Notes under the pieces: generated by a model
What the model was told of the DNA's origin: nothing
Database searches by the model: none
Seen by the model: only the letters and a program-made list of their open reading frames with translations
Position numbers and translations under genes: made by a program
DNA from: Euryarchaeota archaeon UBA23
GTDB taxonomy: Archaea; Thermoplasmatota; Poseidoniia; Poseidoniales; Thalassarchaeaceae
Assembly: GCA_002498725.1 (NCBI GenBank)
Contig: DAIJ01000008.1
Location: 5,598 to 69,597 of the forward strand
DNA length: 64,000 nt
Direction: 5' to 3'
Shown: positions 1-64,000 of the stretch, piece after piece
How the letters are laid out: every line of letters starts with the position of its first letter
Position numbering within the stretch: the first letter of the stretch is position 1

Positions 1-3000
1 GGAGGCGAAACATCTCCTCTATTATCAATGGGGGTAACTAAAACCATATGATCACTTAACTGATCAAGATAGACATTTCCTCCAATATCATGAATAGTTA
101 CGGTGACATATAGTGGAACCATGGGTTGTATATCATCAACAATTAGAGATTCTATATTATTCCCATAAAGTGCTTTAGTAGCAGTCAATTCAAGTTGGAA
201 ATCTGCTCCAAATTGCCGTTGATCAACTGTTAATAATCCACATGAAATTGGAGAATCTCTACACAATTCCCAAAGTATTGTTACATTATCTAGTGGATAC
301 TCAGAAATCCAAACTGTATAGAAATTGAAGTCTTCTGCTGAAGATCGATTCCAACGTATGTCAATTGCAGAGCCGTCATCTGGAAAGTGATCCCATGCAT
401 TTAGACCCGTGACTCTATCTGGAGCAACGGCTACACCTGTAAAATCTGCCTCAGGAGTTGCTTCAACAATTAGCACGTTATCGACATCAGAATTGCCCCA
501 GTCATCGAATGCAACTACACCTATCCAATATACGGTTCCATCTACAAGTCCACTAGTACCTAATGAGTCTATGATTACTGATGTTGTCTCACAATCGCTG
601 GTGTAAGCCGATACAGGCCATCCCTCAACTGTAGAAGGCGGCTGCCAACCTGAAGCTGGAAGTGCATATACTGCATAATATGTACAATCTTCTTCGAGGT
701 TCTTCTCCCAACTCACATTCAATCTACCACCTTCATCATTAGGTACATCTATTGCAGAGGTGCCTGTTATCGGCGAAGGTGGTATTCCATCATCTAGGCC
801 ACCTGCAGTAACTACAGGTCCGACTATAGTTGCATTAACTATGTCTGATTGGCCGGCCTCATCAACACAAACCGCAGCAAACCAATAAGGAACTCCAGCT
901 TCTAACTGAAGAATTGTATTGTTACCAGTACTCCAATGGAATTCGTATTCTCCTGTTAATCCGATTGCACTAGATATTTCTTGTTGAACTGCCCAAATAC
1001 GTGTACGATCTAGATCTATTTGGGTACAAGTAGACCATTCAAGATTGACTGTGCCTGCAATTCCTCCTTCTGTTATGTAAGCATTAAGCCATTCTGGTGG
1101 TTCTGGAACTTCATCCGTAGGTGTCGCATTAAGTGGGAACGTCATAGGCTCTCCTACAGAGCCATCCGCATACTCTATTGCTATCGCTGCTCGGTATGTT
1201 CTATCGTCCTCTAATGATACAATCTGGCCATCGTGATTTGCCTGAGTAATTGTTGCATTTGTCTGGGACCAGAAATTAGACCATACATAATTAGGCATAT
1301 CTCTTAGATCCTCTTTTTCAGGTACCCATACAGGATCGTCAGTAGAATCCCATACATACAATCTGTAGGCTGACCAAGCTGCATCTTCTGCTGGTAGCCA
1401 AGAGGCAGTTAGTACGCCCCCACCATCATTTGGTCTATCTGCCAATGAAGTCATGACTGTTGGAACCTCTATTCGCTGCCAATCATAAGTTAACCTGACT
1501 TGAATAGAACCATTAGCAGGAGATTGGAGTTGGAGTTGAAGGATAGCATCACCAGATCCTGGGCCTATTGCAGAAATTGCTGATTGGAATGCTTGTTGAA
1601 TCCCGCCATTAGTAGAAGCCATGTCCCAACTACCTGTATAATTTAGAGAACTTGATCGGGCCCAAATCCAACTACCTCCCTGAGGTGCACTCATTGTCAT
1701 TGTCCCAACATGCATTGGAAGTCTTGTAGGAGCTGCTGTAAAGGAAACTTCAGGGATTTGAATTGGATCTTCTGGAGTTACAAGGAAGGTACTCATTCCA
1801 GGGTGTGTTGTATCAGTGATATCCCATGACCTATTTGCATAGAGAACTGTAAGGGGTTCTGCTCTGCGTTGATACTCACGGGGCATTTCTTGCATACTTG
1901 TAATTGGTTTGTAGTAATGAAGGCCATCTTCTCCTACTACATACAATCCTGAGGAATCAAGGAATCCACTTTGCATCCCTGTGACTTCTTTACTACGAAC
2001 AAGAGAATGTGTAGTTTTGGCATCGATTACATCTATTCCACTAGGGCTCATAACTACCAAATTGTTACCATCAGAATGTATCTCAAAGGGAGGCCAAGAT
2101 AATAATGAATTTTCACCCACTCCTGTTTCCATTTTCTGTTTTGTTCCATTCCAGTGAACTATTGGTGCTGTATCTGTAGCAATGTGAACACCCCAATCAT
2201 CTGCAGTTATGGTGCGAACATCATTACTCGGAATCATATCTACATTGTAAGTGCCATTTTCTCTATCTGTTGCTATATCCCATGCAGCCACACCGGGTCT
2301 AGTGGGGCCCAACCCACTATGTGCAATGAATATCGCTGAGTCATGGTAAATGGTTGTGTTTGTACCATCGGGATTTTGTTGGATTCGTGAGACTGGTCCT
2401 GCATAATCGATACCGCTTACCGAATTGCCCATAAGTCCATCTTGGAATGTTAAAGTGGTTAAAACGGTCAAATTATTTTGCTCTAAAACTGTAACTCCAG
2501 CAGCGCCTCCTGCTAGCACTTGGCCCCCTCCTTGAATTGGAGATGGGATTGATGAAAGATGCTCAATTATTGAAGAGGGTAGCCCATCAATAGTGGTTAT
2601 TGGGTCATCCCAATCGTCTCGGGTAGTATTCCACATACCAATACCACCATGAGTTGCAATGAGGATATGGTCACCATATTCTAGGAAATCCCTCACTATG
2701 TTACTTGGTAATCCTGCAATGAGGCTGCCAAAGCCCCAGCTATTGCTACTAGTTGTGAAGGATTGGAATCCTGCTGAAGAACCCTCTCGACCCATTAGAC
2801 CAACATACATTGTTCCGTTCTCTAGAATTATACCATCCATTTGGGAATGCAAAGCAGGGGCTGTAGAAGATATTCTACGTTGTTGTAGATCAATAGACTT
2901 CAGACCACGTCCTGCCGTAGTAACCCAGAGAGTTTCTCCTTCAAGATGCATCTCACTAACGATATCTAATTGGAAGTTATATCCATATTCCCAACGAACT

Positions 3001-6000
3001 GATCCGTTTGAAAGTATTTGCCCCTGAAGAACTGATGAACCATAGTATGAATTTTGATCTAAGGCAGATGAAATCCATACATGAGTATCATTGGAAATAA
3101 TATCCATGACTCTACCACTAGCAAGACCGGCTAACTCATCGAAGCCACTAACTATCAATCCTGAGCTTTCAAGCCGATCTACCCTATTCAATCCTGTAGT
3201 TTGGCCCGACCTACCTACTGCATAGACTGTCTGACCTGAATTTGAAGGTGCGATGTCAATTGAACAGGCATCCATTCCAGGATCTAGAATTTGGCCGTTA
3301 GTGGTTGCTGTTCCTGAAGTTACTATCCTTGTTATTCCACCTACTCCATCATATTGATGTGCTGCTAAAAGCACATTATTGTGATGTAACATACCGCCTG
3401 GGAATATTCTATCAGTGCCAACTCCATCATTAGAATTAAGAATAGGTAGATATTGTTTATTTGCGTAATTAAATCTGTCAAATCCAACCCCTTCCGTATC
3501 ATATCCTATGTACAAAATACGATTATTCTCATCGCAGGCCAAAGCCCTTGGATCATTGTCTGACAGGCCATTGTTATTCCCTTCTGTGAATGATGTTAGC
3601 CACTCATTACTAATGCCGTCATTATCGCTATCTAGTAAATCGAACCGTGCTACTCCGCCCTGATTACCCCACCAACTGTATCGACCAATGGCAATGTGAA
3701 CTATGTTATCACATACCTGAATATCCGCAGGGTAGCCATCAGGGATACCTGCAGTGCCTAATTCCCAACCAGTCCAATTCCCAGTTGTGCCATTTTTCTG
3801 GATTACGTGAGCATCACGGTTCCAACCACTGGTTGAATAACTTCCAACCCAAAGATCATTCCCTACAATTTTCATTGTGTACAATCTGTCATCCCAGTCA
3901 TTGTCTATATCTGATGGAAGCCAAGAATCAAGCCATGTTTGATTATTTGGATTCCAACGGAGGATGCCATCCATACTAGCAAACAAGTATTCGCCTTGAT
4001 AATCAACCATTCCTCTTATCGGGCCACTTATATCATTCCATTCATTGAGTAAGGTCATGGTGTTGGCATTAAATCTACGAAGTGTATTATCTCCATAAGC
4101 CACCCATAATTCACAAGAACTAGTATTGAGAGGGAAACAGTCTCCCAAGAATCTTGCATTGACTCTCAATACGTTTCCAATAGTTGGAAGATTTTCCCCC
4201 CATGATTCATTTGTCATATTCCAACGAACAATGGTTCCATCTCCATTGTTATTATTAGTAGGTCGAACACCAATAAATAATTCATCTTGAACAATACCAA
4301 TACTATTTACAACACCACTCCAACCAGTGGTATCATCCGTATCAATTGAAGCCATATTGAAAGGGGTGGAGCCAGTAATATTGATCCTATGAATTTCATC
4401 TGAACTTCCTCCCCACCAACTGGTTGACCGCTGTTCAGAATAGTGTAAGATATCTCCAATGATTGGGTCGCTAAATATTACTGCGTCCGCTGGAATGGAT
4501 GAATCCGGAAGATCTGATTGACGATCCCAGTTCCATTCAATATTATCATTGACTACATCAATCAATGTGAATCCAAAATCTCCTCCTGCCAAAAGTGTTC
4601 CATACGTTGGACCGGGTATCAAAATGGTAACATCATCATCATTGATGTAGCCTTGACCTCCGTCCCACGTAGTTAGCCACTCTCGAGCGGTTAGATCAAA
4701 ACGAGCTATTCCTGTGTTCTCAAAACCTAAGTAAAGTATGTTATCAATCTCGACTGTTCGGGCTCTTTGAGTATTATCACCGGCAGTCCAAGTATCTATA
4801 ACACTGAAATTACCCATATCGACTATACCAGCGCCTTCATTTCCTCCGGTGTAAGCACGGTCTGAGCCTATCATCTCAATTGAATATACAAAGCGACTTT
4901 CTAGACCCTCCCCAGTACTAACACAATCTTGAAATTGGTACTGCCAGTTCCATTTGCAAGCGCCTCTATTTGTTCCAGCATAAATCCCATCCCCATCACT
5001 AGTAACGTCATAGAATACACTGGGTGTGTTCCACCATTGTCCTGAACCAGGAAGATTAGTCCAAGTCACTCCATCATAACGACTCATTTCACCGCGGGCT
5101 CCAACGAGAAGTCCTCCAAAATCATCCATCTCAAGAGAAAGTACATCGTCGTCAGGTAACGTACCTGCATCATCATTCCAGAATTCAGTTATATCTCCTG
5201 TAATTCGATCGATTACTAAAATTCCAAAGTCATACAATCCTAAGTAGACTATGTCTCCATCTACGGCGACAGGAGTGGCATCAAGATCATCTGCACCTAG
5301 TGATTGCCATGATCCCATGATAGAGGAATTTGATATTGCAACTCTCATAACTCCAGCATCCTCTGTAGCAAGATATGCAATTCCAAAGCGTGTTGCAACG
5401 GAACGAACGGAATCACTGTCAAGACCGTCAGACGTAGTGACTGTGTCTACAAGAGCCATTGCATTTGTATCTATAATAGAAATACCAGCTGTTGGATGAC
5501 CTATCACTAGATATCCATTAGTTGAATCATATGAAAGATCTGAAACTTGTGTTGATGCAATTCCACCAACAGTTCCCATGTATGAACCATCGACATCTAA
5601 ACGAAGTATGCCTGCATTTGTAGTACCAAACCAGATTTTTCCATTTGCATCTTGTTGAATCGCTGTGATTGGTCCTGGATCGGTTATATAATCACTGATT
5701 TCAATCGGATTCTTCCAAATCTGCTCAGATTTATCGAAGCGGTTTATTACATCATTACCGGCAACCCATATTTCTCCCTGAGCACCATCTTCTATGTGAG
5801 CCACTACTTCCATTGTTTCAATAGAGGGGCTACTGATCAAATTGATTTGATCACCAGTTGTAGTTTCGATATACTCGACTAATTTACCTGAGCCGTCACT
5901 AATTAGAGACATGCCCTTTGAAGGCCCGCGATCTGAATGTGCTGGCCAAGAGATTATTGATTCAGGATTACCAGTTAAACCAATATCTGAAATTTGTTGC

Positions 6001-7343
6001 TGAGATTGGAAAATCAGGGAATTCGTGTTGTACGCTTGTACGGTTGAACCAGCAAGAATATGTAACCATCCACTTGTAACCGATAGACCATGAATTTCAT
6101 TTGAAGATAACCAATTTGAAGTTGACCAAGTTGACAGCCAAGATTCTGAAACTGTATCTCGACGATTAATGCCGGCATCGCTAGTAGCTATCAATAATTG
6201 ATTGCCTAACATATCTAAATCTGTTATTTTATTTGAGACTAGATTATTTTGAGTGTTCCAAACAGTATTTGAATTTACAGAGATATTTGTTGCAAAATTC
6301 CCTACATTAGTTGTATAATCAATCAAATGAACTCCAAAACCTGTGGTCGCTAAGTAAATCGTATCAGAAATTATCAGAATATCGGAGGGTACTTCCGAAG
6401 CACCTGTCTGACAGAAGTCATAAATTCCCCAATCATTTGAATCAACTGTCAGATAACTGAGTGTACATACACTTGCTGCCCATATTGTTCCATAGTTGTC
6501 AGAGGTAACTGAGATTATTGGCTCTGTAGAATTTCCTGACTTTATTTCCGGTAAAATTGCTGAATCTATCAGACTTCTAGTCAATACGGATCCATTAGCC
6601 GTACCAATCAGAAGACGAGAGCCAGACTGATCTATACCTAGTGAGCGCCCTAATACATTGGATTCAATATCAATTATTGCCTTTGCAGCCCTTGTATCAA
6701 GATGTAGAAGATCGTCGTCCAACAAAATATACAATCTTCCATCGAAGGGATTTATTGCACTATCATGAATTATTACATCTTGAGGGGAAAATGAAACTTT
6801 AGGATCTGCGGGCCTTAATGCTTCAATTACCATATCTGTAAGAGTTACACCTGCCGGTAATTCCCAACTCGCATCGGAAATAGAATTTGGTCTTAGATAT
6901 GTATCCAAAGTACCATTCAAAACAGTGGGGGGGTTGTTTTCCATTGTATCCTGCCTACCAAGATCACCATAACCACGCCAGTCCAATATAGGAGTCTGTG
7001 TGTTCAATAATGTCAACTGAGGCTCTGTTGCCCAATAACCTGCAGATCCATTAACCGCGATTTCAAAGGTCAGATTAGAAATTTCGGCTCCTGGAGCGAA
7101 ATCCAAAATTAAGTCGGCATAAGCATATGTTCCATTTTCTGGATCGGCTCCAGTTGCTACTAAATCGATCCAGCCAGTATCATTTGATCCTGAACCACCC
7201 CAAAATGTCTGAGTTGCACGTCTATCTTCCTCAATACTCGATAATTCGGAGTCAATAGATGCTGTCCAAGGAAGTGTGACCATTAGGATGGTTAACACTA
7301 GAGCGGCCCTCTTCGAACCTAACTCGACCCCTCGGAAAGTCAT
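1..7343 (-). CDS. Giant secreted surface protein, N-terminal >2,440 aa (C-terminus beyond left edge); signal peptide, two-component-regulator-type beta-propeller (Y_Y_Y/Reg_prop-like) repeats and Ig/FnIII-like domains
   Basis: Uninterrupted minus-strand reading frame from ATG at 7343..7341 to position 1; the + strand here has only short ORFs. N-terminus MTFRGVELGSKRAALVLTILMVTLPWTAS is signal-peptide-like. Repeated motifs GKIWFGTTNAGILRLD, GEIWVAGNDVINRFD, GIARFD, GVARFD and W/G/D-rich propeller blades; FnIII/Ig-like segments towards the window start. Confidence 0.8.
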   Translation of the reverse strand, partial: MTFRGVELGSKRAALVLTILMVTLPWTASIDSELSSIEEDRRATQTFWGGSGSNDTGWIDLVATGADPENGTYAYADLILDFAPGAEISNLTFEIAVNGSAGYWATEPQLTLLNTQTPILDWRGYGDLGRQDTMENNPPTVLNGTLDTYLRPNSISDASWELPAGVTLTDMVIEALRPADPKVSFSPQDVIIHDSAINPFDGRLYILLDDDLLHLDTRAAKAIIDIESNVLGRSLGIDQSGSRLLIGTANGSVLTRSLIDSAILPEIKSGNSTEPIISVTSDNYGTIWAASVCTLSYLTVDSNDWGIYDFCQTGASEVPSDILIISDTIYLATTGFGVHLIDYTTNVGNFATNISVNSNTVWNTQNNLVSNKITDLDMLGNQLLIATSDAGINRRDTVSESWLSTWSTSNWLSSNEIHGLSVTSGWLHILAGSTVQAYNTNSLIFQSQQQISDIGLTGNPESIISWPAHSDRGPSKGMSLISDGSGKLVEYIETTTGDQINLISSPSIETMEVVAHIEDGAQGEIWVAGNDVINRFDKSEQIWKNPIEISDYITDPGPITAIQQDANGKIWFGTTNAGILRLDVDGSYMGTVGGIASTQVSDLSYDSTNGYLVIGHPTAGISIIDTNAMALVDTVTTSDGLDSDSVRSVATRFGIAYLATEDAGVMRVAISNSSIMGSWQSLGADDLDATPVAVDGDIVYLGLYDFGILVIDRITGDITEFWNDDAGTLPDDDVLSLEMDDFGGLLVGARGEMSRYDGVTWTNLPGSGQWWNTPSVFYDVTSDGDGIYAGTNRGACKWNWQYQFQDCVSTGEGLESRFVYSIEMIGSDRAYTGGNEGAGIVDMGNFSVIDTWTAGDNTQRARTVEIDNILYLGFENTGIARFDLTAREWLTTWDGGQGYINDDDVTILIPGPTYGTLLAGGDFGFTLIDVVNDNIEWNWDRQSDLPDSSIPADAVIFSDPIIGDILHYSEQRSTSWWGGSSDEIHRINITGSTPFNMASIDTDDTTGWSGVVNSIGIVQDELFIGVRPTNNNNGDGTIVRWNMTNESWGENLPTIGNVLRVNARFLGDCFPLNTSSCELWVAYGDNTLRRFNANTMTLLNEWNDISGPIRGMVDYQGEYLFASMDGILRWNPNNQTWLDSWLPSDIDNDWDDRLYTMKIVGNDLWVGSYSTSGWNRDAHVIQKNGTTGNWTGWELGTAGIPDGYPADIQVCDNIVHIAIGRYSWWGNQGGVARFDLLDSDNDGISNEWLTSFTEGNNNGLSDNDPRALACDENNRILYIGYDTEGVGFDRFNYANKQYLPILNSNDGVGTDRIFPGGMLHHNNVLLAAHQYDGVGGITRIVTSGTATTNGQILDPGMDACSIDIAPSNSGQTVYAVGRSGQTTGLNRVDRLESSGLIVSGFDELAGLASGRVMDIISNDTHVWISSALDQNSYYGSSVLQGQILSNGSVRWEYGYNFQLDIVSEMHLEGETLWVTTAGRGLKSIDLQQRRISSTAPALHSQMDGIILENGTMYVGLMGREGSSAGFQSFTTSSNSWGFGSLIAGLPSNIVRDFLEYGDHILIATHGGIGMWNTTRDDWDDPITTIDGLPSSIIEHLSSIPSPIQGGGQVLAGGAAGVTVLEQNNLTVLTTLTFQDGLMGNSVSGIDYAGPVSRIQQNPDGTNTTIYHDSAIFIAHSGLGPTRPGVAAWDIATDRENGTYNVDMIPSNDVRTITADDWGVHIATDTAPIVHWNGTKQKMETGVGENSLLSWPPFEIHSDGNNLVVMSPSGIDVIDAKTTHSLVRSKEVTGMQSGFLDSSGLYVVGEDGLHYYKPITSMQEMPREYQRRAEPLTVLYANRSWDITDTTHPGMSTFLVTPEDPIQIPEVSFTAAPTRLPMHVGTMTMSAPQGGSWIWARSSSLNYTGSWDMASTNGGIQQAFQSAISAIGPGSGDAILQLQLQSPANGSIQVRLTYDWQRIEVPTVMTSLADRPNDGGGVLTASWLPAEDAAWSAYRLYVWDSTDDPVWVPEKEDLRDMPNYVWSNFWSQTNATITQANHDGQIVSLEDDRTYRAAIAIEYADGSVGEPMTFPLNATPTDEVPEPPEWLNAYITEGGIAGTVNLEWSTCTQIDLDRTRIWAVQQEISSAIGLTGEYEFHWSTGNNTILQLEAGVPYWFAAVCVDEAGQSDIVNATIVGPVVTAGGLDDGIPPSPITGTSAIDVPNDEGGRLNVSWEKNLEEDCTYYAVYALPASGWQPPSTVEGWPVSAYTSDCETTSVIIDSLGTSGLVDGTVYWIGVVAFDDWGNSDVDNVLIVEATPEADFTGVAVAPDRVTGLNAWDHFPDDGSAIDIRWNRSSAEDFNFYTVWISEYPLDNVTILWELCRDSPISCGLLTVDQRQFGADFQLELTATKALYGNNIESLIVDDIQPMVPLYVTVTIHDIGGNVYLDQLSDHMVLVTPIDNRGDVSP

Positions 7344-7530
7344 GACAACAAGTGGATCGCAACTCCATCCCATTATGAAAGGCATGGGTTGATGATTTAG
7401 TGATGCATCTCCCTCTATAGAGGGAGTAATTAGAGGTAAAAGCGTGATACTGATGGCTGATAATATTAGGAAAATCTGTAGGATAGCATCAAAGAGGATG
7501 GGGTTGCCGGATGTCCTCGGAGGAGAGGCT

Positions 7531-9813
7531 ATGGCTGATGACCATCTGCGAAAAGATGCTCTGGATTATCATGCTCAGGATCCTCCCGGAAAGATCCGTG
7601 TTGAACCTACAAAACCACATAGTACTGCAAGAGAATTATCTCTAGCATACTCTCCCGGAGTTGCCTATCCATGTAAGGAAATTGAAGAACATCCAAATGA
7701 TGTTTACAAGTATACGTCAAAAGGTAATCTTGTTGCTGTAATAAGCAATGGTACAGCAGTACTAGGACTTGGTGACATCGGTCCTCTTGCAAGTAAGCCT
7801 GTAATGGAAGGAAAAGGGCTACTGTTCAAGGCATTTGCTGATATTGATGTTTTTGATATTGAAATTGATAGAATTGATGTGGATGAATTTGTTGAAGCCG
7901 TCAAGGCTATTTCTCCTACATTTGGTGGAATTAATCTTGAGGATATTAAGGCACCTGAATGCTTTGAAATTGAAAAACGGTTGGTTGCAGAATTAGATAT
8001 CCCAGTAATGCATGATGACCAACATGGTACGGCAATAATATCAGGGGCTGCATTGTTGAATGGCCTTGAATTGGTAGAGAAGGAAATTGATCAAGTTAAA
8101 ATTGTGATTTCTGGAGCAGGAGCTAGTGCTATTTCTTGTGCTAAACATTATCTCAGATTGGGTGTAAAATCAGAAAATATGTTAATGTGTGATTCGAAAG
8201 GAATTCTGACTAATGAAAGACTGAAAGCCGGAGAACTCAACGAATACAAAGCAATATTTGCACAAGATGTGAAAAATGGTGATCTGGCAACTGCAATAAA
8301 GGATGCCGATGTTTTCCTAGGACTCAGTAAAGGAGGAATTGTTTCTAAAGATATGGTAAAATCGATGGCTGAAAGGCCGATGATTTTTGCATTGGCTAAC
8401 CCTGATCCGGAGATAATGCCAGAGGATGTTTTGGAAGTAAGAGATGATGCCATTATAGCAACTGGAAGATCAGATTACCCTAATCAAATAAACAATGTCC
8501 TTGGATTCCCATACATATTCAGAGGTGCTCTTGATGTTAGAGCTACTGAAATTACTGAAAGCATGAAAATGGCGGCTACAAAAGCACTTGCAGAATTAGC
8601 AAAAGAACCTGTGCCTGATGATGTTGCTGCTGCATATGGGGGAGAGCAAATTCAATTTGGACCAGAATACCTGATCCCAAAACCATTCGATGCTCGGGTA
8701 CTAATTTGGGAAGCAAGCGCAGTGGCTCAAGCCGCGGTAAACGAAGGTGTTTCACGCTTATCCACTAATGAATTTGATTACAATGATTACAGAGATAGCC
8801 TCGAAGCACGTTTAGGTCTAACAAGATCAATTATGCGTGATGTGATAAATCGGGCTAAACAAGATCGGAAACGTGTCGTATTCTCAGAGGGAGAAGAGCC
8901 CACTATAATCAAAGCCGCATCAGAGTGTATAGCTGAAGGGATTTGTGACCCGATACTTCTTGGTCATCCAGAAAGAATACAAGCCGTAAAAGAAGAATTG
9001 GGGTTATCATTTGAATGCGAGACTATTGATGTAAGATATGATCCTCGTAGGCGTAGCTCTTATGCTGAAGAATTACTAGTCATGAGAGGAAGAAAGGGAG
9101 TCACTATGCGAGATGCAATAAATATGCTAAAATCTCCTAACTATTTTGGCCCTATGATGGTTCATGTAGGCGATGCTGATGGTTATCTTGGAGGTATAGC
9201 ACACAATTATCCAGATATTGTCAAACCTTGCCTCCAGACAATAGGTCCCGACCCTAATTCACACAGAATAGTAGGTCTGTATATGATGACTGTGAATGGA
9301 CGTTTGATGTTTATAGCGGATGCCACAATCAATATTTATCCCGACCCAAGAACATTGGCTGAAATCGCTGTACAGACGGCGAAAGTAGCAAGGAGATTCG
9401 GAGTTAAACCCAAAGTAGCAATGTTGTCATTCTCTAACTTTGGGACATCTAATGAATTACGAACAGATAGAATAGAGGAGGCGATTGCAATGGCTAGAGA
9501 AATAAATCCAGATATTGTTATCGATGGTCCAATGCAGGCAGATACTGCACTAGTTGACGAAATTCAGGAAGACTATCCATTTATGCAATTCAAAGGGCCT
9601 GCGAATGTACTCGTATGTCCAAATCTTGCGTCTGCAAATATTGCTTACAAACTTCTACAACGAATTGCTGGTGCTGAAATGACTGGCCCTATTCTTGAAG
9701 GATTGGCGAAACCTGCTCACGTTTTACAACGTGGAGATTCAGTCAGACAGGTTGTACACATGGCTGCTATAACTGCTGTAGACGCTCAGAGACATGCTCA
9801 TCAGAGATTGTAA
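7531..9813 (+). CDS. maeB: NADP-dependent malic enzyme, MaeB-type (malic enzyme fused to C-terminal phosphotransacetylase-like domain)
   Basis: About 60% identical by eye to E. coli MaeB over the full length (LAYSPGVA, GNLVAVISNGTAVLGLG, GGINLEDIKAPECF, HDDQHGTAIIS, ALANPDPEI, RSDYPNQINNVL, PTA-like C-terminal half). AGGAGAGG Shine-Dalgarno 5 nt upstream of ATG 7531. The track ORF begins at GTG 7444, which is probably an N-terminal over-extension. Confidence 0.9.
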   Translation: MADDHLRKDALDYHAQDPPGKIRVEPTKPHSTARELSLAYSPGVAYPCKEIEEHPNDVYKYTSKGNLVAVISNGTAVLGLGDIGPLASKPVMEGKGLLFKAFADIDVFDIEIDRIDVDEFVEAVKAISPTFGGINLEDIKAPECFEIEKRLVAELDIPVMHDDQHGTAIISGAALLNGLELVEKEIDQVKIVISGAGASAISCAKHYLRLGVKSENMLMCDSKGILTNERLKAGELNEYKAIFAQDVKNGDLATAIKDADVFLGLSKGGIVSKDMVKSMAERPMIFALANPDPEIMPEDVLEVRDDAIIATGRSDYPNQINNVLGFPYIFRGALDVRATEITESMKMAATKALAELAKEPVPDDVAAAYGGEQIQFGPEYLIPKPFDARVLIWEASAVAQAAVNEGVSRLSTNEFDYNDYRDSLEARLGLTRSIMRDVINRAKQDRKRVVFSEGEEPTIIKAASECIAEGICDPILLGHPERIQAVKEELGLSFECETIDVRYDPRRRSSYAEELLVMRGRKGVTMRDAINMLKSPNYFGPMMVHVGDADGYLGGIAHNYPDIVKPCLQTIGPDPNSHRIVGLYMMTVNGRLMFIADATINIYPDPRTLAEIAVQTAKVARRFGVKPKVAMLSFSNFGTSNELRTDRIEEAIAMAREINPDIVIDGPMQADTALVDEIQEDYPFMQFKGPANVLVCPNLASANIAYKLLQRIAGAEMTGPILEGLAKPAHVLQRGDSVRQVVHMAAITAVDAQRHAHQRL

Positions 9814-9814
9814 T

Positions 9815-11449
9815 TCATTCAATCACTTTTGGTGCGGCAGCTAAAACTGCATCTGAGCAACCTTCTTCATACTGTTCGAAGTTTTCTATGAACATTTGAG
9901 CCAATAAATTCGCCACATTGTCATAGCGAACTGTATCTGTCCAGGTTTCACGAGGCTGTAATATCTCATTTGGTATACCCTCACATTCAACTGGAACTGT
10001 AAAGCCAAATCGTGGGTCTTCTACAAATACCACATCATCAAGATCGCCTCTCAGTGCGGCATTAAGAAGAGTTCTTGTCCAACTAATTTTGATTCTACTG
10101 GACTCACCATATCCACCCGCAATCCATCCTGTATTGATAAGCCAACAATTCGCATTATGTTCACTGATTTTTTTCGACAGAAGATCGGCATAGATACTTG
10201 GATGTCTTGGCATGAATGGAGCACCAAAACAAGTAGAGAATGTTGCCTGAGGTTCAGTAACCCCTATTTCTGTACCTGCAACCTTAGCCGTATAGCCTGA
10301 CATGAAATGATAAGCAGCCTGTTCTGGATTTAATCTAGATAGAGGGGGCAATACACCAAATGCATCACAGGTAAGAAATACTACATTCTTAGGATGGCCA
10401 GCTGTTGAGTCTTCTGTTCTATTCTCTATTGCTTCAATTGGATAAGACCCTCTAGTATTCTGAGTTAAGGTGCCATTATCAAAATCGGGTATTCCTTCTG
10501 CGTCTAGAATTACGTTTTCAAGAATTGTTCCTGGCATCCTAGTTGTTGCAAATATCTCTGGTTCGTCGTCTTTTGAAAGCCCTATCAACTTAGCATAGCA
10601 ACCTCCTTCAAAGTTGAATACCCCGTCAAATGACCAGCCGTGTTCGTCGTCTCCAACCAATGCCCTATTGGGATCAGCAGAAAGAGTTGTCTTACCAGTT
10701 CCAGATAAACCAAAGAATAAGGCGGCATCTTGTCCGTCGGTATTAGCAGAACAATGCATTGGCATTATTCCCTTGGTAGGAAGTATATGATTCATGATTG
10801 TAAATATAGCCTTCTTAATTTCTCCAGCATAATGAGTTCCTCCTATTATTACTAATCCACGATCCAGAGCTAGTATGACAAAAACTTCGGAGTTCACTCC
10901 ATCTACGTTTGGATTAGCACGCAACTCAGGTGCATGAAGGATTGTATACTCTGGAATATGATCCACTAGATCCTGAGAGTCACTGCGAACGAACATATTG
11001 TGATAGAATGCAGCATGCCAAGCCTTCTCAGTAACTAGGCGAACTGGCATAGAATAGTTCGGATCTGCACCGCAATGTGCATCTTTAACGAAAATCTCAT
11101 CTGCATCATTAAGGTGGTTCTGAACTTTCTGTAATAGTCCTTCAAACACATTTCTACTAGTTGATTTGTTTACTGAACCCCACCATACTTGGTCAGCAAG
11201 ACCTGGTTCATCGACAATAAATCGATCATTGGGGGATCTACCTGTGCGTTCTCCTGTGGTTGCTAGTAATACATTATGAGCTGTAAATTGTGCTTCGCCT
11301 CTCTTTACCGCAATATTATGTAATTCATCGGAATTCAAGTTCCAATGAACTATTCCTGCCGGGTCTAATCCATGAGAAGCGAGAGGGGTAGCGAAAACTG
11401 CTGATTCGGACGAGCGGGTGGTGCTCTCCATGATTATTGACGCTACCAT
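9815..11449 (-). CDS. pckA: Phosphoenolpyruvate carboxykinase (ATP)
   Basis: Strong full-length similarity to bacterial ATP-PEPCK: GRSPNDRFIV, kinase-1a GLSGTGKTTLS, GDDEHGWS, NFEGGCYAK, NTGW. True start may be the downstream Met (MESTTR...). Confidence 0.9.
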   Translation of the reverse strand: MVASIIMESTTRSSESAVFATPLASHGLDPAGIVHWNLNSDELHNIAVKRGEAQFTAHNVLLATTGERTGRSPNDRFIVDEPGLADQVWWGSVNKSTSRNVFEGLLQKVQNHLNDADEIFVKDAHCGADPNYSMPVRLVTEKAWHAAFYHNMFVRSDSQDLVDHIPEYTILHAPELRANPNVDGVNSEVFVILALDRGLVIIGGTHYAGEIKKAIFTIMNHILPTKGIMPMHCSANTDGQDAALFFGLSGTGKTTLSADPNRALVGDDEHGWSFDGVFNFEGGCYAKLIGLSKDDEPEIFATTRMPGTILENVILDAEGIPDFDNGTLTQNTRGSYPIEAIENRTEDSTAGHPKNVVFLTCDAFGVLPPLSRLNPEQAAYHFMSGYTAKVAGTEIGVTEPQATFSTCFGAPFMPRHPSIYADLLSKKISEHNANCWLINTGWIAGGYGESSRIKISWTRTLLNAALRGDLDDVVFVEDPRFGFTVPVECEGIPNEILQPRETWTDTVRYDNVANLLAQMFIENFEQYEEGCSDAVLAAAPKVIE

Positions 11450-11576
11450 TCCCCTTTCAACTATTGTGGAGATAAGGGATCATCGAAGGGATGCGATTAT
11501 CGGGAGATGCTTGCCCTGTAAGGACGTGGAGAAAGAAGAGCCAGAGGATCCTGTGATCCGTGCGCGGCGATTTAAG

Positions 11577-14500
11577 ATGGGAGATAATCTAAACCTTGAT
11601 GATTTAGATTTAGATGATTTTGTAAAATCTTCAATACCTTCAGAGAAAGAAAATAAAGATCCTGAAATTGATGAGGCTTTAGGGGATTTATTCGATCCTT
11701 TTGCGAGTCCTAAATCAAGTGATCCGGGGACTATAAGTTTGGATGGAAGTGTACTATCTGCTCCTGAAGGCGACGTGATATCCTCTATGGCTCAGGAAGG
11801 TGAACGGAGGGTTAATTGGGCCATGATGGTGGCTATGATTTTTGTTTTCAGTGCTCTAAGTTTTGTTGCGGGTACTGCTTTTCCACCAATAATATCGATA
11901 ATTCTTCTGATTGCTCTTGCTACAATTGGATTTACTTTTGGAGAACGTTGGGTTCCTAATCAAGAATTACATCTACTCGGAGTGACTTGGGTAATTATTT
12001 CAATGAAAGTACTATATGGTTTAGCAGTTGAATTAAATCATTGGGAACTTGGTAGTTTTTTGCCTATTTCTGTTGAATTACTGGGTATTGTACTTCTCTT
12101 ATTAGTTGCACTAAACGTATTCGTTTCATATAGATATAATCATGATGCAATTGCTGCTCAAGCCACACTGGTTCTGCTTTCAATAGGATCTACTGCTGGA
12201 TCAGTAGGAGGGGAAATTGGTGTTGCAATAATGATTCTAGTTGCAACTTTACTTCTACATGGATTAGCATGGCATAGAAACTCGGGCAATCTTGCAGCAC
12301 TAGGTATTGCAGCATCTAATCTGTGGATTGGAATGCATGCCTTGACAGATGGATTTACAGCGGGTTCTCTCGTAATTGAACCACTAGATACTCCACTCAT
12401 TCTATTCGTATTACTACTTGTTATAACGGCAATAAACGCAGTAATGGCTGCAAAATTTGCACGTGAAGAAAATTGGTTTTCTACTGGTTTTGATGCTGTA
12501 GGACTTGGGAAACCTGGACTTTGGGGGGTGTCAATTTCAATGGGTATGGTTGGCGCCTTACTTACTGTAGCAAGTGGGAGAGAAGACATAGGTTACGCTC
12601 TAGGCATGGTAACATTTCTTGGTGCTTCATTTGGTGGTTCATATCTTGTAGTAAGAGGTGTTGAGGCAAAGCGTGTAATTTTACCTCTTTCAATAGGTGG
12701 AGGGGTGCTTACAACAATTCTTTCTCTTGGTTTTTCCATGGAGCCAATTTTACAATTTGATTCTTATGAAACATTCACTATACTAGCAAGTATACTTACT
12801 GGCTTTGTAATGCTAAGAGATCAACATAGAGTTACTGATAGGGTGCTGTGGGTTGGAGCAATTGCAGTTCTAATCCTATTAGTTGTGTTAATACCTGTAG
12901 AATCAACTGAGAATGGAGGAGATGGTGGAGTAGTACTGCTAGTGCTATTATCAATTCTTCACATAGGTACCGCCTCACTAGCGCTTTTGAGAAAAGCACC
13001 TTCTCTTGCTGGAGTTACAGTTTTACTACCTTGGACTTGGATTGTAATTGAAGAACTTATAGAAGAAACAATTCGTACCATTTTGATAGCTAATGACATA
13101 TTAGATCCTGGTTCAATAATCGAGTTTTCGGCGGAGCCTCTGGCCGTATATCTTGGTATTTCTGCAATATTGATGATGGTAGTTAATCTAAAAATGGGTG
13201 AGAAAGGCATTAACCTTGCATCGGGTTTTCTTGGTATAACAGAAATTTCTGCTTCAATAAGAGATTCTGGGGCCCTTCAACTATGGAGTATGGGGTTATG
13301 GATCCCATTAGTAACTATACTAGTAATGTCTCAATTGGGCGGATTTACCGGGCCAACATTGCTCGCATTGACCTCTCTATTATTCGCATTACATATTGTT
13401 GTTGAATTCCTAGGACGGAGGGTCGGTAGCCCAGTCACGATGCTTGCAACTATGGCTTTATCTGCATCAATATTGAGTTGGAGACATGGATTCAATGAAC
13501 TATGGATGATTATTACCGCATTTTCAGTATTCTCAGTTTTAGCTCGAACAGATACAAGCAAAGAAGCAACCTATACCAACGGAATTGCTCTAGTATCTCT
13601 GCCGATTTTAGTAAGCATCTCATCAAAACAACCAGTAATTATTCTACAAGAGACAGCCTCTGTTCCTAACTTTGACATCTCAATGATTGCGATTATATGT
13701 GCTGGCTTGGTTCTTTCAATATACTTGCCAAAAGCAGAAAAAATGGAAAAGTTATTGAAACCGGCTGCGGCATCTTTGTGGCTACTAATTTTATCAATAG
13801 GCCTCTCCTTACAAGAAGAAGCAGTATCGGCAACCTATCTTGGAATTGGATTCTTCGTGATATCTTCTATTTGGCTTGTTGCGCGTGGAGAAATACGGGC
13901 TGAAATCAAATCAATGACAATACGTGATGCTAGGGTTGATTTAGCACGTAAATCAAAAACACAAGCAGCAACTCTTGGAACTGGACAGATATCTTCCTAT
14001 GATACACGAATAGCAGAAATGCAAGCAACACGCAAAAAGAAAAGAGAACTAAAGGAAACTGAAAATATTGAAGAACTCTACACTACAGATGTAAGCCATA
14101 ATCCACGTATTGTAACAATGATCTTGATGATAGTTCTATTCACTGGAATTGTAAATGGATTCTTGTTTGGGCCTTCACCAGCAGTTATTTTCTTAATTGG
14201 CGCATTTTCTATAATTCTCATATCCATAGCAAGACAACGCACTAGAAGTATGTCTCTTGAGCTCCCAACTATTTTGGGAATTGAATTACCAATTGCAATC
14301 AGTATTGGAGGTATGTTGGGTATTCTTCTTGCAGGGCATCTAAATCCAGGATCTAGTAATCGTGAATTATTCGACTTATTGGTAGTGATAATTCTAATAT
14401 TAATATTCTGCATAATATCAATTTGGAAAAATAAGAACTTACTTGATAGAATACCAATTGCATCTGATTGGTTCGTATTACCATTATCTCTAGGCCTTAT

Positions 14501-15275
14501 CATGGGTGCAATAATGGTAGAATCTCTACCTGCTCCATTTACGATAGACCCTCTCGATGGTGAACTATTAGAGTGGAGTATCCCTTTACTAGTACTTGAG
14601 AGCATTCTCATACTCTTTGTTGGTATTGACTTGTGGATTGGCTCAAAGCGTGATAATGCCGGAAGAGAGACACAGCATAGTAGTTCAGGTAGAGGTTTTC
14701 GTGTTCTATCATATGCAATATTATCTTGGGGTCCAGCAGCAATTACTGCAGTGTTAAATGCTGTTTACCAAGGATACAAGAAAAAACAATCTGAAGCAGT
14801 AGGTATTTCAATTTTAGTTGCACCTATTGCTCTAATCTCTTTATCCAATTTAATACCAGAAATAAGAGATTTTATTCCTGAATTTTGCTACTTACTTGGA
14901 CTTGTAATGATCATAGTAATTGGCTCTTCAATCCCATCAAAAAATGGTCACTGGACAATGATGGCAGTAATTGACTCACACATTCTTATTATTATTGCAA
15001 TAATCACTATCGGAGAGCCTATGCTGATACCTGTTTCATTCTTTGTCTTATCCACAATAATATGGATTGTTGGCATTCTACAGCTTCGGAAAATTTTACG
15101 CATTATAGGACTAATAGATCTAATCCTAGGGGCCGGCCTTACTCTCCTAATATTCGGAAGTTCATCTGACCTAGGAGGTATCGGTCTATTTGCTCTCCTT
15201 GCAGTAATTGGTATTGAATTAGCACTTATCACATGGCTAAGTCAGAGAAATGAAAATGCCTTACTCAAAGATTGA
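11577..15275 (+). CDS. Very large polytopic membrane protein (~1,230 aa, >30 predicted TM helices) with acidic N-terminal region; function unknown
   Basis: Long ORF dominated by hydrophobic helices (ILLIALATIGF, LLLLVALNVF, and so on). N-terminal DNLNLDDLDLDD acidic stretch. Start set at ATG 11577; the track start 11418 would overlap the divergent pckA start. Confidence 0.6.
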   Translation: MGDNLNLDDLDLDDFVKSSIPSEKENKDPEIDEALGDLFDPFASPKSSDPGTISLDGSVLSAPEGDVISSMAQEGERRVNWAMMVAMIFVFSALSFVAGTAFPPIISIILLIALATIGFTFGERWVPNQELHLLGVTWVIISMKVLYGLAVELNHWELGSFLPISVELLGIVLLLLVALNVFVSYRYNHDAIAAQATLVLLSIGSTAGSVGGEIGVAIMILVATLLLHGLAWHRNSGNLAALGIAASNLWIGMHALTDGFTAGSLVIEPLDTPLILFVLLLVITAINAVMAAKFAREENWFSTGFDAVGLGKPGLWGVSISMGMVGALLTVASGREDIGYALGMVTFLGASFGGSYLVVRGVEAKRVILPLSIGGGVLTTILSLGFSMEPILQFDSYETFTILASILTGFVMLRDQHRVTDRVLWVGAIAVLILLVVLIPVESTENGGDGGVVLLVLLSILHIGTASLALLRKAPSLAGVTVLLPWTWIVIEELIEETIRTILIANDILDPGSIIEFSAEPLAVYLGISAILMMVVNLKMGEKGINLASGFLGITEISASIRDSGALQLWSMGLWIPLVTILVMSQLGGFTGPTLLALTSLLFALHIVVEFLGRRVGSPVTMLATMALSASILSWRHGFNELWMIITAFSVFSVLARTDTSKEATYTNGIALVSLPILVSISSKQPVIILQETASVPNFDISMIAIICAGLVLSIYLPKAEKMEKLLKPAAASLWLLILSIGLSLQEEAVSATYLGIGFFVISSIWLVARGEIRAEIKSMTIRDARVDLARKSKTQAATLGTGQISSYDTRIAEMQATRKKKRELKETENIEELYTTDVSHNPRIVTMILMIVLFTGIVNGFLFGPSPAVIFLIGAFSIILISIARQRTRSMSLELPTILGIELPIAISIGGMLGILLAGHLNPGSSNRELFDLLVVIILILIFCIISIWKNKNLLDRIPIASDWFVLPLSLGLIMGAIMVESLPAPFTIDPLDGELLEWSIPLLVLESILILFVGIDLWIGSKRDNAGRETQHSSSGRGFRVLSYAILSWGPAAITAVLNAVYQGYKKKQSEAVGISILVAPIALISLSNLIPEIRDFIPEFCYLLGLVMIIVIGSSIPSKNGHWTMMAVIDSHILIIIAIITIGEPMLIPVSFFVLSTIIWIVGILQLRKILRIIGLIDLILGAGLTLLIFGSSSDLGGIGLFALLAVIGIELALITWLSQRNENALLKD

Positions 15276-15366
15276 ATTTTGGTGCTTTCCCGATCATCCA
15301 TTTTTATGGTTCGAAAAGAAACACGAAATACCAACCTTGATGACTGACGGGCGATGGTAGCATATC

Positions 15367-16323
15367 GTGTCAGGCAGTTGGATATCCGATACCCCGGATG
15401 AAGTAGAACATCCAACAGTGCCACTAGGGATCAATGAAATGACAATTCCAAGAGCCGCAATACTACTTTCTTTAGCAACAGCGGCATTACTAATTTTATC
15501 GACGATTGTAGTTGGATACAGTGCCTACGTTTTCGCTACAAAAAATGCTGAAGCATTTACTCCTACTGACGTTGATTTGATTAAAGACGGAGAAGGAAGA
15601 TGGTTATGGGAAGTTGATCTTCTATTTGATACATGTAATTCTAGACTTGATGATTGGGACTGGCCTGATAGTCTCTCAGAACAAGATGATGAGTTCCTAT
15701 ATCCTGGGGAATTACGTTGTGATTGGGAACATCAAGGACAAGGAGATAGAGCTGTTGTTGTTATTTACAATAGAGGTATTCAATCACTTGATTTAGTTCT
15801 AGAAATTTCGGGAGGTGGTGTTGTTTTTGAAACCGAAGGTGATGCTGACCTAACACTCGATACTATTGCAGGAAATGGTACCGCTTTCATAGAACTTGAA
15901 TTAAGTGATGATGTTACCGAACATGATATTTCAATTATAGCAACACACCTACAAGTTATTGAAGCGGAAGTTATTCTTGATGTACATATCTTTGAAGGAG
16001 TCAATAATAGAGAAATTCACACTACTGATGGAGATAACCTCGAAGTACATTACAAGGTTTGGAATGCCGATACTGATGAACTTCTAGATGAAGGTGATCT
16101 TCCTGTCACTGCTGGAGATCAAGACAATTACATAGAGGGTTTTGGATGGTCTGCAATAGGGCTTGATATAGATGATGATCGTGGTCTTATCCCGGGCATA
16201 GATACTGGAACTACCCATACTACTCTTCTTCCACCACAGATTGCCTATGGCAATAGTGATGGACATGAATTAGAAGATGCTTGGTTGCGTTTTGAATTAA
16301 AGGTCAACAGGGTAACCATCTAA
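15367..16323 (+). CDS. Acidic extracytoplasmic protein with single N-terminal signal-anchor helix; unknown function
   Basis: One TM helix (AAILLSLATAALLILSTIVVGYSAYVFA) followed by a highly acidic D/E-rich domain. Alternative ATG start at 15439. Confidence 0.5.
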   Translation: MSGSWISDTPDEVEHPTVPLGINEMTIPRAAILLSLATAALLILSTIVVGYSAYVFATKNAEAFTPTDVDLIKDGEGRWLWEVDLLFDTCNSRLDDWDWPDSLSEQDDEFLYPGELRCDWEHQGQGDRAVVVIYNRGIQSLDLVLEISGGGVVFETEGDADLTLDTIAGNGTAFIELELSDDVTEHDISIIATHLQVIEAEVILDVHIFEGVNNREIHTTDGDNLEVHYKVWNADTDELLDEGDLPVTAGDQDNYIEGFGWSAIGLDIDDDRGLIPGIDTGTTHTTLLPPQIAYGNSDGHELEDAWLRFELKVNRVTI

Positions 16324-16356
16324 CTGAAATAAAGACGAAAAAGACTTGACCTCTAC

Positions 16357-17679
16357 ATGGGAGCGATAAACATGAATAATAAGGAGGCCAATCACTTTGC
16401 TCTTGATCCATCAGAAGAGGTCGTGAAGCGTGCAAACAAACTTTGCAAGGCAACTTCTAATCGGAAAGGAGAACCAAAATTCTACATTACTGAAGAAATG
16501 AGTAGGTTATCTACTCCATGGTCAATAGCTCAAGCACGTGCTAATCAAATTGATCCCGACTCACTGCCTGCAGGCGTTATTCTTGATGCTGCTGCTGGTT
16601 CTGGGACACAACTTATTGCATTTACTCAAGGCCTTAAAAGGCCTGGTTTAGGAATAGAATTAGATCCTGAAGTGGCTTTGATGTGTGCGGCAAATATGTA
16701 TATTTCATCGTCAAAAGATGATCTGCAGAGATCGATGGATAGGGTGTTGATCGGAGATGGAACAGATGCCGAAAGTGCAATAGCCTCCTATTGGAATAGT
16801 CTTCGTCAATCTGGCACACGTGCTCATCCACCAGTAGCTATGTTACATCTTGACCCCGCACGCCCAACAGATGCTCAACGTCATGAAATTGATGAAATGC
16901 AACCATCAATAACTCCGTTACTAAAGGCATGGTCAACACATCTTGAAACTGGGCCACGTGGTCCTGCTATTCTTCTTGATCTGTCACCGAGATTAAGCGA
17001 AGAACAAAGAGCACTTGTTGATGCAATCTTAGAAACGTCATTCCCAGGTACCCCGCGCACTTGGGAATGGCTTAGTCAGGGTGGTGGAAGAATTGATCGA
17101 CTATCTGTATGGGTAGGTTCAATATCCTCACTTAAACCTGTTAGATGTGTTAGAATGGGGCGTAAAAAAGTAATGGCAACTATTGAAGGGAGTCCAAGAT
17201 CAAGTGAAATTACTAAACTAAACAAACCACCACCATATGGAGCTTGGATTACTATATTAGATCCCGCTCTTATCCAGTCTGGACTACATGAAACGTGGTT
17301 AGAAAAAGTATTGCATGAAGATGCAGGTAGTTCTTGGCTAAGAATGGATGGAAGAAGGCCCTTGTTAATTAGTACTGAGCCGCTAATTATTGATGAGGAA
17401 ACTGAAGCTTTTGTAATAGCAAGTGGAGAAATTGTACAACACAGACTTAGCCCGCCTGAACTAAGTACAATTCAATTGGTTTCTGATGCATGCGAGCGAG
17501 CAGGCATAGGAAAGGTCACCCTACGTTGTTCATTAGACCCTGAAATTCATCCGACTCTACAACGTCGTTTAGATAAGGCCCTAAAAGAAGTTGAAGGCCC
17601 TAGAGGGTTCATGGTTGATTTAGATCTTGACAGAGGTAGTGGTAGTCATACTCTATACATTGTTTGTCGAGAGAAGTGA
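16357..17679 (+). CDS. Class I SAM-dependent methyltransferase (Methyltransf_15 / Tgs1-like core with C-terminal THUMP-like region), probable RNA methyltransferase
   Basis: Motif I VILDAAAGSGTQLIAF, motif II GIELDPEVA, motif IV-like LIGDG. About 200 aa C-terminal extension. Confidence 0.55.
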   Translation: MGAINMNNKEANHFALDPSEEVVKRANKLCKATSNRKGEPKFYITEEMSRLSTPWSIAQARANQIDPDSLPAGVILDAAAGSGTQLIAFTQGLKRPGLGIELDPEVALMCAANMYISSSKDDLQRSMDRVLIGDGTDAESAIASYWNSLRQSGTRAHPPVAMLHLDPARPTDAQRHEIDEMQPSITPLLKAWSTHLETGPRGPAILLDLSPRLSEEQRALVDAILETSFPGTPRTWEWLSQGGGRIDRLSVWVGSISSLKPVRCVRMGRKKVMATIEGSPRSSEITKLNKPPPYGAWITILDPALIQSGLHETWLEKVLHEDAGSSWLRMDGRRPLLISTEPLIIDEETEAFVIASGEIVQHRLSPPELSTIQLVSDACERAGIGKVTLRCSLDPEIHPTLQRRLDKALKEVEGPRGFMVDLDLDRGSGSHTLYIVCREK

Positions 17680-17808
17680 ATAAAATATCATTTTTAGGCG
17701 AAAAATGCGCCCCGTAGGGGCGTCCGTCTGATTCAAATAGAGAAGGTAGGTCGGCTGGATGCCCTATGAGGGCCATCGGGCAACCGATGAACACGGGGGA
17801 ACCGTACT

Positions 17809-18276
17809 ATGACAAAAGTGAATGAAACAGAACTTGGAGATGATTTCTCCTACATCCTAAGGCTTGCAGAATCTGATATTGACGGACTTAGGCCTATCGC
17901 TCAAGGGCTGACTTCAATAAATGGAGTAGGTCAAAGAACTGCTGTACAGATATGCAGAATGGCAAATATAGATGGTGCGAAACTTGGCGGGCATCTAAAT
18001 GAAGAAGAGCAAGATAGGATTAGAAGCACAATAGATGAATATGCTATCAATGTACCTTGGTGGTTAGTAAATAGACAGCGTGATTTGCAATCAAATGAAG
18101 ATGCGCACATCATTGGAACTGAAGTAAAACTAACTCGAAATGATGATGTTTCTCGTTTGGCGGCGATTAAGACATATCGAGGTATCAGACATCGCAGTGG
18201 CCACAAGGTTCGTGGACAGCGATTAAGAAGTAATGGCAGAAGTGGAAGCACATTAGGTGTGCAGAGGAAAAAGTGA
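17809..18276 (+). CDS. rps13: 30S ribosomal protein uS13 (archaeal S13p)
   Basis: 155-aa archaeal-length S13: SINGVGQRTA, GIRHRSGHKVRGQRLRSNGR C-terminus. First gene of an S13-S4-S11-RpoD cluster. Confidence 0.9.
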   Translation: MTKVNETELGDDFSYILRLAESDIDGLRPIAQGLTSINGVGQRTAVQICRMANIDGAKLGGHLNEEEQDRIRSTIDEYAINVPWWLVNRQRDLQSNEDAHIIGTEVKLTRNDDVSRLAAIKTYRGIRHRSGHKVRGQRLRSNGRSGSTLGVQRKK

Positions 18277-18286
18277 GGTGTGAAAT

Positions 18287-18982
18287 ATGGGGCATCCTAA
18301 ATTTGCAAGACCAAAAACTCAGACACCTACTCACCCATGGAAGGCTGCTCGTATAGAAGAAGAGCATGCATTAAAACAGCAATTCGGCTTGAAGAAAGTT
18401 GGCGGTATGCGAGAAATTTGGAGAGAAAAATCAGCACTGAGAAGACACAGGAATCAGGCTATGAAACTAATTGGAAGGGTGGATTCTTCAGAAGGTCACT
18501 ATTCTCGTGAAAAAGAAGACCTGATCAATTCATTATATCGTAAAGGCCTCTTAGCCGAGGGATCTAACGTAGACGATGTTCTACAAATTACTGTAGAACA
18601 TATGCTGGCAAGAAGATTACAATCAGTCGTTTACTACCGAGGACTTGCACCATCAATGAGGGCTGCAAGAAATATGATTGTTCATGGCCATATTTCTATA
18701 GGAAACCAAAGAATGACTGTTCCTGGTTACAAAATTCTGAGAGATGAAGAAGAAATTCTTGGATACAGTGCTAACTCCCCTTTTTCCAATCCTAAGCATC
18801 CATTCAGAGAAGAAATGGAACAACTACGTATGACTCGTATGAATGATGAAGATGAAGAAATTGAGGAAGTTGGCGGAATAAAAGCAACTTCTGATAATGA
18901 TGATTTTGTAAAACAAATAAAATCTGATGAGAGTAATGCTCCATCAATTGAAGATACAATACCTGAAGGAGGCGACGAATAA
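18287..18982 (+). CDS. rps4: 30S ribosomal protein uS4 (archaeal S4p) with unusual ~55-aa acidic C-terminal extension
   Basis: Archaeal S4 N-terminus [18 protein letters not shown] and S4 RNA-binding domain ([35 protein letters not shown]). Acidic tail follows: [20 protein letters not shown]...IPEGGDE. Confidence 0.85.
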
Positions 18983-19362
18983 TGTCTCACAAAGCAATTC
19001 TACATATTTTCAGCACATACAACAATGTGTTAATTACTGCTACTGATCTTACTGGTGCTGAAACTATTGCTAAAGTCTCAGGTGGCATGGTAACTAAGAA
19101 AGGAAGTGATGCTGGTGGACAATTTGCGGCAACACGTGCGGCTGAACTTGTAGCAGAAATGCTTGCTGACAAGGAATTTAATCAAGTAATCGTGAAATAT
19201 AGAGGCGCAGGAGGAAATCGATCACATAGTGCACCTGGTGCTACAGCTGCTATACGTGCTCTAACTCGTGCGGGTGTTCAAATTACTAGGATTGAAGATG
19301 TTACTCCTATACCTACGGATGGAACAAAAAAGAAGGGCGGTCGAAGAGGCCGAAGGGTCTGA
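18982..19362 (+). CDS. rps11: 30S ribosomal protein uS11 (archaeal S11p)
   Basis: [41 protein letters not shown], basic C-terminus. Start overlaps the rps4 stop by 1 nt. Confidence 0.9.
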
Positions 19363-19372
19363 GGTGATTAGA

Positions 19373-20362
19373 ATGGTGAAAATAGAAGTAATAGAAGAAC
19401 TTGACGAAAAGATGGTTTTGCTGCTAAAAGATACAGATCGCGCCTTTGCAAATGCATTGCGCCGATCACTCATGTCAGATACCCCAAAAATGTCAATAGA
19501 AACGGTTAGATTCCAGATGGGGTCTTTTGATCTTTGTATATCTTGTAGTCATCTGAATCCTGCTGCAGTTGCTCGTGAATCATCAGGAGGAAGTGGTTGT
19601 GACAATTGTGGCAAGAAACTAGAGAAAGAAGGAGTTGACTATACTGTGTGGGAAACAAATGGAGCACTTCCAGATGAAATGATCGCACAACGTCTTGCAA
19701 TGATACCAATACCTACTAATCATGAAGATTATTATTATGAAGAAACATGTCCTACTTGTAAAGATTTAGTTCCTGAAGATCGTGGATGTCCTGCGTGTAA
19801 TATGATTTACACCTGCAAAGCATTTGGTAGTGAAGAGGGGGTTACCGTTACTGCTGGAGACATGATATTCCTAGGTGATCAAAGCCTTGAGATTCCTGAA
19901 CACTATCGTAATATCCCAATTACTCGCCTTTTCAAAGGTCAAATGCTAGAGTTTTATGCTACCGCTGTAATGGGCACTGGAGATCAGCATGCAAAATGGT
20001 CTCCTGTAAATGGAGTTGCTTTTTCACCTCGAAAAGTTGGAGTAATTAACAATAAAACGAAGGCAAAGGTACTTTGGAACTTTAATCTAAGTGTAACTGC
20101 TAAAGATTTTGATAAGGATGGTCGTCTAGAAGATATTTCAAAAGTTAATGAGTTGATGATGGATCTAAATCATGTTGGAGATGGAACAGAAGAAAAGGTG
20201 GAATTCAAGCAAGCAATTACCCTAGAAGAAATACCTGGAGAATTCATCTTTTCTTTTGAAACCGATGGATCTATGAAGCCTCAGATAGCTCTCAAGAAGG
20301 CATCTGAGGTTCTTTCAAAAAGATTCAATTCGTTGAGCGAAGATCTTGCATCAGTTCTTTGA
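19373..20362 (+). CDS. rpoD: DNA-directed RNA polymerase subunit D (Rpo3) with Cys-rich ferredoxin-like insertion
   Basis: Archaeal gene order after S11. Two Cys clusters (CISCSH...CDNCGKK, CPTCK...CPACN) typical of 4Fe-4S-containing RpoD domain 3. GGTGAT SD before ATG 19373. The track start 19268 overlaps rps11. Confidence 0.8.
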   Translation: MVKIEVIEELDEKMVLLLKDTDRAFANALRRSLMSDTPKMSIETVRFQMGSFDLCISCSHLNPAAVARESSGGSGCDNCGKKLEKEGVDYTVWETNGALPDEMIAQRLAMIPIPTNHEDYYYEETCPTCKDLVPEDRGCPACNMIYTCKAFGSEEGVTVTAGDMIFLGDQSLEIPEHYRNIPITRLFKGQMLEFYATAVMGTGDQHAKWSPVNGVAFSPRKVGVINNKTKAKVLWNFNLSVTAKDFDKDGRLEDISKVNELMMDLNHVGDGTEEKVEFKQAITLEEIPGEFIFSFETDGSMKPQIALKKASEVLSKRFNSLSEDLASVL

Positions 20363-20407
20363 TTGTTGAGCCGTAGACTTCTTGCATAAGTGCAGAGATG
20401 ATATCCT

Positions 20408-21382
20408 ATGAATGCCGTTCTTGGGCGGGGTACATGCGGCGGGCACCTAACATTATTATTCACTGTAGAAGATTCTTCAGAAGATGACATGTTTCAGGGA
20501 AGTCTTGGGGCTGGGATCTGCTTGGAAGATGGGATTGAAGCTATAGCCAGAGGTAAAAAAGGAGATTTCGAATTAACTGTTGATTTCCTATCGGGTACAG
20601 GAAATCAAGAAATGTATCGCCAAATTTTAGACTTATTAGCCGAGGAAATTTCTGACTTCAAAGAATATACATGGGATATTGCAATCAAAATGAGACTTCC
20701 TGCTTCACATGGATTTGGAATGTCTGCTGCTGGTGCAATTTCCTCTTCAATCGCATTCCAGCGAGCACTTGGATTACCCCATGAAGAAAGTCTACGTAGA
20801 GCATATAGGAATGCACATCGAATTGAAAGAATTAATTCTACTGGACTTGGAGATGTGACGGCGCTTGCATATGGCGGTGTCGAGCTACGAGTGAAACCTG
20901 GATCTCCTTTTTCTGGAAAGAAACTAGAAACTGGTCCCGGTGTTGCTAAGAGTTGGAAGAAATCAGCAGATTTAGTCTTGGCTTGGCGTTCGAATCCTGG
21001 AAGACATACTTCTGAATATATTGACAATTCTGAATGGAAGTCACTGATATCAAAAGCAGGTAAAACGGAAATGGAAAAATTAACCAAAGGAGAATGGAAT
21101 TATTCTCGATGGAAGGATTTACTTGATTCTGCAACTCATTTTTCAAATAATTCCGGGCTTGCATCTGATGCTTCTAGAGCCAGATTGATGGAAAAAGCAA
21201 GAAAGGCAGTAAGTACTGTTGAATTTGCTAATGAGGTTTCAGTAATGTTTTGTATGCTTGGTGAAAGTGTTGTGATCTTACCTAATAAGTTAGATAGTAA
21301 TCTATCACTGGATAAATTACCATCTGAATTAGAAAAACAAGGATTGGAATCTACGATTACAAAAATTGGTAATCTAGTCTAA
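20408..21382 (+). CDS. GHMP-family kinase (archaeal COG1829-like; possibly pantoate kinase)
   Basis: GHMP motif II PASHGFGMSAAGAISSS. N-terminal GGHLTLLF resembles pantoate-kinase GH(I)(S/T)GFF. Specific substrate is not certain. Confidence 0.5.
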   Translation: MNAVLGRGTCGGHLTLLFTVEDSSEDDMFQGSLGAGICLEDGIEAIARGKKGDFELTVDFLSGTGNQEMYRQILDLLAEEISDFKEYTWDIAIKMRLPASHGFGMSAAGAISSSIAFQRALGLPHEESLRRAYRNAHRIERINSTGLGDVTALAYGGVELRVKPGSPFSGKKLETGPGVAKSWKKSADLVLAWRSNPGRHTSEYIDNSEWKSLISKAGKTEMEKLTKGEWNYSRWKDLLDSATHFSNNSGLASDASRARLMEKARKAVSTVEFANEVSVMFCMLGESVVILPNKLDSNLSLDKLPSELEKQGLESTITKIGNLV

Positions 21383-21394
21383 TTAATGACATTT

Positions 21395-22453
21395 TTACGA
21401 ATGATGGCCACCAGATCTTTTTTCATGAAATTCATCAAGTGGAGTTAGATCAAGAGGGCTAGCATCAAGAAGGATGGCTCCTTTAATTTTCAATGACTCC
21501 GTGAAGCCATGGCGATAAACAATTGCTCCTTGACCATATTCATTCACATATCTGTCAACTTGTTTCTGAGTTTTCTTTCTAGGGAATCGCAAATCGGCTC
21601 CAAAGAAATGCTTAGCATCTATCCAAGCACAAGGCACTCCATTGATTCTAACATCATCTAGTAGAAGAAGATCAGGAGTAACTATCGCTCGACCTTCCGA
21701 TTCTTTTTGTTCCTTGAGTAAATCATCCTGTTTACGGAACCTTATACCAAGATTCTCGAAGTATGAAAATAAAATTTCTTCGAATACTTCAGCGGCACTC
21801 TGAGTATCTGATTGATTAACTGAACTAACTTTATCTGCTTCCTCGGCTTTAGAAAATTCATTTTGATCCCTCTTATTCATTTTCTTAGGATCCTTAAGAG
21901 TCTCTTTAATTCTATTTTTTGACCAGCCACGACCTGTAAGTATTGCACGGAATGTGTTGACAGGGGGCGCGTCAAATCTTTGAGCTAGTGTGAGAACCCC
22001 TTCTCCTGCGTCATAGCGTCTTCTTAATTGATTAGAATTTCGCATCAAACGCCCATGAGAGTGAACGCTTTTCTCCTGGTTAAGTGCTCCACGAAGAGAC
22101 AATGCTTGCTCAATTGAAATTGGAAATTGGCTTATTTCATCTCTAATATCATCTACTCTTTCCTCTGGAAGAAAACCGAACTCTCCTGGTTTGATTACTA
22201 TCTCTCCTACTTTCTTCTGGATAGGTTTAGCGATGGCATTAGTTTGCCATTTCAAATCACTAATCTCAGGTGGTGGGTCGATGTCTTTCGGAATTCCCAT
22301 TGGTGGAGGATCTTGGTGGAAACGGCCTAGTGCGCGTTCCATGGCTTCTGGCTCACCGGTTGCCCATGGAATATGCTTGGCGCCATTGCCTGATTTTTGA
22401 CGCGGACGACGGCGTCTGCGACGATTGGAAGGCTCCTTCTCTTCACTCAACAA
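21395..22453 (-). CDS. CDIN1/C15orf41-like protein: poly-Arg N-terminus, HTH region, C-terminal PD-(D/E)xK nuclease-fold domain with TPD motif
   Basis: N-terminal NRRRRRRPRQK. Mid-region HTH-like LTLAQRFDAPPVNTFRAILTGRGW. C-terminal FEEILFSYFENLG ... RAIVTPDLLLLDD ... CAWIDAKHF fits the E-PD-DxK restriction-endonuclease-like core with a literal TPD motif. Confidence 0.5.
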   Translation of the reverse strand: MLSEEKEPSNRRRRRRPRQKSGNGAKHIPWATGEPEAMERALGRFHQDPPPMGIPKDIDPPPEISDLKWQTNAIAKPIQKKVGEIVIKPGEFGFLPEERVDDIRDEISQFPISIEQALSLRGALNQEKSVHSHGRLMRNSNQLRRRYDAGEGVLTLAQRFDAPPVNTFRAILTGRGWSKNRIKETLKDPKKMNKRDQNEFSKAEEADKVSSVNQSDTQSAAEVFEEILFSYFENLGIRFRKQDDLLKEQKESEGRAIVTPDLLLLDDVRINGVPCAWIDAKHFFGADLRFPRKKTQKQVDRYVNEYGQGAIVYRHGFTESLKIKGAILLDASPLDLTPLDEFHEKRSGGHHS

Positions 22454-22535
22454 TCAATCCGAACGACTGCTTGTCCATGAACTCTCGCAATCTTAATCGA
22501 CACTAATATCGGAGAATATTAAACTTGAAGGGGTC

Positions 22536-25403
22536 TTAAATAAATGCAATTCCAGGTTCTAATGGGAATGCTACTCTGGCCTTTCCACCAATGTCATCAC
22601 CATCTCCTACAGAGTACGATACTACGGAATCTACATCAAGAACTGAGGCTATGAAATGTGATGCTGAGTTAATTACTTCATTCTCATCAAAACCACTAAT
22701 CAACAACTGTTTCTCTCCTGGGTTCCAAGTATGAATTCTCCCTCTCTTTTTCTTAGATCCCGTTGTCATGGTCATCCAGGTTTGGAAAATTTCTCCCCGT
22801 AATTTCTCATTTTCAAATAATTCTAACGATTTTAGGTATTCTTGTCCTTGCTGCTTAAAGTCAAAACCTTCAGATTCTAACCGAACGGCCTCGCGGGCTA
22901 ATTTGATTTTCCAAGATGGTGATGTTTGTATCACGAGTTTAGATATTGATCCCTCTGAATGACGCTCGGCTAGACTTCGAAGATTTCTTGCTGATTCGAT
23001 TACTTCTCTAAGATAAGCTTCTAGAGACAAAACTTCGAGATCATTGTCATCTTCTAATTCAAATTCCATTTCATGAGTAGCCAACATAGTTTCTGATGAT
23101 TTGCTGCCGATCCCCAATAAAGACCAAAATTCCTCAGCAATGTGGGGCGTAGCTGGTGCTAACATAGGAGCCCATCCTGTCAGAAACCTCCTTGCAGTGG
23201 CTCTGTCAGAGCCTCCACGCCGAAGATACCACTGCCAGTCTGAAAGCATTTGAAAGTGGCTAACCATGACGCCTTCTCGGAGGCTTACTGAATCCATAGA
23301 ATCCCTCCAATGTCTTTGATTTAATCGCAATCGTGCAAGTAACCATGAATCTAGAGGCCCTGGAGAATCTGCAAGTTTAATTCCATAGTCGAATGCATCA
23401 ATAATTGAACATAATTGCTTATGATTAGAAATAACTGCATTGTCTGACCAATCCATTCCTGCCTCTGGATTAGCACCGAATAAAATGAACAATCTAACGG
23501 TATCCGCTCCATATCGATCGACCATTTCTCCAGGACTTACGGTATTACCCAAACTCTTGCTCATCTTTGCTGAACGTGAACCAAGATCAGCTTGACAATT
23601 AGGACAAGTTCCTCCAAAGTTATCAACATGATACTCTGTATTACATTCAGAACAGAATGGGGCTGGAGCATTAAGCATACCTTGACAGACCAAACGGCCA
23701 AATGGCTCTCCAATCTCATTCATTCCAAGATCTCGAGTGGCTTTTGTGAAAAAACGAGCATAAAGAAGATGCATTACTGCATGTTCAATGCCTCCGATAT
23801 ACAAATCTACACCGCCCTTAAGCCAATAATCAACTTTATTTCTATTGAATGGCTCTTCTTTATTTGTTGAATCTGCAAACCTCATGAAGTACCATGAGGA
23901 GTCATAGAATGTATCCATAGTGTCAGTTTCGCGGTGGGCTGGACCATTACATTGAGGGCAATTTGTTGAGAGGAAATCATCATGACCAGCAAGTGGATTA
24001 CCACTTTCATCCCAACTAAAAGTAACATCAAGTGGTAATTCTACTGGGAGGTCATCGTAAGGAACGGGAACTACTCCGCATGATTCACAATGAAGCATAG
24101 GAATTGGAGTTCCCCAGAAGCGCTGACGACTCAAAAGCCAATCTTTTAGTCTATATTGTACCGTTCCTTTACCCTTTTTATCAGATTCAAGTGCTGCTAT
24201 GACCGCAGCCTTAGCCTCATTTCCAAATAATCCGTCAAATTTTGAGTTAGCGGAATTAACCATCCATCCTAAGCCATCAAAAACGGGGTTCTCTTCATTT
24301 GCAATACCGCCTTCTTCTCTGGATAGTACTTGCTTTATCTCCAATCCATACTTCTTGGCAAAATCATAATCTCTTTGATCATGACCGGGAACTCCCATAA
24401 CTGCCCCAGTTCCATAAGAGGCCACAACAAAGTTACCTACCCATATTGGAATTTCTAAGCCTGTTAATGGATTAATTACTGATCTACCAAGAGGGGTTCC
24501 CTTTTTTTCCTTCAATAAATTGATCCTCTCAAACTCAGACATTCGAGAACATTCATCTCTTAAATCACGCCAACCTTTTTCATATTCTGTTCCCGAAACC
24601 AATTCTTCACAAAGAGGATGTTCCGGAGATAATGTAACAAAGGTAACTCCAAAAATTGTATCGGGTCTTGTTGTGAAAGCGCCTATTACTAAATCAGAAT
24701 TAGAAACTTGAAAATCGATGTGTGCACCATTAGAGCGGCCTATCCAATTGCGTTGCATCGATTTAACATTCTCTGGAAAATCAATGTGGTCTAATTCATC
24801 AAGTAATTCATCTGCATACTTAGTCATACAAAGAAACCACTGTGCCATGTCTTTCTGTATAACTTCAAGACCACATCGCCAGCAACGATTATTCTTTACT
24901 TGTTCGTTTGCTAGAACTGTATCACAATCATCACACCAATTAACTGGTGCAAAACGACGTTCTACCAATCCTGCCTCTCTAAATTTTAGAAACATCTCTT
25001 GGTTCCAATGATAATATTCAGGCGTAGATGTCGCAAACATTCTTCTCCAATCGTATGAATATCCCATTCTTTCTTGATCTGTACGTATCATTGCAATATT
25101 GCGTTCAGTAACCGTATGAGGGTGCCCTCCCTCCTTCTTAGCAGCATTTTCAGCTGGCATACCAAAGGAGTCATACCCCATTGGATACAGTACATTCTTG
25201 CCCATCAGTCTTTGGAACCTTGCCATAGCATCTCCGATTGAATAATTACGAACGTGTCCCATATGCATATATCCTGAAGGATAAGGAAACATTTCTAGAC
25301 AGTAGAATTTTTCTCGCGACTCATCTATATCGGTATGATTGACTTTTTCCGCGTTCCAACGAGCCTGCCAATGAGTCTCTATTTTTTGCGAATCGTAAAC
25401 CAT
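22536..25403 (-). CDS. leuS: Leucyl-tRNA synthetase, bacterial type
   Basis: HMGH (PYPSGYMHMGHVRNYSIGD), DSFGMPAEN, CP1 editing domain, KMSKS. Close to E. coli/T. thermophilus LeuRS, not the archaeal/eukaryal type. Extra Cys clusters (CPQCN, CSECN...CPNC) before KMSKS. Start is ATG 25403 (SD-like GGGGTGA upstream) or GTG 25412. Confidence 0.9.
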   Translation of the reverse strand: MVYDSQKIETHWQARWNAEKVNHTDIDESREKFYCLEMFPYPSGYMHMGHVRNYSIGDAMARFQRLMGKNVLYPMGYDSFGMPAENAAKKEGGHPHTVTERNIAMIRTDQERMGYSYDWRRMFATSTPEYYHWNQEMFLKFREAGLVERRFAPVNWCDDCDTVLANEQVKNNRCWRCGLEVIQKDMAQWFLCMTKYADELLDELDHIDFPENVKSMQRNWIGRSNGAHIDFQVSNSDLVIGAFTTRPDTIFGVTFVTLSPEHPLCEELVSGTEYEKGWRDLRDECSRMSEFERINLLKEKKGTPLGRSVINPLTGLEIPIWVGNFVVASYGTGAVMGVPGHDQRDYDFAKKYGLEIKQVLSREEGGIANEENPVFDGLGWMVNSANSKFDGLFGNEAKAAVIAALESDKKGKGTVQYRLKDWLLSRQRFWGTPIPMLHCESCGVVPVPYDDLPVELPLDVTFSWDESGNPLAGHDDFLSTNCPQCNGPAHRETDTMDTFYDSSWYFMRFADSTNKEEPFNRNKVDYWLKGGVDLYIGGIEHAVMHLLYARFFTKATRDLGMNEIGEPFGRLVCQGMLNAPAPFCSECNTEYHVDNFGGTCPNCQADLGSRSAKMSKSLGNTVSPGEMVDRYGADTVRLFILFGANPEAGMDWSDNAVISNHKQLCSIIDAFDYGIKLADSPGPLDSWLLARLRLNQRHWRDSMDSVSLREGVMVSHFQMLSDWQWYLRRGGSDRATARRFLTGWAPMLAPATPHIAEEFWSLLGIGSKSSETMLATHEMEFELEDDNDLEVLSLEAYLREVIESARNLRSLAERHSEGSISKLVIQTSPSWKIKLAREAVRLESEGFDFKQQGQEYLKSLELFENEKLRGEIFQTWMTMTTGSKKKRGRIHTWNPGEKQLLISGFDENEVINSASHFIASVLDVDSVVSYSVGDGDDIGGKARVAFPLEPGIAFI

Positions 25404-25426
25404 ATTCTTCACCCCAATACGAAAAT

Positions 25427-25446
25427 GGGAGCCCTCTCAGGCTCCC
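25427..25446 (-). promoter_or_regulatory. Leader hairpin (7-bp perfect stem GGGAGCC/GGCTCCC) followed by U4 in the leuS 5' UTR
   Basis: On the leuS strand: CAGGGAGCCugagaGGGCUCCCAUUUUCG, about 15 nt upstream of the SD/start. The upstream gene is divergent, so this is not that gene's terminator. Confidence 0.25.
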
Positions 25447-25572
25447 TGACTAAGCAGTAGACCAAGCAAGAGGCCCACCATACGGGAATGTGAAGCAGGC
25501 ATTCGTGCCATGACCTCCGACTTGGGGACTACAATTTGAAGGCTGCTCTGTGATATTTGTTCCACCACACCT

Positions 25573-26301
25573 ATGGGCAACATCATGGCCGTAACAAATA
25601 TGCTTGAAGATGGCGAGTTCGATGTCCAAGTCTGGGATGATGGTATTGAAGTGTGGATAACACAAATGGGATCTTTGATGAATATGAATACTGCATTCGT
25701 TGACAGGGAAAATGGAATAGTTGCAATAATCGACCCTTTCGATGGCAAAAGATGGACTCAGGCATTAGAAAAAGAAGGATTAGTCCCTACTCATCTTCTT
25801 TACACGCACACTCACAGAGATCATGCAGCAGGATATCCTGGTATGATGAAAAGATTCCCAGACCTAGAGGTCTGGGGGCATGAAGAGGCAAGGGTTCCCA
25901 ATCTACTTGCTCATGTTGTATTTCGAAAAATAGACTTTACAGATACATGGGATTGTAAACCTGATGAGTCAGTTGAATGGTCAGCAGGCAATATTAAACT
26001 TACAGTTACGCATTCGCCGGGACATGCACCAGGGCATGTGACATTTCATGGACATGGTGTATATCATGCAGGAGACTTACTTTTTGTTAAAAGTGCAGGA
26101 AGAGTAGATTTACCCGGAGGAGATCCTCCGGCCCAACAAAGGAGCCTAATTAATGCAAAAAAAATACTCAGTGAACTACCTCCTGATTGGAGACTAATTC
26201 CTGGTCATAGATATGACCCGTACAATAATGAAATACCGGATTGGATTAGCCTTGGAGAAGTTCTTGTGTACAATTATTTCTTAGCTCATATTACTGAATA
26301 A
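25573..26301 (+). CDS. MBL-fold metallo-hydrolase (glyoxalase II / hydroxyacylglutathione hydrolase-like)
   Basis: HxHxDH motif THTHRDHAAG plus downstream His/Asp ligands (HSPGHAPGH, HAGD). Confidence 0.7.
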   Translation: MGNIMAVTNMLEDGEFDVQVWDDGIEVWITQMGSLMNMNTAFVDRENGIVAIIDPFDGKRWTQALEKEGLVPTHLLYTHTHRDHAAGYPGMMKRFPDLEVWGHEEARVPNLLAHVVFRKIDFTDTWDCKPDESVEWSAGNIKLTVTHSPGHAPGHVTFHGHGVYHAGDLLFVKSAGRVDLPGGDPPAQQRSLINAKKILSELPPDWRLIPGHRYDPYNNEIPDWISLGEVLVYNYFLAHITE

Positions 26302-26304
26302 TAA

Positions 26305-28959
26305 TTACATTGTCTTATCATAACGATCGAAGATTATTCCTAATTCTTTTGTTGCTTTTACTGTTGTCCCATCTGGCATTTTTCCATCTTGTTCTAGAGC
26401 CGAAAGAGCAGCCACAACTATACTTGCTGTATCTATCTCAAAGAATCTTCTTAGAGCATCTCTTGTATCCGATCTTCCGAATCCGTCAGTACCAAGTACA
26501 ACATAACGACCGCCCACCCAACGTTGAATCATTTCCGGAATTGCAGCAATATAATCACTAGCAGCAATAGTAGTTGTTTCATCTCCAAAGCAATGACTTA
26601 CGTAAGCAATTTTAGGATCCTGTGGATTAAGGCGAGTAGCCCTCTCTGCTTCTAAACCAGCACGACGTAGTTCCCCGTAGGATGGTACAGACCAAATCTC
26701 TGCGCGTATACCACGATTTTCCAGTTCTTCAGCGGCTTCTAAAACATGAGAAAGTATCGGGCCTGATCCTAGTAATCTTATCATTGGCTCTTTTCCAGAC
26801 TTTGCTTTTTTCAATAAGTAAGCGCCCTGTATTAATCCCTCTTCACAGCCTTCTGGTTTTGGAGGTTGTTGCTCATTTTGATTGTAAAGCATAACATAGT
26901 GAAAAACGTCTTTATTTTGATTCCACATCTCATCAATTCCATGCTTGATAATAGTCGCTAATTCATATGCATATGAAGGGTCCCAAGCACGACAGTAAGG
27001 TACTGTGCTAGCATGTAATAATGAATGGCCATCCTGATGCTGTAATCCTTCACCATTCAATGTGGTTCGGCCTGCAGTTGCGCCCATCAAAAAGCCACGA
27101 GCACGCGCATCAGAAGCCTGCCATATCTGATCATTTACTCTTTGGAAACCAAACATAGAATAGAAAATATAGAATGGCAATGTTGGAGTTCCTGAATGAG
27201 AATATGAAGTTGCACTCGCAATCCAAGAAGCAATTGAATTAGCCTCTGAAATTCCCTCTTGGAGAACCTGTCCGGATTTTGATTCCTTATATTTCATAAG
27301 CATTTTATGATCTACTGGCTTGTAAAGTTGACCAAAAGAAGAATAAATACCAAACTCGGAAAATAGTGGGTCCATACCAAAAGTTCGTCCTTCATCAGGA
27401 ATTATTGGTACAATTCTATCTCCTATTTCTGACTTCATCAAACCCCTAAGTAGGCGAACAAATGCCATCGTAGTAGATACTTGCTGACCCTCAGGAGTTC
27501 CCGCATCAAATGATGCATATGTTTCTAACTTGGGGAGTTTATTGGTTATTTTTGGAGAACGTCTCTCTGGAAGATAACCACCCAATGAAATTCGTCTGGA
27601 GTGTAAATATTGCAATGCCTCTGAGTCTTCATCTAAATTATAGAAAGGATCTTCTTCAAGTTTAGAGTCGTCTACGGGTATCTCAAGTCTATCTCTATAA
27701 GAAATTAAATCTTCTAAACTCATTTTCTTCTTCTGATGAGTCGTGTTTCTCGCCTCAAATGTGTCAATACCCCAACCTTTCACTGTGTGAGCTAGAATCG
27801 CTACTGGTTTATCCGAATGTTTAGCAGCATTGTATGCTGCCCACACCTTAATTGGATCATGCCCACCACGGCGTAATTTAGAGAGTTCTTCGTCTGTAAT
27901 TCCAGCAGACATTGCTTCTAGTGATGAATGTCCTGAGAAAAGTTCCTCTCTGAAATCTGATACACTTAGAGTACTCATTCTCTGAAAATCTCCATCTGTT
28001 ATTGCTTCTAGACGATTGAGTAATGCACCATCATAATCACTAGCAAATAATCTATCCCAATTTGAATCCCATAGCACCTTGAATACATCCCATCCGGCTC
28101 CCCTGTAGAGGCCTTCAAGTTCTTGGATTATCTTTGAGTTACCTCTTACTGGACCATCCAGTCTTTGTAGATTGCAATTTACTATAGTAATTAGATTATC
28201 TAATTTCTCTCGACCGGCTACTGCGATTGCAGCAATAGCCTCTGGTTCATCCATTTCTCCATCACCCAGAAATGCAAATATCGTTGATTCGGAGGTATCA
28301 ACTAATCCCCTATTATGAATATATTTCCAAAAACGAGCATGCATTACAGCAGATAGTGGCCCAAGTCCCATTGAAACTGTTGGATACTCCCAAAATTCTG
28401 GCATCAATCGAGGATGTGGATATGAAGAAAGTCCATCGCTGAAAGCCTCTTGGCGAAAATTAGTTAATTGTTCTCTATTAAGGCGCCCTTCCAGAAATGC
28501 TCTAGCATAGATCCCCGGACTGCCATGTCCCTGTATGTACAAAGCATCGCCTATCCCATTGCTATCTTTTCCTCTAAATATATGATTAAAACCTACTTCA
28601 TATAGTGTTGAAGATGAGGCATAAGTAGAGATGTGCCCTCCAATCCCATCTATTCTTCTATTTGCATCCGAGACCATTAAAGCAGAATTCCAAAGGATTG
28701 AGTTCTGAATCTCCTTCTCAAGTTTAACATCCCCTGGATAAGGTTCCTGATGATCCCATGATATTGAGTTCACATATGGAGTTCTAGATAAAGAAGAAAT
28801 CTGAATATTAAGGTCATTAGATTCCGAAAGAAGCTCGTGTAATAGCAATCGAGCTCGTTCTATACCCTGAGAGTCTACGACGTCGCGTAATGCTTCAATC
28901 CACTCATCAGTTTCCTCTGGATCTATATCCGGAAGTCGTTGTCGGTGGTTAACGGACAT
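26305..28959 (-). CDS. aceE: Pyruvate dehydrogenase E1 component, homodimeric AceE type (ThDP-dependent)
   Basis: Full-length similarity to E. coli AceE (LPDIDPEETDEWIEALRDV...ERARLL N-terminus; about 885 aa). Start set at ATG 28959 (MSVNHRQ); the track ORF extends to 29022. Confidence 0.85.
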   Translation of the reverse strand: MSVNHRQRLPDIDPEETDEWIEALRDVVDSQGIERARLLLHELLSESNDLNIQISSLSRTPYVNSISWDHQEPYPGDVKLEKEIQNSILWNSALMVSDANRRIDGIGGHISTYASSSTLYEVGFNHIFRGKDSNGIGDALYIQGHGSPGIYARAFLEGRLNREQLTNFRQEAFSDGLSSYPHPRLMPEFWEYPTVSMGLGPLSAVMHARFWKYIHNRGLVDTSESTIFAFLGDGEMDEPEAIAAIAVAGREKLDNLITIVNCNLQRLDGPVRGNSKIIQELEGLYRGAGWDVFKVLWDSNWDRLFASDYDGALLNRLEAITDGDFQRMSTLSVSDFREELFSGHSSLEAMSAGITDEELSKLRRGGHDPIKVWAAYNAAKHSDKPVAILAHTVKGWGIDTFEARNTTHQKKKMSLEDLISYRDRLEIPVDDSKLEEDPFYNLDEDSEALQYLHSRRISLGGYLPERRSPKITNKLPKLETYASFDAGTPEGQQVSTTMAFVRLLRGLMKSEIGDRIVPIIPDEGRTFGMDPLFSEFGIYSSFGQLYKPVDHKMLMKYKESKSGQVLQEGISEANSIASWIASATSYSHSGTPTLPFYIFYSMFGFQRVNDQIWQASDARARGFLMGATAGRTTLNGEGLQHQDGHSLLHASTVPYCRAWDPSYAYELATIIKHGIDEMWNQNKDVFHYVMLYNQNEQQPPKPEGCEEGLIQGAYLLKKAKSGKEPMIRLLGSGPILSHVLEAAEELENRGIRAEIWSVPSYGELRRAGLEAERATRLNPQDPKIAYVSHCFGDETTTIAASDYIAAIPEMIQRWVGGRYVVLGTDGFGRSDTRDALRRFFEIDTASIVVAALSALEQDGKMPDGTTVKATKELGIIFDRYDKTM

Positions 28960-29022
28960 GGGAACACCTGCCCTATGGGCAGGTATCCGAATCGATCGAC
29001 TGATTTCAATGATCGCAATCAA

Positions 29023-29613
29023 TTATTCTAACTTAGGGCTCTTATTAGGGCCTACTTCAATTACATGACATTCATGTTCAGTACGAATACCAGCAACAGT
29101 AATTGAGGAGTCGCCTTGAATAGATCTACTACCGCTCCATTTTCTTACCGTGCGTTCTACAGTATGTTTACCGGGAATATTGTTAGGATCTACTTTAAGT
29201 TCAACTTGAGTGTTTTCTAGGGCCCCTAACCAGAGTAATACTGCCTCTATAGCGCGAGTCGCGGCCCCTCTACGCTGTTCTGAAGATCTGATCCAATACC
29301 CTAAATTCCAATCGGCCTCTACGGTTCTTGTTACTGTATCAAATCCAATTAACCCAAGAATTGTGGAATCCCATGGACGTAAGATCACCCAATGATGCAT
29401 ACGTCCAACACGACCCATACGTTCTGCCTCATCTAGAAATTCCTCAATCTGAGTTACGGTATCTTGCTCAGGGAGTATCCATGGCATCGCCCTACTAACC
29501 TCGGGCCAAGTTTCCTCAAATGCCTCAATTAATGGAAGGCTGTGAGTAGTATTTGCTGGCCTCAACACCATGTTTTCGTCGACTTGGATCGTCGTGGTCG
29601 CGCGACGAATCAT
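29023..29613 (-). CDS. GNAT-family N-acetyltransferase (RimJ/RimL-like)
   Basis: Acetyl-CoA-binding motif region NLGYWIRSSEQRRGAATRAIEAVLLW. Immediately upstream of, and co-directional with, aceE. Confidence 0.6.
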   Translation of the reverse strand: MIRRATTTIQVDENMVLRPANTTHSLPLIEAFEETWPEVSRAMPWILPEQDTVTQIEEFLDEAERMGRVGRMHHWVILRPWDSTILGLIGFDTVTRTVEADWNLGYWIRSSEQRRGAATRAIEAVLLWLGALENTQVELKVDPNNIPGKHTVERTVRKWSGSRSIQGDSSITVAGIRTEHECHVIEVGPNKSPKLE

Positions 29614-29678
29614 GCATCCCGCTTCTTAGATACACAGATGAGCCCTACGGTTCGAGAACCTAGATGATTGATGTAAAA

Positions 29679-30875
29679 TCAAGGGCGTAACTTTGCTTTC
29701 GCTGACTTAACGTGGGGGTCTTCTGGATATGCCTCTATCGCTTTTTCAATCATCTTATCTACTGCTGATGCCCTGCCTATCCTTTGTAAGAGGGCTCCAA
29801 CCGGATACAGAAGTTTTGTTCGTTCTCCCAAATGAGGACCTACCTCATCAATTAGCACGGTTGCTTGAGCATTCTCTTTGCGTTTTGCCGCCTCCATGGC
29901 ATCTCTTATTTTCATTACTAAATCTCTATCTTGCCATTCCTCTTGCTGAGGCCATGGCCAAAATCCATTATCATCTGAGTTTTCAATTTCTTCTTCCATA
30001 AGATGAGGAAGAGTTGGGGGGCGTGGAATTCTGGGTATGGTTGGAGGCTTTTGGGTATTATTTCCATCAAATGCAGCATCCATTGGATCTACTGGACGAG
30101 CCGCCACTGGAGGAGGAGGGGGGGCAGGCATATCTGCTCTCAATAGAGGAGGAGGGGGTTGCAATGATTCGACTTCTTTACTCTGTTCTAGATTTTCTTC
30201 TGAATTCGGAGGTTCAGATTGCGAATCTTGAACTTGAAGTCTTTCGACTATTTCCGACTTATTTCCTGATGTCGATAAACCTGCTTCTTTTGCCATCTCT
30301 ATCAATTCAGCTTTCTTCAAATTCATTAGATTAGCAGGAGGTTCTTCATTAAACACTTCTTCAAATTCAGAAGATAAAGGAGGGTCTAAAGCTTCCTCTT
30401 CAGATGTGTCATCTACTGAAAATGATTCTATTGGCTCAACTAGAGTTATCTGTTGTTTTGGTATTTCTTCCAATATCTCTTCTTCCTCCTCAGGAATCTC
30501 AAATTTGGTCACAAATGCGGGGGCATCTGCTGCAGTCAATTCGTATTCCTCATCATCCTCTTCACTCGATTCAGGATGATCAACAGTCATAGCAAATGTA
30601 GGATTAATGCTCATTTTGATGCCATCAGATTCATCATATTGTTCAACATCAATAGTTACATCTTCCATCTTGAAGGAGCCCCTTGACCAATCAATCACTT
30701 CTTCTTGATCTTCTTCGTCAGAATCTGCCAGAAGTTGATCGAATAAATCATTAGTTTGGGATTCATCTATAGTTGTAACTTGCTGAAAAGAGGCCTTTCC
30801 TAATTGATACATACATTGAGAGCATTCTGAGGACCCCTCTGGATTATTTGTCCCACATAATGGACATTCAATCAT
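29679..30875 (-). CDS. Zn-ribbon / acidic disordered / SAP-(Rho_N)-like / Pro-rich / C-terminal helical (TPR-like) protein; unknown function
   Basis: N-terminal CPLCG...CSQC zinc ribbon; about 170 aa D/E-rich low-complexity region; SAP-like motif LMNLKKAELIEMAKEAGLSTSGNKSEIVERL; PPPP tracts. Start set at ATG 30875; the track start is 30977. Confidence 0.5.
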   Translation of the reverse strand: MIECPLCGTNNPEGSSECSQCMYQLGKASFQQVTTIDESQTNDLFDQLLADSDEEDQEEVIDWSRGSFKMEDVTIDVEQYDESDGIKMSINPTFAMTVDHPESSEEDDEEYELTAADAPAFVTKFEIPEEEEEILEEIPKQQITLVEPIESFSVDDTSEEEALDPPLSSEFEEVFNEEPPANLMNLKKAELIEMAKEAGLSTSGNKSEIVERLQVQDSQSEPPNSEENLEQSKEVESLQPPPPLLRADMPAPPPPPVAARPVDPMDAAFDGNNTQKPPTIPRIPRPPTLPHLMEEEIENSDDNGFWPWPQQEEWQDRDLVMKIRDAMEAAKRKENAQATVLIDEVGPHLGERTKLLYPVGALLQRIGRASAVDKMIEKAIEAYPEDPHVKSAKAKLRP

Positions 30876-31060
30876 TGACTGCGATTCTTGCTTACGCCAA
30901 TTTTTGAACTTATCAAACACCGTGCTACCACCCACAAAGACGAGGTGCTTCGGCCGCGTTCCGCGTATAACCCTCACCCTAATTTGTAAGCAAAGTGCTC
31001 ATGGAGCAACGTCATGTGTATTTGCAAAGCGTGATGTGTAATTGATTACGGGCAGAAGAC

Positions 31061-32983
31061 ATGGGGACACCAGGAAGTACTCCTTCGAGATTTACTCGGA
31101 GTCAGGATCATCATGATGTTTTCATGCAACTAATTAAGTGGGAATTAGATGATGAATTAAGAGCGACTGAAGAACGATTGAGGAATTGGTCAAGGAAAAA
31201 ATTATCATCTCATGGATTGGCTTTATTTGATCTCCAAGCAAAACCAGACGGTTGGTTGTTTGGTCAAAGAATTGTTAAATTACAGTTAGAAAAACGAGCC
31301 AATTTGGGATCTCATAGATTTCGGCAAGGAGATATAGTAATATTAAGTAGAGGAGATCCAATTGGTGAAAAAACAATTGAAGGAATCGTTTCAGATAGAT
31401 CTCGTAATAGAATAAGAATTGTTCTATCTGAGCTTCCTAGTGGGTTAAGAAGTGGTTTTTGGAGAATGGATAGAGCTGCAAACAAAGTTGCCTTTGATAG
31501 AATGCACGATGCTCTAAATTCAATATTTGATGAAGAGGGAGGCGCACCATTACGTGAACTACTGCTAGGTCTTGTTTATGATCCAATAGCAACAGCCAGC
31601 CTAGGCCCTGAGTTAGGTGGTATGAATCGAAAACCAATGAGTAAATCGGAGGGCCTGAATGAGTCTCAGAAAATCGCTGCAAATGCAGCTACTAACCGTA
31701 GACTTACATTGATACAAGGCCCCCCTGGTACAGGAAAAACATATACTGCTGTTCGTATTTTAGAGTCTTGGGCGAGTCAAGATATCGGTACAATCCTAGC
31801 TGTTGCTGACTCAAATGTTGCTGTTGATAACTTACTCGAAGGTCTACTAGATTTAGGTGTGAGTGCAATAAGACTGGGGCAGCCAGTAAAAGTTAGAGAG
31901 TCTCTGAGAATTGCAACAGTTGACGCACAAATGGAAAATCACCCACTTAGGAGAGACTTAATTGAGCATCTAGAGTTGAATGAAAAACTTGCTCGAAGAA
32001 TACCCGGTATGAAAGGAAAAGAAAAAGGATTAGCGCATAGAGATTTAAACAGAGGATGGAAAGAAGTTCGGCGTATAGAATCACAAATGCGTGATGATAT
32101 ACTAGGTCGTGCTCAGGTTCTATGTTGTACGTGTATAGGTGTTGGACATCATCTGCTAGATGGTCGTAATTTTTCTAGGGTATTAATTGATGAAGCAACT
32201 CAGGCAACTGAACCTGCAAGTCTGGTTCCGCTTGTACGTGGTGCAAGACAAGTGGTTCTAGTAGGCGATCATAGACAATTACCTCCAACTGTAATAAGCC
32301 AACGTGCTGAAAATGGAGGGTTAAGACGATCTTTATTTGAAAGAATAATTGAAATGGGTATTGAACCAATCCTACTAGATACACAGTATAGAATGCATCC
32401 TGAAATCTCAAACTTTCCGAATAAAGCATTCTATGATGGTAATCTTATTGATGGAATTAGTGAAGATGAACGACCCAACCCTGCAGGCTTCCTTTGGAAT
32501 GATTGGGAAATTCCAATCGCGTTTTTGCCTGTTAATGGAGGAGAAATGAGTTCTCCGGATGGTTCATCCAAGGAAAACCTTGCAGAAGCGGGATGGGTTG
32601 CTAGAATTCTTGAGAATCTACTTGAGCCGGGTGATTTACTAGAGACAGATATTGGTATAATTACTCCCTATGCAGGACAGGTAAGAGCTATTCGAGATGC
32701 ATTACCTCAAAAAAGAGAGAGTATTGAAGTAAATACAGTAGATGGTTATCAAGGAAGAGAAAAAGAAGTGATAATATTCTCTTGTGTGAGATCTAATGAC
32801 GAAGGTACGGTTGGTTTTCTCTCTGATCCAAGAAGACTCAATGTGGCACTAACTCGATCAAGGCGTGGCCTCATAGTAATTGGAGACCCTGACACACTGA
32901 GGAATGACCCAGTTTGGTCTGATTGGTTGTCACACATACGCAGTCGTAACCTTGAGGCGTGGCACATTCTCGGGATGGCCTGA
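31061..32983 (+). CDS. Upf1-like SF1B helicase of the IGHMBP2/Smubp-2 (DNA2/NAM7) family
   Basis: N-terminal 1B beta-barrel region (GLALFDL...FGQRIVKL...FRQGDIVIL...GIVSDRSRNRIRIVL). LNESQKIAANAAT. Walker A GPPGTGKTYTAV; Walker B LIDEATQATEP; LVGDHRQLPP; TVDGYQGREKEVIIFSCVRSN. Confidence 0.8.
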   Translation: MGTPGSTPSRFTRSQDHHDVFMQLIKWELDDELRATEERLRNWSRKKLSSHGLALFDLQAKPDGWLFGQRIVKLQLEKRANLGSHRFRQGDIVILSRGDPIGEKTIEGIVSDRSRNRIRIVLSELPSGLRSGFWRMDRAANKVAFDRMHDALNSIFDEEGGAPLRELLLGLVYDPIATASLGPELGGMNRKPMSKSEGLNESQKIAANAATNRRLTLIQGPPGTGKTYTAVRILESWASQDIGTILAVADSNVAVDNLLEGLLDLGVSAIRLGQPVKVRESLRIATVDAQMENHPLRRDLIEHLELNEKLARRIPGMKGKEKGLAHRDLNRGWKEVRRIESQMRDDILGRAQVLCCTCIGVGHHLLDGRNFSRVLIDEATQATEPASLVPLVRGARQVVLVGDHRQLPPTVISQRAENGGLRRSLFERIIEMGIEPILLDTQYRMHPEISNFPNKAFYDGNLIDGISEDERPNPAGFLWNDWEIPIAFLPVNGGEMSSPDGSSKENLAEAGWVARILENLLEPGDLLETDIGIITPYAGQVRAIRDALPQKRESIEVNTVDGYQGREKEVIIFSCVRSNDEGTVGFLSDPRRLNVALTRSRRGLIVIGDPDTLRNDPVWSDWLSHIRSRNLEAWHILGMA

Positions 32984-32991
32984 GAGAGAGT

Positions 32992-33567
32992 ATGTCGGAC
33001 CATGATTCACCTATTTCTGTGCAGTCAGGAGGAACTCTGGCTAAGCAAATAGTTACTGCGGAAGAAGGAGGGCATTGGCCAATACCAGAAGGCACAATTC
33101 TAGCTAGTGGTGTTCAACGTACTGCTGCTCTAAGTGTTGATATTGTAATAGTGACTACAATATTGATGGTTGTTAGTCGTTGGCAAATTCTGAATGCTTG
33201 GAATATTACATTATGGCTTTCTTCAGGATTTCATCATTCACTTGCTATGGTTATGATACTCTTTATTTCTCATTGGCTATATTGGAGATGGACAGGTATG
33301 AAATTTTCCAGATCTTTGGGCCAAAGAATGCTTGGTCTGGCTGTTTTAGCAGAAGATGGTTCTGAGATGACTAGTCAAATGTGGGATCAACGTTCTAGAA
33401 GGAAATTAATCTTCCTTATTCCTGTGATAAATCTTGTTTTTGGGATTAGAGAATTGCTTAGGATATCTAGTAGACATACTCATCAATCAAATATGGATCT
33501 ACACGTTGGTTCAATTGTAGTTCAGGCCAATTCCTTGCCCCCTGCTTCACGCAGGCATATCAAGTGA
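32992..33567 (+). CDS. RDD-family membrane protein
   Basis: Three TM helices with the RDD-family loop motif GMKFSRSLGQRMLGLAVLAEDGSE. Starts 9 nt after the helicase stop. Confidence 0.5.
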   Translation: MSDHDSPISVQSGGTLAKQIVTAEEGGHWPIPEGTILASGVQRTAALSVDIVIVTTILMVVSRWQILNAWNITLWLSSGFHHSLAMVMILFISHWLYWRWTGMKFSRSLGQRMLGLAVLAEDGSEMTSQMWDQRSRRKLIFLIPVINLVFGIRELLRISSRHTHQSNMDLHVGSIVVQANSLPPASRRHIK

Positions 33568-33568
33568 G

Positions 33569-34207
33569 GTGACCAATTTGGAGGAAGCAATTAGAATAGC
33601 TATAGATGGAGATTGTATAGTATATCCAACTACCACTCAGCCGGCTCTAGGATGTATTCCTAACTCCGCCTCTTTAGATAAATTATTTGCCATAAAAAAT
33701 AGACCCTCTAACATGCCTGTAAGTATAGGGGTCGCTAATCTAGAACAGGCATCTAGTATCGTTGAGTTAACTGATGATATTTCTGAATTATTGTCGTCTT
33801 TTCCAGAGGGGGCGATTACTCTTCTACTCCCTGCGAAGACTCTTCTTGATTCACGTTTAGGTGGTAAAAAAATAGCTATCAGAGTAGTTGCTCATCCAAT
33901 TGCAAAGGCATTACTGCAAGCCACCGGACCTCTTACCGCTACTTCTGCAAATATTAGTGGAGAAATACCAGATGAAACTTGTAAAAAAGCCGCTAATAAA
34001 TTAAGAAAAATGGGTTTTAAGATAGGTGTTGTAGACGGAAATACGGCCTCTGGTCCCCCCAGTACTTTGATATCGTGGTATTCGGTCTGTGATGCGCCCG
34101 ATTACCCGAGCATTGAGGTCCTGAGAGAAGGAATTGTACCTACTGAAGAGGTTGAAAAATGGTGGAAGAAGAAGATCTCAAACAGTGGAAAGACGCTGGG
34201 CATGTAG
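33569..34207 (+). CDS. tsaC: L-threonylcarbamoyladenylate synthase, short YrdC/TsaC-type (t6A biosynthesis)
   Basis: YPTTTQPALGC (compare YPTDTVYGLG) and TATSANISGE motifs. Only the 212-aa YrdC domain is present, with no Sua5 C-terminal domain. GTG/TTG start abuts the RDD stop; the 3' end overlaps map. Confidence 0.7.
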   Translation: MTNLEEAIRIAIDGDCIVYPTTTQPALGCIPNSASLDKLFAIKNRPSNMPVSIGVANLEQASSIVELTDDISELLSSFPEGAITLLLPAKTLLDSRLGGKKIAIRVVAHPIAKALLQATGPLTATSANISGEIPDETCKKAANKLRKMGFKIGVVDGNTASGPPSTLISWYSVCDAPDYPSIEVLREGIVPTEEVEKWWKKKISNSGKTLGM

Positions 34208-35172
34208 CCAGAAGAACCCTTGAAGGTATCAAAGGAGAAATAGTGGCTGGTAAGGCGTGGGATGATGTTATTGATTCCGCAGAGAGGTTCATCAGGAGAC
34301 ATGGTGGAACTCCTGCTTTTCCTGTAACAATTTCAGTAAACGACATCGCGGCCCATTATACATCAGAATCAAGATTGCTACCTCCTGATGGATTTGAAGG
34401 AGAAATGATTTTTCAAAACGGAGATCTTGTCAAACTCGATGTTGGAGTACACATTGCAGGAGCTATTGCAGACAATGCAATGACAATAGAGGTAGGCAAT
34501 GGTGGCAATCATACAGAGCAAATAAAAGCAGCAAAGGAGGCAAGAGATGCCTCGATTGAAAAAATGCATCCAGATACCCCCTGGCATGTTGTTGGTGCTG
34601 CTGCTGAACAAGTTCATACTGACGCTGGTTTTGAGCCGATTAGAAATCTATGTGGACATGAATTGAAGAGATGGAATCTACATGCTGGTGTCTCAATACC
34701 AGCATATGCATGTGGACCAGATAATCCTAGTTTCAAAGGAACTGTAGAAACTGGGTCTGTTTATGCTGTTGAACCATTCAACACTACTGGAAAAAGTGGA
34801 ACAGTTGAAAATATACCACCTAGTTCTTCAAGTAACATTTATCGCGTTACTGGAAATATCACTATTCGCAAAGCTATGTCAAAAGGTAAGTTAAAACCTC
34901 TTGGAGCCACTATGGCCAGATACATCGAAGAGCGATATAATACGCTTCCTTTTGCCGAGCGCTGGGCATATCCACTTCTAGAGAAGCCATTCCCGGGAGA
35001 AGAACAAGAAATTCTTCGAAAGAAATGGAATGCTTTGATTAAGAAACTCATTAATATTAGATTCTTAGAAACTTATCAAGCACTTCGTTGCTCTGATAGA
35101 GGAATGATTGGGCAATATGAGCATACTATTTGGATTACCGATGGTGGTGCCGAAGTTTTGACTGTTGAGTAA
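34159..35172 (+). CDS. map: Methionine aminopeptidase, type 2 (archaeal/eukaryal MetAP2)
   Basis: Pita-bread fold motifs DVGVHIAGAIADNAMT, GHELKRWNLHAG, AVEPF, and the type-2 insertion. Confidence 0.85.
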   Translation: MVEEEDLKQWKDAGHVARRTLEGIKGEIVAGKAWDDVIDSAERFIRRHGGTPAFPVTISVNDIAAHYTSESRLLPPDGFEGEMIFQNGDLVKLDVGVHIAGAIADNAMTIEVGNGGNHTEQIKAAKEARDASIEKMHPDTPWHVVGAAAEQVHTDAGFEPIRNLCGHELKRWNLHAGVSIPAYACGPDNPSFKGTVETGSVYAVEPFNTTGKSGTVENIPPSSSSNIYRVTGNITIRKAMSKGKLKPLGATMARYIEERYNTLPFAERWAYPLLEKPFPGEEQEILRKKWNALIKKLINIRFLETYQALRCSDRGMIGQYEHTIWITDGGAEVLTVE

Positions 35173-35400
35173 CTATTTCACTTCTTAACATAATATAGCG
35201 TCTCAGTATAGCGTTTAGGCCTAATGGAGAATTTTTACGCACAACGATTATCTAGCGCTGATTGTAAGGTATGTCCGTACGGGGCCGTTGAGGTTCTCGC
35301 TGAGTGCATCCCATCCCCTCGCTTGTGTCTCTCGCCCTGTACACCTAAATGATTAGACGCTAGGCTTTCAGTGATACATTTTTATGATTATAATATCATA

Positions 35401-36327
35401 TTAATTAGATGATTTTTCTACTATGTTATCTGTTCTTCCAAAAAGAGTAACCGTGATTATTGCTGAGAAGATTAGTATCATTCCACCTATTTGTTGAACT
35501 GATGGTTCCTCTTTGAGAAGCAAAACACCCCAAACAATGGTTAACACCGGCTGTAATAGGATTGCGAAAGAAGTGTGTGCGGCGGGAAGTCTCGGGAGTG
35601 CATATGTAATTGCTAACCATCCTAATACTTGACAAGAAATTGAAAGAAGGACTATCCAACCATGACCTGGCCAAGTTACTGAGAATGCTATTGGTTCTAT
35701 ATCTAAACTTGAAAGAGGCATTATTCCAACTAGCAAAAGCCCCGTTGCAGCACCTGTTGTTGCATCCAATTGTAGATTTACTGAAGGTGCCTGGATTCTG
35801 TTTGAAAAGCGATAAAGAATAAGGAATGATGAATAAAATATTGCAGCGACTATACCTCCTATTACTCCTTTAACGGGGTCTGCGCCATATGGTTGATCAT
35901 CCCAAATTCCGGAGATAAAAATTAATCCCAACATAACCATTGGAAGAGCTAGTAAAATCATTCGATTTGGTCTTTCTCCGAATAACCACCAACTTACCAA
36001 AGTGACAATTATAACCTGAGAATTTCCAATCAAAGTTGCGATTCCGCTTCCTATGTAGTCTATTGCACTATGATAGCCAACAAAGTCAATTGCTAGTAGT
36101 ATTCCTGCTACAAAGGCAAGCATCCTACTATTTCTCTGTCTATGATCCTCTTTCTTTAGATATAAGACGAGAAAGAGAAGGATTGGGATAGCATATAGCA
36201 TTCTGAAGAATGCTCCTGTAATTGGGGAGGTGTCTGACTGTATGTACAATAGTGGTGCGAATGATAGTAATGTTGCACCAATTAAGGCGATTATCATTAT
36301 TCTTCTATCATCGGCAAATGCCGACAT
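35401..36327 (-). CDS. DMT-superfamily (EamA-like) transporter, 10 TM
   Basis: Duplicated EamA-like hydrophobic halves; 308 aa. Confidence 0.65.
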   Translation of the reverse strand: MSAFADDRRIMIIALIGATLLSFAPLLYIQSDTSPITGAFFRMLYAIPILLFLVLYLKKEDHRQRNSRMLAFVAGILLAIDFVGYHSAIDYIGSGIATLIGNSQVIIVTLVSWWLFGERPNRMILLALPMVMLGLIFISGIWDDQPYGADPVKGVIGGIVAAIFYSSFLILYRFSNRIQAPSVNLQLDATTGAATGLLLVGIMPLSSLDIEPIAFSVTWPGHGWIVLLSISCQVLGWLAITYALPRLPAAHTSFAILLQPVLTIVWGVLLLKEEPSVQQIGGMILIFSAIITVTLFGRTDNIVEKSSN

Positions 36328-36336
36328 GAAATCTCC

Positions 36337-36669
36337 TCACTCCGAGGCAGCTCTACCATCTGCTATCATTTGCTGGAGTTCACCGGATTGATACATTTCT
36401 AGGGCTATGTCTGATCCGCCAATTAATTCGCCATAGATGTATACCTGAGGCATTGTTGGGAAATCTGCCCAAGCACATACCGAAGGAATCGCCCTAGGAT
36501 CTGTCAGTATATTTACACTAGTAAAAGGCTCTCCTAATTGACTTAACACAGTAGCAGCGCGATTGCTGAATCCGCATCTGGGTTCTTGTGGCGTCCCCTT
36601 CATGAAGAGTACTATAGGGTGTTCGTTTACTAAGGCATCAAGTTCTGAGGGGGTCCAATCAAATGACAT
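36337..36669 (-). CDS. grxD: Monothiol glutaredoxin, Grx4/GrxD family (CGFS active site)
   Basis: PRCGFSNRA active site and a C-terminal GGSD(I) glutathione-binding motif. Start at ATG 36669, 5 nt after the bolA stop; the track ORF is over-extended to 36741. Confidence 0.85.
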   Translation of the reverse strand: MSFDWTPSELDALVNEHPIVLFMKGTPQEPRCGFSNRAATVLSQLGEPFTSVNILTDPRAIPSVCAWADFPTMPQVYIYGELIGGSDIALEMYQSGELQQMIADGRAASE

Positions 36670-36673
36670 TTTA

Positions 36674-37000
36674 TCACTCCTTTTCTGGTCTACGAATGTG
36701 TATTCCAAAGAATTCTGTTTTCTTCTCTGCATGTGGATCAAAAGCTGTGTCTCCTGAGTTTTCTGCTTGTTCCGGAGTCATACATTTCAAATCTAAGGCA
36801 TGAACTATATTCTGGGCGATAAAGGGTTTGAAATGATTCAAGATTGGTCTTTGTCTTTGTAATGGACGCATTCCCTCATAAGAAGAAGAGATTACTCTTA
36901 CATGGAAATGATCACCACTTCCATGTAAGTCAGTAGCCTCGACTCTAGCATCAGGAACCACTTTGAGAATCTCCTCAGACATCCACGCTTCTGTCACCAT
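36674..37000 (-). CDS. bolA: BolA-family protein
   Basis: BolA signature LHGSGDHFHVRVISSSYEGMRPLQRQRPI...IHAL. Confidence 0.8.
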   Translation of the reverse strand: MVTEAWMSEEILKVVPDARVEATDLHGSGDHFHVRVISSSYEGMRPLQRQRPILNHFKPFIAQNIVHALDLKCMTPEQAENSGDTAFDPHAEKKTEFFGIHIRRPEKE

Positions 37001-37047
37001 CGATATTAGCCCGAGGTTGGTAGGATTTGAATGCTCGCGCGTGTAAA

Positions 37048-37764
37048 TTAATCAATGCCCATTGCGGAATTGATTTCTGTGAGATTGTCTTTGATACTTG
37101 CTTTGTCGTTGATAAGGCCGCTTCCTACTACTGCTACATCGACTCCCCATTCTGAAACCATAGCAGCATTATGATGTTTAATTCCTCCATCTATCATCAA
37201 CTTAGTTTGTCTACCGCCTTCTGCAATTTGCTTGTCTATTGCCTCTCTAAATTTCCTAACCTTTGATTCTACTTCTGGCATGAATGATTGTCCACCTTTG
37301 CCGGGAACTACCGACATCACAAGAACGAGATCAAGTTGGGATAGGAATGGAAGAATAGATGATGCGGGTGTATCTGGATTCAGAACTGCACCGGCTTGAC
37401 ATCCTGAGTCGTGTAAAGATTTGATCAAAGACCCCATGTTATCTACTGCCTCGATATGTGCTATGACTAGGTCTACACCAGCATCAACATATTGCGACCA
37501 AGTCTCTTCGGCGTTAGTTATCATCAGATGGCAATCAATGAAAACTTCTGTACCCATTCTATTACGTACTGCACGTATCAATGCGGGTCCAAATGTTATG
37601 GTTCTATTTACTACCCAATTGCCATCCATGACGTCCATATGTATCCAATTAATACCGGCATTAACGGCTTCCTCTAGAGTATCTGCTAGATTAGAAAAGT
37701 CAGCTGTGAGGATGCTCGGTGCTATTTCCAAGGCTCTCCCCCAGTACTTGCGAGAACCTTTCAC
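37048..37764 (-). CDS. rpe: Ribulose-phosphate 3-epimerase
   Basis: IAPSILTADF, WIHMDVMDGNWVVN, and G-D-G phosphate-binding C-terminus (IDGGI, VVGSGLI). Confidence 0.85.
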   Translation of the reverse strand: MKGSRKYWGRALEIAPSILTADFSNLADTLEEAVNAGINWIHMDVMDGNWVVNRTITFGPALIRAVRNRMGTEVFIDCHLMITNAEETWSQYVDAGVDLVIAHIEAVDNMGSLIKSLHDSGCQAGAVLNPDTPASSILPFLSQLDLVLVMSVVPGKGGQSFMPEVESKVRKFREAIDKQIAEGGRQTKLMIDGGIKHHNAAMVSEWGVDVAVVGSGLINDKASIKDNLTEINSAMGID

Positions 37765-37875
37765 TTGTCAATAATTCGTATGTTTATTACTTTGAAATCG
37801 CAATATCCAGCAACATGGAGAAATGCTAGTATTGATATGATGCCTGCTTAACGAGTACCCCTGCGGAGTGATAGC

Positions 37876-38193
37876 ATGGGCAGGATAATCAACGCTAGTG
37901 ATGCTGATTTTGATAATGTAACGAAGAGTGATGATTGGGTTTTAGTTGATTTTTGGGCTCCGTGGTGTGGGCCTTGTAAGATGATTGCTCCAGTATTAGA
38001 ACAAGTAGCCGAGGAGCGTGAAATGACTATTGCAAAAGTCAACACCGACGTCAATCCTCTTTCTGGAGGGAGATTTGGAATTCGTGGAATACCTGCGCTT
38101 TTACTTTTTCAAAATGGGGAACTTGTAGATCAACACGCTGGATTCATGCCAAAACCGGCTTTTGACCAATGGCTAAATCGACATATGGCTTGA
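37876..38193 (+). CDS. trxA: Thioredoxin
   Basis: WAPWCGPCKMIAP active site; 105 aa. Confidence 0.9.
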   Translation: MGRIINASDADFDNVTKSDDWVLVDFWAPWCGPCKMIAPVLEQVAEEREMTIAKVNTDVNPLSGGRFGIRGIPALLLFQNGELVDQHAGFMPKPAFDQWLNRHMA

Positions 38194-38198
38194 GTTAT

Positions 38199-39746
38199 TC
38201 ACAAACTATCTCTCAGACGTTTGGCTCTTTCTTCAAAGGGGTTCCCAACCTCGCGAAGGAGTCGGGATCGTAGGGCTTCGTGAAGCCACATACCACTATC
38301 TAATTCTAGCATTAGGCCACGAGAAATCAATTCCTCTGGAGGGGTGCCGTTGTATGATGCTGCTGATGCAAGTCTATCCCATGGAACTGGTTGGTCTGCT
38401 ATAGCCAATAATGCAAGTAGTTCCCTATGATCAGTTGGAAGGACTTCAAGAATTTCTTCATCGAGAAATCTGAGCCAATCATCATGTAGGGTTTGACCAT
38501 ACAATTCAAGTAATTCAACTGCAAGTGGATGACCTCCTGTTGCCCTATGTATTTCCTCTGCGGGAGCATCTGAAGGAAGCGATATTGATTCTATCCAATT
38601 TGCTATCTCTTCAATAGATAATCCCGTTAGTCTAAGTTCAACTACTCTGTCTCTAGTGTGGACATCTCTTCTATCGTAGAATGTCAAATTTGTTCTGGAT
38701 ATTAGAAGTAATCTCATATTGGTTGATTCTGAAATCTGAAGTAAAGCGCCAAATAGATATTCACCATCTCTGGATAAATTGTGAACATCATCTAGAATAA
38801 GGATAAAATCATCAAATTGATTTCCTATTCTCTTGTCTTCGTCATTGAGATGGGCTATAAGTCGACGACGATACATATCGATGTTTAGACTTGCACCTGG
38901 TTTCATTGGAAGTGACTCAAGAACGCCATAGGGATCTTTTTCTTCTCCATCTAAGCTAAGTGATAGTCGATGAAGTAAACTTGTGGCTATACCAAGTGTA
39001 GAGTCCCATGGTTGACATGGGTAATACATTACTGATGTATTAGGATTAGATGCAAGAGTAGATTCTAACCAATGACTCGCCAAGGTTGTTTTACCACATC
39101 CAGCAATACCCGAAATAACGGCCATTGGTATATTTGACTGATACCAATTATTGAGAATTGAAACTTCTGACTCTCTACCATGTACAATTCTTGTTTCAGG
39201 AGGGCGTGTGTGATATGTTGAATGTGCACCAGAAAGAAGTCGTAAAGACCCGGGTGCTGATTTTGTAGATTCATCATGACGAACTATGGCACCAAATCTT
39301 ATGTCACCGAAATTAAGAACACCCTCATGTTGTGCGTGCATCAGGACTTGTAATAAAGTCAAACCCGTTTCCAAGCGATTACCTACTTCGTCTGCTCTAA
39401 CTTCCAGTAGGTTTCCTTCTCTTTCTCTCAAGAGAACTGTTATTGATCTAAGGTCTGAAATTCTATGAGAAATCTCTTTTCGGCCTTCTTCAGTTAGTTG
39501 CCATGTCTTCTGTCTTCTTTCTTCGCCTCTAACTACACGAGTATGTTCACTGACTAATCCATCAAAAGCAAGATCTCGCATTGCTCGAGATACATTGGGA
39601 GGATGTAAGGCACAAATCTCAGCAATACCGGGTCTAGTGACTTCCCTATTTACTAGATAGTGATCAGCCTGATGATCCTGTTCCCATAGATGTAATAGGA
39701 TTCTATCTGAAACTGCAACATTTACCTTAGGAGACGGAGGACTCAT
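38199..39746 (-). CDS. wHTH-NB-ARC (STAND) NTPase, putative signal-responsive transcriptional regulator
   Basis: N-terminal MarR/ArsR-like winged helix (ICALHPPNVSRAMRDLAFDGLV). Walker A GIAGCGKTT; Walker B ILILDDVHNL; NB-ARC sensor LLLISRTN; GxP motif GGHPLAVELL. Short helical C-terminus. Confidence 0.65.
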   Translation of the reverse strand: MSPPSPKVNVAVSDRILLHLWEQDHQADHYLVNREVTRPGIAEICALHPPNVSRAMRDLAFDGLVSEHTRVVRGEERRQKTWQLTEEGRKEISHRISDLRSITVLLREREGNLLEVRADEVGNRLETGLTLLQVLMHAQHEGVLNFGDIRFGAIVRHDESTKSAPGSLRLLSGAHSTYHTRPPETRIVHGRESEVSILNNWYQSNIPMAVISGIAGCGKTTLASHWLESTLASNPNTSVMYYPCQPWDSTLGIATSLLHRLSLSLDGEEKDPYGVLESLPMKPGASLNIDMYRRRLIAHLNDEDKRIGNQFDDFILILDDVHNLSRDGEYLFGALLQISESTNMRLLLISRTNLTFYDRRDVHTRDRVVELRLTGLSIEEIANWIESISLPSDAPAEEIHRATGGHPLAVELLELYGQTLHDDWLRFLDEEILEVLPTDHRELLALLAIADQPVPWDRLASAASYNGTPPEELISRGLMLELDSGMWLHEALRSRLLREVGNPFEERAKRLRDSL

Positions 39747-39749
39747 TTC

Positions 39750-41603
39750 TCACATCTCCTGAATGCACTGAGGGTATTGTTCAGTCATCATGGGAGGCAT
39801 AAACAAATCATCACAACCACGAGTTACAGTTGAAAGAGAAAGTATACTTGAGGCTGTGAGACCCAAAGTAACTGATTGAGTAGATACTGGACTTGGAATA
39901 TAGTCTTCTCCAGTTTGACTAATTATCAAATGGATCCCATCTCCCGCTGGGATCAATACGTCCATTCCAAAGAATTCCATTTTAGCGTTCACTGTTTCTC
40001 CGGGTGTCAACACCTCTCCATTTTTACCACCAGCATGATATCGTAAATCCATGACAGCGTGACCAAGGTGCATTTCGTTACTTGCCTGTACCATTTCAAC
40101 AAATAGATGACCACTTGTTGAGAATGCTGAAATTGTTGCATCTACATGGAATGTAGGAGTTCCGACTATACGTGTATCTTCATCAAAGAATGGACATTCA
40201 ATACGAACACCTGAGGAAGAGGTAATTGTCTCTCCTCCTCCTATAACAGTACACTTATCCATTCCATAACGGAGCCATTCTTGATCTGCTGGAGGATAAG
40301 TTTCCTCCACTCTCCACCCCCCCATATTATCTTGTATCTCAGCTATTAAACGAGGTTTTTCTCCATCGTTCTTCAGATAGAAATCGAACCACTCTAAGAG
40401 ATCATCCGCCCAGTCCCATCGAAGAGTGAAAGGAAATGCTTCACCCCCACGACCACTTGAAAGTCCCTGATGTCCACTCATTCTATCTGGATAGTCATGA
40501 CCCCATTGTCCATACATTCCCTTGACTTCGAATCCGTTATCAATCATCATCTGATGAACTGGAAAAGCCATATGTGGATCCACGTTCCAATCTTGCATTC
40601 CATGAATAATGTAAACCGAGCCCTGATAGTTTTCTATTGCACGTGTTAGGAAATGTCTCTCCTGCCAATAGTCTGAACCAGACCATGCCAAGTTATCGCC
40701 GGTGATATAGGCTGCAGGTCCTGCATAATATCCCTCAACATATCCTTCACAAGCATTCTCTATGTCTTCTGAATCGCCATCAAGACCAAAACTGCCATAC
40801 ACACCATTGTGCATTATTGCACCGCGAGCCTCCATACTTCCATTTCTCCACATTAAATCTTGAACGCCAATTAGTCCTGACATTGGAATTATGGTTTTGA
40901 GATGTTCAGATCCCATTGCTGCTGCTTCCCAAGGAGTGGAGCCATCATATGATTTACCAATTATTCCTACTGCTCCATTTGAAAATGGCGCCTTTCCAAG
41001 ATATTCTACTGCTGAATGTATTCCTTGTTGCTCATCAAGGCCCATGAGATCCATGCAATGATTAGATTCTCCAGTACCAAAAACGCTGACCTGTGCAACT
41101 CCATATCCGTGAGGAACAAAATTCTCAATTAGGAATCTTCCCAGACGATTTGCCGGAGTTAGGGCATCAACATCTCCATCATCATAGTATGGCCCTATCT
41201 CTGCAATAACTGGCACCCTACATTCTTCAGGCAATTCTGCTAAATCATAATCGCAGCCATCTATTTGTGGAAGCCATAATCCGAGATGTACTTTGGCTTC
41301 ACCAGTTGCACCAGCCCCGCCATCAGATAATGTGATCTCAGGAACAGAAACGAAAATTGACCTGACAACATCTATACCAAATGTGCCATTGATAGAGACT
41401 CTACTGAATACGTCACCATTTTCATAGAATAGAGAACTGCGTTCTTCAACCGGTTTAAGCCAATGCTCAGAGGCACTGTTCTCTGTAAAGGTTTCATTTC
41501 CAAAGCATCCTGAAAGCATAGGCGCTGCTAGTAGCAAAGCCAAGATGATGCTCGTTGTGGGACGTGACACGCGCTTCGCGCGTCCTGAATCACACATGAG
41601 CAT
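39750..41603 (-). CDS. Secreted/lipoprotein CocE/NonD-family (S15 X-Pro dipeptidyl-peptidase-like) alpha/beta hydrolase
   Basis: Signal peptide with Cys (LLLAAPMLSGC). Nucleophile elbow GKSYDG. C-terminal beta-sandwich typical of S15/CocE. Confidence 0.65.
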   Translation of the reverse strand: MLMCDSGRAKRVSRPTTSIILALLLAAPMLSGCFGNETFTENSASEHWLKPVEERSSLFYENGDVFSRVSINGTFGIDVVRSIFVSVPEITLSDGGAGATGEAKVHLGLWLPQIDGCDYDLAELPEECRVPVIAEIGPYYDDGDVDALTPANRLGRFLIENFVPHGYGVAQVSVFGTGESNHCMDLMGLDEQQGIHSAVEYLGKAPFSNGAVGIIGKSYDGSTPWEAAAMGSEHLKTIIPMSGLIGVQDLMWRNGSMEARGAIMHNGVYGSFGLDGDSEDIENACEGYVEGYYAGPAAYITGDNLAWSGSDYWQERHFLTRAIENYQGSVYIIHGMQDWNVDPHMAFPVHQMMIDNGFEVKGMYGQWGHDYPDRMSGHQGLSSGRGGEAFPFTLRWDWADDLLEWFDFYLKNDGEKPRLIAEIQDNMGGWRVEETYPPADQEWLRYGMDKCTVIGGGETITSSSGVRIECPFFDEDTRIVGTPTFHVDATISAFSTSGHLFVEMVQASNEMHLGHAVMDLRYHAGGKNGEVLTPGETVNAKMEFFGMDVLIPAGDGIHLIISQTGEDYIPSPVSTQSVTLGLTASSILSLSTVTRGCDDLFMPPMMTEQYPQCIQEM

Positions 41604-41688
41604 TGTCTAATGTAGTATCATCACTTAAGTTGGAAAAATAGCATCATTTTTCTTAATTATTCCAGACCATAGGTGTAGATGGTTTGAT

Positions 41689-43215
41689 TTGTATTACATT
41701 ATGCGTAAATACATGGATGCATATGATGAGTTGTTGGCACGACTGAAGGACATAGATTTGATTGGACAAATTGGAGGCCTTATGAGTTGGGATCAGGAAG
41801 TTCTGATGCCTCCAAAAGCTGCAGCACTAAGAGCAGAGCAACTCGCTTGGGTTTCAAAAACAGGACATGAAAGATTAACCGATCCAAAGATAGGAGAACT
41901 CCTAGATGTGCTAGAGTCTACTGATAACTTAGATGACATTCAATCAGCTAATGTAAGACTAGCTCGAGAGGCATATGATAGAGCCACAAAACTCCCCACT
42001 GAGTTCGTTGAAGAAATGGCCAAACACAGATCTAGGGCACAGATTTCTTGGAGTGAAGCCCGTGCAAAAGATGACTTCTCTATATTTCGAGATGATTTGG
42101 CTAAGGCAATTGACCTAGCCCGTCAGAAGGCCGACTATTTCGGTTACGACGATTTGCGATATGATGCACTACTAGACCTGTATGAGTCTGGACTTACAGT
42201 TTCTAGAGTAGATCCTCTATTCAAAGGATTAAGAGACAATGTGGCTCCCTTAGTAAAGGCTGTAATTGAGAATGGAAATAGGCCTGATATGTCTTGGGTA
42301 GAAAACAACAATTGGGAGCAATCATCTCAAGAATCTCTTAGTCACAGTGTAGCTGAGGCAATTGGATTTGACTTTGATGCTGGAAGACGGGATGCATCTA
42401 CTCATCCATTCTGCGGAGGACCAAATCCAGATGATGTGCGTTGGACTACAAGATACAGTGAGTCTGATCCATTTGGTTCACTGTATGGCTCTATGCATGA
42501 AACTGGACATGGGACCTATGAACAAGGACGAAGAAGAGATTTAGATTTCCAGCCTGCAGGTAAGGCAAATGGGTTAGGAGTACATGAAAGTCAGAGTAGA
42601 TTATGGGAAAATCAAGTTGGAAGATCTCGTGAATTTTGTGAATGGGTGCTACCTGTTTGGAGAGAAAACTTCCCCAATAATATGGAGGGCATAGATGCCG
42701 AGCAGTTATGGCAAGCTGTCAATTTAGTTGAACCCAGTTTGATTAGAGTTGAGGCGGATGAAGCTACTTATAATTTACACATCATGATTCGTTATGAAAT
42801 TGAAAAGAAACTTATTGCTGGAGATCTAGAAGTTGATGATTTACCCGAAGCTTGGGATGATATGTATGAAGAATTTCTAGGGATTCGTGCGCCAAATCGA
42901 ACTCTAGGGGTGCTCCAGGATATTCATTGGTCTATGGGTGCTTTCGGGTACTTCCCAACATATACTCTTGGTAACCTATACGCTGCTCAATTACTAGAGG
43001 CAGCAAGGAAAGAATTGCCAACACATGATGAACAAATGAGAAATGGAGAATTTGGCCCTCTGCTCTCTTGGATGAGAAAGAATGTGCATCAGCGTGGGAG
43101 CATATTAGAACCTGCAGCATTAATTGAAGAAGCTACAGGTTCTCCTCCTTCTCCTGATGCCTTTGTCACCTATCTAAAGGACAAAATAGAGTCGTTGTAT
43201 GGAATAAAAGCGTGA
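41689..43215 (+). CDS. Carboxypeptidase Taq-type metallocarboxypeptidase (M32)
   Basis: HETGHGTYEQG (HExxH) and conserved DIHWSMGAFGYFPTYTLGN. About 500 aa. Confidence 0.85.
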   Translation: MYYIMRKYMDAYDELLARLKDIDLIGQIGGLMSWDQEVLMPPKAAALRAEQLAWVSKTGHERLTDPKIGELLDVLESTDNLDDIQSANVRLAREAYDRATKLPTEFVEEMAKHRSRAQISWSEARAKDDFSIFRDDLAKAIDLARQKADYFGYDDLRYDALLDLYESGLTVSRVDPLFKGLRDNVAPLVKAVIENGNRPDMSWVENNNWEQSSQESLSHSVAEAIGFDFDAGRRDASTHPFCGGPNPDDVRWTTRYSESDPFGSLYGSMHETGHGTYEQGRRRDLDFQPAGKANGLGVHESQSRLWENQVGRSREFCEWVLPVWRENFPNNMEGIDAEQLWQAVNLVEPSLIRVEADEATYNLHIMIRYEIEKKLIAGDLEVDDLPEAWDDMYEEFLGIRAPNRTLGVLQDIHWSMGAFGYFPTYTLGNLYAAQLLEAARKELPTHDEQMRNGEFGPLLSWMRKNVHQRGSILEPAALIEEATGSPPSPDAFVTYLKDKIESLYGIKA

Positions 43216-44288
43216 AAAATATGGCTGGACATTCTCTAGAAAATATCGCATCATTTGTGCGTGATTTGGGGGGTGCTTGTTCTTCTATACTAATGAAAAA
43301 TGATTTCTTATTCGCTGGATCTCATGATGGAATGCTAATCTGTTGGAACAACAATACTGGAGATGAATTATGGAGATCTAAAGTAACCGGACCGATTAAT
43401 GATATCGCCTTGGATGAAAATATGGTTCTAATTACTGCATCTGCTAATATTCATGCTTTCAATTTAGAGGACGGCCTTATTTTGTGGAGTCGTGAACTAG
43501 AAGGGGCAAGTGATTTTGTTGTAGTAAAAGATAGTGTTATTTGGGCTAGTTCATCAGTGTACGAATTAGAAGTTGCCGACTTTATTGAATCTACAATTTG
43601 GAATTTCAACAAAAATGGAGATGAAGTCGAAAGATGGGTCATCGAAGAACGTCCGTGGATTCTTGGATTAAATGAGAAAGAGGAGGTCTTACTAGGACTA
43701 GGCCGACCTAGATGCGGATATATTAGAATTAGAATTGGGCAAAAACCAGAACACATAATTCTAGAAACCGATAGCCCTGTGACTTGTGGGTGCTGTAACT
43801 CTCCAAACAATTTTGTTTTTGGGCATGCCAATGGTAGTGTAAGTGTTGTTAATGAAGAGAAACACTCCACATACTCAAATGATGATCAATCTTTAATAAC
43901 TGCTGTAATGAACTTTCAGGAGGGGTGGATTGCTGGTAACGAAAACGGAATTTTGTATGCACATAATCAAATCAAAACTAGATCTGGTTCGATAGATGCT
44001 CTTGCTGAATGTTCTGGATATGCTTGGGCTTCATCCTGGAATGGAAGAAACTCAACTTTATTGAGATGGAATTTGGAAGGAAATGAACTTGAGATTTCAC
44101 ATGATTCAAGACTCCGTCAAATTTGTAGTTATAATGAAAAACTTGTACTCGGTGACGATTTCGGACGAGTTTTTTTGGTAGAGAATAATGTATTAGAAAG
44201 AAGGGTCAAAATAGTGGCTGAAGATGAAGATGAACAGATCAGAAATTCAGAATTAAGGGCACGACTGAGGATGTTAAGAAATCAATAA
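43212..44288 (+). CDS. PQQ-like beta-propeller repeat protein
   Basis: Repeated blade motifs (DGMLICWNNNTGDELWRS, DGLILWSREL, and so on) and a charged C-terminal tail. Start overlaps the M32 gene stop (ATGA). Confidence 0.55.
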   Translation: MKNMAGHSLENIASFVRDLGGACSSILMKNDFLFAGSHDGMLICWNNNTGDELWRSKVTGPINDIALDENMVLITASANIHAFNLEDGLILWSRELEGASDFVVVKDSVIWASSSVYELEVADFIESTIWNFNKNGDEVERWVIEERPWILGLNEKEEVLLGLGRPRCGYIRIRIGQKPEHIILETDSPVTCGCCNSPNNFVFGHANGSVSVVNEEKHSTYSNDDQSLITAVMNFQEGWIAGNENGILYAHNQIKTRSGSIDALAECSGYAWASSWNGRNSTLLRWNLEGNELEISHDSRLRQICSYNEKLVLGDDFGRVFLVENNVLERRVKIVAEDEDEQIRNSELRARLRMLRNQ

Positions 44289-44289
44289 T

Positions 44290-45137
44290 TTCAATATTTT
44301 CTGCACTGGAAAATAACATCCCCAGACCTCTATTTCCGGTCCACAGTGCCTCATTTAGGGAAAAGTTTATGTGCCTCTGACCCTCAGACCTAAGATGCCG
44401 CTTCGTGGGAGTGGTGTGGCAGGCACTTAGGTGCAGGCCGCGGGCCACAGAACCGAACCCCAAACACGGGGTGGTAGAACCGGGCTTCGAAAGAAGATCG
44501 GGGATAATCAAACTCGTCTTGTGGACGAGGGAGATGCGGTTGAACTGTAATGGAGCAAACGGACGCAAGAAAGTGAGCAAAGATACAGGGGAAGCTGGGG
44601 AAAACGAACCGAACTGTCTAGGCAGGGAAAACACAACCAAACCAGAAAACCAAACCGCGGGTGCATGAGCGAAGGATAAAAGAACCAGAGATGGGAAAAT
44701 ATCTGAGGCTTATCTACGGGAAACAAAGGCAGAAAAAAAACTGGACGCAAGAAAGGGGAAAAGAAACCTGAGGGAAACGTAGCGGGAACAAGAGCGCGGA
44801 GACGCGTGGAGGACCGGCATCAGTTCCACTAAACAAACTGGTGAGAGCCAGGGAGAGAAGTGGAAACGCAGAAACAGGGAGTGATCTCTGAAGAAGCGGA
44901 AACGACAAAAGAGCTCTTAGGAGTTCAAGAGTCATCTACCCGGAGAAATAATTGTCTTAGGGCAAGGAAAGAACCGGACCCTGCGGAGTCAGCAGGGGGC
45001 GATGCTCCCCCATGTGCAGAACCCCCTGCTGCTCCCACCTTGTACCAAAGTACGGCTGAGCCCTATTACATCTCGTTATCAATCATTGCGGAGTCTTTCT
45101 GCAGAATCTATTGGTTTTCAAACAGTAGCCTTTACTG
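44290..45137 (+). other. 850-bp convergent intergenic island with extreme purine/T-depleted strand bias and elevated GC; candidate structured ncRNA or protein-binding motif array
   Basis: No credible ORF: both strands give only low-complexity peptides. The + strand is heavily purine-rich and T-depleted. GGAAAC / GGGAAA(A)C occur at least 8 times and AGAACC(G) at least 5 times. The 3' end carries a perfect 10-bp stem (44990-45031) overlapping an alternative 5-bp G5/C5 hairpin (44995-45011). Confidence 0.3.
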
Positions 45138-46745
45138 TCACTGTCCTCGATTTGGTCCAATCATTTCTGATGGCCTTACCCATTGGTCGAATTGTTCGTT
45201 AGTAAGTATTCCCAGAGATATTGATGATTCACGTAAAGTCAATTGGTTGTCATGAGCGTGTTTGGCTATTTTAGCCGCAGAATCGTAACCGATGTGATTG
45301 TTTAGTGCTGTAACAAGCATCAGGCTATTCTCAAGGTGATTATGGATTACATCTTCGTTCGCTTTGAGATCTTTAACACATCTTTCTGTGAAGGAAATAC
45401 AAGTATCTGCAAGAAGCCTAGTACTATGTAGAAGATTGTATATCATCATTGGCTTGAATACATTCAACTCAAAATTCCCTTGACTTCCCCCTATTGTAAT
45501 AGACATGTGGTTCCCCATAACTTGGCAGCAAACCATTGTCATAGCCTCTGATTGAGTTGGGTTTACTTTTCCGGGCATTATGGATGACCCGGGTTCATTT
45601 GCAGGTAGGCTTAATTCTCCGAAACCACACCGTGGACCCGATCCCATCCATCGTATATCATTGGAGATTTTCATTAGACTTGTAGCTAATGTATTGAGAG
45701 AACCCGACATTGCAACTATAGCATCATGTGCAGCCAATTGGGCGAATTTATTCTCTGCTGAAACAAAGGCAATTCCTGTTTTACTTGATATCCTAGTTGC
45801 TACTTTGTCTGGAAATTCTTCATGTGTATTGAGACCGGTGCCAACTGCAGTCCCCCCCAAGGCCAATTCAAGAAGGTCGTTCCAAGAGTTTTCAATTCGG
45901 TGTATGTCTGCTTCCAACATGGAAGCATAGCCACCGAATTCTTGGCCTAGAGTAAGGGGTACTGCATCCATTAGATGTGTTCGTCCAATCTTAACTATGT
46001 CGCTAAATTCTCTGGATTTTTCTGCTAAATCGCCTTGAAGTCGGCGTACTGCAGGGAGTAGACGATGATGAATTTCTTCTGCTGCTGCAATGTGCATTGC
46101 TGTTGGGAATGTGTCATTACTGGATTGGCCTCTATTAACATGATCATTTGGATGAACTGGTGACTTGCTTCCTAATTCTCCACCGGCCATTTCAATTGCT
46201 CTGTTGGCGATTACTTCATTCGCGTTCATATTTGTCTGAGTCCCTGAACCCGTCTGCCATACACGAAGAGGGAAGTGGTCATCTAAAGAACCAGATATCA
46301 CTTCATCGCAGGCTGATGATATCAATGCTCCAACTTGTGGATCTAATTGATTGAGTTCTACATTTGTTTCAGCGGCTGCTTGCTTTAGTATTCCAAACGC
46401 TCGAATTAGAGATTTTGGCATGATGTCGTCGCCTATATCAAAATTGGTTAGAGACCTAGCTGTTTGACAGCCATAGTATCTACTAGATGGAACTTTTAGT
46501 TCCCCCATGGTGTCTTTTTCTATTCTAAATGTGCCTTCTTCCGATTTAGCGACTCTCTGATTAATTTGGTGTTTTTCCTGGTGTAATGATGGTGAAGATT
46601 CAAGGCTATTTTGGATCATGCCTGCTATTGTTGCACTACGTCCCTTGTCTTTTCCCTTACCTACTCTACGATCGAGTTTTCTAGCTAATTCTTCTGGAAT
46701 GCTTATGCTGATTATGCGGCGGTCTCCTGACCTATGCTTAGCCAT
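45138..46745 (-). CDS. fumC: Fumarate hydratase class II (FumC) with in-frame N-terminal ribbon-helix-helix (CopG/NikR-like) extension
   Basis: Core is near-colinear with E. coli FumC ([29 protein letters not shown]-terminal [13 protein letters not shown]...WVRPSEMIG). The first ~45 aa ([39 protein letters not shown]) match the RHH beta-strand-helixA-helixB pattern. No stop lies between the RHH region and the FumC core. Confidence 0.8.
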
Positions 46746-46857
46746 AATTTAACTCCGTTAATTAGTTATTAATAAATTTTGAGTTTTTTAGAGCAGTACT
46801 ACGTTAATAACAAAATTTATTATAAACTTCTAGTTAGAAATTAAGAAATTATTAATT
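46746..46857 (-). promoter_or_regulatory. Extremely AT-rich 112-bp spacer (fumC promoter / ppiB terminator region)
   Basis: Almost entirely A/T (TTATTAATAAATTTTGAGTTTTTTAG..., AAATTAAGAAATTATTAATTT). Contains TATA-like and T-run elements. Lies between the ppiB stop and the fumC start on the same strand. Confidence 0.35.
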
Positions 46858-47349
46858 TCAGACTTTCAGCCGCTCTACTTTGATTATTTTTTGGGGTTCG
46901 TAGGGACGATCTCCTGGTTTTGTATCACAATTCTCGATCTTGTATACGTTCTCCATACCTTCGATTACTTCTCCAAATATAGCATGATTTCCATTAAGCC
47001 AAGGAGTAGGTACTGTTGTTAGGAAAAATTGCGATCCGCCAGTGTTTGGACCCGCATTTGCCATTGAAAAAAGACCAGGGCGATCGTGTTGCTTGGCCAA
47101 GGCGGATTGTTCGCAAGGAATTTTCCAACCAGGACCACCAGTTCCAGCTCTTCCATCGAACGGATCTTTTGATCTTGGACATCCGCCTTGAATCATGAAA
47201 TTCTTGATTACTCTGTGGAAGTGAAGGCCATTATAGAATCCTTCATCTACCAATTTTAGAAAATTACCAGTGGTTTCTGGGCAGTCTTCAGTATATAATG
47301 CAATATCAATTTCTCCGGCGCTCGTTGTCATCCTAACTATGGTCGGCAT
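46858..47349 (-). CDS. ppiB: Peptidyl-prolyl cis-trans isomerase, cyclophilin type
   Basis: HRVIKNFMIQGG, SMANAGPNTGGSQFF, HAIFGEV. Confidence 0.9.
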   Translation of the reverse strand: MPTIVRMTTSAGEIDIALYTEDCPETTGNFLKLVDEGFYNGLHFHRVIKNFMIQGGCPRSKDPFDGRAGTGGPGWKIPCEQSALAKQHDRPGLFSMANAGPNTGGSQFFLTTVPTPWLNGNHAIFGEVIEGMENVYKIENCDTKPGDRPYEPQKIIKVERLKV

Positions 47350-47394
47350 GTTACTGGCTACATCAAGTAGTCCAATAGTCTAACGATGGGGAGA

Positions 47395-47946
47395 TCACTC
47401 ATCACGGGATAAATTTGCATTAATCTCCTGCAACAAATCTCTGATCTCGACTAAGACTTCACTGGAATCGGAGGGAGATACTGGTTGAGATGATGTCTGA
47501 GGGGATGCGACCAGTGAGTCTCTGTGTTGAAGAACGACATCGCGGAATTGATCCGCGTTTTTCACCCCAGACAGAATGAAAGGTGCAGCACCTGCAGTCT
47601 CGAATTGCATCTTGACAACCCCGAGTGCTTTCAGAATTGGGCCTTCTGAAATTGATACGTCAGTAAGTTTGTCTAGAGCGATGTTCTGTTGCTTCTTGAA
47701 TAACCAACCCATACGCATATTGAGGGAACGAGCAGTTAGAGCCCCACTCATATGTTCGTACTGCTTCTGGTGAACTATCCAACCAAATGGAATCCAAATC
47801 AGCATCAACGGGATTCCTATAAATGTCGTTAGGAGACCTAAATTAGCCGTTAACCACCAATAAATGATGATTTTTTTGTCAAATTCTACAGACATAATTT
47901 GGCCGCTGTCAACATAACTGGTTTGGATCGCATCGCCGTCTTCCAT
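47395..47946 (-). CDS. Membrane protein with bacterial PH-like (bPH_2 / YdbS-like) domain
   Basis: Two N-terminal TM helices followed by a roughly 80-aa domain fitting the bPH_2 pattern (...LTARSLNMRMGWLFKKQQNIALDKLTDVSISEGPILKALG...). Confidence 0.45.
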   Translation of the reverse strand: MEDGDAIQTSYVDSGQIMSVEFDKKIIIYWWLTANLGLLTTFIGIPLMLIWIPFGWIVHQKQYEHMSGALTARSLNMRMGWLFKKQQNIALDKLTDVSISEGPILKALGVVKMQFETAGAAPFILSGVKNADQFRDVVLQHRDSLVASPQTSSQPVSPSDSSEVLVEIRDLLQEINANLSRDE

Positions 47947-47988
47947 GATTATGGGAAAGAGATATGAGTTATGTGTTTTATTGCATAT

Positions 47989-48384
47989 CTAAGCAATTAC
48001 AGAACCAGGCACTACATCTTCGGGTAATTCTAGAAGTTTGACTGTTCCATCTGCTGCTAGGGCTCCTAAAACAAGAAATTGGCTGGCGAATCCTGTTGGA
48101 AGTGTTTTGTCTCCAAGATTTATTGCACCCACTACCATCCTGCCAATGAGTTCAGATTTAAGATAATTAGTGATTTGAGCGCTACTCTGAAGACTGCCAA
48201 CTACTGGCCCAAAGTCGACCGTTATTTTGTAAGACGGTTTTCGCATCTCTGGAAAATCTTCAACTTGCGTAATTATTCCTGTTCTGAGATCCAATGCAAC
48301 AAATTCGCCAAAGCCAACATATTCTTTCCTGTCTTGCGTTTTTGGATCATAAGGCAATCCTTCAGGATCTATCTCGTGGCTCAT
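47989..48384 (-). CDS. tRNA-binding OB-fold protein (CsaA/Trbp111/EMAP-II-like)
   Basis: FVALDLRTGIITQVEDFP...KPSYKITVDFG...GRMVVGAINL pattern of Myf-type tRNA-binding domains; 131 aa. Confidence 0.7.
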   Translation of the reverse strand: MSHEIDPEGLPYDPKTQDRKEYVGFGEFVALDLRTGIITQVEDFPEMRKPSYKITVDFGPVVGSLQSSAQITNYLKSELIGRMVVGAINLGDKTLPTGFASQFLVLGALAADGTVKLLELPEDVVPGSVIA

Positions 48385-48393
48385 TTAATCACC

Positions 48394-48978
48394 TCACTCT
48401 TCAGTAACATCTGAACGGAGTAAGAGTGGAATGAGATTCACTCCGGCTTCCTTGAAGGCTTCCAAACCACCTTCTTCTCGATCGAGAATAGTGATACAGG
48501 CTACCACTTCGCAGCCAATCTCTGAGAGTCTTGTTGCTGCTTTCAAAGCGGAACCACCCGTAGTCGTCACGTCCTCAAGAAGAACGATACGATCTCCGGT
48601 GTTTAGAGTGGATCCCTCTATTCCAGGAGGGTTGCCGGTCTTTCTACCACCTCTGCCCTTCGCTTCTTTTCGAACTATGAATCCACGAAGATTCGATGCT
48701 TTTGATGCCTTTGCGATTGCAATTCCTGTCAGAGGCACTGCACCTAATTCGAGTCCCCCGACGGCATCTACACCCCCTAGGTTGTCAATTGAGGAGTGGA
48801 TTAGTACTCCAATTAAGTGAGCTGCTTCTGGATCCATCATTACTGGTTTCATATCAAAAAAGTGAGGGCTTTGACGTCCGCTAGCGAGTGTGAATAAATC
48901 GTCTGGTGAGTGCAAATATGCCAATTCACGGACCTTTTTGATTAGGCCCTGACGTGCGTTTTCGACTGTAGTCGACAT
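48394..48978 (-). CDS. pyrE: Orotate phosphoribosyltransferase
   Basis: PRPP-binding motif RIVLLEDVTTTGGS and GFIVRKEAKGRG. About 190 aa. Confidence 0.85.
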   Translation of the reverse strand: MSTTVENARQGLIKKVRELAYLHSPDDLFTLASGRQSPHFFDMKPVMMDPEAAHLIGVLIHSSIDNLGGVDAVGGLELGAVPLTGIAIAKASKASNLRGFIVRKEAKGRGGRKTGNPPGIEGSTLNTGDRIVLLEDVTTTGGSALKAATRLSEIGCEVVACITILDREEGGLEAFKEAGVNLIPLLLRSDVTEE

Positions 48979-49103
48979 GGTTCTCTTTCATCCGGAGAGG
49001 CTATTGTGAGAATAAGGTTCGCACTATTTATCTAATTCGAGTGCAAACGAGGAAGGTTAGCATCAATGTTCTTGGACGGTCTTCTACGGTCATTGAATGT
49101 TAG

Positions 49104-52100
49104 GTGACGGGGGTAGTGGCGATGACAGGAAATGATTCACTTCAAATCGTAATCGATGAAGTGCGTTTGAACTCTGAAATGGAGGCTTATTCCAATTGGT
49201 TAGACGAACGTACTGAAGAGGCTTACAAAGTCGCGGCAAAGGCCAAACAAAAGCGTGTTGATTTTTCAGAAAAGGTAGAGATTCCAAGAGCGGCAGATCT
49301 TGCTAGTAGAACTGAAAAGTTACTTGAAGAATATCTGAGACCTGAACCTGATCAAGATCCAATCCAAATTCAAGATGATTTAAGGAAATTACTTTCCAAA
49401 GAAGATAGGGAAACTGCATCCATTCGGATTGCGGTTGAAACCGCAAAAAAGATGCATGCGCTTACTTCTGATGTAAGACGCTCAATTGACACAGGACTAA
49501 GGGTTGGTTTAGCAGTTCTAACAGAAGCGGTTTTAGTCGCGCCACTTGAAGGAATTGGAGATGTTAAGATACTAAATAACGAAGATGGTACTGAATTTCT
49601 TTCTATAGAATTCTGTGGGCCAATTAGAGCCGCGGGGGGGACTGCTCAAGCACTGGGTGTAATGATTGGAGACATGGTCCGAAGAGAATTAGGACTCAAT
49701 CGCTACATACCTACGACTCCCGAAGTTGAAAGGGTAAAGGAAGAATTTGGGCTATACAGAGTTGGATTACAATACAAACCAACTCCTGAAGAAATAGAGA
49801 TTATTGTGCGATCTTGCCCTGTGATGATTAATGGAGAGCCTACTGAGCAACAAGAATGTTCCAGCTACAAAGAAGTCCGTAATATCGACAGTTCTCGTGT
49901 CCGTGGAGGGGTGATGTTAGTTATCGGAGAAGGTCTATGTCTGAAGGCTCCAAAGATCCAAAAACATACAGAAAGGTTAGATATACAAGGTTGGGAATTC
50001 ATAGGAAGGTTTGCCTCAAAGGGTAAATCAGAAGATGATCAAATAAAGAAATTCAAGGCTAGAACTATTCCTAAAAATGAACGCTTTTTGGATGATGTTA
50101 TTGCTGGGAGGCCTGTTTTTTCGGGGCCTAATTCTGCTGGTGGTTTTAGATTAAGATATGGACGAAGTAGGGCGTCTGGACTGGCGGCTGCAGGCATTAA
50201 TCCGGTATCAATGGAGGCTATGGGATCATTTCTATCCGTAGGAACTCAAATGAAAGTTGAAAGACCTGGTAAAGCCGCCGCCGTTACCCCAGCAAAAGAC
50301 ATAGATGGACCTACAGTTTTACTTGATGATGGAGCGTATATTCGCATTGATACCATCGAAGAGTGGCGAGAAATTGCCGATAGAGTAGATACAATATGGG
50401 ATTCGGGAGAAATGCTAGTTGGATTTGGAGAATTCCTTGAAAATAACAAAAACTTAGTTCCATCTGCGTACAATAGAGACTGGTTTGCCTCCGAATTAGC
50501 AGAAATTTTGGACCAACCGAGTAAGGTTGATCGTTTGGCTGAAATCCTGCAACTATCTCGTGAAGATATGCCTCCGGGTTTACCATTCAATGGGGCAATC
50601 TCTCGAGGAGGGGAGGAAAAATTCAAGAGAATGATTAGGAGGAGAGACTGGGATCGGTATCTGCGAAATATTAGCCTAAATTGGTTACAGGTTAGCGCCC
50701 TTTCTACTGAATTTGGCACTGCGATACCCCCTCCTTGGAATCCATGGTGGTCTGACTTATCATTGACATTAGTCAATGATTTGGTTAGGGCTTTGTTAAA
50801 CGGCTATATAGAAGCAGAAAAACTAGTAATTCCAAATGTAGTTGGTGATTGGAACGTTACTTCTAAGGAGAATATGAACCTAAGCCAAGAAAATTATTCT
50901 GAACGACATGGGAAGGTTAAATCTAGTTTGATGATTCTAGGAATTAGCCACATACACGTGGGCGATGATATTGTGATCCCTAGTCATTGGGAGGCTTTAC
51001 TTGAAGGATTGGGGTTGAAAGAAAATGAAGGAAAGATATTACAACACTCTGATGCTGGAATGCATGTCAAAGATAGAGAAGGAAAAATACTGAATGCACA
51101 AATGATTGTTGATGCTGAAAATAAAAGATTGGAGGATCTTCAACAAAGGAAGAGGGTTGAAAGGGTTCGGGCTGAAACTGCTGCAAGACAAAGAGGTCTC
51201 GGTATTTCAGAAACCGAGGCAGAAGGGTTTGCTGCTGCTGCCTTAATTGAAGACCCAGGAATTCCAAATCTAAGTGAATTAGAAGCCGCAAGAAGAATTC
51301 TGGATGATCATGAAGTTGAAGGATGCTTGTGGCTGGTGCGAAGAATGTCAAATTTGCGTTGGGAAGATTCTGTTCCTTGCAGAGTTGGTTCGAGGATGGG
51401 GCGGCCGGAGAAGGCTTCGCGTCGCGAAATGAAACCAATGGTGCACTCCCTATTCCCAATTGGTGACTATGGTGGACCGCAGAGATTACTCAGTCATGCG
51501 GCTAATCAAGGACAGATAAGGGTAGAAATGGGCCCGAGGATTTGCCAAGATTGTGGGAGAGAGTCTCCCTTCCTAAAATGCCACCATAGACCAGATCCTG
51601 GAAATCCTAAAGAGTGTGGAGGGATTACCAAACCAAGAGAAATTAGAGGAAATCGGAAGCCAAGGAGATTGGGGCAGCGTACAAGTGTGTCTTTAGCAAG
51701 AATACTTGAAGTAAAACGCCGATCTCTAGGGATTGATGTTTTGCCTAAGAAAATCAAAGCTGTAAAGGGATTAATGTCATATCACCAAACTCCAGAACCT
51801 ATTGAAAAAGGGATTCTAAGAGCCCACCATAACGTATCTGTTTTCAGAGATGGAACTGCGCGTTATGACATGATAGATGTTCCAGTAACTCATTTTCGAC
51901 CATGTGAGATTAATTCATCTGTTGAGTCACTGGTGAATCTTGGATATACGCATGATGTAGATGGGCAGGCTCTAGTTAACGAGCAACAAATTGTTGAGTT
52001 GTTTCCTCAGGATTTTATCCCCTCAAGTAAAGCCATTGAACATCTCAGTTCGACGTGTGATTTCGTCGATCAAGAACTAATCAAAATATATGGAGGTGAG

Positions 52101-53072
52101 CCATTCTATAATGTAACTAGAAAAGAAGACTTGTTGGGCCATCTCGCAATAGGACTAGCCCCTCATACTTCAGGAGGAGTACTATGTCGAATAATTGGAT
52201 GGACTAAGGCTTCTGCTGGTTATGCCCATCCACTTTTTCATGCAGCAAAAAGACGTAATTGTGATGGAGATGAAGACAGTATAATGATGCTAATGGATGG
52301 TCTGCTAAATTTCTCAAGACTGATTCTACCCGCCAATCGAGGAGGGCGAATGGATGCACCTCTTGTTCTTACTACCAGACTAAATCCCTTTGAGATAGAT
52401 AAGGAGGCTCTCAATGTGGATTGTGGGTGGTTTTATCCGCGCCACTTCTATGAAGCAACTCAACACCAGCCACATCCTTCTGAATTGAAAAAACACATTG
52501 AAATTGTGGAACATCGCTTAGGTTCAGTGGGAGATTTACGAGGATATGGTTGGACACATGATTCCGGATATCTTGATGCGGGGCCTGCCAACTCTTCATA
52601 CAAAATTCTAGAAACGATGGTGGACAAAATGAGGGCTCAATTAGAATTAGGGAGAATTTTGCGATCTGTGGATGTTTCGAGAGTTGCTAGTCAAGTTATT
52701 GAGTCTCATTTCTTACCAGATTTGAGGGGTAATTTAGTTGCATTTTCTAGACAGAAAGTCCGCTGTGTACGTTGCGGAGCCAAATTCAGAAGAATGCCTT
52801 TGTCTGGGAAGTGTATTGCAAATGTAGCGTTTCAAGATGATGGGGATAGATTAGACAGAAGCAGCGATAATTCATCAATTTGTGGAGGAAATGTCATACT
52901 GACTGTTAGTGAAGGATCTGTGCGTAAGTATATTGAAATCACTCAACATGTTATCGAAAACTATGGTGTTGATCTATATACAAAGCAGCGTGTAGATTGG
53001 TTGTCGGATAGTGTAGATTCATTGTTCAATGACGATACAGTGACTGTGATGACATTAGATGATTTCTTCTGA
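49104..53072 (+). CDS. polC: DNA polymerase II large subunit (PolD DP2), intein-free
   Basis: 1,322 aa. Archaeal DP2 hallmarks include HLAIGLAPHTSGGVLCRIIGWTKASAGYAHPLFHAAKRRNCDGDEDS (catalytic double-psi barrel) and C-terminal Zn-finger cysteines (CQDCG...C, VRCVRCG...C). The length fits a form without inteins. Confidence 0.9.
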   Translation: MTGVVAMTGNDSLQIVIDEVRLNSEMEAYSNWLDERTEEAYKVAAKAKQKRVDFSEKVEIPRAADLASRTEKLLEEYLRPEPDQDPIQIQDDLRKLLSKEDRETASIRIAVETAKKMHALTSDVRRSIDTGLRVGLAVLTEAVLVAPLEGIGDVKILNNEDGTEFLSIEFCGPIRAAGGTAQALGVMIGDMVRRELGLNRYIPTTPEVERVKEEFGLYRVGLQYKPTPEEIEIIVRSCPVMINGEPTEQQECSSYKEVRNIDSSRVRGGVMLVIGEGLCLKAPKIQKHTERLDIQGWEFIGRFASKGKSEDDQIKKFKARTIPKNERFLDDVIAGRPVFSGPNSAGGFRLRYGRSRASGLAAAGINPVSMEAMGSFLSVGTQMKVERPGKAAAVTPAKDIDGPTVLLDDGAYIRIDTIEEWREIADRVDTIWDSGEMLVGFGEFLENNKNLVPSAYNRDWFASELAEILDQPSKVDRLAEILQLSREDMPPGLPFNGAISRGGEEKFKRMIRRRDWDRYLRNISLNWLQVSALSTEFGTAIPPPWNPWWSDLSLTLVNDLVRALLNGYIEAEKLVIPNVVGDWNVTSKENMNLSQENYSERHGKVKSSLMILGISHIHVGDDIVIPSHWEALLEGLGLKENEGKILQHSDAGMHVKDREGKILNAQMIVDAENKRLEDLQQRKRVERVRAETAARQRGLGISETEAEGFAAAALIEDPGIPNLSELEAARRILDDHEVEGCLWLVRRMSNLRWEDSVPCRVGSRMGRPEKASRREMKPMVHSLFPIGDYGGPQRLLSHAANQGQIRVEMGPRICQDCGRESPFLKCHHRPDPGNPKECGGITKPREIRGNRKPRRLGQRTSVSLARILEVKRRSLGIDVLPKKIKAVKGLMSYHQTPEPIEKGILRAHHNVSVFRDGTARYDMIDVPVTHFRPCEINSSVESLVNLGYTHDVDGQALVNEQQIVELFPQDFIPSSKAIEHLSSTCDFVDQELIKIYGGEPFYNVTRKEDLLGHLAIGLAPHTSGGVLCRIIGWTKASAGYAHPLFHAAKRRNCDGDEDSIMMLMDGLLNFSRLILPANRGGRMDAPLVLTTRLNPFEIDKEALNVDCGWFYPRHFYEATQHQPHPSELKKHIEIVEHRLGSVGDLRGYGWTHDSGYLDAGPANSSYKILETMVDKMRAQLELGRILRSVDVSRVASQVIESHFLPDLRGNLVAFSRQKVRCVRCGAKFRRMPLSGKCIANVAFQDDGDRLDRSSDNSSICGGNVILTVSEGSVRKYIEITQHVIENYGVDLYTKQRVDWLSDSVDSLFNDDTVTVMTLDDFF

Positions 53073-53081
53073 GGCAATATT

Positions 53082-53546
53082 ATGTTAACTATAGAGGATG
53101 TTGATAGGGCCCAGCAAGAATGGGGCAATGGCATTGTTGCTATTTCCAAAGCTCACATGAATGGCGAAGATTATGTTGGAATGGCTGCAAATCACATCAA
53201 TACCTTGTATGGGTATCAGATTGGACCAGTATTGTTCAAACCCACCTTGGCAGCAATAGATCAATTCCGTCCAACCTTTGAATCTGCTTTGTCGTACTTC
53301 GTCGCATCAAACAACGCTTGCCCCGAAGACGAAGGTTTTGCGATAAAGGGCTGGACAAAAGTGAGATTTGAGAATAACAAAGTGATTGTCGATGGCAATA
53401 GAGCATTTGCAATGGGAAACTATTTCTTTACCAATTCAGACGGATTGGATGTCAAGGTTGAGTATACATTTGGCTATATCGAGGATGAAAACGCCAACAT
53501 CAAAATCCAACTGCATCACTCATCTATGCCCGCCACCATAGATTGA
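53082..53546 (+). CDS. NTF2-like superfamily protein (CaMKII association-domain-like / DUF4440 / SnoaL-like)
   Basis: N-terminal IEDVDRAQQEWGNGIV and C-terminal IKIQLHHSS motif, as in CaMKII-AD-like proteins. Begins 10 nt after the polD stop. Confidence 0.5.
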   Translation: MLTIEDVDRAQQEWGNGIVAISKAHMNGEDYVGMAANHINTLYGYQIGPVLFKPTLAAIDQFRPTFESALSYFVASNNACPEDEGFAIKGWTKVRFENNKVIVDGNRAFAMGNYFFTNSDGLDVKVEYTFGYIEDENANIKIQLHHSSMPATID

Positions 53547-53576
53547 ATTTTAAGATACGAAAGTCCCGTTTTGTTT

Positions 53577-54383
53577 TCAGACTAGGAATCCAAGATGTTG
53601 CAACACTTTTGACATCCATTTTAGTTTCTCAAGTTTTGTTTCAATATCGGTTATTCCTGACCATTCACCAACGACATCTGTTCGAGTTCCAATTAGGATA
53701 ATGTTATCTCGCTCTATTCCTAATGAACGTACAAAACAAACTGCCCTGTCGCCGTCTGTAAAACCGCCTGGGTTATGCATTCCTCCAATTGAGTGAGGGG
53801 TTTGGTGAGTTAGAATTAATTCCGGCGGGGTTCTTTGGTCTTGGGCGTGTTGAACAAGTGAATCCCAAGATTCTACATTGTCTCCATGTGCATGAAGAAT
53901 GATCGGGATGCTGCGTTTTACAGCGGCTCTAAGACCATCTCCGCCATCTGCATCACTGACTACGCAGACAAGACGAGACCACGCGCGTTCTGACTGAGAT
54001 TCGGGTAGGTTATTCAATACACCACATGCTCCGTCTGCAGCAATTAGCAATGTGTTTCTTTCGAGAATTTTCATAACCTCTGATACACTTATTGCTGCTC
54101 CGAGAATCGCGACACGCGATTCACGTAAAACCAAGCGACGACGTAAAGACGCCAAAGTCTGAGCTCTCCTAGGCCGGGACCAAGATTTAATGTCTTTTTG
54201 CTCTATCTTTTCAAGAAGAGAATATGCACTTCGAACATCATCCTCAAGACTCCAACCGAAGTAATCACGGAATTCATCTTGAATAGAAAGTACTCGTTGA
54301 TCTGCTGGAATGAGATCAATTTTGGTATGTCCCAAGGTTCTACCTCCAGTAGAAGGATACGGTGAGGCTTGATATACCCTCAT
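53577..54383 (-). CDS. MptE-like protein (DUF115; candidate archaeal 6-hydroxymethyl-7,8-dihydropterin pyrophosphokinase)
   Basis: Motifs VAILGAAIS, LLIAADGACG, VVSDADGGDG, ILHAHGDN, TDGDRA resemble the MptE/DUF115 family. Assignment from memory of family motifs. Confidence 0.45.
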   Translation of the reverse strand: MRVYQASPYPSTGGRTLGHTKIDLIPADQRVLSIQDEFRDYFGWSLEDDVRSAYSLLEKIEQKDIKSWSRPRRAQTLASLRRRLVLRESRVAILGAAISVSEVMKILERNTLLIAADGACGVLNNLPESQSERAWSRLVCVVSDADGGDGLRAAVKRSIPIILHAHGDNVESWDSLVQHAQDQRTPPELILTHQTPHSIGGMHNPGGFTDGDRAVCFVRSLGIERDNIILIGTRTDVVGEWSGITDIETKLEKLKWMSKVLQHLGFLV

Positions 54384-54401
54384 GAGTTATACTCAGACAC
54401 T

Positions 54402-55595
54402 ATGCCGATGCCGCTGACTCCACCGCTCATCGAAGATGAGGGTGTACTTGCAAGATATCCATTTCTTCCACAGAGTCGTGATTTTATCAGAATGCAACTT
54501 GGTAAGAACAATATTGATGTTCAAGGACTTATTGAAGAACCGTGGCTTGAAGATGTTAGGAAGAGAGGAAACCTAAGGCTTGTTGAGTCTGTTATGCATC
54601 GTGATGGTATTGATTCTGCAACTACTGTCGACATCTCTTCAGAATTAGGCAGAATGACTGAGGCACTTTCTTTTCTACATGCTATGTTGATTGTTTGTGC
54701 GTCATTTGAAGACCGGTTACTAAACCGCTGGGTAGAAGGTGAATCCAGTAGAGCAGATAGTTTATTTGGAATGGATGAAAATAATTTTGAAGCAATTGCA
54801 AAAACCTATCTTTCTGACATAAGAACTGAAGGAATAACTGATACAAAAGATGTGGTTTATCTTGTTCCAATGGTTGATTATCTTGAATTGTGTCCTAAAA
54901 TCACAGGTAGTTACTGGCGTCTTATAAATCGCCCGGTAAGTGATGGGTGGGTCCGAATGGATGCTGGTTCTGGAGAAAATAGCAGACAGCGTACTGCTAG
55001 ACTACTGAAGGAAAGAGTTCGGCAGTCCCTAACAAATGATTGTAAAGACCGTATGGCTAAGATGGATGATGCATTTGCTAGTATTTTTGCTGATGCAGTG
55101 GATACTATACTAGGACTGTTTAGTGAACAAGTCGCCGCTGAACTACCGATGTCAGCGGCGATAAGAGAAGATTGGCCTCCATGTTTTGAGTCGGCAGTTT
55201 CTGAGCTAGCACAAGGTGTAAATGTAAACCATACAGGACGTCTTTTCCTAGCTTCAATGTCACGTGCGATGGCGCATAGTCAGGAAGTCACATGTTCATT
55301 CTTTGCAAATGCTCCTGATTATAATGCTGAGACGACTACATACCAAGTTAATCACATCTACGAGCGTCAGTATACCCCTCATGGTTGCCAGTCTCTAAAA
55401 ACAGGAGCAAGATGCCCGGTAAGTCACGGAGATGACCGCTTATGTGATCAAGAATGGATGGATCATCCACTCAAATATCTGAGAGCAAAACAAAGACGTC
55501 GTTATCAAAATGAAAGCGAATCTGATTCTAATCAGAATCGCAATGAAAGTCCTGAAGGAGCAAGTAAAACTAACGAATCGTCAGATTCTTCATAG
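54402..55595 (+). CDS. priL: DNA primase large subunit PriL (PriB)
   Basis: C-terminal 4Fe-4S domain with the WPPC motif and further Cys residues (TCSFF, GCQSLK, RCPVSHGDDRLC). Acidic/Ser-rich tail. Start set at MPMPLTPP to avoid overlap with the mptE-like start. Confidence 0.75.
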   Translation: MPMPLTPPLIEDEGVLARYPFLPQSRDFIRMQLGKNNIDVQGLIEEPWLEDVRKRGNLRLVESVMHRDGIDSATTVDISSELGRMTEALSFLHAMLIVCASFEDRLLNRWVEGESSRADSLFGMDENNFEAIAKTYLSDIRTEGITDTKDVVYLVPMVDYLELCPKITGSYWRLINRPVSDGWVRMDAGSGENSRQRTARLLKERVRQSLTNDCKDRMAKMDDAFASIFADAVDTILGLFSEQVAAELPMSAAIREDWPPCFESAVSELAQGVNVNHTGRLFLASMSRAMAHSQEVTCSFFANAPDYNAETTTYQVNHIYERQYTPHGCQSLKTGARCPVSHGDDRLCDQEWMDHPLKYLRAKQRRRYQNESESDSNQNRNESPEGASKTNESSDSS

Positions 55596-55634
55596 AGGAG
55601 AATGTTTTATCGCATCCCGTAAGGGGTATCTGGC

Positions 55635-56813
55635 GTGGTACGAACTCTCGTCTTAACGGTCGATCGAGACAATGATCTTGGAGTTAAGGCGGGAATTAGG
55701 GGACCTGTAATTGGAAGGAAATCTACGTTGAGTGCCGCCCTTAAACTTGGCATTGCAGATCCTGAAGAATCTGATACAAACGCAATTCTTGGAGCCCTAC
55801 ATCATTATGATAGAATCAATGAGCGTGCTGAGACTAATGATGAGGTTGAGATTGCTGTTTTGACAGGGGATGTCCGAGTTGGACCACGGTCAGATCGTGC
55901 TATAGCAAGTCAACTTGATGAAGTAATTCAGGACTTTCAACCTGATACTGCTGTTCTAATTACAGACGGTGCTGATGACGAAGCCTCACTTCCGATTATT
56001 ACTTCAAGAGTCCGAGTAGATCATGTCGAGAAGGTTATAGTTAGACAATCTAAAGGAATTGAAAGCACATACTACTACGTCGCTAAAGCTATTGAAGATC
56101 CACGATGGAGGGCGAGATTGTTGGTTCCAATAGCAATTTTCTTAATGATTCTGGGGCTTGGACTAATTTTGCCAAATGGTGGTGTACTTATTGGCGCGAT
56201 GCCTCTAATTATTGGTATTTGGATTCTAGCAAAGGGGCTTGGTTGGGAACAACAAATGGAACGTTTGATGATAGATATGAGAGAAAGCGCCACAGGGGGA
56301 ATTTGGTCTTCTTTGCTATGGGGCCTCTCTATTGTTTCTTTCTTATTATCGATACTCACAGCATTGCAAGTTTTCTATGGAAGTACAAATGAATTGGAAT
56401 CTTATGTAATTAACACATATCCTGCTATTGATTCATTTAATTTGGATTCTGTAAATCGTAATATTTCGATTTGGATTATTGCAATAGATCAGGCCCTTAC
56501 ATGGATTTTGGTCGCGGCCTTCTCATTCGTGCTTTCATTGGGTGTTCTACGTTGGAAGGAAGGGTCATTTACAGGGCAGAGTATGACTTTGATTGGCCTA
56601 GGTGCGGTTTTTTACACCGTTTCTAAAGCAATGGCAGAGGTTCTTCTTGCAGAATTGGGAGGGGGAGATTATCCTCTAGAATTCACTACAGTTTCAGACA
56701 CCTGGACATTGCCTATATTTGCTCTAATTGTATATTATTTCTTAAGGACAATTGTTGACTCTGTTACTGCAGAAGCGGATGATGATGGAAGTAACCGCTA
56801 TTGGGGAATATGA
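55635..56813 (+). CDS. Conserved archaeal membrane protein (DUF373-like)
   Basis: Soluble N-terminal domain LVLTVDRDNDLGVKAGIRGPVIGR, characteristic of archaeal DUF373 proteins, followed by about 7 TM helices. Confidence 0.5.
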   Translation: MVRTLVLTVDRDNDLGVKAGIRGPVIGRKSTLSAALKLGIADPEESDTNAILGALHHYDRINERAETNDEVEIAVLTGDVRVGPRSDRAIASQLDEVIQDFQPDTAVLITDGADDEASLPIITSRVRVDHVEKVIVRQSKGIESTYYYVAKAIEDPRWRARLLVPIAIFLMILGLGLILPNGGVLIGAMPLIIGIWILAKGLGWEQQMERLMIDMRESATGGIWSSLLWGLSIVSFLLSILTALQVFYGSTNELESYVINTYPAIDSFNLDSVNRNISIWIIAIDQALTWILVAAFSFVLSLGVLRWKEGSFTGQSMTLIGLGAVFYTVSKAMAEVLLAELGGGDYPLEFTTVSDTWTLPIFALIVYYFLRTIVDSVTAEADDDGSNRYWGI

Positions 56814-56814
56814 T

Positions 56815-57249
56815 TCAATTCTCATAGTTGGTTTCTACACCACAAGCCGGACACATTACTAGAATCGGACGTATATCTGGAATACCTAAAGGAGAAGAAC
56901 AAGAGGGGCACATTATTGCTTGACTAACTTGCTTTTGTCGCTTTAAACCGTCATGACTGGGATCATATGAAACTCTGAATTTTTGTGACTCTTCAAGAAA
57001 ATCGGGTGCATTTTCTTCTTCCTTCTTTTTACGTCTTAAGAAGTTAAATCTACTCTTTTTTATATTTGATTTAATTGGTGGTTTTGAAATTCTACTTGAA
57101 GAACTGCCTTCTTGGACTGCCTTCATCTCCTCTCTAACAACTTCTTCTGAGATACCTAATTCACGAGCCAAGCGATCAATCACTAAGTTCTGCTCATACT
57201 CCTCCTTTCCAATTAATTCTTGTAATTGGATTGCAGATAGATGTCCCAT
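56815..57249 (-). CDS. Small HTH plus C-terminal zinc-ribbon protein; unknown function
   Basis: N-terminal HTH-like LVIDRLARELGISEEVVREEM. Basic linker. CPSC...CPAC zinc ribbon. Confidence 0.45.
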   Translation of the reverse strand: MGHLSAIQLQELIGKEEYEQNLVIDRLARELGISEEVVREEMKAVQEGSSSSRISKPPIKSNIKKSRFNFLRRKKKEEENAPDFLEESQKFRVSYDPSHDGLKRQKQVSQAIMCPSCSSPLGIPDIRPILVMCPACGVETNYEN

Positions 57250-57305
57250 GACAATACCTATACTTGGGTTAATGTTTTACTCTTTGAAATACATCCTTAA
57301 TTGAA

Positions 57306-57977
57306 TCATTCTGAGCCGATTGCCCTGTCGAGGAAATCTCCAACTATTTCTCCTTCTGCCTTTACTAACTGTTCTGAAACTGTGGATTTGGATAACCCAA
57401 GTTTGTCGGCTAATTCTCTTATTGATGTTCTCTTTGGCACCTCATACCAGCCATCCTGATGGGCTAATCGGACTACTCTGTGTTGCTGAAGAGTTGGTCC
57501 CTTCTGAATTAGTCCCTCACTTGTTTTGGCACTAGTTACTCTATCAACTAAGATTCTAGAGCGGACATCTGACAAAAAGCGAACCATCTTTTCGTGGCGA
57601 CCTGCAATTTGTAAAACAAGGCCGGCAGATGTAAAGTTGGTTCCGGCAAGAATTGCTAGATCTCCATCATGAAAGTAATGGCCAAGAAAATCTGATGAGA
57701 ATTCCATTGTTACAAGGTGATGAGTTAAAATGTTTGATTGCCATTCTTCGAGAATTTCAACAATTCTAATTCCATTGACAGATGCCCCTGGGCTGGGGCA
57801 TTTCCCATCTACTGTAATACATTCAACCATTAATCTAAGATTACCGTCTACGATGCCAAGCATGGATCTAAAGTCCCAAGATACACACTGCAAGCCTGCA
57901 ATTGCACGTTGGTCGTGTTCTAAAGCAGCAAAGGCGCACTCTATTCTGACTGCTCGCATATGATTGCCTCGCATCAA
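57306..57977 (-). CDS. HTH_10 (Bat/DmsR-type) archaeal transcriptional regulator
   Basis: C-terminal LTLQQHRVVRLAHQDGWYEVPKRTSIRELADKLGLSKSTVSEQLVKAE matches the HTH_10 consensus (LTxRQxEvLxxAxxxGYFxxPR..L.ELAxxLGIS.STvsExLRRAE). Confidence 0.8.
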   Translation of the reverse strand: MMRGNHMRAVRIECAFAALEHDQRAIAGLQCVSWDFRSMLGIVDGNLRLMVECITVDGKCPSPGASVNGIRIVEILEEWQSNILTHHLVTMEFSSDFLGHYFHDGDLAILAGTNFTSAGLVLQIAGRHEKMVRFLSDVRSRILVDRVTSAKTSEGLIQKGPTLQQHRVVRLAHQDGWYEVPKRTSIRELADKLGLSKSTVSEQLVKAEGEIVGDFLDRAIGSE

Positions 57978-58064
57978 TCAGTACCCCCTACCTGTTTTCA
58001 AGGTGCTCAATGACCATTGAAGGTATGAGCGAAAAAAATCGCTCATAACAGTCTTCATTGTAAA

Positions 58065-61000
58065 TCACTCACTCGAAGATTCACTTAGTGCAGATTCAGA
58101 TGCTATTATTGCTCTAGCTACTTCAGGTGAATAACCGGTTTCAACTAAATTTTGATAATGCTCATCACGTGAATCATTCTTCTTAACATTAGGAATTATT
58201 GTTTCTGATTTTATCCCCCATATCTCATCTTCTGAGTTGGTCATTGAAGCGATAACTTCGCGAGTATCGTCTCGTACATTCGATCTTCCCCCTACGCGTC
58301 CGCGGGTTTGTAGCGCTGCTCCAACTAATGCTAACAATGAAAGTGCGGCTAAAGATCCCATAAGTATTGGAGAATTGTAAATTGTCTCTATTACACCTCT
58401 TGGGAGTGACTTGTCTTCAACCGAATCCCAGCAACCATCGCCATCTATGTCATTATTCTTACTTGAAGTCCATCCAAGTGCACCATGTGCACATTGATCA
58501 TGAATGTCTGCAACTCCGTCATTATCATCATCTAGATCAAATTCATCCATACAACCATCCGTGTCATGATCAATGGTAATTCGAGGACTTAATGGACACG
58601 CATCATAGACGTCTAGAACGCCGTCGCCATCATCATCTTCATCTTCAGTAGAATCAGCACAACCATCTCTATCTCTATCTGAACTCAGTGTTGAAATCCA
58701 ACCTGGAGTCGGATTTGTTTCGCAGTTATCTTCAGATGTTAGAATTCCGTCGTTATCTAGATCGTAGTCCTCATTTCTATCGTCACAACCATCAAAATCA
58801 CCGTCGACTATTTCTGGAGAAATGCTTCGTGGACATCGGTCTTCTTGATCGAGATATCCGTCGTTGTCATCATCTGAATCTTCACTTATATCGCGGCAGC
58901 CGTCAGAGTCCCAATCTGTTATTGGGCCTGAATCCCATCCAAATTCTCCATTCACACAGAGATCAAAATCGTCCAAAACACCATCATCATCAACATCATT
59001 ATCTTCCTTCAGATCGTTACATCCATCCCCATCCTTGTCAGAAATTAAATTTGAAATCCAGCCAGTCATACCATATGGACAAGAATCTTCACTGTCTTCT
59101 ACACCATCGTTGTCGTCATCGATATCTTCCTTACTATCATGACAGCCATCAAGATCGTGATCAAAGGCTTGTCCTGTCCAGCCAATTTCGCCTGTTGGGC
59201 AATTGTCATCTACATCCAAGTAAGGATCGTTGTCATCATTATCATCTTCATCTGGATCTCTACAGCCATCGTTATCATGATCTTCTGAGAAAGTTTGCCA
59301 ATATTGTGCTCCATTAGGGCATTGGTCGAGATGGTTAAGAACGCCATCGCCATCATTATCTATATCTTCAAAGACATCGTCACATCCGTCGGCGTCGGCA
59401 TCAATTCTATCTAGGTTCATAACTCCTGTAGGACATTCGTCAACATCATCTTCAAAACCATCATTATCGTCATCGATATCTTCTGTTGAATCTTTACAAC
59501 CATCTCCATCATAATCAGTATTTACTCCAGATATCCAATCTGATTCTCCAAATTGACAATTATCTTGATCATCAGGAATTCCATCTTGATCATCATCATT
59601 CCAATCGTTATTATTGATTAGATTGATTTGGATTTGTTGTTCTACCATTGCATAATCATCACTAGTTGATTGAACTTTAACAATTAAATCAAAGGTTTGA
59701 TCCTCATTGATTTGCCTTATATCGGGAGATTGAATAAGAACAAATAACTCCTTAGTGCCACCTTCTACTATTGTAGTAGTTGATTGATAATTACTGTCGA
59801 CTCCAGAATTAATAGTCCATAAATCGGGTTGGCCTTCAGTACTTATTGTAACAATGTCGCTGCTACCTGGGATTTGAATTCCACGTAATACAAGATTTGC
59901 TTCTACTGATTGACCTGGTTCAAGAGTAATTTCTTGAGGTTGAGTAGGAGCTAAATCAAGACGCATATCAAATAAATCCTCATTCCACATACAAACGTCC
60001 CATTTGTTCAACTGACTATCCGGATTTGTACAGTCATTTGCAGTCCAAGCAATTGTACGCTCTGGCCACTCAAACTTGACAATCGGTTGGGCGCTTGCTG
60101 AAAATTCACTACCGAATATTCCCATCAGATTATCTGAACTACTAGTAATAGTACGTGTATTCACAACACTGTAGGCTTGGGTAAGATATCGATTCAGTGG
60201 TAATTCCTCAAAGTCATTCATTACAGGAGATTGTATTCTAGTCCAGCGGAGTTCCACTATCTCTTCATCAGCAGACTCAGCTCCAGACTCAAACCAAGTG
60301 ATGTGTATTGAACCATCTCGATCAAAATCTACACGTGGATTCGCTCCCCAAATCAAATTAGACTGTTGTACTGCAGTGTCCTTTACAACAACTGTAGATT
60401 CTAAGTCTAAACCATCAAATTCTCCATCTAATTCTCCAGCACGTGTTGGGTCTATTTGCATGTAGTGTAACTGACTCGGGCCCGACTTAGATGGGAATTC
60501 GCCCCTTCCATCTACCCAGACAACATGTATATTTCCGTCATCGTCGATGTTAACATCTGGATTCATTGCCCAAGTGTGACCTTGAGTTAGTCTAGTATCG
60601 TTAACTAAAACCAAGTGTCCTATAGTGTCCCAACCTGCACCGTCATCGCGCCAATACCAGTCAGTATCTGGGCCGATGTCCTCTGTGTATTCGCCCGATT
60701 CTGCATCTATTGTGTGACCAGGGTCGCCAATAGTCCAAGTGCTTCTTGGATTAGAAAGTAATGAGTAAGGATTCAGAACTGTAAGGAAGGTATTAGTTGC
60801 TCCACTTCCAGTGGTGATATTGATAATTGCACTAACCATATTGTTCATTTCATCAGTATAGGATGCTATTGGTAGTTGCACATCATCAATCCAAGCTGAG
60901 TCATTCCCATGAGATACTGACCCATCCTTGACATACTTCCATGTGTATGTGTGGTAGCCAGGAGATACTGATGCTGTGTAAGTGCCGTTGCTTTCACCAG

Positions 61001-62957
61001 ACCACGCTGATGTGAATGATGAAGAGGAACAATTTGGATTATCGACACAGAACAATAGATAGTCGTAGTTGGCCTCGCTCGATACAGAATAATTGAAAGA
61101 AAGAGTCCCGGAATTCATCGCACCTGAATACTCTAAACTGGAGTATTGATTGTCACCAATATCTGCCGATTGGGCACTATAATTCCCGCCCAGAGTACGG
61201 TTGCTCTGTGTAAACCACCAGAAGTTGCTTGACCCAGCATGAGTCCATCCATTAGCAATGTAGCCAACTTCAAAGTCCCCGTGGAATTCAGTTAATTCTT
61301 CCGTTGGGTAGTAGAATAATTCTCCACCAGCATCAGTATTACGAACAGATGTACCATCGCAATTCCGTGTGTACAAACCAGCAATAGTTGCATTTACAGT
61401 TAAATCAATGTCAGGGCAATGTGCAAGATTCATCATGTGGTGACGCACTCTTGTATCTTCGTGAGTATTGGTATTTGCTCCATATGATGTAGTACCAGCT
61501 ACTGGCACAGGAATTACTCCAGCCTGTAAGCAAGCATCGTGTGATTCATTGATACTCTGATAATCATCCGCTAGGTTAGCAGAGTTTCCTCCAAAAGGTC
61601 CCTCGTCAGAAACTGGTATGACGAGTTTTGTTGCATTTGGATTCCAAGTGTGATCTACAGCAGTAGGAGGATTTCCAGGAATTAAACCTGAAGAATCTCT
61701 CCATGATTCACACGCCCATGTAGACCCTGGACCCCACATCTCAGAATTGTATCCCCAATCGGAGGGTATTGTTAGAGCGGTGCCATTGTAAACAACTTCT
61801 GTAAGAGGTCTAATTCCGCCTGATGTATCACTGGAATTTTGACCTAGGGATGTTGATCTTGGGCCGTTTGAACCGTCGTCACCGACTGTGATTGCATTGG
61901 CGCAATTAGTATGTTGGTTAGCATTATGCATGTTGCCACTCAAAGTATAGAGAGTTTCTAGAACTGTAATGTTCGCTGCTTCTAGCATCGGTTTTATTCC
62001 GGCGAAATTCTCACCTGTGGTCAGTACTCCTCCGTAGAATACTGCACACATGTCACTCCATTCTGTGGTCATAGATCCTGAAGAATCTAACAAACCAACA
62101 TATTCTACCATGGATCCTCTTGTATCTTCCCAAACAATTACTGCAGTATTATTCGCACCGATACTTACCGCTGGATTTCCTTTATGGCCAAGGGCAGGAG
62201 TTACTAAGGTGCTGTTGATCAATACCATGAAGCCGCTTGATGAGGTGTGGGCTAACATGCAATAGTAGACTAGAGGACTATTGAAGTAAAGCCCCTGAGG
62301 ATCATAGCTGTCGATCCATACAATATGTACAGCGTCAAGTGAGTCTACTGCAATATCTGGTTCAGATCTTGTTCCTGCTCCATCTGCTACCGTATGAGAT
62401 ACTACCGTCATATTTGCAATATCCCCAGAAGATCCATCAAGATCGTCTTCGGATGGATCAAGAAGGGTGTACAAAATTTCTGTGTCGGTAACTTCCCAAA
62501 CGATATGAGCACGGCCCATTGAATCGACTACCATAGATGGACTAGAAAGCGATGTGGAGTTATTATCTCCAACTTGAGTTGTAGAAATTAAAATTGTATC
62601 CACGCCAGTTGAAATTTGAATTAGAGCATACCTAAGAAGAGGAGTGCTTGCATTTTCAATCCATATAAGGTGTATACGATTTGAGTCATCCATAACTCCC
62701 ATTACATCGATTGGATTATTTGCATTTAGATTGCTTAGAAGCGTTGTAGTATCGGTGTCGCTGATTGTCCCATTTGCCGTAAACGAATTTTCCGCGCTAT
62801 CGTCTAAAACAACATTAGTTGCAATCATTGAAGGTAGAGTAACAGATCCTATCATTAACAAAACAAGGGCTAATGCAAGTTTTGTATTGTCTTGTTTATA
62901 ATTTGTTTTTTTCCAACTATTTTCGCGGGTCGTTCTCGGCGCGGCGTTCGATACCAT
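58065..62957 (-). CDS. Giant type-I membrane surface protein (1,630 aa): signal peptide, beta-propeller/sialidase-like N-terminal repeats, ~12 thrombospondin-type-3-like Ca-binding repeats, C-terminal TM anchor
   Basis: Signal anchor LALALVLLMIGSVTLPSMIA. Repeated hIVW(x)D blade motifs (IHLIWIEN, AHIVWEV, VHIVWID, IHVVWVDGRG, IHITWFESG). Repeat array with pattern C..G..GW.S...D.D.DGC.D..ED.DDDNDG. C-terminal TM ILMGSLAALSLLALVGAAL followed by a cytoplasmic tail. Confidence 0.8.
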   Translation of the reverse strand: MVSNAAPRTTRENSWKKTNYKQDNTKLALALVLLMIGSVTLPSMIATNVVLDDSAENSFTANGTISDTDTTTLLSNLNANNPIDVMGVMDDSNRIHLIWIENASTPLLRYALIQISTGVDTILISTTQVGDNNSTSLSSPSMVVDSMGRAHIVWEVTDTEILYTLLDPSEDDLDGSSGDIANMTVVSHTVADGAGTRSEPDIAVDSLDAVHIVWIDSYDPQGLYFNSPLVYYCMLAHTSSSGFMVLINSTLVTPALGHKGNPAVSIGANNTAVIVWEDTRGSMVEYVGLLDSSGSMTTEWSDMCAVFYGGVLTTGENFAGIKPMLEAANITVLETLYTLSGNMHNANQHTNCANAITVGDDGSNGPRSTSLGQNSSDTSGGIRPLTEVVYNGTALTIPSDWGYNSEMWGPGSTWACESWRDSSGLIPGNPPTAVDHTWNPNATKLVIPVSDEGPFGGNSANLADDYQSINESHDACLQAGVIPVPVAGTTSYGANTNTHEDTRVRHHMMNLAHCPDIDLTVNATIAGLYTRNCDGTSVRNTDAGGELFYYPTEELTEFHGDFEVGYIANGWTHAGSSNFWWFTQSNRTLGGNYSAQSADIGDNQYSSLEYSGAMNSGTLSFNYSVSSEANYDYLLFCVDNPNCSSSSFTSAWSGESNGTYTASVSPGYHTYTWKYVKDGSVSHGNDSAWIDDVQLPIASYTDEMNNMVSAIINITTGSGATNTFLTVLNPYSLLSNPRSTWTIGDPGHTIDAESGEYTEDIGPDTDWYWRDDGAGWDTIGHLVLVNDTRLTQGHTWAMNPDVNIDDDGNIHVVWVDGRGEFPSKSGPSQLHYMQIDPTRAGELDGEFDGLDLESTVVVKDTAVQQSNLIWGANPRVDFDRDGSIHITWFESGAESADEEIVELRWTRIQSPVMNDFEELPLNRYLTQAYSVVNTRTITSSSDNLMGIFGSEFSASAQPIVKFEWPERTIAWTANDCTNPDSQLNKWDVCMWNEDLFDMRLDLAPTQPQEITLEPGQSVEANLVLRGIQIPGSSDIVTISTEGQPDLWTINSGVDSNYQSTTTIVEGGTKELFVLIQSPDIRQINEDQTFDLIVKVQSTSDDYAMVEQQIQINLINNNDWNDDDQDGIPDDQDNCQFGESDWISGVNTDYDGDGCKDSTEDIDDDNDGFEDDVDECPTGVMNLDRIDADADGCDDVFEDIDNDGDGVLNHLDQCPNGAQYWQTFSEDHDNDGCRDPDEDDNDDNDPYLDVDDNCPTGEIGWTGQAFDHDLDGCHDSKEDIDDDNDGVEDSEDSCPYGMTGWISNLISDKDGDGCNDLKEDNDVDDDGVLDDFDLCVNGEFGWDSGPITDWDSDGCRDISEDSDDDNDGYLDQEDRCPRSISPEIVDGDFDGCDDRNEDYDLDNDGILTSEDNCETNPTPGWISTLSSDRDRDGCADSTEDEDDDGDGVLDVYDACPLSPRITIDHDTDGCMDEFDLDDDNDGVADIHDQCAHGALGWTSSKNNDIDGDGCWDSVEDKSLPRGVIETIYNSPILMGSLAALSLLALVGAALQTRGRVGGRSNVRDDTREVIASMTNSEDEIWGIKSETIIPNVKKNDSRDEHYQNLVETGYSPEVARAIIASESALSESSSE
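58340..59690 (-). repeat. In-frame tandem array of ~12 degenerate ~114-nt (38-aa) TSP3-like Asp-rich Ca-binding repeats within the giant surface-protein gene
   Basis: Periodic DxDxDGxxDxxDxC units in the translation. The opposite-strand ORFs at 58367-59317 (His/Ser-rich) are artefacts of this GAT/GAC-rich array. Confidence 0.6.
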
Positions 62958-63048
62958 GCCCTGTCAAGTCATTGTATGGCTATAGACGGGAGGCCGGACA
63001 TGTCCGAAACTGGTCTTTTTTACATAGTTATGGTTGGTGATCAGAAAT

Positions 63049-64000
63049 TTATTCGCTATCACGGCGGTGGCGAATATAGTCTGTATAATTACCAGGCCAA
63101 ATCCACATACTTCCATCACCGGGCAATTCCCAAATTGTATCGCAAACCTTGTCGAGAAACCATCTATCGTGACTTACTGTAATAATACTACCATCATAAT
63201 CCTGTAAAGCCTCTTCCAAGGCCTCTTTGGCATCGGTATCAAGATGATTTGTTGGTTCATCTAGAAGTAACAAATTATTATCTTCAAGGAGAAGTTTAAG
63301 CATTGCAATTCTTGCTCTTTCGCCACCACTTAACTTACTCAATTTTGTTTCAACCATCTCATTAGTAAATTGGAATCTGCCGAGTAGAGCTCTTATGTCG
63401 CCATAATCCATACGAGGTTTTAGAGCTCTAACTTGTTCAACTGGAGTGAGGTCGAAATTCAATGAGCGATGGTCTTGATGAAAATATCCAATTTGCACAC
63501 CGGGCTTAACATCAATTGTGCCTGAATCTAACTTTAATTCCCCCTGAATTAAGCGTAGAAGGGTGGTTTTACCAGCACCATTAGGTCCAACAATTCCTAT
63601 TTTTTGAGCACGTGAAACTCCTACTTCTAGCCCCTTAATTATTGGGCTATTGAGCCCCTCAAAAGTTAGCGTGGCATTATGAAAATCTAATACCTCAACA
63701 CTACTTTTTTCTGTTGACTCAAGTGTGAAGTTAAGTCCTCTTCTTTGCCTTGGTTTGAGTGATTTTAACCATCTTAACTCTCCTTGTGCACGACTCAGTA
63801 AGAAACGCTTCTGAGATATTGATTTGTCATATTTATTCGCCCTTTTCATGGACTGTAGCGCCCCAGTAAGCCTCTTTACTTCGGCCTCAGACTTTTTTAT
63901 TCGATCAGCCAGAGTTTGCAAAAATAATTCCTTTTGTTGAAGAAATGAAGTATAGTTTCCATGGTAACCCTTTGCTCTAGTATCCTGAATTTCTACAATG
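63049..64000 (-). CDS. ABC-F family ATPase (translation factor/ribosome-associated type), C-terminal ~315 aa; N-terminal NBD beyond right edge
   Basis: No stop upstream of the track start. The frame continues (IVEIQDTRAKGYHGNYTSFLQQKELFLQTLADRIKK) through an ABC-F interdomain linker. The second NBD carries GPNGAGKTTLL, LSGGE, LLLDEPTNHLD, SHDRWFL and a C-terminal WPGNYTDY. Confidence 0.8.
   Translation of the reverse strand, partial: IVEIQDTRAKGYHGNYTSFLQQKELFLQTLADRIKKSEAEVKRLTGALQSMKRANKYDKSISQKRFLLSRAQGELRWLKSLKPRQRRGLNFTLESTEKSSVEVLDFHNATLTFEGLNSPIIKGLEVGVSRAQKIGIVGPNGAGKTTLLRLIQGELKLDSGTIDVKPGVQIGYFHQDHRSLNFDLTPVEQVRALKPRMDYGDIRALLGRFQFTNEMVETKLSKLSGGERARIAMLKLLLEDNNLLLLDEPTNHLDTDAKEALEEALQDYDGSIITVSHDRWFLDKVCDTIWELPGDGSMWIWPGNYTDYIRHRRDSE

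Follow-up and report, generated by a model that had tools for sequence, protein, structure and literature searches.

The minus strand of the 64,000-nt contig region analysed here (the window; Euryarchaeota archaeon UBA23, lineage Thermoplasmatota; Poseidoniia; Poseidoniales) encodes a protein with an unusual string of domains, which raises the question of what such a protein does in a marine archaeon. The initial annotation, made from the sequence alone, regarded it as a eukaryote-like scaffold associated with the nucleoid or with RNA, mainly on account of a SAP motif. The Poseidoniales belong to the most abundant archaea of the surface ocean and are uncultured, so that genes conserved across the order and lacking an assigned function are leads to the cell biology of this group. 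The observation behind the annotation proved to be real and mostly accurate, while its emphasis on the SAP motif and on a eukaryote-like character was misplaced: as set out below, the gene belongs to an order-wide family without previous description, tightly coupled to a Rim-type acetyltransferase and representing a new architecture made from known modules.

A single ORF was present at the locus on the minus strand, terminating at position 29679. The strand and the end assigned initially (29679–30875) were therefore retained, while the ATG at 30875, giving a 398-aa product, was most likely an internal codon, and the gene start was placed, on sequence comparison, at the GTG at 30920. The homologues of the family open with M(V)FDKFKxWRK approximately 15 residues ahead of the first Cys, i.e. 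upstream of ATG 30875, and the window encodes ...T-V-F-D-K-F-K-N-W-R-K with the GTG at 30920. Alignment of the upstream regions of four divergent loci revealed an invariant TTATACG block (similar to GTGAGGGTTATACG), and in the same comparison a Shine-Dalgarno-like GGGTGG/GGAGG run directly preceded the position of GTG 30920. The start was moved because the homologue N-termini, the TTATA-containing element and the Shine-Dalgarno-like run all fitted there. A longer ORF of 432 aa, starting from GTG 30977, was rejected as spurious, its opening codons coinciding with the conserved promoter-like element at 30964–30977; since this block occupies the place where the long ORF "starts", the "MRVIR..." extensions of some database entries would be spurious as well. 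The 413-aa product of the revised gene (29679–30920, with the stop codon at 29679–29681), hereafter the window protein, had a computed pI of 4.2. Scanning of the window for tRNAs and Rfam families revealed no RNA genes, and sigma-70 promoter and terminator sites were no commoner than in shuffled sequences, with a scan that was not designed for archaeal promoters. The features of the locus are listed in Table 1.

Table 1. Features of the window protein gene and its surroundings (positions in the window; residues numbered in the 413-aa form).
Feature	Position (nt)	Strand	Residues	Characteristics	Basis
Acetyltransf_3 (RimJ/RimL-type) GNAT	29023..29613	-		196 aa; acetyl-CoA motif QRRGAATRA	Pfam PF13302, 47.8 bits
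Conserved non-coding element between window protein gene and GNAT	29638..29650	-		CCGTAGGGCTCAT; one match in window	9 aligned loci
Window protein gene (revised)	29679..30920	-	1-413	GTG start 30920, 413 aa	Conserved FDKFKNWRK N-terminus; promoter-like element within longer ORF
FWPWPQQEEW motif and predicted TPR-like five-helix domain	29682..29969	-	318-413	Contains LIDEVGPHLG	
Linker 2 and proline-rich region	29970..30224	-	233-317	Semi-conserved PPPPVAARPVDPMDAAFDG and PPTIPRIPRPPTLPH	
SAP module (helix-extended-helix)	30225..30329	-	198-232	LMNLKKAELIEMAKEAGLSTSGNKSEIVERLQVQD	Pfam SAP profile, AlphaFold
Variable acidic linker 1	30330..30425	-	166-197	Length 29-93 aa among close relatives	Low conservation
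Conserved acidic motif region	30426..30785	-	46-165	Conservation 0.68-0.86	Invariant columns
Putative zinc ribbon	30786..30875	-	16-45	CPLC-x10-CSQC, then YQL	Invariant Cys; AlphaFold beta-hairpins, pLDDT 77
Basic/aromatic N-terminal helix	30876..30920	-	1-15	(M)FDKFKNWRKQESQSM	AlphaFold helix 2-12
Promoter-like element	30964..30977	-		GTGAGGGTTATACG; TTATA ~48 nt 5' of start codon	Exact match once in window
IGHMBP2/Upf1-like SF1 helicase, divergently transcribed	31061..32983	+			TIGR00376, 394.9 bits

The word-indexed search produced 383 relatives of the window protein, and in an exhaustive comparison of the HMMER profile with 1.84 billion cluster representatives 316 were matched with E ≤1e-3, 103 of them with E ≤1e-10; past approximately E 1e-10 this list consisted mostly of unrelated proteins in which the SAP segment alone was matched. 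The full-length distant members (275–580 aa, 25–35% identity) kept the N-terminus in the form of MFGRRRK, the ribbon as CPxC...CxxCYY, the acidic motifs L.DEL, MDD.TVDV.QY and DAP..V..F, and the IWPWP motif together with the TPR-like domain containing LD.LGPHLG. The family core, as delineated by these alignments, consists of the basic N-terminus, the zinc ribbon, the acidic motifs, IWPWP and the TPR-like domain. When a single genome from each GTDB species was scanned, 85 species were matched; the scan used an alignment (A2) whose pattern is specific to the close, Thalassarchaeaceae-like subfamily. All hits and species with titles below the phylum level belonged to the Poseidoniales, Thalassarchaeaceae or Marine Group II/MGIIb, the rest bearing generic archaeal names (for example, "Thermoplasmatota" or "Euryarchaeota" MAGs), and a divergent member, P0144, also came from the Poseidoniales, with a locus of the MGIIa type. 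The annotation had allowed for a lineage-specific, low-complexity sequence without conservation and for a SAP motif without profile support; the homologue survey revealed a strongly conserved protein instead, and the motif is profile-supported. NCBIfam models produced nothing above noise with the window protein (E ≥0.07), the core is not covered by any Pfam or NCBIfam model, and the titles and abstracts listed by a literature search (SAP combined with archaea, Marine Group II or zinc ribbon) contained no description of the family. Judging from the sequence comparisons, this is a real and well-conserved gene of an undescribed, scaffold-like protein family of Marine Group II archaea, the latter assignment relying on the named hits.

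The domain string proposed initially, i.e. a ribbon, an acidic region, a SAP motif, polyproline and a helical end, was right in its composition and order, and differences appeared in the character of the individual parts. At the N-terminus, Phe was at least 90% conserved in the diverse superfamily alignment (A5), with MFGRRRK in the distant relatives taking the place of the N-terminal helix sequence of the window protein. The CxxC...CxxC ribbon following it was substantiated as two CxxC knuckles on two predicted beta-hairpins (strands 16–18 and 25–27, pLDDT 77), its four Cys (C19, C22, C33 and C36) being invariant in 37 diverse members, including relatives at 25–35% identity. All Pfam zinc-ribbon profiles stayed under threshold with the window protein (best E 0.047): Zn_Ribbon_1 (PF13240) scored 13.9 bits against a gathering threshold of 25, and DZR (PF12773) 12.2 against 27.3. 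Among the relatives, the matches to models of the Zn_Ribbon_1/DZR type reached E 5e-4, still under the curated thresholds, and the family profile gave a weak match to an eL40-like ribbon among the PDB sequences. The CPxC-x10-CxxC spacing and the two beta-hairpins are shared with the Zn_Ribbon_1, DZR and eL40-type ribbons; in contrast to these small modules, a basic helix before the ribbon and acidic motifs after it are particular to the window protein family.

The following region had been described as about 170 aa of acidic disorder. This was correct in respect of composition and predicted disorder: Asp and Glu make up 33% of residues 46–197, and pLDDT in the AlphaFold model was below 50 beyond a helix at 53–70, with only a three-residue helical turn at 130–132. 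For the most part, however, the region is not an unconserved stretch of low complexity: residues 46–165 rank with the most conserved portions of the protein and reach the level of its folded domains, the mean majority fraction of residues 73–100 being 0.86, while the ribbon has 0.75 and the TPR-like domain 0.79. The motifs of this region (a LFDxLL helix, (I)DWS..F.M(E/D)DVTIDVEQY, PTFAMTVDHP, YELT..DAPxFVTKFExP and QQ..L..P) include the invariant or near-invariant patterns LFDxL, DWS..F.M.D.T.DV..Y, P..F..TV..P, Y.L...DAP.FV.KFE.P and QQ..L..P, and the acidic region is, by these alignments, motif-rich rather than compositionally conserved. Residues 46–165 had no match in Pfam, NCBIfam or PDB. 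AlphaFold modelling of the full protein, which used a shallow alignment of 42 sequences, gave no fold for residues 72–194, and this could be caused either by true disorder or by the depth of the alignment. Two readings remain for residues 46–165: short linear motifs that become ordered when a partner binds, or else a beta-rich domain of small size that an alignment of 42 sequences could not resolve. Only residues 166–197 (29–93 aa in close relatives) and 233–262 (22–62 aa) qualified as true linkers by their low conservation and length.

The polyproline tracts and the helical C-terminus were both present as annotated. In the predicted structure, the C-terminal antiparallel helix hairpins could be superposed on solved TPR domains. 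The Pfam TPR profiles did not match the window protein, and two of them matched one relative each (TPR_19 at E 2e-4 and TPR_14 at E 2.5e-3); when the family profile was compared with the PDB sequences, neither the C-terminus nor the acidic region matched anything. On the basis of the model, the C-terminus is TPR-like with approximately 2–2.5 repeats and cannot be placed in any particular TPR family.

The SAP motif itself was confirmed by the profile search, PF02037 scoring 33.8 bits against a gathering threshold of 23.9 (E 2.5e-8, aa 183–214 of the 398-aa form). AlphaFold predicted helices at 203–213 and 221–233 around an extended turn with pLDDT 84–87, and within the MGIIb clade L206, A210, L215 and K221 were invariant and G214 nearly so. 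Among the PDB sequences, the family profile matched the SAP of yeast Tho1 best. Similar to the known SAP proteins (PF02037; Tho1, SAF-A, Ku70, PIAS), the module has 35 aa with the L..L.V..L…GL…G.K..L..RL pattern, while the remainder of the window protein is unrelated to any of the eukaryotic ones. The Rho_N profile (PF07498), proposed as an alternative assignment, gave no hit in the window protein even with E values of up to 10 admitted, and, unlike the bacterial Rho, the protein has neither the RNA-binding nor the ATPase domain. Rho_N did match the Thalassarchaeum betae orthologues at the same aligned position, with the turn 2 aa longer (GLSGYSKLKKAEL versus GLSTSGNKSEI in the window protein), and because of this shared position the SAP and Rho_N labels denote one homologous insert.

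The distribution of the module within the family was, however, narrow. The Pfam scan of 37 diverse members found SAP in four, Rho_N in one and neither in 32, and a module HMM detected SAP/Rho_N in two of the 36 full-length representatives of 50%-identity clusters; in the superfamily alignment A5 the SAP columns contained 89% gaps. Most members of the close Thalassarchaeaceae clade carried the module, which was conserved there, while in the sister clusters the first linker either had no insert or contained a variant resembling Rho_N or an EF-hand-like loop, the EF-hand-like DFDGDGKVDDYEKAF loop being present in clusters P0122–P0124 and P0137. Since SAP, the Rho_N variant and the EF-hand-like loop alternate at this place, the linker is a place of gain and loss of small modules. 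In the alignments, SAP is thus an accessory module, inserted into a variable linker in the Thalassarchaeaceae (MGIIb) clade, and not a part of the family core, which sets it apart from the SAP proteins proper: here it is a clade-specific addition to an archaeal family in which most members do without it.

This bears directly on the function proposed initially. A nucleoid- or RNA-associated scaffold, whose main function would be nucleic-acid binding via SAP and whose acidic disordered region would drive condensate-like behavior, is an unlikely explanation, even with a module that is genuine, confidently folded and conserved within the MGIIb clade, and with SAP modules on other Poseidoniales proteins suggesting a commonly used tether. 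The 34 of 36 representatives without SAP/Rho_N kept all other conserved elements and the pairing with the acetyltransferase gene described below, and because the SAP-less members retain everything else, neither the core function nor the ancestral one can lie in SAP; the acidic region, motif-rich rather than conserved in its composition, also argues against such a scaffold. With 34 of the 36 representatives devoid of the module, a nucleoid or RNA scaffold role would hold, at most, as an extra property of a single subclade. The eukaryote-like character attributed to the protein is likewise weak, given that the SAP and Rho_N labels alternate at one aligned position and that other Poseidoniales proteins carry SAP. 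That a disordered linker gains, exchanges and loses modules of this type calls for caution in using SAP as a eukaryotic signature.

In each of the 92 fetched loci (nine contexts inspected by gene calls and all 92 loci by tblastn), including those of members at 25–35% identity, the gene next downstream of the family member, in the same orientation, encoded a GNAT of the Acetyltransf_3 type. The solved structures nearest to this GNAT were a putative ribosomal-protein-serine acetyltransferase (2fck) and, next, mycobacterial GNATs; its orthologues bear the JGI label of the RimJ/RimL family, and all the named ones belong to the Poseidoniales. Because its gene lies directly in front of the GNAT gene in every genome checked, the window protein most likely works with the GNAT. 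The gene order of the window was broadly kept over tens of kb among relatives, and since the Poseidoniales genomes are in general broadly syntenic, the adjacency overstates the linkage in close relatives; the pairing argument rests mainly on seven divergent loci, in which other neighbors had changed. The gap between the two genes was 42–111 nt in the loci with a whole-protein tblastn match, and in the window it measures 65 nt (29614–29678); the genes were touching in the P0144 locus, and in P0165, the most divergent locus, they overlapped by 41 nt and the helicase neighbor was lost.

The complete order in the window is a rightward MBL hydrolase, leftward aceE (PDH E1), GNAT and window protein genes, and then, divergently, an IGHMBP2-type SF1 helicase, RDD, Sua5 and MetAP. 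The initial annotation had pointed to an aceE–GNAT pair next to the gene. The position on the same strand was correct, but aceE is not a meaningful partner: in contrast to the constant GNAT, it was replaced elsewhere, by a PFOR pair in locus L003 and by a polysaccharide deacetylase following the GNAT in divergent loci. The helicase was present upstream wherever the flank was long enough, except for one locus (L024), with only a fragment in another (L089), and is thus a usual rather than universal neighbor. The neighborhood has a translation flavor, with MetAP, Sua5 and the IGHMBP2-like helicase.

An upstream gene that abuts or overlaps a GNAT gene in divergent loci, next to a helicase resembling those of defense systems (MkoA and others in PADLOC), could also be read as an antitoxin followed by a GNAT toxin, or as part of a helicase–GNAT anti-phage module. 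The GNAT toxin–antitoxin systems of the TacAT/AtaRT type have a small RHH or DUF1778 antitoxin upstream of the GNAT and a patchy, mobile distribution. In contrast, the chromosomal context here was fixed across 85 species, the family proteins are 300–580 aa long without RHH or DUF1778 antitoxin domains, neither the window protein nor the GNAT produced a PADLOC hit, and the helicase is of the IGHMBP2-family housekeeping type. With a fixed context, no PADLOC hits and no antitoxin domain, this possibility is essentially excluded.

The reading that we tentatively prefer, with a probability of roughly one in three (about 0.35), is that the window protein acts as an adaptor or tether, i.e. a docking or targeting subunit, for the downstream GNAT, with which it would interact physically. 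The protein would be a modular, largely extended adaptor, co-expressed with the GNAT, with its modules separated by flexible acidic and proline-rich linkers. Its basic N-terminus and ribbon may tether the complex to a nucleic-acid-containing structure, for example the ribosome or the nucleoid, and in the Thalassarchaeaceae the SAP module inserted in the first linker might add to this tether. The TPR-like domain, as a peptide-binding domain, together with the acidic motifs could hold the protein partners, either the enzyme or its substrate or both, and the short hydrophobic/aromatic motifs of the acidic stretch would probably fold only upon binding of a partner. To our knowledge, archaeal protein acetyltransferases are so far represented only by stand-alone enzymes; should the two proteins form a complex, they would represent a GNAT of archaea equipped with its own targeting subunit. 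Counted against the adaptor are the small and generic TPR-like domain and the GNAT sequences, in which no conserved terminal tail suited to TPR docking was found; moreover, we know of no GNAT auxiliary subunit that resembles the window protein.

The closest functional analogy for the window protein is Naa15 of the eukaryotic NatA, a TPR subunit that holds the GNAT catalytic subunit and anchors it at the ribosome; this is an analogy only, with no sequence homology detected. In contrast to the 13-repeat solenoid of Naa15, which surrounds its enzyme, the window protein has approximately 2.5 predicted repeats formed by about five helices, which is not a long solenoid, and the GNAT is of the RimJ/L type (Acetyltransf_3) and not Naa10-like, as the NatA catalytic subunit is. 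An extension of the adaptor model, which we consider unlikely, is a two-subunit protein acetyltransferase of Marine Group II, in which a dedicated zinc-ribbon/acidic/TPR-like auxiliary subunit would target a RimJ/RimL-type GNAT, as an independently arisen functional analogue of the Naa15-type arrangement, and in which the SAP module acquired in the Thalassarchaeaceae would tether acetylation to nucleoid DNA or RNA-protein particles, or redirect it there.

The architecture of the window protein as a whole, in which long acidic linkers lead up to a small TPR-like domain, also resembles a hub or anchor unrelated to the GNAT, possibly tethered to the membrane or to a cell structure by its basic/aromatic N-terminus and recruiting clients via the acidic motifs and the TPR-like domain, in the manner of the acidic polar-hub proteins HubP/FimV and of the SepF-type N-terminal membrane-targeting helices. 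The N-terminal helix of the window protein is amphipathic by eye, with V2, F3, F6 and W9 on one face; however, in the distant members the N-terminus is simply polybasic (MFGRRRK) and lacks this amphipathic character, a transmembrane segment is absent, and cell-division and motility genes were absent from the conserved neighborhood in the nine contexts examined. Such a hub would also leave the invariant GNAT pairing unexplained, and we consider it quite unlikely. The pairing (92/92), together with the nearly invariant aromatic-plus-basic character of the N-terminus, fits equally a protein that is itself a substrate or a regulator of the GNAT, acetylated at its Met-Phe/aromatic N-terminus or at lysines, or inhibiting the enzyme with its acidic region. 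The present data do not discriminate between this possibility and the adaptor model; dedicated enzyme–substrate gene pairs are, however, uncommon for the RimJ/L-type enzymes, and a substrate or regulator role is judged to be quite unlikely.

A further point against the adaptor model concerns the expression of the two genes: the MGIIb loci had an intergenic consensus CCGTAG(G/C)(G/C)CT(C/G)AT, and since the 42–111-nt gap of this clade holds such a conserved non-coding element, the GNAT could have its own regulation.

Two short non-coding elements flank the family gene, encoding the zinc-ribbon/SAP protein of the window. The upstream one, GTGAGGGTTATACG, probably includes a TATA box and is kept 5' of this gene across divergent loci of Poseidoniales. 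The GTG with which it begins gives rise to a spurious long ORF and to the false 'MRVIR...' N-termini in database entries of three family members (P0021, P0043 and P0124). The second, CCGTAG(G/C)(G/C)CT(C/G)AT, is conserved in the short spacer between the family gene and the downstream GNAT gene, which starts about 25 nt beyond it, and recurs at the aligned positions of the homologous loci L001, L003, L004, L006, L008, L018, L043 and L055. A conserved TATA-like box was not found in this spacer of the aligned loci, and the element could be a 5'-UTR or processing signal.

The surrounding genes varied between loci. The window encodes a homodimeric-type pyruvate dehydrogenase E1 (aceE, 905 aa), here in an archaeon and with neither an E2 nor an E3 gene directly around it. 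A PFOR alpha/beta pair takes its position in L003, and in the divergent loci the GNAT gene is followed by a polysaccharide deacetylase gene. In L089, the most divergent locus, a 299-aa ORF upstream of P0165 stands in place of the full IGHMBP2-like helicase and combines a weak match to the SMUBP-2 1B domain with a TMP-TENI (thiamine-phosphate synthase) domain. A few genes away from another divergent family member (L088), a 59-aa protein matching Pfam Hc1 (chlamydial histone H1-like) may be a small basic nucleoid protein.

Coordinates of the elements and genes discussed
Feature	Sequence	Position	Strand
GTGAGGGTTATACG	window	30964-30977	-
Spacer element	window	29638-29650	-
aceE	window	26305-29022	-
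299-aa ORF	L089	4974-5873	-
Hc1-matching protein	L088	14702-14881	+
SAP-membrane protein	L003	2669-3502	-
SAP-membrane protein	L086	9055-9867	-
Orthologue of SAP-membrane protein	L004	2790-3641	-

In sister clusters of the family (P0122, P0123, P0124 and P0137), the linker position occupied by SAP in the window's protein carries a predicted EF-hand-like calcium-binding loop, DFDGDGKVDDYEKAF. The family protein is the only SAP ORF of the window, which has no SAP-membrane fusion gene; among other Poseidoniales proteins outside the family, an N-terminal SAP module was found fused to membrane proteins, one arranged as SAP, acidic stretch, TM segment and ectodomain and another as SAP, CPNC..CPTC ribbon and TM segments, with the L004 orthologue being devoid of SAP. 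By analogy, these fusions are reminiscent of the eukaryotic HeH/LEM inner-nuclear-membrane tethers.

Follow-up and report, generated by a model that had tools for sequence, protein, structure and literature searches.

The window, i.e., the whole 64,000-nt stretch of DNA analysed here, contains four co-directional open reading frames (ORFs) on the plus strand (31061–35172) encoding a helicase, an RDD-family membrane protein, TsaC/YrdC, and a type-2 methionine aminopeptidase (MetAP2). The closest protein matches belonged to Thalassarchaeaceae/Thalassarchaeum, corresponding to MGIIb within the Poseidoniales, the group that the preliminary description had assumed. The direction and identities of the four genes agreed with the preliminary description of this DNA, as all the ORFs were found where they had been placed and profile matches supported each assignment. 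The features of the locus are as follows.

29023–29613, minus strand: GNAT acetyltransferase (Acetyltransf_3, RimJ/RimL-like; Pfam, 47.8 bits)
29679–30977, minus strand: divergent neighbour, an acidic, proline-rich protein (Pfam SAP, 33.6 bits)
30978–31060, no strand: divergent intergenic region of 83 nt, read from the sequence
31061–32983, plus strand: stand-alone Upf1-like SF1B helicase, 640 aa (Pfam, NCBIfam, and PDB matches, AF2 model)
32992–33567, plus strand: small RDD-family membrane protein, 191 aa (Pfam PF06271, 37.1 bits; cutoff 24.1)
33569–34207, plus strand: single-domain TsaC/YrdC, 212 aa, starting at GTG 33569 or TTG 33578 (PF01300, 111.6 bits)
34159–35172, plus strand: type-2 MetAP, 337 aa (TIGR00501, 209.4 bits vs. 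92 for type I)
35240–35254, plus strand: conserved motif CACAACGATTATCTA (near-invariant in 31 aligned sequences)
35277–35345, plus strand: conserved RNA hairpin of 66 nt with an invariant ACC directly after it (pairing, covariation, and conservation)

The first junction, previously given as 9 nt, measured 8 nt when read from the sequence, while the 1-nt gap between the RDD and TsaC genes held for the GTG start and became 10 nt with TTG 33578; the overlap of the TsaC and MetAP2 genes was confirmed and amounted to 49 nt in the window. SD-like motifs (GAGGTGA and GAGGT) were located upstream of the TsaC (TTG) and MetAP2 starts, the former overlapping the RDD stop codon, and no such motif was found upstream of the helicase ATG. 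According to crude ORF calls across the whole window, 9 of 27 same-strand pairs had junctions no longer than 10 nt, with only 1–5 nt between convergent genes. Tight spacing is thus the norm in this compact genome, so the tightness of the four genes goes only weakly beyond chance. The 83-nt divergent region presumably carries the promoters of both the helicase unit and the upstream minus-strand genes. The first of these, the divergent neighbour, carries a zinc-ribbon-like Cys4 motif at its N-terminus, a SAP domain, and a C-terminal domain that is conserved; every Poseidoniales locus had its N- and C-terminal parts upstream of the helicase, and the MGIIa versions lacked the SAP domain and any Pfam match. 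Like this neighbour, which is conserved across the whole order, the GNAT gene belongs to a conserved block; MGIIb, MGIIa, and the P0121 clade all had it upstream of the helicase. Genes around this block encode 2-oxoacid dehydrogenase E1, Grx-BolA, ribulose-phosphate epimerase, LeuRS, and PolD, all corresponding to central metabolism or housekeeping, and composition was uniform.

Regarding the smaller proteins, the hydropathy profile of the RDD protein displayed three hydrophobic segments. For TsaC/YrdC, PF01300 was the sole Pfam match, with no SUA5 domain, and the residues K43xR and T125-S126xN128 were present, although its score against TIGR00057 (109.5) fell under the cutoff of 123.2. The short form had been presented as a departure from the Sua5 usual in archaea; it is indeed single-domain but not anomalous, as the distribution of TsaC and Sua5 is patchy and TsaC is used by whole archaeal groups (PMC10321239). 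All five metal-ligand sequence patterns of MetAP2 (D94, D105, H167, E205, and E321) were identified.

The helicase is composed of an N-terminal stalk, a 1B beta-barrel, and the RecA domains 1A and 2A. Pfam matches comprised AAA_11 (172 bits), AAA_12 (214 bits), and SMUBP-2_HCS1_1B (37.8 bits; cutoff 27), and the protein scored 394.9 bits against the TIGR00376 "IGHMBP2 family helicase" model (cutoff 348.9). The complete set of motifs (I, Ia, II, III, IV, V, and VI) was present, and together with the Pfam 1B match and the structural comparison it agreed with the full Upf1-family motif set and IGHMBP2-like 1B barrel proposed earlier. Domain searches of the 640-aa protein detected neither a nuclease nor a CH, R3H, or AN1 domain, consistent with a stand-alone SF1B motor and with the earlier statement that no nuclease is fused to it. 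In Foldseek, the AF2 model (pLDDT 88, pTM 0.86) superposed from end to end on the helicase cores of Upf1 and IGHMBP2 (TM 0.77–0.85), and the PDB sequence search returned Upf1 at 314 bits (residues 134–629), IGHMBP2 at 232 bits (23–617), and Dna2 at 176 bits.

In the phylogeny, the Poseidoniales helicase and a group of uncharacterised eukaryotic helicases formed a single clade (clade B) with 100% neighbor-joining (NJ) bootstrap, separated from canonical members of the family with 98.5–100%. The nearest relatives outside the Poseidoniales were eukaryotic (Thecamoeba, Planoprotostelium, Riccia, Pleodorina, Bryopsis, Percolomonas, and a dinoflagellate), which fits the earlier remark that Upf1-like helicases are sporadic in archaea. 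The window helicase shared 39–47% identity with the eukaryotic clade-B proteins vs. 31–36% with canonical members. Likewise, canonical members (L045, L053, L059, L094, and L066) matched TIGR00376 at 699–800 bits in one stretch, whereas the window helicase and all Poseidoniales orthologues scored 388–395 bits in two. An assignment as a canonical prokaryotic IGHMBP2-family enzyme was therefore rejected, given a score of 395 bits vs. 700–800 and the grouping with eukaryotic helicases. The helicase is not a Upf1 orthologue either, because clade-B proteins match one another at 450–500 bits vs. approximately 300 to Upf1.

When compared across relatives, the helicase and RDD genes were adjacent in 38 of 39 evaluable Poseidoniales loci, the lone exception being L038, where no RDD gene follows the helicase. 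None of the 75 non-Poseidoniales helicase loci had RDD or TsaC nearby, and one of them (L078) carried an M24 peptidase gene upstream of the helicase. The fused four-gene layout was found in 28 MGIIb loci. In contrast, three MGIIa loci (L031, L032, and L116) and a divergent MGIIb locus (L023) bear two additional genes between RDD and TsaC, namely X (328–507 aa) and Y (90–98 aa), with a gap of 77–120 nt between RDD and X and tight or overlapping junctions along X-Y-TsaC-MetAP2; neither X nor Y gave a tblastn match within the 64-kb window. Loci L029 and L030 have an opposite-strand gene after RDD. The TsaC-MetAP2 overlap (22–49 nt) occurred in all Poseidoniales loci examined. The co-directional order helicase-RDD-(X-Y)-TsaC-MetAP2 was common to both Poseidoniales families, their outer flanks varying (upstream, E1 vs. 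PFOR; downstream, EamA vs. pilin and glycosyltransferase genes), and some selection may act to hold the whole block together. Within MGIIb, synteny spans the whole neighbourhood and extends beyond the four genes. Since X, Y, and the spacer are present in MGIIa and L023, the tight four-gene unit is a derived fusion of a helicase-RDD pair and a TsaC-MetAP2 pair, both older than the unit itself and conserved across the Poseidoniales.

Downstream of MetAP2, a hairpin was found in all 32 sources covering this sequence (31 loci and the window), MGIIa included, always as a single copy per locus on the plus strand and 49–110 nt past the MetAP2 stop. Its 13-nt apical loop, UGCAUCCCAUCCC, was invariant, and its base resembles an acceptor stem with an ACC tail. 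Pairing reached 95.9% vs. 36–61% when slid, six pairs were changed on both sides, a result reached in 0 of 500 shuffles, and the G-U pairs were compatible with the plus strand only. No Rfam match to the hairpin was obtained at E ≤ 10. Lying directly 3′ of MetAP2, the hairpin is a candidate for a new small RNA. The motif CACAACGATTATCTA, a candidate BRE/TATA promoter of the small RNA, lies approximately 25–30 nt upstream of the hairpin base, and the next 22 nt vary freely.

Overall, the cluster is ordinary housekeeping. We consider it probable (roughly 0.6) that it represents a housekeeping block of the Thalassarchaeaceae (MGIIb) chromosome and not a dedicated system, its linkage reflecting an inherited neighbourhood and compaction with no shared pathway. 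The ancestral Poseidoniales order would have been helicase-RDD, a 77–120-nt spacer, and X-Y-TsaC-MetAP2; in the window lineage, X, Y, and the spacer would have been deleted, leaving tight linkage as a recent by-product of gene loss. As TsaC now abuts RDD, all four genes are, from spacing alone, most likely expressed as one transcript from the helicase promoter, and translation of the internal genes would start at the SD-like motifs. By homology, the helicase is expected to hydrolyse ATP and to move 5′→3′ on single-stranded nucleic acid, with the 1B barrel and stalk clamping the strand. Since no other match to the core is as close as Upf1, we predict RNA or RNP as the likelier substrate. More speculatively, its presumed, invariable co-expression with RDD suggests that the helicase may act at, or be regulated from, the membrane. 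TsaC would supply threonylcarbamoyl-AMP for tRNA t6A37, and MetAP2 would remove the initiator methionine. More noteworthy than the cluster are a eukaryote-like Upf1-family helicase that nearly always accompanies RDD and an undescribed conserved hairpin.

The preliminary description had read the tight coupling as a sign that the helicase, TsaC, and MetAP2 act together in quality control of RNA or of translation. Human IGHMBP2 is reported to associate with tRNA and ribosomes, so that a connection with tRNA or translation is not absurd, and such a module could also draw on the gene order retained in both families despite their different flanks, on the tight junctions and SD-like motifs of the window lineage, on the closeness of the core to the RNA helicase Upf1, and on a hairpin with an acceptor-stem-like base and ACC tail directly after MetAP2. 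We nevertheless regard it as unlikely: the coupling is derived, the unrelated genes X and Y plus the spacer part the pairs from each other in MGIIa and L023, L029/L030 carry the opposite-strand gene, TsaC was absent from all 75 helicase loci of other groups, one of which (L078) has an M24 peptidase upstream, and the genome is compact throughout. Moreover, the helicase lacks the CH domain, and archaea are not known to possess the NMD partners Upf2 and Upf3. The reading of tight coupling as shared quality control was not supported, the unit being derived, RDD and YrdC being missing from the 75 outside loci, and the MGIIb neighbourhood being syntenic as a whole. Somewhat more doubtful still is a DNA replication or repair enzyme resembling yeast Hcs1 or the Dna2 helicase domain, in a cluster unrelated to RNA. 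Upf1-like helicases, including IGHMBP2, unwind DNA as well as RNA, the Dna2 match reached 176 bits, the conserved divergent neighbour bears SAP, a DNA-binding motif, and P0142 (L033), the sole prokaryote-like non-Poseidoniales relative with context, adjoins a 3-methyladenine DNA glycosylase gene. However, by sequence the helicase is matched best by the RNA helicases Upf1 and Nam7, the repair link comes from a single context, the MGIIa neighbours lack SAP, and none of the genes adjoining the helicase is consistently one for replication or repair. An anti-phage defence module (Mokosh-like, Nhi-like, or another helicase-based system), already called unlikely in the preliminary description, is highly improbable despite a PADLOC MkoA match of 308 bits and weaker matches to PLuB, ProA, and Hhe helicase models, since the MkoA match covers the shared helicase core only (profile 532–1081 of 1112), scores lie far under family cutoffs (PLuB 213 vs. 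999, ProA 63 vs. 1500), the locus has no PLD or other nuclease, N-terminal MkoA region, or partner gene, the position among housekeeping genes is fixed in every Poseidoniales locus, and composition is uniform.

Among known systems, Mokosh MkoA resembles the window helicase in the core (308 bits), but only the C-terminal half of its profile is matched and the window lacks MkoB and the PLD nuclease. The hairpin can be set beside Tan1, an abundant 229-nt ncRNA of MGII "Thalassoarchaea" (PMC5069720); by description, both are structured ncRNAs from the same organism group with no Rfam family, although the conserved core of the hairpin is only ~70–110 nt. TsaC shares the single PF01300 domain and the KxR/SxN tetrad with E. 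coli YrdC (TsaC), and the Thr before SxN marks it as TsaC-type rather than Sua5 (PMC10321239), while it remains under the TIGR00057 equivalog cutoff. MetAP2 corresponds best to archaeal type-2 MetAP (TIGR00501; 209 bits over the full length, five ligand patterns), but it is slightly under the equivalog cutoff of 222.65 and exceeds the 295-position model by ~40 aa. The Upf1/Nam7 core (PDB 2GJK, 2XZO, and 8RD3) is the best PDB match of the helicase (314 bits, 32% identity, 134–629), with full-length superposition (TM 0.77–0.83) and the same SF1B motifs, stalk, and 1B barrel; in contrast to Upf1, the window helicase has no CH zinc-knuckle domain or SQ tail, and its first 130 residues are not alignable by sequence. 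IGHMBP2/SMUBP-2 (PDB 4B3F and 4B3G) aligned over the full length (23–617), 1B domain included, and gave the best geometric fit (4B3G; TMq 0.82, TMt 0.85, rmsd 3.5 Å), but at 232 bits and 30% identity, and the window helicase lacks its R3H and AN1 zinc-finger domains. Canonical prokaryotic TIGR00376 helicases are nearer to IGHMBP2 (283 bits) than the window helicase is, although the latter exceeds the family cutoff and shares their length (~640 aa) and domain order. Finally, the eukaryotic clade-B helicases differ by N-terminal extensions of 70–300 aa and have no RDD neighbour, but they match the window helicase over its full length, including 1B, at 39–47% identity and 450–510 bits.

The window comes from an archaeon of Thalassarchaeaceae (MGIIb). 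The four co-directional genes of the cluster, together with the divergent gene upstream of them, were located as follows:

29679-30977, minus strand: SAP protein, the divergent neighbour of the helicase, acidic and Pro-rich, with a CxxC...CxxC zinc-ribbon-like N-terminus, a conserved domain at the C-terminus and a SAP match of 33.6 bits
31061-32983, plus strand: SF1B Upf1-like helicase, ending at residue 640
32992-33567, plus strand: RDD protein (Pfam PF06271, 37.1 bits against a gathering cutoff of 24.1)
33569-34207, plus strand: TsaC/YrdC, 212 aa, with PF01300 alone and no SUA5 domain
34159-35172, plus strand: MetAP2, with TIGR00501 as its best family

Pfam and NCBIfam matches, together with motifs, bore out all four gene identities of the preliminary description. 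The RDD protein has three hydrophobic segments, at about residues 40-67, 74-92 and 138-159. The TsaC/YrdC protein carries the KxR/SxN tetrad as K43-N-R45 and T125-S-A-N128, with the Thr ahead of SxN that belongs to the TsaC signature (PMC10321239). Its best equivalog families nevertheless scored under their cutoffs (TIGR00057, 109.5 against 123.2; NF007919, 66.5 against 175), and by equivalog score alone the protein could possibly be a YciO-like paralogue. The short YrdC had also been called unusual for an archaeon, a view that does not hold, as TsaC and Sua5 are patchily distributed across all three domains and TsaC predominates in some archaeal groups (PMC10321239). The MetAP2 scored 209.4 bits with TIGR00501, just under the cutoff of 222.65, and 92 with the type I model; the metal-ligand patterns for the five ligands are present, the residues being assigned from the pattern and not from a structure. 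Both enzymes, TsaC and MetAP2, belong to the universal housekeeping repertoire.

Regarding spacing, the first junction (helicase-RDD) measures 8 nt and not the 9 nt reported earlier, while the other two agree with that report, with 1 nt between RDD and TsaC, or 10 nt should translation begin at the TTG at 33578, and with the ends of TsaC and MetAP2 sharing 49 nt. These junctions are too short to house a promoter, and a single transcript would run from the helicase promoter through all four genes. A GAGGTGA Shine-Dalgarno-like motif overlaps the RDD stop codon and a GAGGT sits 8 nt ahead of the MetAP2 ATG, and translation of the internal genes would start at such motifs. Tight junctions are, however, usual for this genome: of the 27 same-strand junctions in the window, 9 measure no more than 10 nt (crude ORF calls), and convergent genes are separated by 1-5 nt, so the spacing of the cluster carries little functional information alone. 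A scan of the window for sigma-70 promoters and intrinsic terminators, which is ill-suited to archaea, gave no excess over shuffled sequence. Elsewhere in the window, a minus-strand ORF from position 3 to about 7350 encodes over 2,450 aa with abundant G, S, D and T, extends past the window start and is probably a giant surface protein; two further long ORFs (11430-15275, plus strand, 1281 aa; 58065-62957, minus strand, 1630 aa) had no Pfam domain at E ≤ 1e-5.

When compared to relatives, a one-genome-per-species scan returned 28 helicase loci, every one from Poseidoniales, with helicase identities of 64-84%. The tight four-gene layout was found in 24 of them, in locus L034 from a protein look-up, and in L036, L037 and L039 from a metagenome scan. 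These loci also keep the E1, GNAT and Zn-ribbon/SAP protein genes upstream and the EamA, Grx, BolA, Rpe and Trx genes downstream; synteny at close range is therefore nothing specific to the four genes. The N- and C-terminal parts of the SAP protein occur beside the helicase across Poseidoniales, with no SAP domain detected in the versions from MGIIa, the other Poseidoniales family. Glutaredoxin and BolA are a known functional pair; here a monothiol glutaredoxin gene and a BolA gene (36337-37000, minus strand) overlap by about 59 nt on crude start calls, and the pair is present in all MGIIb loci.

A different arrangement characterizes three MGIIa-type loci (L031, L032 and L116) and a divergent MGIIb locus (L023), in which helicase and RDD are followed by a 77-120-nt spacer and then by two extra genes, X and Y, ahead of TsaC and MetAP2, the last four genes being mutually overlapping or tightly spaced:

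Gene X, 328-507 aa, acidic N-domain and Pro-rich tail: L023 8566-10089; L032 5124-6110; L031 about 9812-10570; L116 9708-10739
Gene Y, 90-98 aa, faint TBP-fold match: L023 10139-10417; L032 6120-6395; L031 10966-11262; L116 10776-11048

Since gene Y either touches or overlaps the beginning of TsaC, the two may be linked in function. Other layouts include a minus-strand pilin-like gene after RDD, followed by X (L029 and L030), and a convergent gene after the helicase with RDD absent (L038). Neither X nor Y had a match anywhere in the 64-kb window. By parsimony, the window lineage would have lost X, Y and the spacer, a loss through which two older units, helicase-RDD and TsaC-MetAP2, would have been fused. 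The helicase and RDD genes were adjacent in 38 of the 39 Poseidoniales loci that could be evaluated, and the TsaC-MetAP2 overlap was observed in every Poseidoniales locus extending that far. Synteny thus holds order-wide for each pair but not for the junction joining them, which is absent in MGIIa and L023. Outside Poseidoniales, 75 helicase loci were considered (73 of the 80 metagenome-scan loci plus L033 and L115), none with RDD or TsaC near the helicase. The prokaryotic relatives had mixed neighbours, namely NTPase_1, a TtuA-like protein, a STAND ATPase, GNAT, Memo and a DNA glycosylase. In one of the 75, L078, an M24 peptidase gene (3557-4423, plus strand) immediately precedes the gene for a distantly related helicase, which is probably a coincidence.

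The observation of a compact four-gene group was confirmed, and the interpretation in the preliminary description was supported in part. The cluster itself is unremarkable; its tightness is secondary and accidental, and the closeness of TsaC and MetAP2 to the helicase is attributed to gene loss in a compact genome. The proposal that the helicase, TsaC and MetAP2 cooperate in RNA or translation quality control found no comparative evidence of joint work across the compared loci, and TsaC and MetAP2 would simply do their universal jobs. Taken as an operon, the cluster adds nothing to existing knowledge. The features that deserve attention are the eukaryote-like affiliation of the helicase, its near-constant RDD partner, and a hairpin RNA after MetAP2.

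The 228-nt gap after MetAP2 contains near-invariant sequence among loci whose proteins are just 45-80% identical, with the following elements in the window:

35240-35350, plus strand: conserved non-coding element (also L116 12682-12790, L031 12937-13043, L032 8065-8164 and L023 12081-12186)
35240-35254, plus strand: promoter-like motif CACAACGATTATCTA
35277-35342, plus strand: 66-nt hairpin, beginning about 22 variable nt beyond the motif

In the hairpin, neither the 13-nt loop, UGCAUCCCAUCCC, nor the ACC that follows the stem varies. Across 31 loci and the window, with the three MGIIa loci among them, nhmmer recovered exactly one copy each, always on the plus strand and 49-110 nt beyond the MetAP2 stop codon; within the window it is single-copy. 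In a sequence-based alignment, 95.9% of cells were paired, against 36-61% with the partners slid. Six pairs were changed on both sides, a number matched in 0 of 500 shuffles, although the covariation support is modest because few sequences contribute the double changes. The compensatory changes fall in the basal stem, such as the second pair, which passes from U-A to A-U in MGIIa, and the G-U pairs are consistent with the plus strand alone. This downstream element is apparently a structured small RNA, for which the motif CACAACGATTATCTA is a candidate BRE/TATA promoter, since the spacing between motif and hairpin fits transcription starting at the hairpin base. The invariance of the loop across the order points to a conserved binding partner.

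Searches for a known identity gave no match of the hairpin to Rfam even at E ≤ 10, and the whole window returned nothing from Rfam at gathering thresholds or from ARAGORN. A tRNA was rejected, as the standard and intron modes of ARAGORN were silent and only the permissive mitochondrial mode gave a 'Gly(ccc)', which is noise given its 4 calls within 270 nt. A viral att site was likewise discarded, as IMG/VR contained no exact match. The support for an outer helix enclosing the hairpin was mixed (-14.3 kcal/mol when each sequence's own flanks were paired and -13.0 kcal/mol with swapped flanks), and such a helix is not claimed. The hairpin may or may not be, or be related to, Tan1, an abundant ncRNA of MGII (PMC5069720). 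As a candidate for a highly conserved, apparently independently transcribed small RNA without an Rfam family, it could interest specialists.

Regarding the helicase, 1.8 billion cluster representatives were searched, and one further Poseidoniales cluster emerged, at 54% identity. The next matches, mostly long proteins, showed 39-47% identity over the full length, and the named ones outside Poseidoniales are eukaryotic, from Thecamoeba, Planoprotostelium, Riccia, Pleodorina, Bryopsis, Percolomonas and a dinoflagellate. A guess that the plant protein corresponds to Arabidopsis At5g35970 was dropped, the retrieved papers being uninformative. A profile search seeded with distant representatives, intended to bring up named relatives outside Poseidoniales, was dominated by Poseidoniales, with only one usable match outside them, P0142. 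The closest protein, P0001 (91% identity), bears the NCBI name 'Actinobacteria bacterium', and a helicase fragment with 71% identity (L028) comes from a contig assigned to a Nitrospina bin; both sources are probably mis-binned MGII contigs.

Relationships were analysed with a neighbour-joining tree (a simple method; 200 bootstraps), from which Upf1 and IGHMBP2 themselves were left out. A first tree of 78 taxa was star-like, and the separation became clear once canonical TIGR00376 helicases, the prokaryotic members of the family, were added. The Poseidoniales helicases were monophyletic (99.5%) and formed one clade (100%) with the eukaryotic proteins and four unlabelled sequences, without resolution of the branching order inside it. 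Among the unlabelled sequences is P0128, whose contig is taken as eukaryotic because it also carries Dor1 and a kinase/phosphatase gene. The canonical group stood apart (98.5%), in agreement with the BLAST matrix. Canonical members, which are metagenomic, matched TIGR00376 with 699-800 bits in one stretch, against 377-395 bits for the Poseidoniales helicases, P0142 and the eukaryotic proteins. Canonical members also scored higher with IGHMBP2 (283 bits) than with Upf1 (200-213 bits), and their identity to the window helicase was 31-36%, against 39-47% for the eukaryotic group. The tree, the TIGR00376 scores and the identities set the helicase apart from ordinary archaeal and bacterial family members and place it, on sequence grounds, in an uncharacterised, eukaryote-rich Upf1-like clade. 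The eukaryotic members of this clade gave about 300 bits to Upf1 and about 220 bits to IGHMBP2, the same as the window helicase, and by these scores are neither Upf1 nor IGHMBP2 orthologues. The Poseidoniales helicase may represent a gene exchanged between archaea and eukaryotes. MGII are among the most abundant planktonic archaea, and a eukaryote-affiliated Upf1-family helicase was found in every locus examined, in both families.

In functional terms, the helicase is predicted to be an ATP-driven 5'-to-3' translocase; speculatively, its substrate would be RNA and it could be linked to the membrane via the RDD protein. A broader reading would unite both gene pairs and the hairpin in one MGII-specific RNA-handling module, with a eukaryote-type helicase moved between domains, tethered or regulated at the membrane by RDD, and a hairpin with an acceptor-stem-like base and ACC tail acting with or on it; we regard this as improbable. 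A defence role is disfavoured because the helicase position is syntenically fixed among housekeeping genes. The PADLOC match to MkoA of Mokosh (308 bits) is confined to the helicase core (profile positions 532-1081 of 1112), the family-specific N-terminal region and the fused or adjacent nuclease of Mokosh or Nhi-like systems are absent, and scores with the PLuB, ProA and Hhe models fell far under the family cutoffs. No nuclease (PLD or other) or defence domain was detected in the four cluster proteins and the SAP protein, and no defence partner gene at the locus, where the other flanking genes carry housekeeping Pfam domains. The earlier view that defence is unlikely was supported.

The archaeal Upf1-like helicases have been covered in a family census by Chamieh et al. 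(PMC5349461), beyond which no functional characterisation of them was found in the literature. The window helicase matches Pfam AAA_11, AAA_12 and SMUBP-2_HCS1_1B (the 1B domain, PF21138, 37.8 bits against a cutoff of 27) and passes marginally as a TIGR00376 'IGHMBP2 family helicase' (394.9 bits against a curated cutoff of 348.9). Motifs I, Ia, II, III, IV, V and VI are present in order, with GPPGTGKT at residue 220, SNVAVDN at 251, DEATQ at 377, GDHRQLPP at 402, QYRM at 442, TVDGYQGRE at 559 and RRLNVALTR at 591. The AlphaFold2 model (pLDDT 88.3, pTM 0.86) comprises a helix at 14-42 followed by strands at 54-138, corresponding to the stalk and the 1B beta-barrel. With Foldseek, 636-646 columns were aligned to Upf1 and IGHMBP2, and the whole model could be superposed both on Upf1 (TM about 0.8) and on IGHMBP2, the latter with TMq 0.82, TMt 0.85 and an rmsd of 3.5 Å. 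By sequence, the PDB search gave 314 bits to Upf1 (residues 134-629) and 232 bits to IGHMBP2 (23-617). The domain scan of the helicase revealed no nuclease or other extra domain. In Upf1 proper, the NMD factor, an N-terminal Cys/His-rich (CH) domain binds Upf2, whereas the window helicase lacks it and begins directly with the stalk and 1B, the Upf1 alignment starting only at residue 134. Likewise, IGHMBP2 bears a C-terminal R3H domain and an AN1 zinc finger, for which the helicase had no Pfam match (R3H, zf-AN1), and the window protein ends with its 2A domain. The Poseidoniales helicase could thus serve as a simple prokaryotic model of the Upf1/IGHMBP2 motor without the eukaryotic accessory domains.

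Follow-up and report, generated by a model that had tools for sequence, protein, structure and literature searches.

The window analysed here is a stretch of 64,000 nt from a genome of the Poseidoniales. In it, a PQQ-propeller gene, which lies downstream of a gene for an M32 carboxypeptidase, and fumC converge with their 3' ends. The stop of the propeller gene (44288) and that of fumC (45138) enclose a spacer of 849 nt (44289-45137), in agreement with the approximately 850 bp of an earlier, sequence-only reading of this DNA. The remaining ORF-free gaps in the window do not exceed about 434 nt each. An apparent gap of 4.4 kb (3028-7443) was discarded as it corresponds to a giant ORF on the minus strand that leaves the window.

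The spacer has an unusual composition. Its purine fraction is 0.604 over the whole length and 0.68 at 44400-44990, and no 600-nt stretch of the 64 kb is richer in purines than the one beginning at 44405 (0.687, against a mean of 0.50 with a standard deviation of 0.048). The lowest T content, 0.12, is found in the stretch starting at 44429, the window mean being 0.295, and GC amounts to 0.48-0.53 as compared to 0.36-0.45 in the flanks. The description of the spacer as purine-rich, T-depleted and elevated in GC is thus borne out. Short motifs recur as well: GGAAA(A)C has 6 sites (1.15 expected) and AGAACC has 5 (0.53 expected), each count being reached in 1 of 1000 dinucleotide-preserving shuffles. 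The recurrence that had been noted is therefore above chance, and the five AGAACC copies stand, while the "at least 8" GGAAAC-type copies come down to six distinct sites. ARAGORN found neither a tRNA nor a tmRNA. A scan for sigma-70 promoters and terminators looks for bacterial signals and is uninformative for an archaeal host.

Conservation, coding potential and predicted ends of the gene

Related loci were gathered with an alignment of the propeller family, a single propeller protein as query having given no match. A profile of the spacer finds the same element directly after the propeller-gene homologue in 148 of 151 related Poseidoniales loci, and a single-sequence nhmmer search finds it in 138 of the 151. 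Every match is on the plus strand and begins 10-20 nt past the propeller gene. In the window, the profile matches at 44302-45069 and in a single copy. Nucleotide identity of the element is 76-83% where the propeller protein is only 47-54% identical, so that the junk spacer or pseudogene remnant that would be expected to lack conservation in close relatives is not what is found. Throughout the order, its place between the propeller gene and fumC stays the same. Two loci (L068 and L069) have an additional gene between the element and fumC, MGIIa-type loci are without M32 upstream, and in both cases the element is retained. All sampled Poseidoniales, with loci of the MGIIa as well as of the MGIIb type, carry it as a positional orthologue. 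A viral origin finds no support: the roughly 120 14-mer matches in viral contigs are at chance level and those fetched fail the RNA profile, a specific 19-mer has no match in viral contigs, and BLAST gave no match to GenBank phages.

The conserved element does not behave as a protein-coding gene. Column variability by codon phase is 0.460, 0.472 and 0.471, which means that there is no 3-nt periodicity, indels among relatives are for the most part of 1-2 nt, and no frame is kept open across relatives, the longest open frames differing from one relative to the next. The ORFs in the spacer are accordingly artefacts, as had been suspected, and a conserved protein-coding homologue spanning the region, which would have overturned the view of a non-coding island, has not emerged. 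In some relatives, plus-strand frames of 180-200 aa, rich in G, E, R and K, run over the element without a stop, since T-poor sequence has few stop codons. An exact look-up of the spurious ORFs from the RNA in assemblies (transcript-like contigs) found nothing on record.

Taken with the covariation described below, the profile matches and the conservation in 148 of 151 loci lead us to predict, with very high confidence, that the spacer holds a gene for a structured non-coding RNA of about 643 nt on the plus strand (44397-45039). It is preceded by a putative archaeal promoter, recognised by motif, with a BRE-like GAAAAG (44360-44365) and a TATA box, TTTATGTG (44366-44373), both on the plus strand. 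GAAA..TTTA is invariant in alignment A2, and in all 57 distinct upstream regions a GAAAnnTTTAT-like box (TT[TC]A[TA]) has its start exactly 31 nt ahead of the RNA's first base, the sequence between the TATA box and the RNA start being variable. The predicted 5' end, G44397, is a base that is invariant among relatives. The predicted 3' end is at or soon after CUCCCACC (45032-45039). There is no clear oligo-T terminator past 45039 in the window, and the 3' end may therefore lie anywhere up to about 45092.

This last interval is occupied by a trailer (45042-45092, plus strand), made up of a hairpin GUAC-CAAA-GUAC (45042-45053) and a block TTATCAATCATTGCGGAG (about 45072-45092). The trailer is kept in the 19 closest sequences of A2 and not in L037-L054 or the MGIIa-type loci, which have T-runs soon past CCACC in its place. 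It might extend the RNA at its 3' end, act as a terminator region, or belong to fumC as the 3' end of the convergent transcript. On the other side, between the propeller stop and the RNA promoter, lies an inverted repeat or hairpin, CTGGAAAA...ATTTCCGG (44302-44343, plus strand), the arms of which are invariant or nearly so in 24 relatives, one pair varying as UA, UG or CG. This hairpin is retained even at loci whose propeller proteins are no more than 29-32% identical, about 28-30 nt away from the TATA box, and it may belong to the upstream mRNA as its 3' hairpin or bind a regulator. T-runs are also present after the propeller stop. Two further pairings were dropped. One, between 44265-44276 and 44314-44325, involves the last codons of the propeller gene and is seen only in the closest clade; the other, a weak flanking "processing stem" of 44380-44388 with 45083-45091, was discarded since its 5' arm would precede the predicted start.

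Secondary structure and repeated modules

The comparative model contains 195 base pairs. In the alignment, 93.5% of the cells can pair, against 33-44% when the partners are slid, and compensatory double changes are seen in 70 of the 195 pairs, against 15-20 with slid partners; the observed values were reached by none of 500 shuffles. RNAalifold predicts 116 pairs, 37 of them compensatory. There are 335 G:U as compared to 79 A:C combinations, and some G:U pairs are near-invariant. From the excess of G:U over A:C it follows that the RNA strand is the plus strand, and the compensatory changes together with this asymmetry point to selection on a plus-strand RNA rather than on a DNA array of protein-binding sites, which had been proposed as an alternative.

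The RNA begins with an 8-bp hairpin, GCCGCUUC-GUG-GGAGUGGU (44397-44415, plus strand), supported by covariation. Among 18 distinct variants from MGIIa and MGIIb, pairs 2 and 8 change from CG to UA and pair 7 occurs as CG, UG or UA, and two G:U pairs are near-invariant (17 and 16 of the 18 variants). It is followed by a second hairpin (44416-44441, plus strand), two helices of the model, in which GUGGC...GCCGC closes CAC-UUAG-GUG. Its equivalent in MGIIa-type loci has GGAG..CUCY closing a UUCG-type hairpin, a compensatory difference between the clades. Then come the 5' strands of long-range helices (44442-44478, plus strand), the 3' strands of which lie at 44935-44981 on the same strand: GGGCC (44442-44446) is paired with GGaCCC (44976-44981), CCG (44453-44455) with CGG (44941-44943) and GGUAGA (44473-44478) with UCUACC (44935-44940). 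These closing pairs of the 195-pair model are invariant in A2 and hence consistent with the model, not proven by covariation. A local hairpin (44457-44472, plus strand) is inserted among the 5' strands. On the 3' side, a variable hairpin (44952-44965) covaries in all four of its pairs. Two alternative pairings exist for the GCGGAG region. The closing helices of the RNAalifold model, GUGG/CCAC and CCGCGGG/CCUGCGG, are disfavoured, as the MGIIa-type loci favour the local second hairpin and an extended 3' hairpin.

Within the long-range helices, all on the plus strand, a domain at 44536-44658 is closed by 44536-44541 with 44653-44658, and four of the six closing pairs show compensatory changes (GC/AU 12:9; CG/AU/UA). 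It contains purine-rich arm 1 with the first copy of a repeated module (GGACGCAAGAAAG, 44561-44573) and another arm (44589-44651). The next domain (44659-44822), closed in the model by 44659-44664 with 44817-44822, consists of a hairpin (44669-44709), purine-rich arm 2 (44714-44782) with the second copy of the module (44743-44755), and a near-invariant block with a GAGA-capped hairpin (44783-44816). The closing helix of arm 2 (44714-44718 with 44778-44782) is compensatory in four of its five pairs. Three further hairpin arms (44824-44865, 44867-44898 and 44904-44933; together 44824-44933) have compensatory pairs in each of their helices.

The RNA ends in a 16-bp hairpin, UGcGGAGuCAGCAGGGGG ... 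CCCCCUGCUGCUCCCA, with a conserved C-rich loop of 22 nt (44982-45037, plus strand). Folded independently, all 28 distinct variants have this hairpin as their minimum-free-energy structure, and the stems are compensatory: CUGGCAGGGGGG/CCCCCCUGCCAG in MGIIa-type loci, GGGAAAA/UUUUUCC in L037 and UAGUAG/CUGCUA in L030. The perfect 10-bp inverted repeat that was noticed at the end of the region (44990-44999 with 45022-45031) is indeed present and forms part of it. The two-state switch built on this repeat, with a nested G5/C5 hairpin competing for the same G-run, does not survive the comparison. The runs exist (44995-44999 and 45007-45011), but their pairing is not conserved: the G-run is lost in L037, L039 and L040, where the C-run is retained, and it is the outer stem that covaries. 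Two other structural points of the sequence-only reading have to be revised. Many of the GGAAAC-type sites were placed in G-GAAA-C hairpins with a tetraloop, whereas the covariation-supported model puts them in helix strands and internal loops, its true tetraloops being GAAA, GCAA, GAGA and UUAG (UUCG in relatives). The purine bias was considered atypical for classical folded RNAs; the fold that emerges is a classical, multi-domain one, in which long-range helices are nested, the tetraloops are of the GNRA and UNCG types and covariation is strong.

The repeated module is a purine-rich hairpin, GGACGNAAGRA (in full CYGGAC-GNAA-GRAAGG), and it is present in 0 to 6 copies per RNA among the relatives, with two in the window. 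Additional tandem copies in L005, L008 and L010 are situated in the domain 44536-44658, and Thalassarchaeum-type relatives have an extended unit with a 10-nt purine periodicity. Largely through gain and loss of modules, the length of the interior varies between about 470 and 1090 nt. Members of the MGIIa type lack the module altogether and keep the promoter and the terminal structure; the module is therefore not the conserved core. What is conserved across the order, in MGIIa and MGIIb, are the promoter, both terminal hairpins and the 22-nt loop. Block-wise HMM searches detected no similarity between MGIIa and MGIIb interiors beyond the first 35 or so and the last 60 or so nucleotides, and these terminal matches are marginal (E about 0.02-0.4). 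Conserved unpaired blocks, for example GAGUCAUCUACCC and GUGGAGGACCGG, are also present.

Known RNA families and competing explanations

The absence of a match to any known ncRNA family, as claimed from the sequence, is confirmed by Rfam 15. At gathering thresholds, neither the window nor 12 related loci gave a match, OLE, GOLLD, ROOL, raiA and other described large ncRNAs included, and at E<=10 the window spacer and the compact L069 version gave only chance-level matches to snoRNAs and miRNAs. A group II intron or other mobile RNA is not indicated either, there being no Rfam intron match, no reverse transcriptase or other ORF, and a fixed genomic position. A literature search for a large ncRNA of the Poseidoniales found nothing.

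The readings that dispense with a new RNA are the least probable. That there is no RNA at all, and that the spacer is an unrecognised protein gene, a pseudogene in decay or an array of DNA sites for protein binding, could be argued from the recurring motifs and from the stop-free frames in some relatives. We regard this as refuted, in view of the compensatory base-pair changes, the 335:79 asymmetry, the lack of codon periodicity or of a common frame amid 1-2 nt indels, and an identity of 76-83%, which is far above that of a decaying spacer. Just as poorly placed is a very divergent RNase P or SRP RNA. Like these archaeal RNAs, the spacer RNA is single-copy, promoter-driven and order-wide, is closed by terminal helices and has variable peripheral elements, and a string "ACAGAACC" recalls CR-V, by eye only. 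It is, however, about twice as long, and neither the window RNA nor the compact L069 version matches, even at E<=10, a covariance model of RNase P (P4 core, CR-I to CR-V) or SRP (helix 8, helix 5) RNA. Moreover, MG-II transcriptomes are reported to carry a canonical RNase P RNA of type A (292-306 nt, RF00373) and a canonical SRP RNA (305-315 nt, RF01857) (PMC5069720), and we regard this reading as effectively refuted. A cis element of a neighbour is very unlikely, whether as a long structured 3' UTR of the operon that joins M32 carboxypeptidase and propeller or as an antisense or terminator element acting on the convergent fumC. The conserved region does begin about 13 nt past the propeller stop, with the conserved hairpin, and the trailer (45042-45092) that abuts fumC is kept in close relatives. 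Against this stand the BRE/TATA box, whose 31-nt distance from an invariant start is constant over a spacer of variable sequence, the T-runs after the propeller stop, the intervening gene in L068 and L069, and the MGIIa-type loci that keep the RNA without M32.

Two readings that accept the RNA gene and give it another function weigh more, each of them being possible and on balance unlikely. In one, the RNA would be a sponge that titrates a protein following the logic of CsrB, with GGA hairpin modules sequestering many copies of one RNA-binding protein. As in CsrB and RsmZ, purine-rich GGA hairpin units are repeated in variable copy number; tandem duplications are visible, GGAAA(A)C and AGAACC are enriched, and the Thalassarchaeum-type unit shows its 10-nt purine periodicity. 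In contrast to these sponges, the GGA of the module sits in an internal loop beside a GNAA tetraloop instead of in a hairpin loop, long-range structure is extensive, the host is archaeal, and the window RNA has only two units. The MGIIa-type members have none and still keep promoter and terminal structure, most of the conserved sequence is unique and lies in the nested long-range structure, and no Rfam sponge family matches. We know of no CsrA-family proteins in archaea, and a Pfam scan found no CsrA/RsmA-family protein among the six flanking genes. Of the long purine-rich CsrB-type transcript that had been suggested for this region, the RNA gene with repeated purine-rich modules therefore remains; the loose transcript and the membership of the CsrB type do not. 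In the other reading, of comparably low probability, the RNA is a ribozyme or an RNA-only nano-assembly, that is, a large catalytic or self-oligomerising RNA. Its size, the density of tetraloops and the conserved unpaired blocks would fit, and the exposed C-rich loop, constant in length (22 nt) across clades, could form kissing contacts. GOLLD and ROOL, which are bacterial or phage-associated and often prophage-borne, are likewise large "ornate" RNAs discovered by comparative analysis, with many tetraloop-capped arms; the spacer RNA differs in occupying a fixed chromosomal site across an archaeal order, in its absence from viral collections and in matching no model. Homo-oligomeric complexes have been reported for OLE, ROOL and GOLLD (PMC12286853), ornate RNAs of bacteria; those of GOLLD and ROOL consist of RNA only, and the spacer RNA might work in this way too. 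OLE, moreover, is described as a stand-alone gene whose product acts in an RNP, with its biochemical function unknown, and it shares with the spacer RNA a length of about 600 nt, an intricate fold, lineage restriction and conserved nucleotides between helices (PMC9723947, PMC12054373). It is, on the other hand, a bacterial RNA of the Bacillota, the spacer RNA being archaeal, far more purine-rich and U-poor, and no OLE partner genes are found in the neighbourhood of the spacer RNA. A catalytic core is also difficult to reconcile with MGIIa and MGIIb interiors that are not detectably similar, and the context hints at neither a substrate nor a chemistry.

A possible scaffold role and its wider bearing

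Our best guess is that the RNA acts in a stable RNP or as an architectural scaffold with expandable purine-rich arms. The promoter at 44360-44373 would set the start of the transcript at G44397, and the transcript would open with the 8-bp hairpin and close with the 16-bp hairpin. The long-range helices (44442-44478 with 44935-44981) would close a body of four domains, whose arms carry GNRA or UNCG caps and large symmetric purine-rich internal loops. With its ends sealed by hairpins, the RNA may be long-lived; the conserved fold could then form the architectural centre around which a ribonucleoprotein or RNA assembly is built, and the expandable arms could present a docking surface several times over, be it to a protein or in RNA-RNA contacts. 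We infer such a role because the size of the interior varies, the termini are constant and the arms are repeated; it counts against it that a scaffold is the reading adopted by default for large RNAs of this kind. The mechanism itself is tentative and somewhat more likely wrong than right; for the explanation as a whole, RNA gene and scaffold together, we lean slightly towards acceptance.

The neighbouring propeller protein was considered as a partner of the RNA. Its AlphaFold2 model (pLDDT 89.5) corresponds in Foldseek to a generic 8-bladed BamB or designed-propeller fold with a C-terminal helix. Since synteny extends over the entire block of genes, the adjacency of propeller and RNA says little, and with the fold being generic no functional link was drawn.

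To our knowledge, most descriptions of non-ribosomal structured RNAs above 500 nt have come from bacteria and phages, and every one of these large RNAs has opened a line of RNA biology. Few archaeal groups in the surface ocean are as abundant as the Poseidoniales. The size of the RNA, its rRNA-like conservation, its own predicted promoter and its fixed position in every sampled member of this abundant, uncultured order imply an important cellular function. It could even represent a new class of large ornate structured RNA, the first that is specific to Archaea and universal in the Poseidoniales, in which a terminal clamp and lineage-specific purine-rich arms form the core of an RNP or of a self-assembling or catalytic RNA that is perhaps among the most abundant MG-II transcripts in situ; we hold this to be nearly evenly balanced, and incline slightly to the negative. 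With its covarying alignment and defined ends, the RNA lends itself to direct testing.

In this respect, a highly abundant ncRNA of MG-II has been reported from Thalassoarchaea, that is, MGIIb: Tan1 (Thalassoarchaea ncRNA 1), to which a "complex secondary structure" is ascribed (Hou et al. 2016, PMC5069720). Compared by description, its homologues are 75-79% identical, close to the 76-83% of the spacer RNA, and its length is 229 nt as opposed to about 643 nt. Tan1 may be the same RNA, a fragment of it or another locus. If Tan1, or some of the extremely highly expressed "intrinsically disordered protein mRNAs" of the same report (PMC5069720), were the spacer RNA in mis-annotated form, the RNA may rank among the most abundant MG-II transcripts. 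Reports of hugely expressed MG-II "disordered proteins" may then need re-reading. The conservation of the RNA may also add to the number of broken metagenome assemblies. Gene callers put low-complexity "hypothetical proteins" on the RNA, and one called gene is placed inside it.

The spacer and its conservation in Poseidoniales

The convergent genes for a PQQ/BamB-type beta-propeller protein (43212-44288, + strand) and for fumC (45138-46745, - strand) are separated by 849 nt from stop to stop, in agreement with the roughly 850 bp estimated in the sequence-only reading. The purine richness, T depletion and locally elevated GC that it had described on the + strand are borne out as well. The purine maximum of the 64-kb window lies in the 600 nt from 44405 (0.687 versus a mean of 0.50, sd 0.048), the T minimum is also found within the spacer (0.12 versus a mean of 0.295), and GC rises locally to 0.48-0.53. 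The proposed motif array stands in part. GGAAA(A)C is present at 6 sites with 1.15 expected and AGAACC at 5 with 0.53 expected; for either motif a single one of 1000 dinucleotide-preserving shuffles attains the count, and the recurrence is therefore real, but the GGAAAC-type sites number 6 and not "at least 8". The remaining intergenic gaps of the window do not exceed about 434 nt, the one apparent exception being a giant - strand ORF. The next-largest stretches free of long ORFs are 37765-38198 (434 nt), 36742-37047 (306 nt) and 35173-35400 (228 nt). The stop-free frame on the - strand spans 3-7565 (2521 codons, with the first Met at 7385) and continues beyond the start of the window; its gene, encoding more than 2400 aa, is cut by the window edge.

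Homologues of the propeller protein place the source organism in Marine Group II (Thalassarchaeaceae, Poseidoniales). Related loci were gathered via the propeller family, 67 in GTDB species genomes and 80 in metagenomes, and four further contigs with an identical propeller protein bring the total to 151 Poseidoniales (Marine Group II, MG-II) loci. An nhmmer search with one sequence detects the spacer in 138 of them, and a profile in 148; the three loci lacking a match stop short of the spacer. The match is on the same strand in every case and starts 10-20 nt 3' of the propeller stop, a constant position that answers the question of synteny raised earlier. In the window it is single-copy (profile match 44302-45069). 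Nucleotide identity amounts to 76-83% over about 800 nt where the propeller protein is only 47-54% identical. M32 carboxypeptidase and FumC have 72-86% protein identity in most of those relatives, and the conservation of the spacer is comparable to that of these well-conserved neighbours. The RNA family is universal in Poseidoniales, a marine order of archaea that is abundant. A total of 27 of the 148 contigs break off inside the element of about 0.8 kb (L001-L004 and 23 other loci), including all four with the identical propeller protein. Such a pattern would be consistent with assemblies that, as happens at rRNA genes, stop where co-occurring strains share strongly conserved sequence.

In a 24-sequence alignment of the spacer, 3-nt periodicity of column variability is not found (0.460 / 0.472 / 0.471), most indels are 1-2 nt long, and the frame and strand that hold the longest ORF vary from relative to relative. 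The ORFs had been regarded as artefacts, which these features support, and a conserved protein-coding gene, the counter-case named at the time, is not seen in this alignment. Some relatives contain stop-free + frames of 180-200 aa, rich in G/E/R/K, because of the T depletion.

The predicted transcript and its fold

GAAAnnTTTA is invariant in the alignment upstream of the RNA, and in each of the 57 distinct upstream regions the first base of a TT[TC]A[TA] box is precisely 31 nt upstream of the invariant G of GCCGCU, while the sequence in between varies. Such a fixed spacing is what an archaeal BRE/TATA promoter should show, and the predicted start has accordingly been placed at 44397. An inverted repeat of the CAGTGGAAAT...ATTTCCACTG type (44302-44343), between the propeller stop and this promoter, is kept order-wide, its distance to the TATA box being roughly constant at about 28-30 nt; it may serve as a binding site for a regulator or form the 3' hairpin of the mRNA upstream.

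At its 5' end the RNA has an 8-bp hairpin (44397-44415) with compensatory changes across clades, followed by a second hairpin (44416-44441). The 3'-terminal hairpin of 16 bp (44982-45037) displays strong covariation and is an independent MFE fold in 28 of 28 distinct variants. Its stem reads CUGGCAGGGGGG/CCCCCCUGCCAG in loci of the MGIIa clade type, GGGAAAA/UUUUUCC in L037 and UAGUAG/CUGCUA in L030. The sequence CUCCCACC occupies 45032-45039; T-runs follow the equivalent site in other clades, whereas in the clade of the window a trailer conserved up to about 45092 takes their place, and the 3' end can therefore be anywhere from about 45039 to about 45092. In the interval from the RNA to the fumC stop, the block TTATCAATCATTGCGGAG (45072-45092) is kept in the 19 closest relatives only; an RNA 3' extension, a shared terminator and a fumC 3' UTR are candidates.

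RNAalifold predicts 116 pairs, 37 of which have compensatory changes. In a RIBOSUM-scored consensus of 195 pairs, counted on the same 24 sequences, standard pairs fill 93.5% of cells versus 33-44% in controls with 3' partners slid by 1-3 columns, and 70 pairs have changes on both sides versus 15-20; none of 500 shuffles matches any observed pairing measure. G:U is found in 335 cells versus 79 for A:C, and a number of pairs are G:U throughout or almost throughout the 24 sequences, indicating that the + strand is the transcribed one. Single-sequence folding gives z = -2.8 for this strand and -1.8 for the other. In the 195-pair model, long-range helices (GGGCC/GGaCCC, CCG/CGG and GGUAGA/UCUACC) join 44442-44478 with 44935-44981; being invariant in the alignment, these putative helices are consistent with the model. 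They would enclose body domains at 44536-44658, with four of six closing-helix pairs compensatory, and at 44659-44822, as well as three arms between 44824 and 44933.

The perfect 10-bp stem noted earlier (44990-44999 / 45022-45031) is present and forms the core of that 3'-terminal hairpin. Its proposed switch partner, the inner G5/C5 hairpin that would compete with it, is not conserved as a pairing: in L037, L039 and L040 the G-run is replaced by GGGAAAA and the outer partner changes to UUUUUCC in compensation, and the inner CUCCCCC is kept. The C-rich loop stretch of about 22 nt retains length and pattern in most members of both clades, and is shorter in a few (L037 and L048, for example). 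This conservation fits better with a tertiary or intermolecular contact, which the loop may make, than with a local alternative hairpin.

Divergence of the interior

Loci with a propeller only 29-32% identical, among them contigs labelled Poseidoniaceae (MGIIa), retain the upstream inverted repeat, promoter spacing, and 5' and 3' hairpins. The interior of MGIIa-type RNAs has no detectable similarity to that of the MGIIb clade, to which the window locus belongs. The length of the RNA varies across relatives between about 470 and 1090 nt. MGIIb RNAs have a purine fraction of up to 0.75 and as little as about 5-7% U, versus a purine fraction of 0.51-0.58 in MGIIa-type RNAs; purine richness is an MGIIb trait and not family-wide. 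Much of this difference is due to a hairpin module, CYGGAC-GNAA-GRAAGG, in the purine-rich arms, with 0-6 copies per RNA and two in the window (44561 and 44743). In Thalassarchaeum-type relatives (L023, L131, L027 and others), whose purine-rich arms are up to 75% purine with 5-7% U, the module is embedded in units that repeat their purine pattern every 10 nt (UGGAGAGAAC / UGGACGMAAG / GAAGGGGAAG). The spacing of G-tracts in these arms could permit two-tier G-quadruplexes. Some relatives have large insertions inside the RNA gene (L022:3481-4256, L061:6394-7575, L066:6092-7339): in L022 about 775 nt replace about 100 nt, and the RNAs of others exceed 1 kb.

Possible roles, known RNAs and neighbouring genes

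The element is a conserved, promoter-associated RNA of strong structure: hairpins seal its ends, the terminal clamp is conserved and the interior can expand. Scans with Rfam 15 of the window, of the spacer (E<=10), of the compact L069 version and of 12 related loci find no matching family, in line with the earlier impression that no known ncRNA family fits, and no tRNA or tmRNA is detected. Judged by Rfam 15 and the searchable literature, the predicted transcript represents an undescribed family of large structured RNAs. Viral origin was rejected, as searches of viral sequences gave no match to the RNA, and so was a mobile element, since the position is fixed across the order.

It can be tentatively proposed that the RNA is a long-lived architectural part of an RNP or RNA assembly, in which the purine-rich arms, whose internal loops are symmetric and G/A-rich, would act as repeated docking surfaces. 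A sponge-type titrator, as the sequence-only reading had proposed, seems rather unlikely, and there is a similarly small chance of a ribozyme or self-assembling RNA. That the element acts in cis on a neighbouring gene is improbable. Adjacency is weak evidence for a partnership with the propeller because the whole M32-propeller-RNA-fumC-PPIase block is syntenic among relatives, and the propeller offers no clue to the role of the RNA. A divergent RNase P or SRP RNA is hardly to be expected: MG-II transcriptomes are reported to hold canonical RNase P RNA (RF00373, 292-306 nt) and SRP RNA (RF01857, 305-315 nt) (Hou et al. 2016, PMC5069720), and the RNA is therefore taken to be neither. With the pairing statistics at hand, it is barely conceivable that the element is no RNA at all. 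The finding is real and of more interest than the original proposal.

Literature searches yielded no description of a large Poseidoniales ncRNA. The nearest report, compared by its published description only, is Tan1 ("Thalassoarchaea ncRNA 1"), a highly abundant 229-nt RNA of complex structure (PMC5069720). The same source attributes 93% of MG-II RNA-seq reads to 13 "mRNAs" for intrinsically disordered proteins, and frames over the RNA translate to similar low-complexity products. As a lead and not a finding, some of these 13 genes may be ORFs mis-called on the RNA; from what is reported, Tan1 or the disordered-protein mRNAs could overlap with it.

The AlphaFold2 model of the propeller protein (pLDDT 89.5) has eight blades and a C-terminal helix of 32 residues; structurally it comes closest to designed propellers and BamB. 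The helix is conserved and Arg-rich (...LRARLRMLRN). The protein evolves fast (29-54% identity, versus 70-90% for its neighbours), its family appears to be restricted to Poseidoniales, and the start of its gene overlaps the M32 carboxypeptidase stop. On the other side, the 535-aa FumC product contains a Lyase_1 domain from residue 81 only, preceded by an N-terminal extension of about 80 residues, "RHH" according to the sequence-only reading.

Follow-up and report, generated by a model that had tools for sequence, protein, structure and literature searches.

Class II fumarase of Poseidoniales archaea is fused to a predicted N-terminal ribbon-helix-helix domain

Introduction

Fusions of a DNA-binding domain to an enzyme couple metabolic flux directly to transcription, and PutA of Escherichia coli and Salmonella is the textbook case. 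In this bacterial protein, a ribbon-helix-helix (RHH) domain and a proline dehydrogenase/P5C dehydrogenase share one polypeptide, which acts as a repressor of its own operon; reduction of FAD and binding to the membrane switch it. NikR, a nickel-responsive repressor, is a tetramer with two RHH dimers, and its C-terminal part is a small ACT-like metal sensor and not an enzyme. Stand-alone RHH regulators and antitoxins, such as CopG, Arc, MazE/ParD/TacA, archaeal aCcr1 and viral SvtR, are encoded by separate genes. RHH domains fold only as intertwined dimers and are usually sequence-specific repressors acting on their own promoters.

Class II fumarases, such as FumC, CitG and human FH, are obligate homotetramers, and those of yeast, human and Bacillus subtilis moonlight in the DNA-damage response, where a supply of fumarate or malate at sites of repair has been proposed. 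The reported DNA-related roles of these canonical enzymes depend on recruitment by other proteins, and any extension at their N-terminus is a mitochondrial presequence or a tag.

The gene described here, RHH-FumC, lies within a 64-kb stretch of archaeal DNA (the window) and joins the same orthodox fumarase core to a predicted, built-in RHH domain. RHH-FumC shares the one-polypeptide layout of PutA, but its enzyme is a fumarase and its host an archaeon, no equivalent switch is apparent, no sequence relationship to PutA was found beyond the fold, and DNA binding by RHH-FumC is predicted only. By analogy, its geometry may be likened to that of NikR, from which it differs in having an enzyme and, as a linker, a disordered tether of ~23 residues; NikR family models score 13 bits on the window protein against cutoffs of 83-119. 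The N-terminal domain (N-domain) shares with the stand-alone RHH proteins its predicted fold, its size and the pattern of strand, helix A, G-x-S and helix B, but it is fused, has a longer loop between helices A and B, and is not followed by a toxin gene. No description of an RHH-fumarase fusion was found in the full-text literature on RHH/CopG fumarases, Marine Group II/Poseidoniales and trigger enzymes, and a survey of archaeal fusion and fission proteins treats only class I fumarase subunits (PMC11237513).

Results

An orthodox fumarase core with an N-terminal extension

RHH-FumC is a single open reading frame (ORF) with an ATG start, and its 535-residue product has a three-part layout of N-domain, linker and fumarase (Table 1). 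The initial annotation, made from the window alone, had aligned the core almost residue for residue with E. coli FumC, and comparison with PDB sequences bears this out, with residues 72-532 corresponding to residues 3-463 of E. coli FumC (1FUO) at an E-value of 2e-171. The same core matches human FH at an E-value of 2e-197 by phmmer, residues 73-530 cover positions 1-458 of the NCBIfam equivalog model TIGR00979 (fumC_II) with 756.9 bits against a cutoff of 664.75, and Pfam recognises both Lyase_1 and FumaraseC_C. All the active-site regions of class II fumarase are found (165-174, SSNDTFPT at 208-215, GRTHLMDA at 254-261, and 386-396), and the active-site motifs, including the SS loop and the GRTHxxDA-type histidine, are invariant in 56 orthologues. 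By its sequence, the core is an orthodox class II FumC, and its likeness to solved tetrameric fumarases suggests that it would form a homotetramer with fumarase activity.

None of the solved fumarases matched in this comparison reaches residues 1-63 of the window protein. The initial annotation was right that the frame extends upstream of the core but gave the extension as 68 codons; it is ~70-72 residues long, made up of a 48-residue domain and a linker of 22-24 residues. In public annotation the protein is a plain 'class II fumarate hydratase', and its precomputed Pfam matches are without any RHH. The neighbours of fumC in the window encode a cyclophilin, a membrane protein and a tRNA-binding protein.

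Table 1. Coordinates of the features of the fumC locus in the window
Feature	Position	Strand	Evidence
RHH-linker-FumC gene, complete, 535 codons plus stop	45138-46745	-	ORF list; full-length orthologues
Predicted N-terminal ribbon-helix-helix domain, codons 1-48, net charge +7	46602-46745	-	
Linker, flexible, codons 49-72	46530-46601	-	pN/pS 0.73; length and composition; pLDDT ~48-52 in full-length model
Class II fumarate hydratase core, codons 73-535, catalytic motifs intact	45138-46529	-	TIGR00979; Pfam Lyase_1 and FumaraseC_C; PDB matches
Intergenic region from the cyclophilin gene (46858-47349) to fumC, holding the 19-nt block	46746-46857	-	ORF list; upstream alignment
19-nt AT-rich block, TTTATTAATAACTAATTAA	46758-46776	-	Conserved upstream of the fumC ATG
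Predicted structured RNA core, ~640 nt	44397-45038	+ (favoured by G-U pairs)	RNAalifold; covariation

The fusion is conserved in both families of Poseidoniales

The best 120 matches to the window protein among 5.8 billion clustered proteins exhibit 72-93% identity, lengths of 529-545 residues and 99-100% query coverage, the sole exception being P0053 (491 residues), for which the gene caller chose an internal methionine. The named proteins among them belong to Thalassarchaeaceae, Thalassarchaeum or Thermoplasmatota metagenome-assembled genomes (MAGs). A scan of GTDB species genomes with an N-domain profile, using one genome per species, found the domain encoded in 256 stretches, the best 80 of which all come from archaeal MAGs; 45 of these 80 are explicitly named as Poseidoniales, Thalassarchaeaceae (MGIIb), Poseidonia (MGIIa) or Marine Group II, and the others carry phylum-level names. 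The fused ORF is intact, at 530-538 residues, in 72 of the 80 loci and in both Poseidoniales families. The remaining eight comprise cuts at contig ends, breaks within the enzyme core, one over-long ORF (592 residues) and one locus in which no start motif was found. No stop codon separates the N-domain from the FumC core in any of the 80 loci examined, the start ATG of the conserved MAKHR motif is invariant, and the nearest in-frame stop lies just 1-7 codons upstream of it in most loci.

An exhaustive search of 1.84 billion representative proteins with the N-domain profile yielded, apart from fragments of fused fumarases, no more than two weak stand-alone RHH proteins and a spurious match of 860 residues. 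Fused proteins are apparently hidden there behind cluster representatives that lack the RHH, and so this search says little about distribution.

To compare selection along the protein, pN/pS was calculated from 400 random species pairs, in which synonymous sites are saturated (pS 0.82). The ratio is 0.16 for codons 1-48 (pN 0.134), 0.175 for the first 60 codons of the enzyme core and 0.73 in the linker, and purifying selection on the N-domain is as strong as on the enzyme core. The linker varies in sequence, is rich in Ala, Ser, Glu, Pro, Arg and Thr, and keeps its length at 22-24 residues. This pattern of substitution, length and composition indicates two folded domains joined by a flexible tether.

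It might be supposed that an RHH gene and fumC had been merged by a sequencing or assembly error, or that the start had been over-extended from a true start at Met43 or Met80, and the one public gene call that begins at an internal methionine (P0053) would agree with the latter. The initial annotation had itself advised a check of the reads for a missed stop or frameshift, considered a read-through antitoxin-like gene, and suggested that orthologous fumC loci be compared. That comparison finds the same extension with no stop between its parts, and no related genome parts the RHH from FumC. The same unbroken frame recurs in hundreds of independent assemblies, which on sequence data rules out a missed stop, a frameshift or read-through, and the N-domain has kept its protein sequence despite saturated synonymous sites. 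Initiation at an internal methionine, also raised at the outset, is rejected in turn, given that a promoter-like block lies ~30 nt upstream of the first ATG, where it fits that start, and that the poorly conserved linker DNA holds no conserved signal; the invariant ATG and the close upstream stops argue likewise. An artefact is thus very improbable, and the in-frame fusion that was first proposed is almost certainly real and translated as one protein.

The N-terminal domain is predicted to adopt a ribbon-helix-helix fold

Pfam RHH_1 matches the window copy of the N-domain at the borderline, with 16.0-20.5 bits against a gathering threshold of 20.5, varying with the fragment submitted, but it matches 31 of 32 orthologous N-domains at E<=1, with a best E-value of 2.6e-6. 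HicB_lk_antitox matches weakly (13-14 bits against 27), and a search of PDB sequences with the N-domain profile returned chance matches only. An AlphaFold2 (AF2) model built on a 52-residue alignment has a short N-terminal strand and helices at 18-28 and 36-49, with a mean pLDDT of 69, and so the predicted fold has the strand, helix A, helix B topology within ~45 residues. The predicted fold finds RHH proteins almost without exception as its matches, and Foldseek gives a similar list, mostly of RHH proteins, at non-significant E-values that are expected for so small a query. In the full-length AF2 monomer, the N-domain and linker have a pLDDT of 41-56 and are undocked from the core; the low values of the N-domain in this model would suit a fold dependent on pairing with a second copy.

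The N-terminal arm and the presumed outward-facing strand residues (H4, R5, G7, R10, I11 and S15) are invariant in orthologues, and the hydrophobic strand positions between them vary among I, V, L and M. The initial annotation had called the domain a textbook RHH, a description supported by the predicted fold and family matches and in need of correction in one respect: the Gly/Lys-rich loop between helices A and B (GKGKDKG) is ~6 residues longer than in CopG-type proteins, the sole departure from the textbook pattern. By prediction, therefore, the N-domain has an RHH fold, and it would be expected to dimerise and to bind DNA.

A Tat or other signal peptide, or a mitochondrial-type presequence, was considered for the 'RR' followed by IISISI and rejected, as the hydrophobic stretch spans only 6 residues and the predicted fold resembles that of RHH proteins. 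The locus also differs from a type II toxin-antitoxin pair, having no separate antitoxin ORF and a housekeeping enzyme as the downstream partner. The only possible stand-alone relatives of the domain are the short proteins P0162 and P0163, both with weak E-values, the latter on a virus-like contig.

Divergent RHH types and relatives without the domain

Two further forms of the fused domain differ from the type 1 form. Type 1b is a divergent subfamily of Thalassarchaeaceae with the pattern MGKHNVGGSRIVSVSIPEDVAQELDRW..GRSAWIVQAIR.., and type 2 is a rarer form, MPTKGRPRTHDARIVSVSFPSELLEKMEEIESIAENRSQWIVEAVNKRL, with the canonical short loop, a shorter linker and the same cyclophilin synteny; both are fused to FumC. 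Profile-profile comparison places all RHH types in one family at 98.7%, making a single ancient fusion the simplest history.

The sequences upstream of these forms differ. Only TTTAATAAC is found upstream of type 1b, whereas type 2 is preceded by TTTATTAAT and then by a different AT-rich sequence, and the only element common to the two is TTTAWTAA-like. All RHH types have identical presumed DNA-reading residues despite these differing upstream sequences. What every RHH-bearing locus has in common upstream is a TATA-like element only, which could be a promoter alone, and the evidence for co-variation of RHH type and operator sequence is ambiguous.

Three fumarases without an RHH (P0228, P0221 and P0225) are 93-97% identical to the type 2 fused protein P0207 over the first 150 core residues. 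They are closer to P0207 than the two type 2 proteins are to each other and are nested inside the fused clade, and their upstream region is rearranged. A second RHH-less fumC locus has a topoisomerase IB gene directly upstream, and both RHH-less loci are without the AT-rich block described below. The existence of such near-identical fumarases suggests that the RHH is dispensable for catalysis and can be lost without loss of the enzyme, which, on these sequence comparisons, fits an accessory regulatory role.

A conserved AT-rich block lies upstream of fumC

An alignment of the 130 nt before the ATG contains a 19-nt block with the consensus TTTATTAATAA[C/G]TAATTAA, which ends 10-13 nt before the ATG in ~90% of loci. 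The block is found in 76 of the 80 loci at up to 6 mismatches, and in full in ~69 of them. Most of its positions carry 1.2-1.7 bits, against less than 0.8 bit in the flanks, which are wholly different between MGIIa and MGIIb. Among five gene families compared it is the most conserved upstream 19-mer (mean identity 0.93 vs 0.73-0.88), in a comparison where some of the other families' 19-mers overlap coding sequence. The window contains a single occurrence even with 3 mismatches allowed, each of 36 related loci with an exact copy has one only, always at fumC, and no second copy was found in the window or in ~600 kb of related loci. A metagenome scan for the exact 19-mer gave 120 matches, of which 18 are fumC promoters and the rest are chance AT-rich sequences from unrelated organisms (e.g. 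gut bacteria), and so the scan is uninformative on a regulon.

The archaeal TATA box is centred ~26-27 nt upstream of the transcription start, and many archaeal repressors bind between the two. The 5' part of the block, TTTATTAA at 46769-46776, lies 29-31 nt before the ATG, the position expected of an archaeal TATA box. This spacing puts the transcription start at the ATG or no more than a few nucleotides from it, so the fumC mRNA is probably leaderless, with the start codon of the RHH as its 5'-terminal AUG. The window has a GGAG sequence 8 nt ahead of the ATG, which shows no conservation across the other loci and is thus probably not a Shine-Dalgarno site.

The other 11 nt of the block occupy the interval from TATA to start. 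The promoter of a neighbouring RNA gene in the same genomes conserves only ~8 nt around TTTAT, and the additional 11 nt at fumC therefore look like more than a core promoter. The block contains an imperfect dyad, TTAATAA-S-TAATTAA, with its centre at the one position where C and G alternate, and the 3' part of the block, TAA-S-TAATTAA, is a candidate operator. Dyad symmetry in a sequence otherwise made up of A and T is, however, statistically weak evidence, and the block may be a core promoter under unusual constraint. In 7 of the 80 loci, all of type 1, an unchanged RHH is accompanied by a block whose 3' half has been lost or replaced.

A predicted structured RNA beside fumC

Between fumC and an upstream beta-propeller-like gene in the window lies an ORF-free stretch rich in G+C and purines. 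A similar stretch is present in 56 of the 80 loci, in every case on the strand opposite to fumC and downstream of it, with 68-83% identity over most of ~600-800 nt in most of the 56, and the most conserved 12-mers of the fumC loci fall within it. Of the 92 pairs that RNAalifold predicts, 55 show compensatory double changes, and two invariant long-range helices close the molecule. In the predicted structure, 95.1% of cells pair, compared with 82.8% in shuffles, and the covariation score is 0.378, compared with 0.166 in shuffles (0 of 500 reach 0.378) and 0.05-0.07 for slid partners. A conserved AAAGTTTATG lies at 44362-44371, ~27 nt before the structured core, and the stretch holds repeats of an AAC(Y)GGACG(M)AAGGAAGGGGAA module, in numbers that differ from species to species. 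No Rfam match was found at the gathering score or at E<=1. The stretch looks like an undescribed large structured RNA of Thalassarchaeaceae, as judged from these alignments.

Discussion

The joining of an enzyme to a DNA-binding domain is a known design; what is new here is fumarase as the enzyme partner, and not the principle. The reading of RHH-FumC that is tentatively favoured, with a chance put slightly short of even, is a bifunctional fumarase that represses its own promoter in the manner of PutA or NikR. From a homotetrameric fumarase and an obligately dimeric RHH, two RHH dimers per tetramer are expected, and the fumarase tetramer would display them much as NikR does. Their beta-ribbons would enter the major groove of the AT-rich block, which spans both the TATA element and the interval between it and the start, and occupancy of the block would hinder TBP, TFB or RNA polymerase, resulting in negative autoregulation. 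Such autoregulation may be tuned by substrate or by assembly state, which would make RHH-FumC a PutA-like 'trigger enzyme'. Dimerisation and DNA binding by the RHH, the assignment of the operator, repression and control by a metabolite are all putative elements of this model. The conserved fusion, the selection on the RHH, its basic character, the invariant strand residues and the position of the block at a fixed distance from the ATG, together with its absence from the RHH-less loci, speak for an autoregulator, and the loss of the 3' half of the block in 7 of 80 loci, the differing sequences at type 1b and type 2 loci and the modest AF2 confidence speak against it.

RHH-FumC might instead act mainly on other genes, such as those of the TCA cycle or central carbon metabolism, or be a general DNA- or chromatin-associated fumarase that may supply fumarate or malate at repair, the block then being a mere promoter. 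The RHH fold and basic charge would suit such a protein, and moonlighting of class II fumarase in the DNA-damage response is already established. The domain is also conserved in lineages that have lost the 3' half of the block or have another sequence there, so its function cannot hinge on that sequence alone. Against this, the block has no second copy in the window or in ~600 kb of related loci, RHH domains are typically sequence-specific repressors of their own promoters, and the cyclophilin, membrane protein and tRNA-binding protein genes beside fumC give no tie to repair; action elsewhere on DNA is considered unlikely. The same low probability is assigned to an RHH fold that does not bind DNA and serves as a dimerisation or assembly module, linking or stabilising tetramers or recruiting a partner. 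An obligate RHH dimer on a flexible linker of fixed length would permit contacts within or between tetramers, the AF2 monomer has the domain undocked from the core, and the evidence on the DNA side is circumstantial. Yet the +7 charge, the invariant basic arm and the invariant polar and Ile outward residues are features required of a ribbon that reads DNA and not of an assembly module. Fumarase tetramers also need no such domain for their stability, and relatives lacking it exist.

Autoregulation could be one part of a wider role, in which RHH-FumC is a metabolite-responsive transcription factor that reads substrate or flux and controls its own and perhaps further Poseidoniales promoters through two tethered RHH dimers. 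This extension is speculative and rather doubtful at present. Were it true, RHH-FumC would be, as far as was found, the first enzyme of the TCA cycle to carry a sequence-specific DNA-binding domain of its own. It would also tie fumarase to DNA in nature, independently of the eukaryotic DNA-damage pathway, in archaea that are among the most abundant of the surface ocean.

As far as the literature was searched, no TCA-cycle enzyme with a domain of this kind has been described, and the RHH is overlooked by automatic annotation even though the fusion is fixed across a globally abundant, uncultured archaeal order. RHH-FumC is a natural reference for the debate on fumarase moonlighting at DNA, and, for organisms beyond the reach of culture, it opens a way to study gene regulation.

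Fumarases with a second kind of RHH domain, or with none

In addition to the main (type 1) form, a second and rare kind of ribbon-helix-helix (RHH) domain, type 2, is likewise fused to the class II fumarase FumC (MPTKGRPRTHDARIVSVSFPSELLEKMEEIESIAENRSQWIVEAVNKRL). The type-2 domain has a short, canonical loop and is joined to the fumarase core by a shorter linker. These fusions sit in long-read contigs with cyclophilin-asparaginase synteny, and their genes are preceded by TTTATTAAT and then by AT-rich sequence of a different kind.

Fumarases that lack an RHH domain were found at two loci, L204 and L207. When the first 150 residues of the core are compared, P0207, a fusion of type 2, shares 95% identity with the L204 fumarase, and 93% and 95% with two close RHH-less relatives of the latter; the RHH domain was thus lost secondarily at L204. 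A search upstream of both RHH-less loci for the conserved AT-rich block, the candidate operator of fumC, found it at neither. Two short stand-alone proteins weakly matched the N-domain profile, and genomic context was examined for one of them, P0163, a small RHH protein encoded on a virus-like contig that bears a terminase gene.

Features of the window and of related loci
Feature	Location	Strand	Remarks
RNA-like element, ~640 nt	window 44397-45038	+	conservation, RNAalifold, covariation
Promoter-like AAAGTTTATG	window 44362-44371	+	precedes RNA-like element
Conserved upstream 19-mer (second), consensus AGTGCGAACCTTCATCCGA	window about 49014-49024	-	mean identity 0.88, 42 loci
Open frame, at least 2521 codons	window 1-about 7570	-	runs off window start
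Fumarase without RHH	L204 (5001-6203)		Poseidoniales-like synteny
Fumarase without RHH	L207 (4001-4663)		Poseidoniales-like synteny
P0163, 58 aa	L081 4001-4177		weak match to N-domain profile, E 1.8e-4
Type-2 RHH-FumC	L202, L203 (gene from 5001)		proteins P0207, P0209, P0284-P0288

Other features of the window

The AGTGCGAACCTTCATCCGA 19-mer is located in a divergent intergenic region (48979-49121), ~51 nt ahead of a 194-aa gene (48394-48978, minus strand). Giant surface proteins are common among these archaea, and the long open frame at the window start is presumably one of them. Neither tRNA genes nor Rfam families at gathering score were found across the whole 64 kb.

A probable structured RNA beside fumC

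The RNA-like element is convergent with fumC, is purine-rich (A 34%, G 32%, C 21%, T 13%) and was found to contain no ORF. It is carried by 56 of the 80 related loci, at 68-83% identity in most carriers, whose most conserved 12-mers lie within it. RNAalifold predicts 92 pairs, 55 of them with compensatory changes, in a molecule closed by two invariant long-range helices. Pairing cells on this predicted structure amount to 95.1%, against 82.8% for shuffles, and the covariation score of 0.378, compared with 0.166 in shuffles and 0.05-0.07 for slid partners, was reached by none of 500 shuffles. AAC(Y)GGACG(M)AAGGAAGGGGAA modules, each a GNRA-type loop with possible tandem G.A pairs on its flanks, are repeated within the element in copy numbers that differ among species. 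Nothing in Rfam matched the element, even at E<=1. It probably represents a large, so far undescribed structured RNA found in Thalassarchaeaceae.
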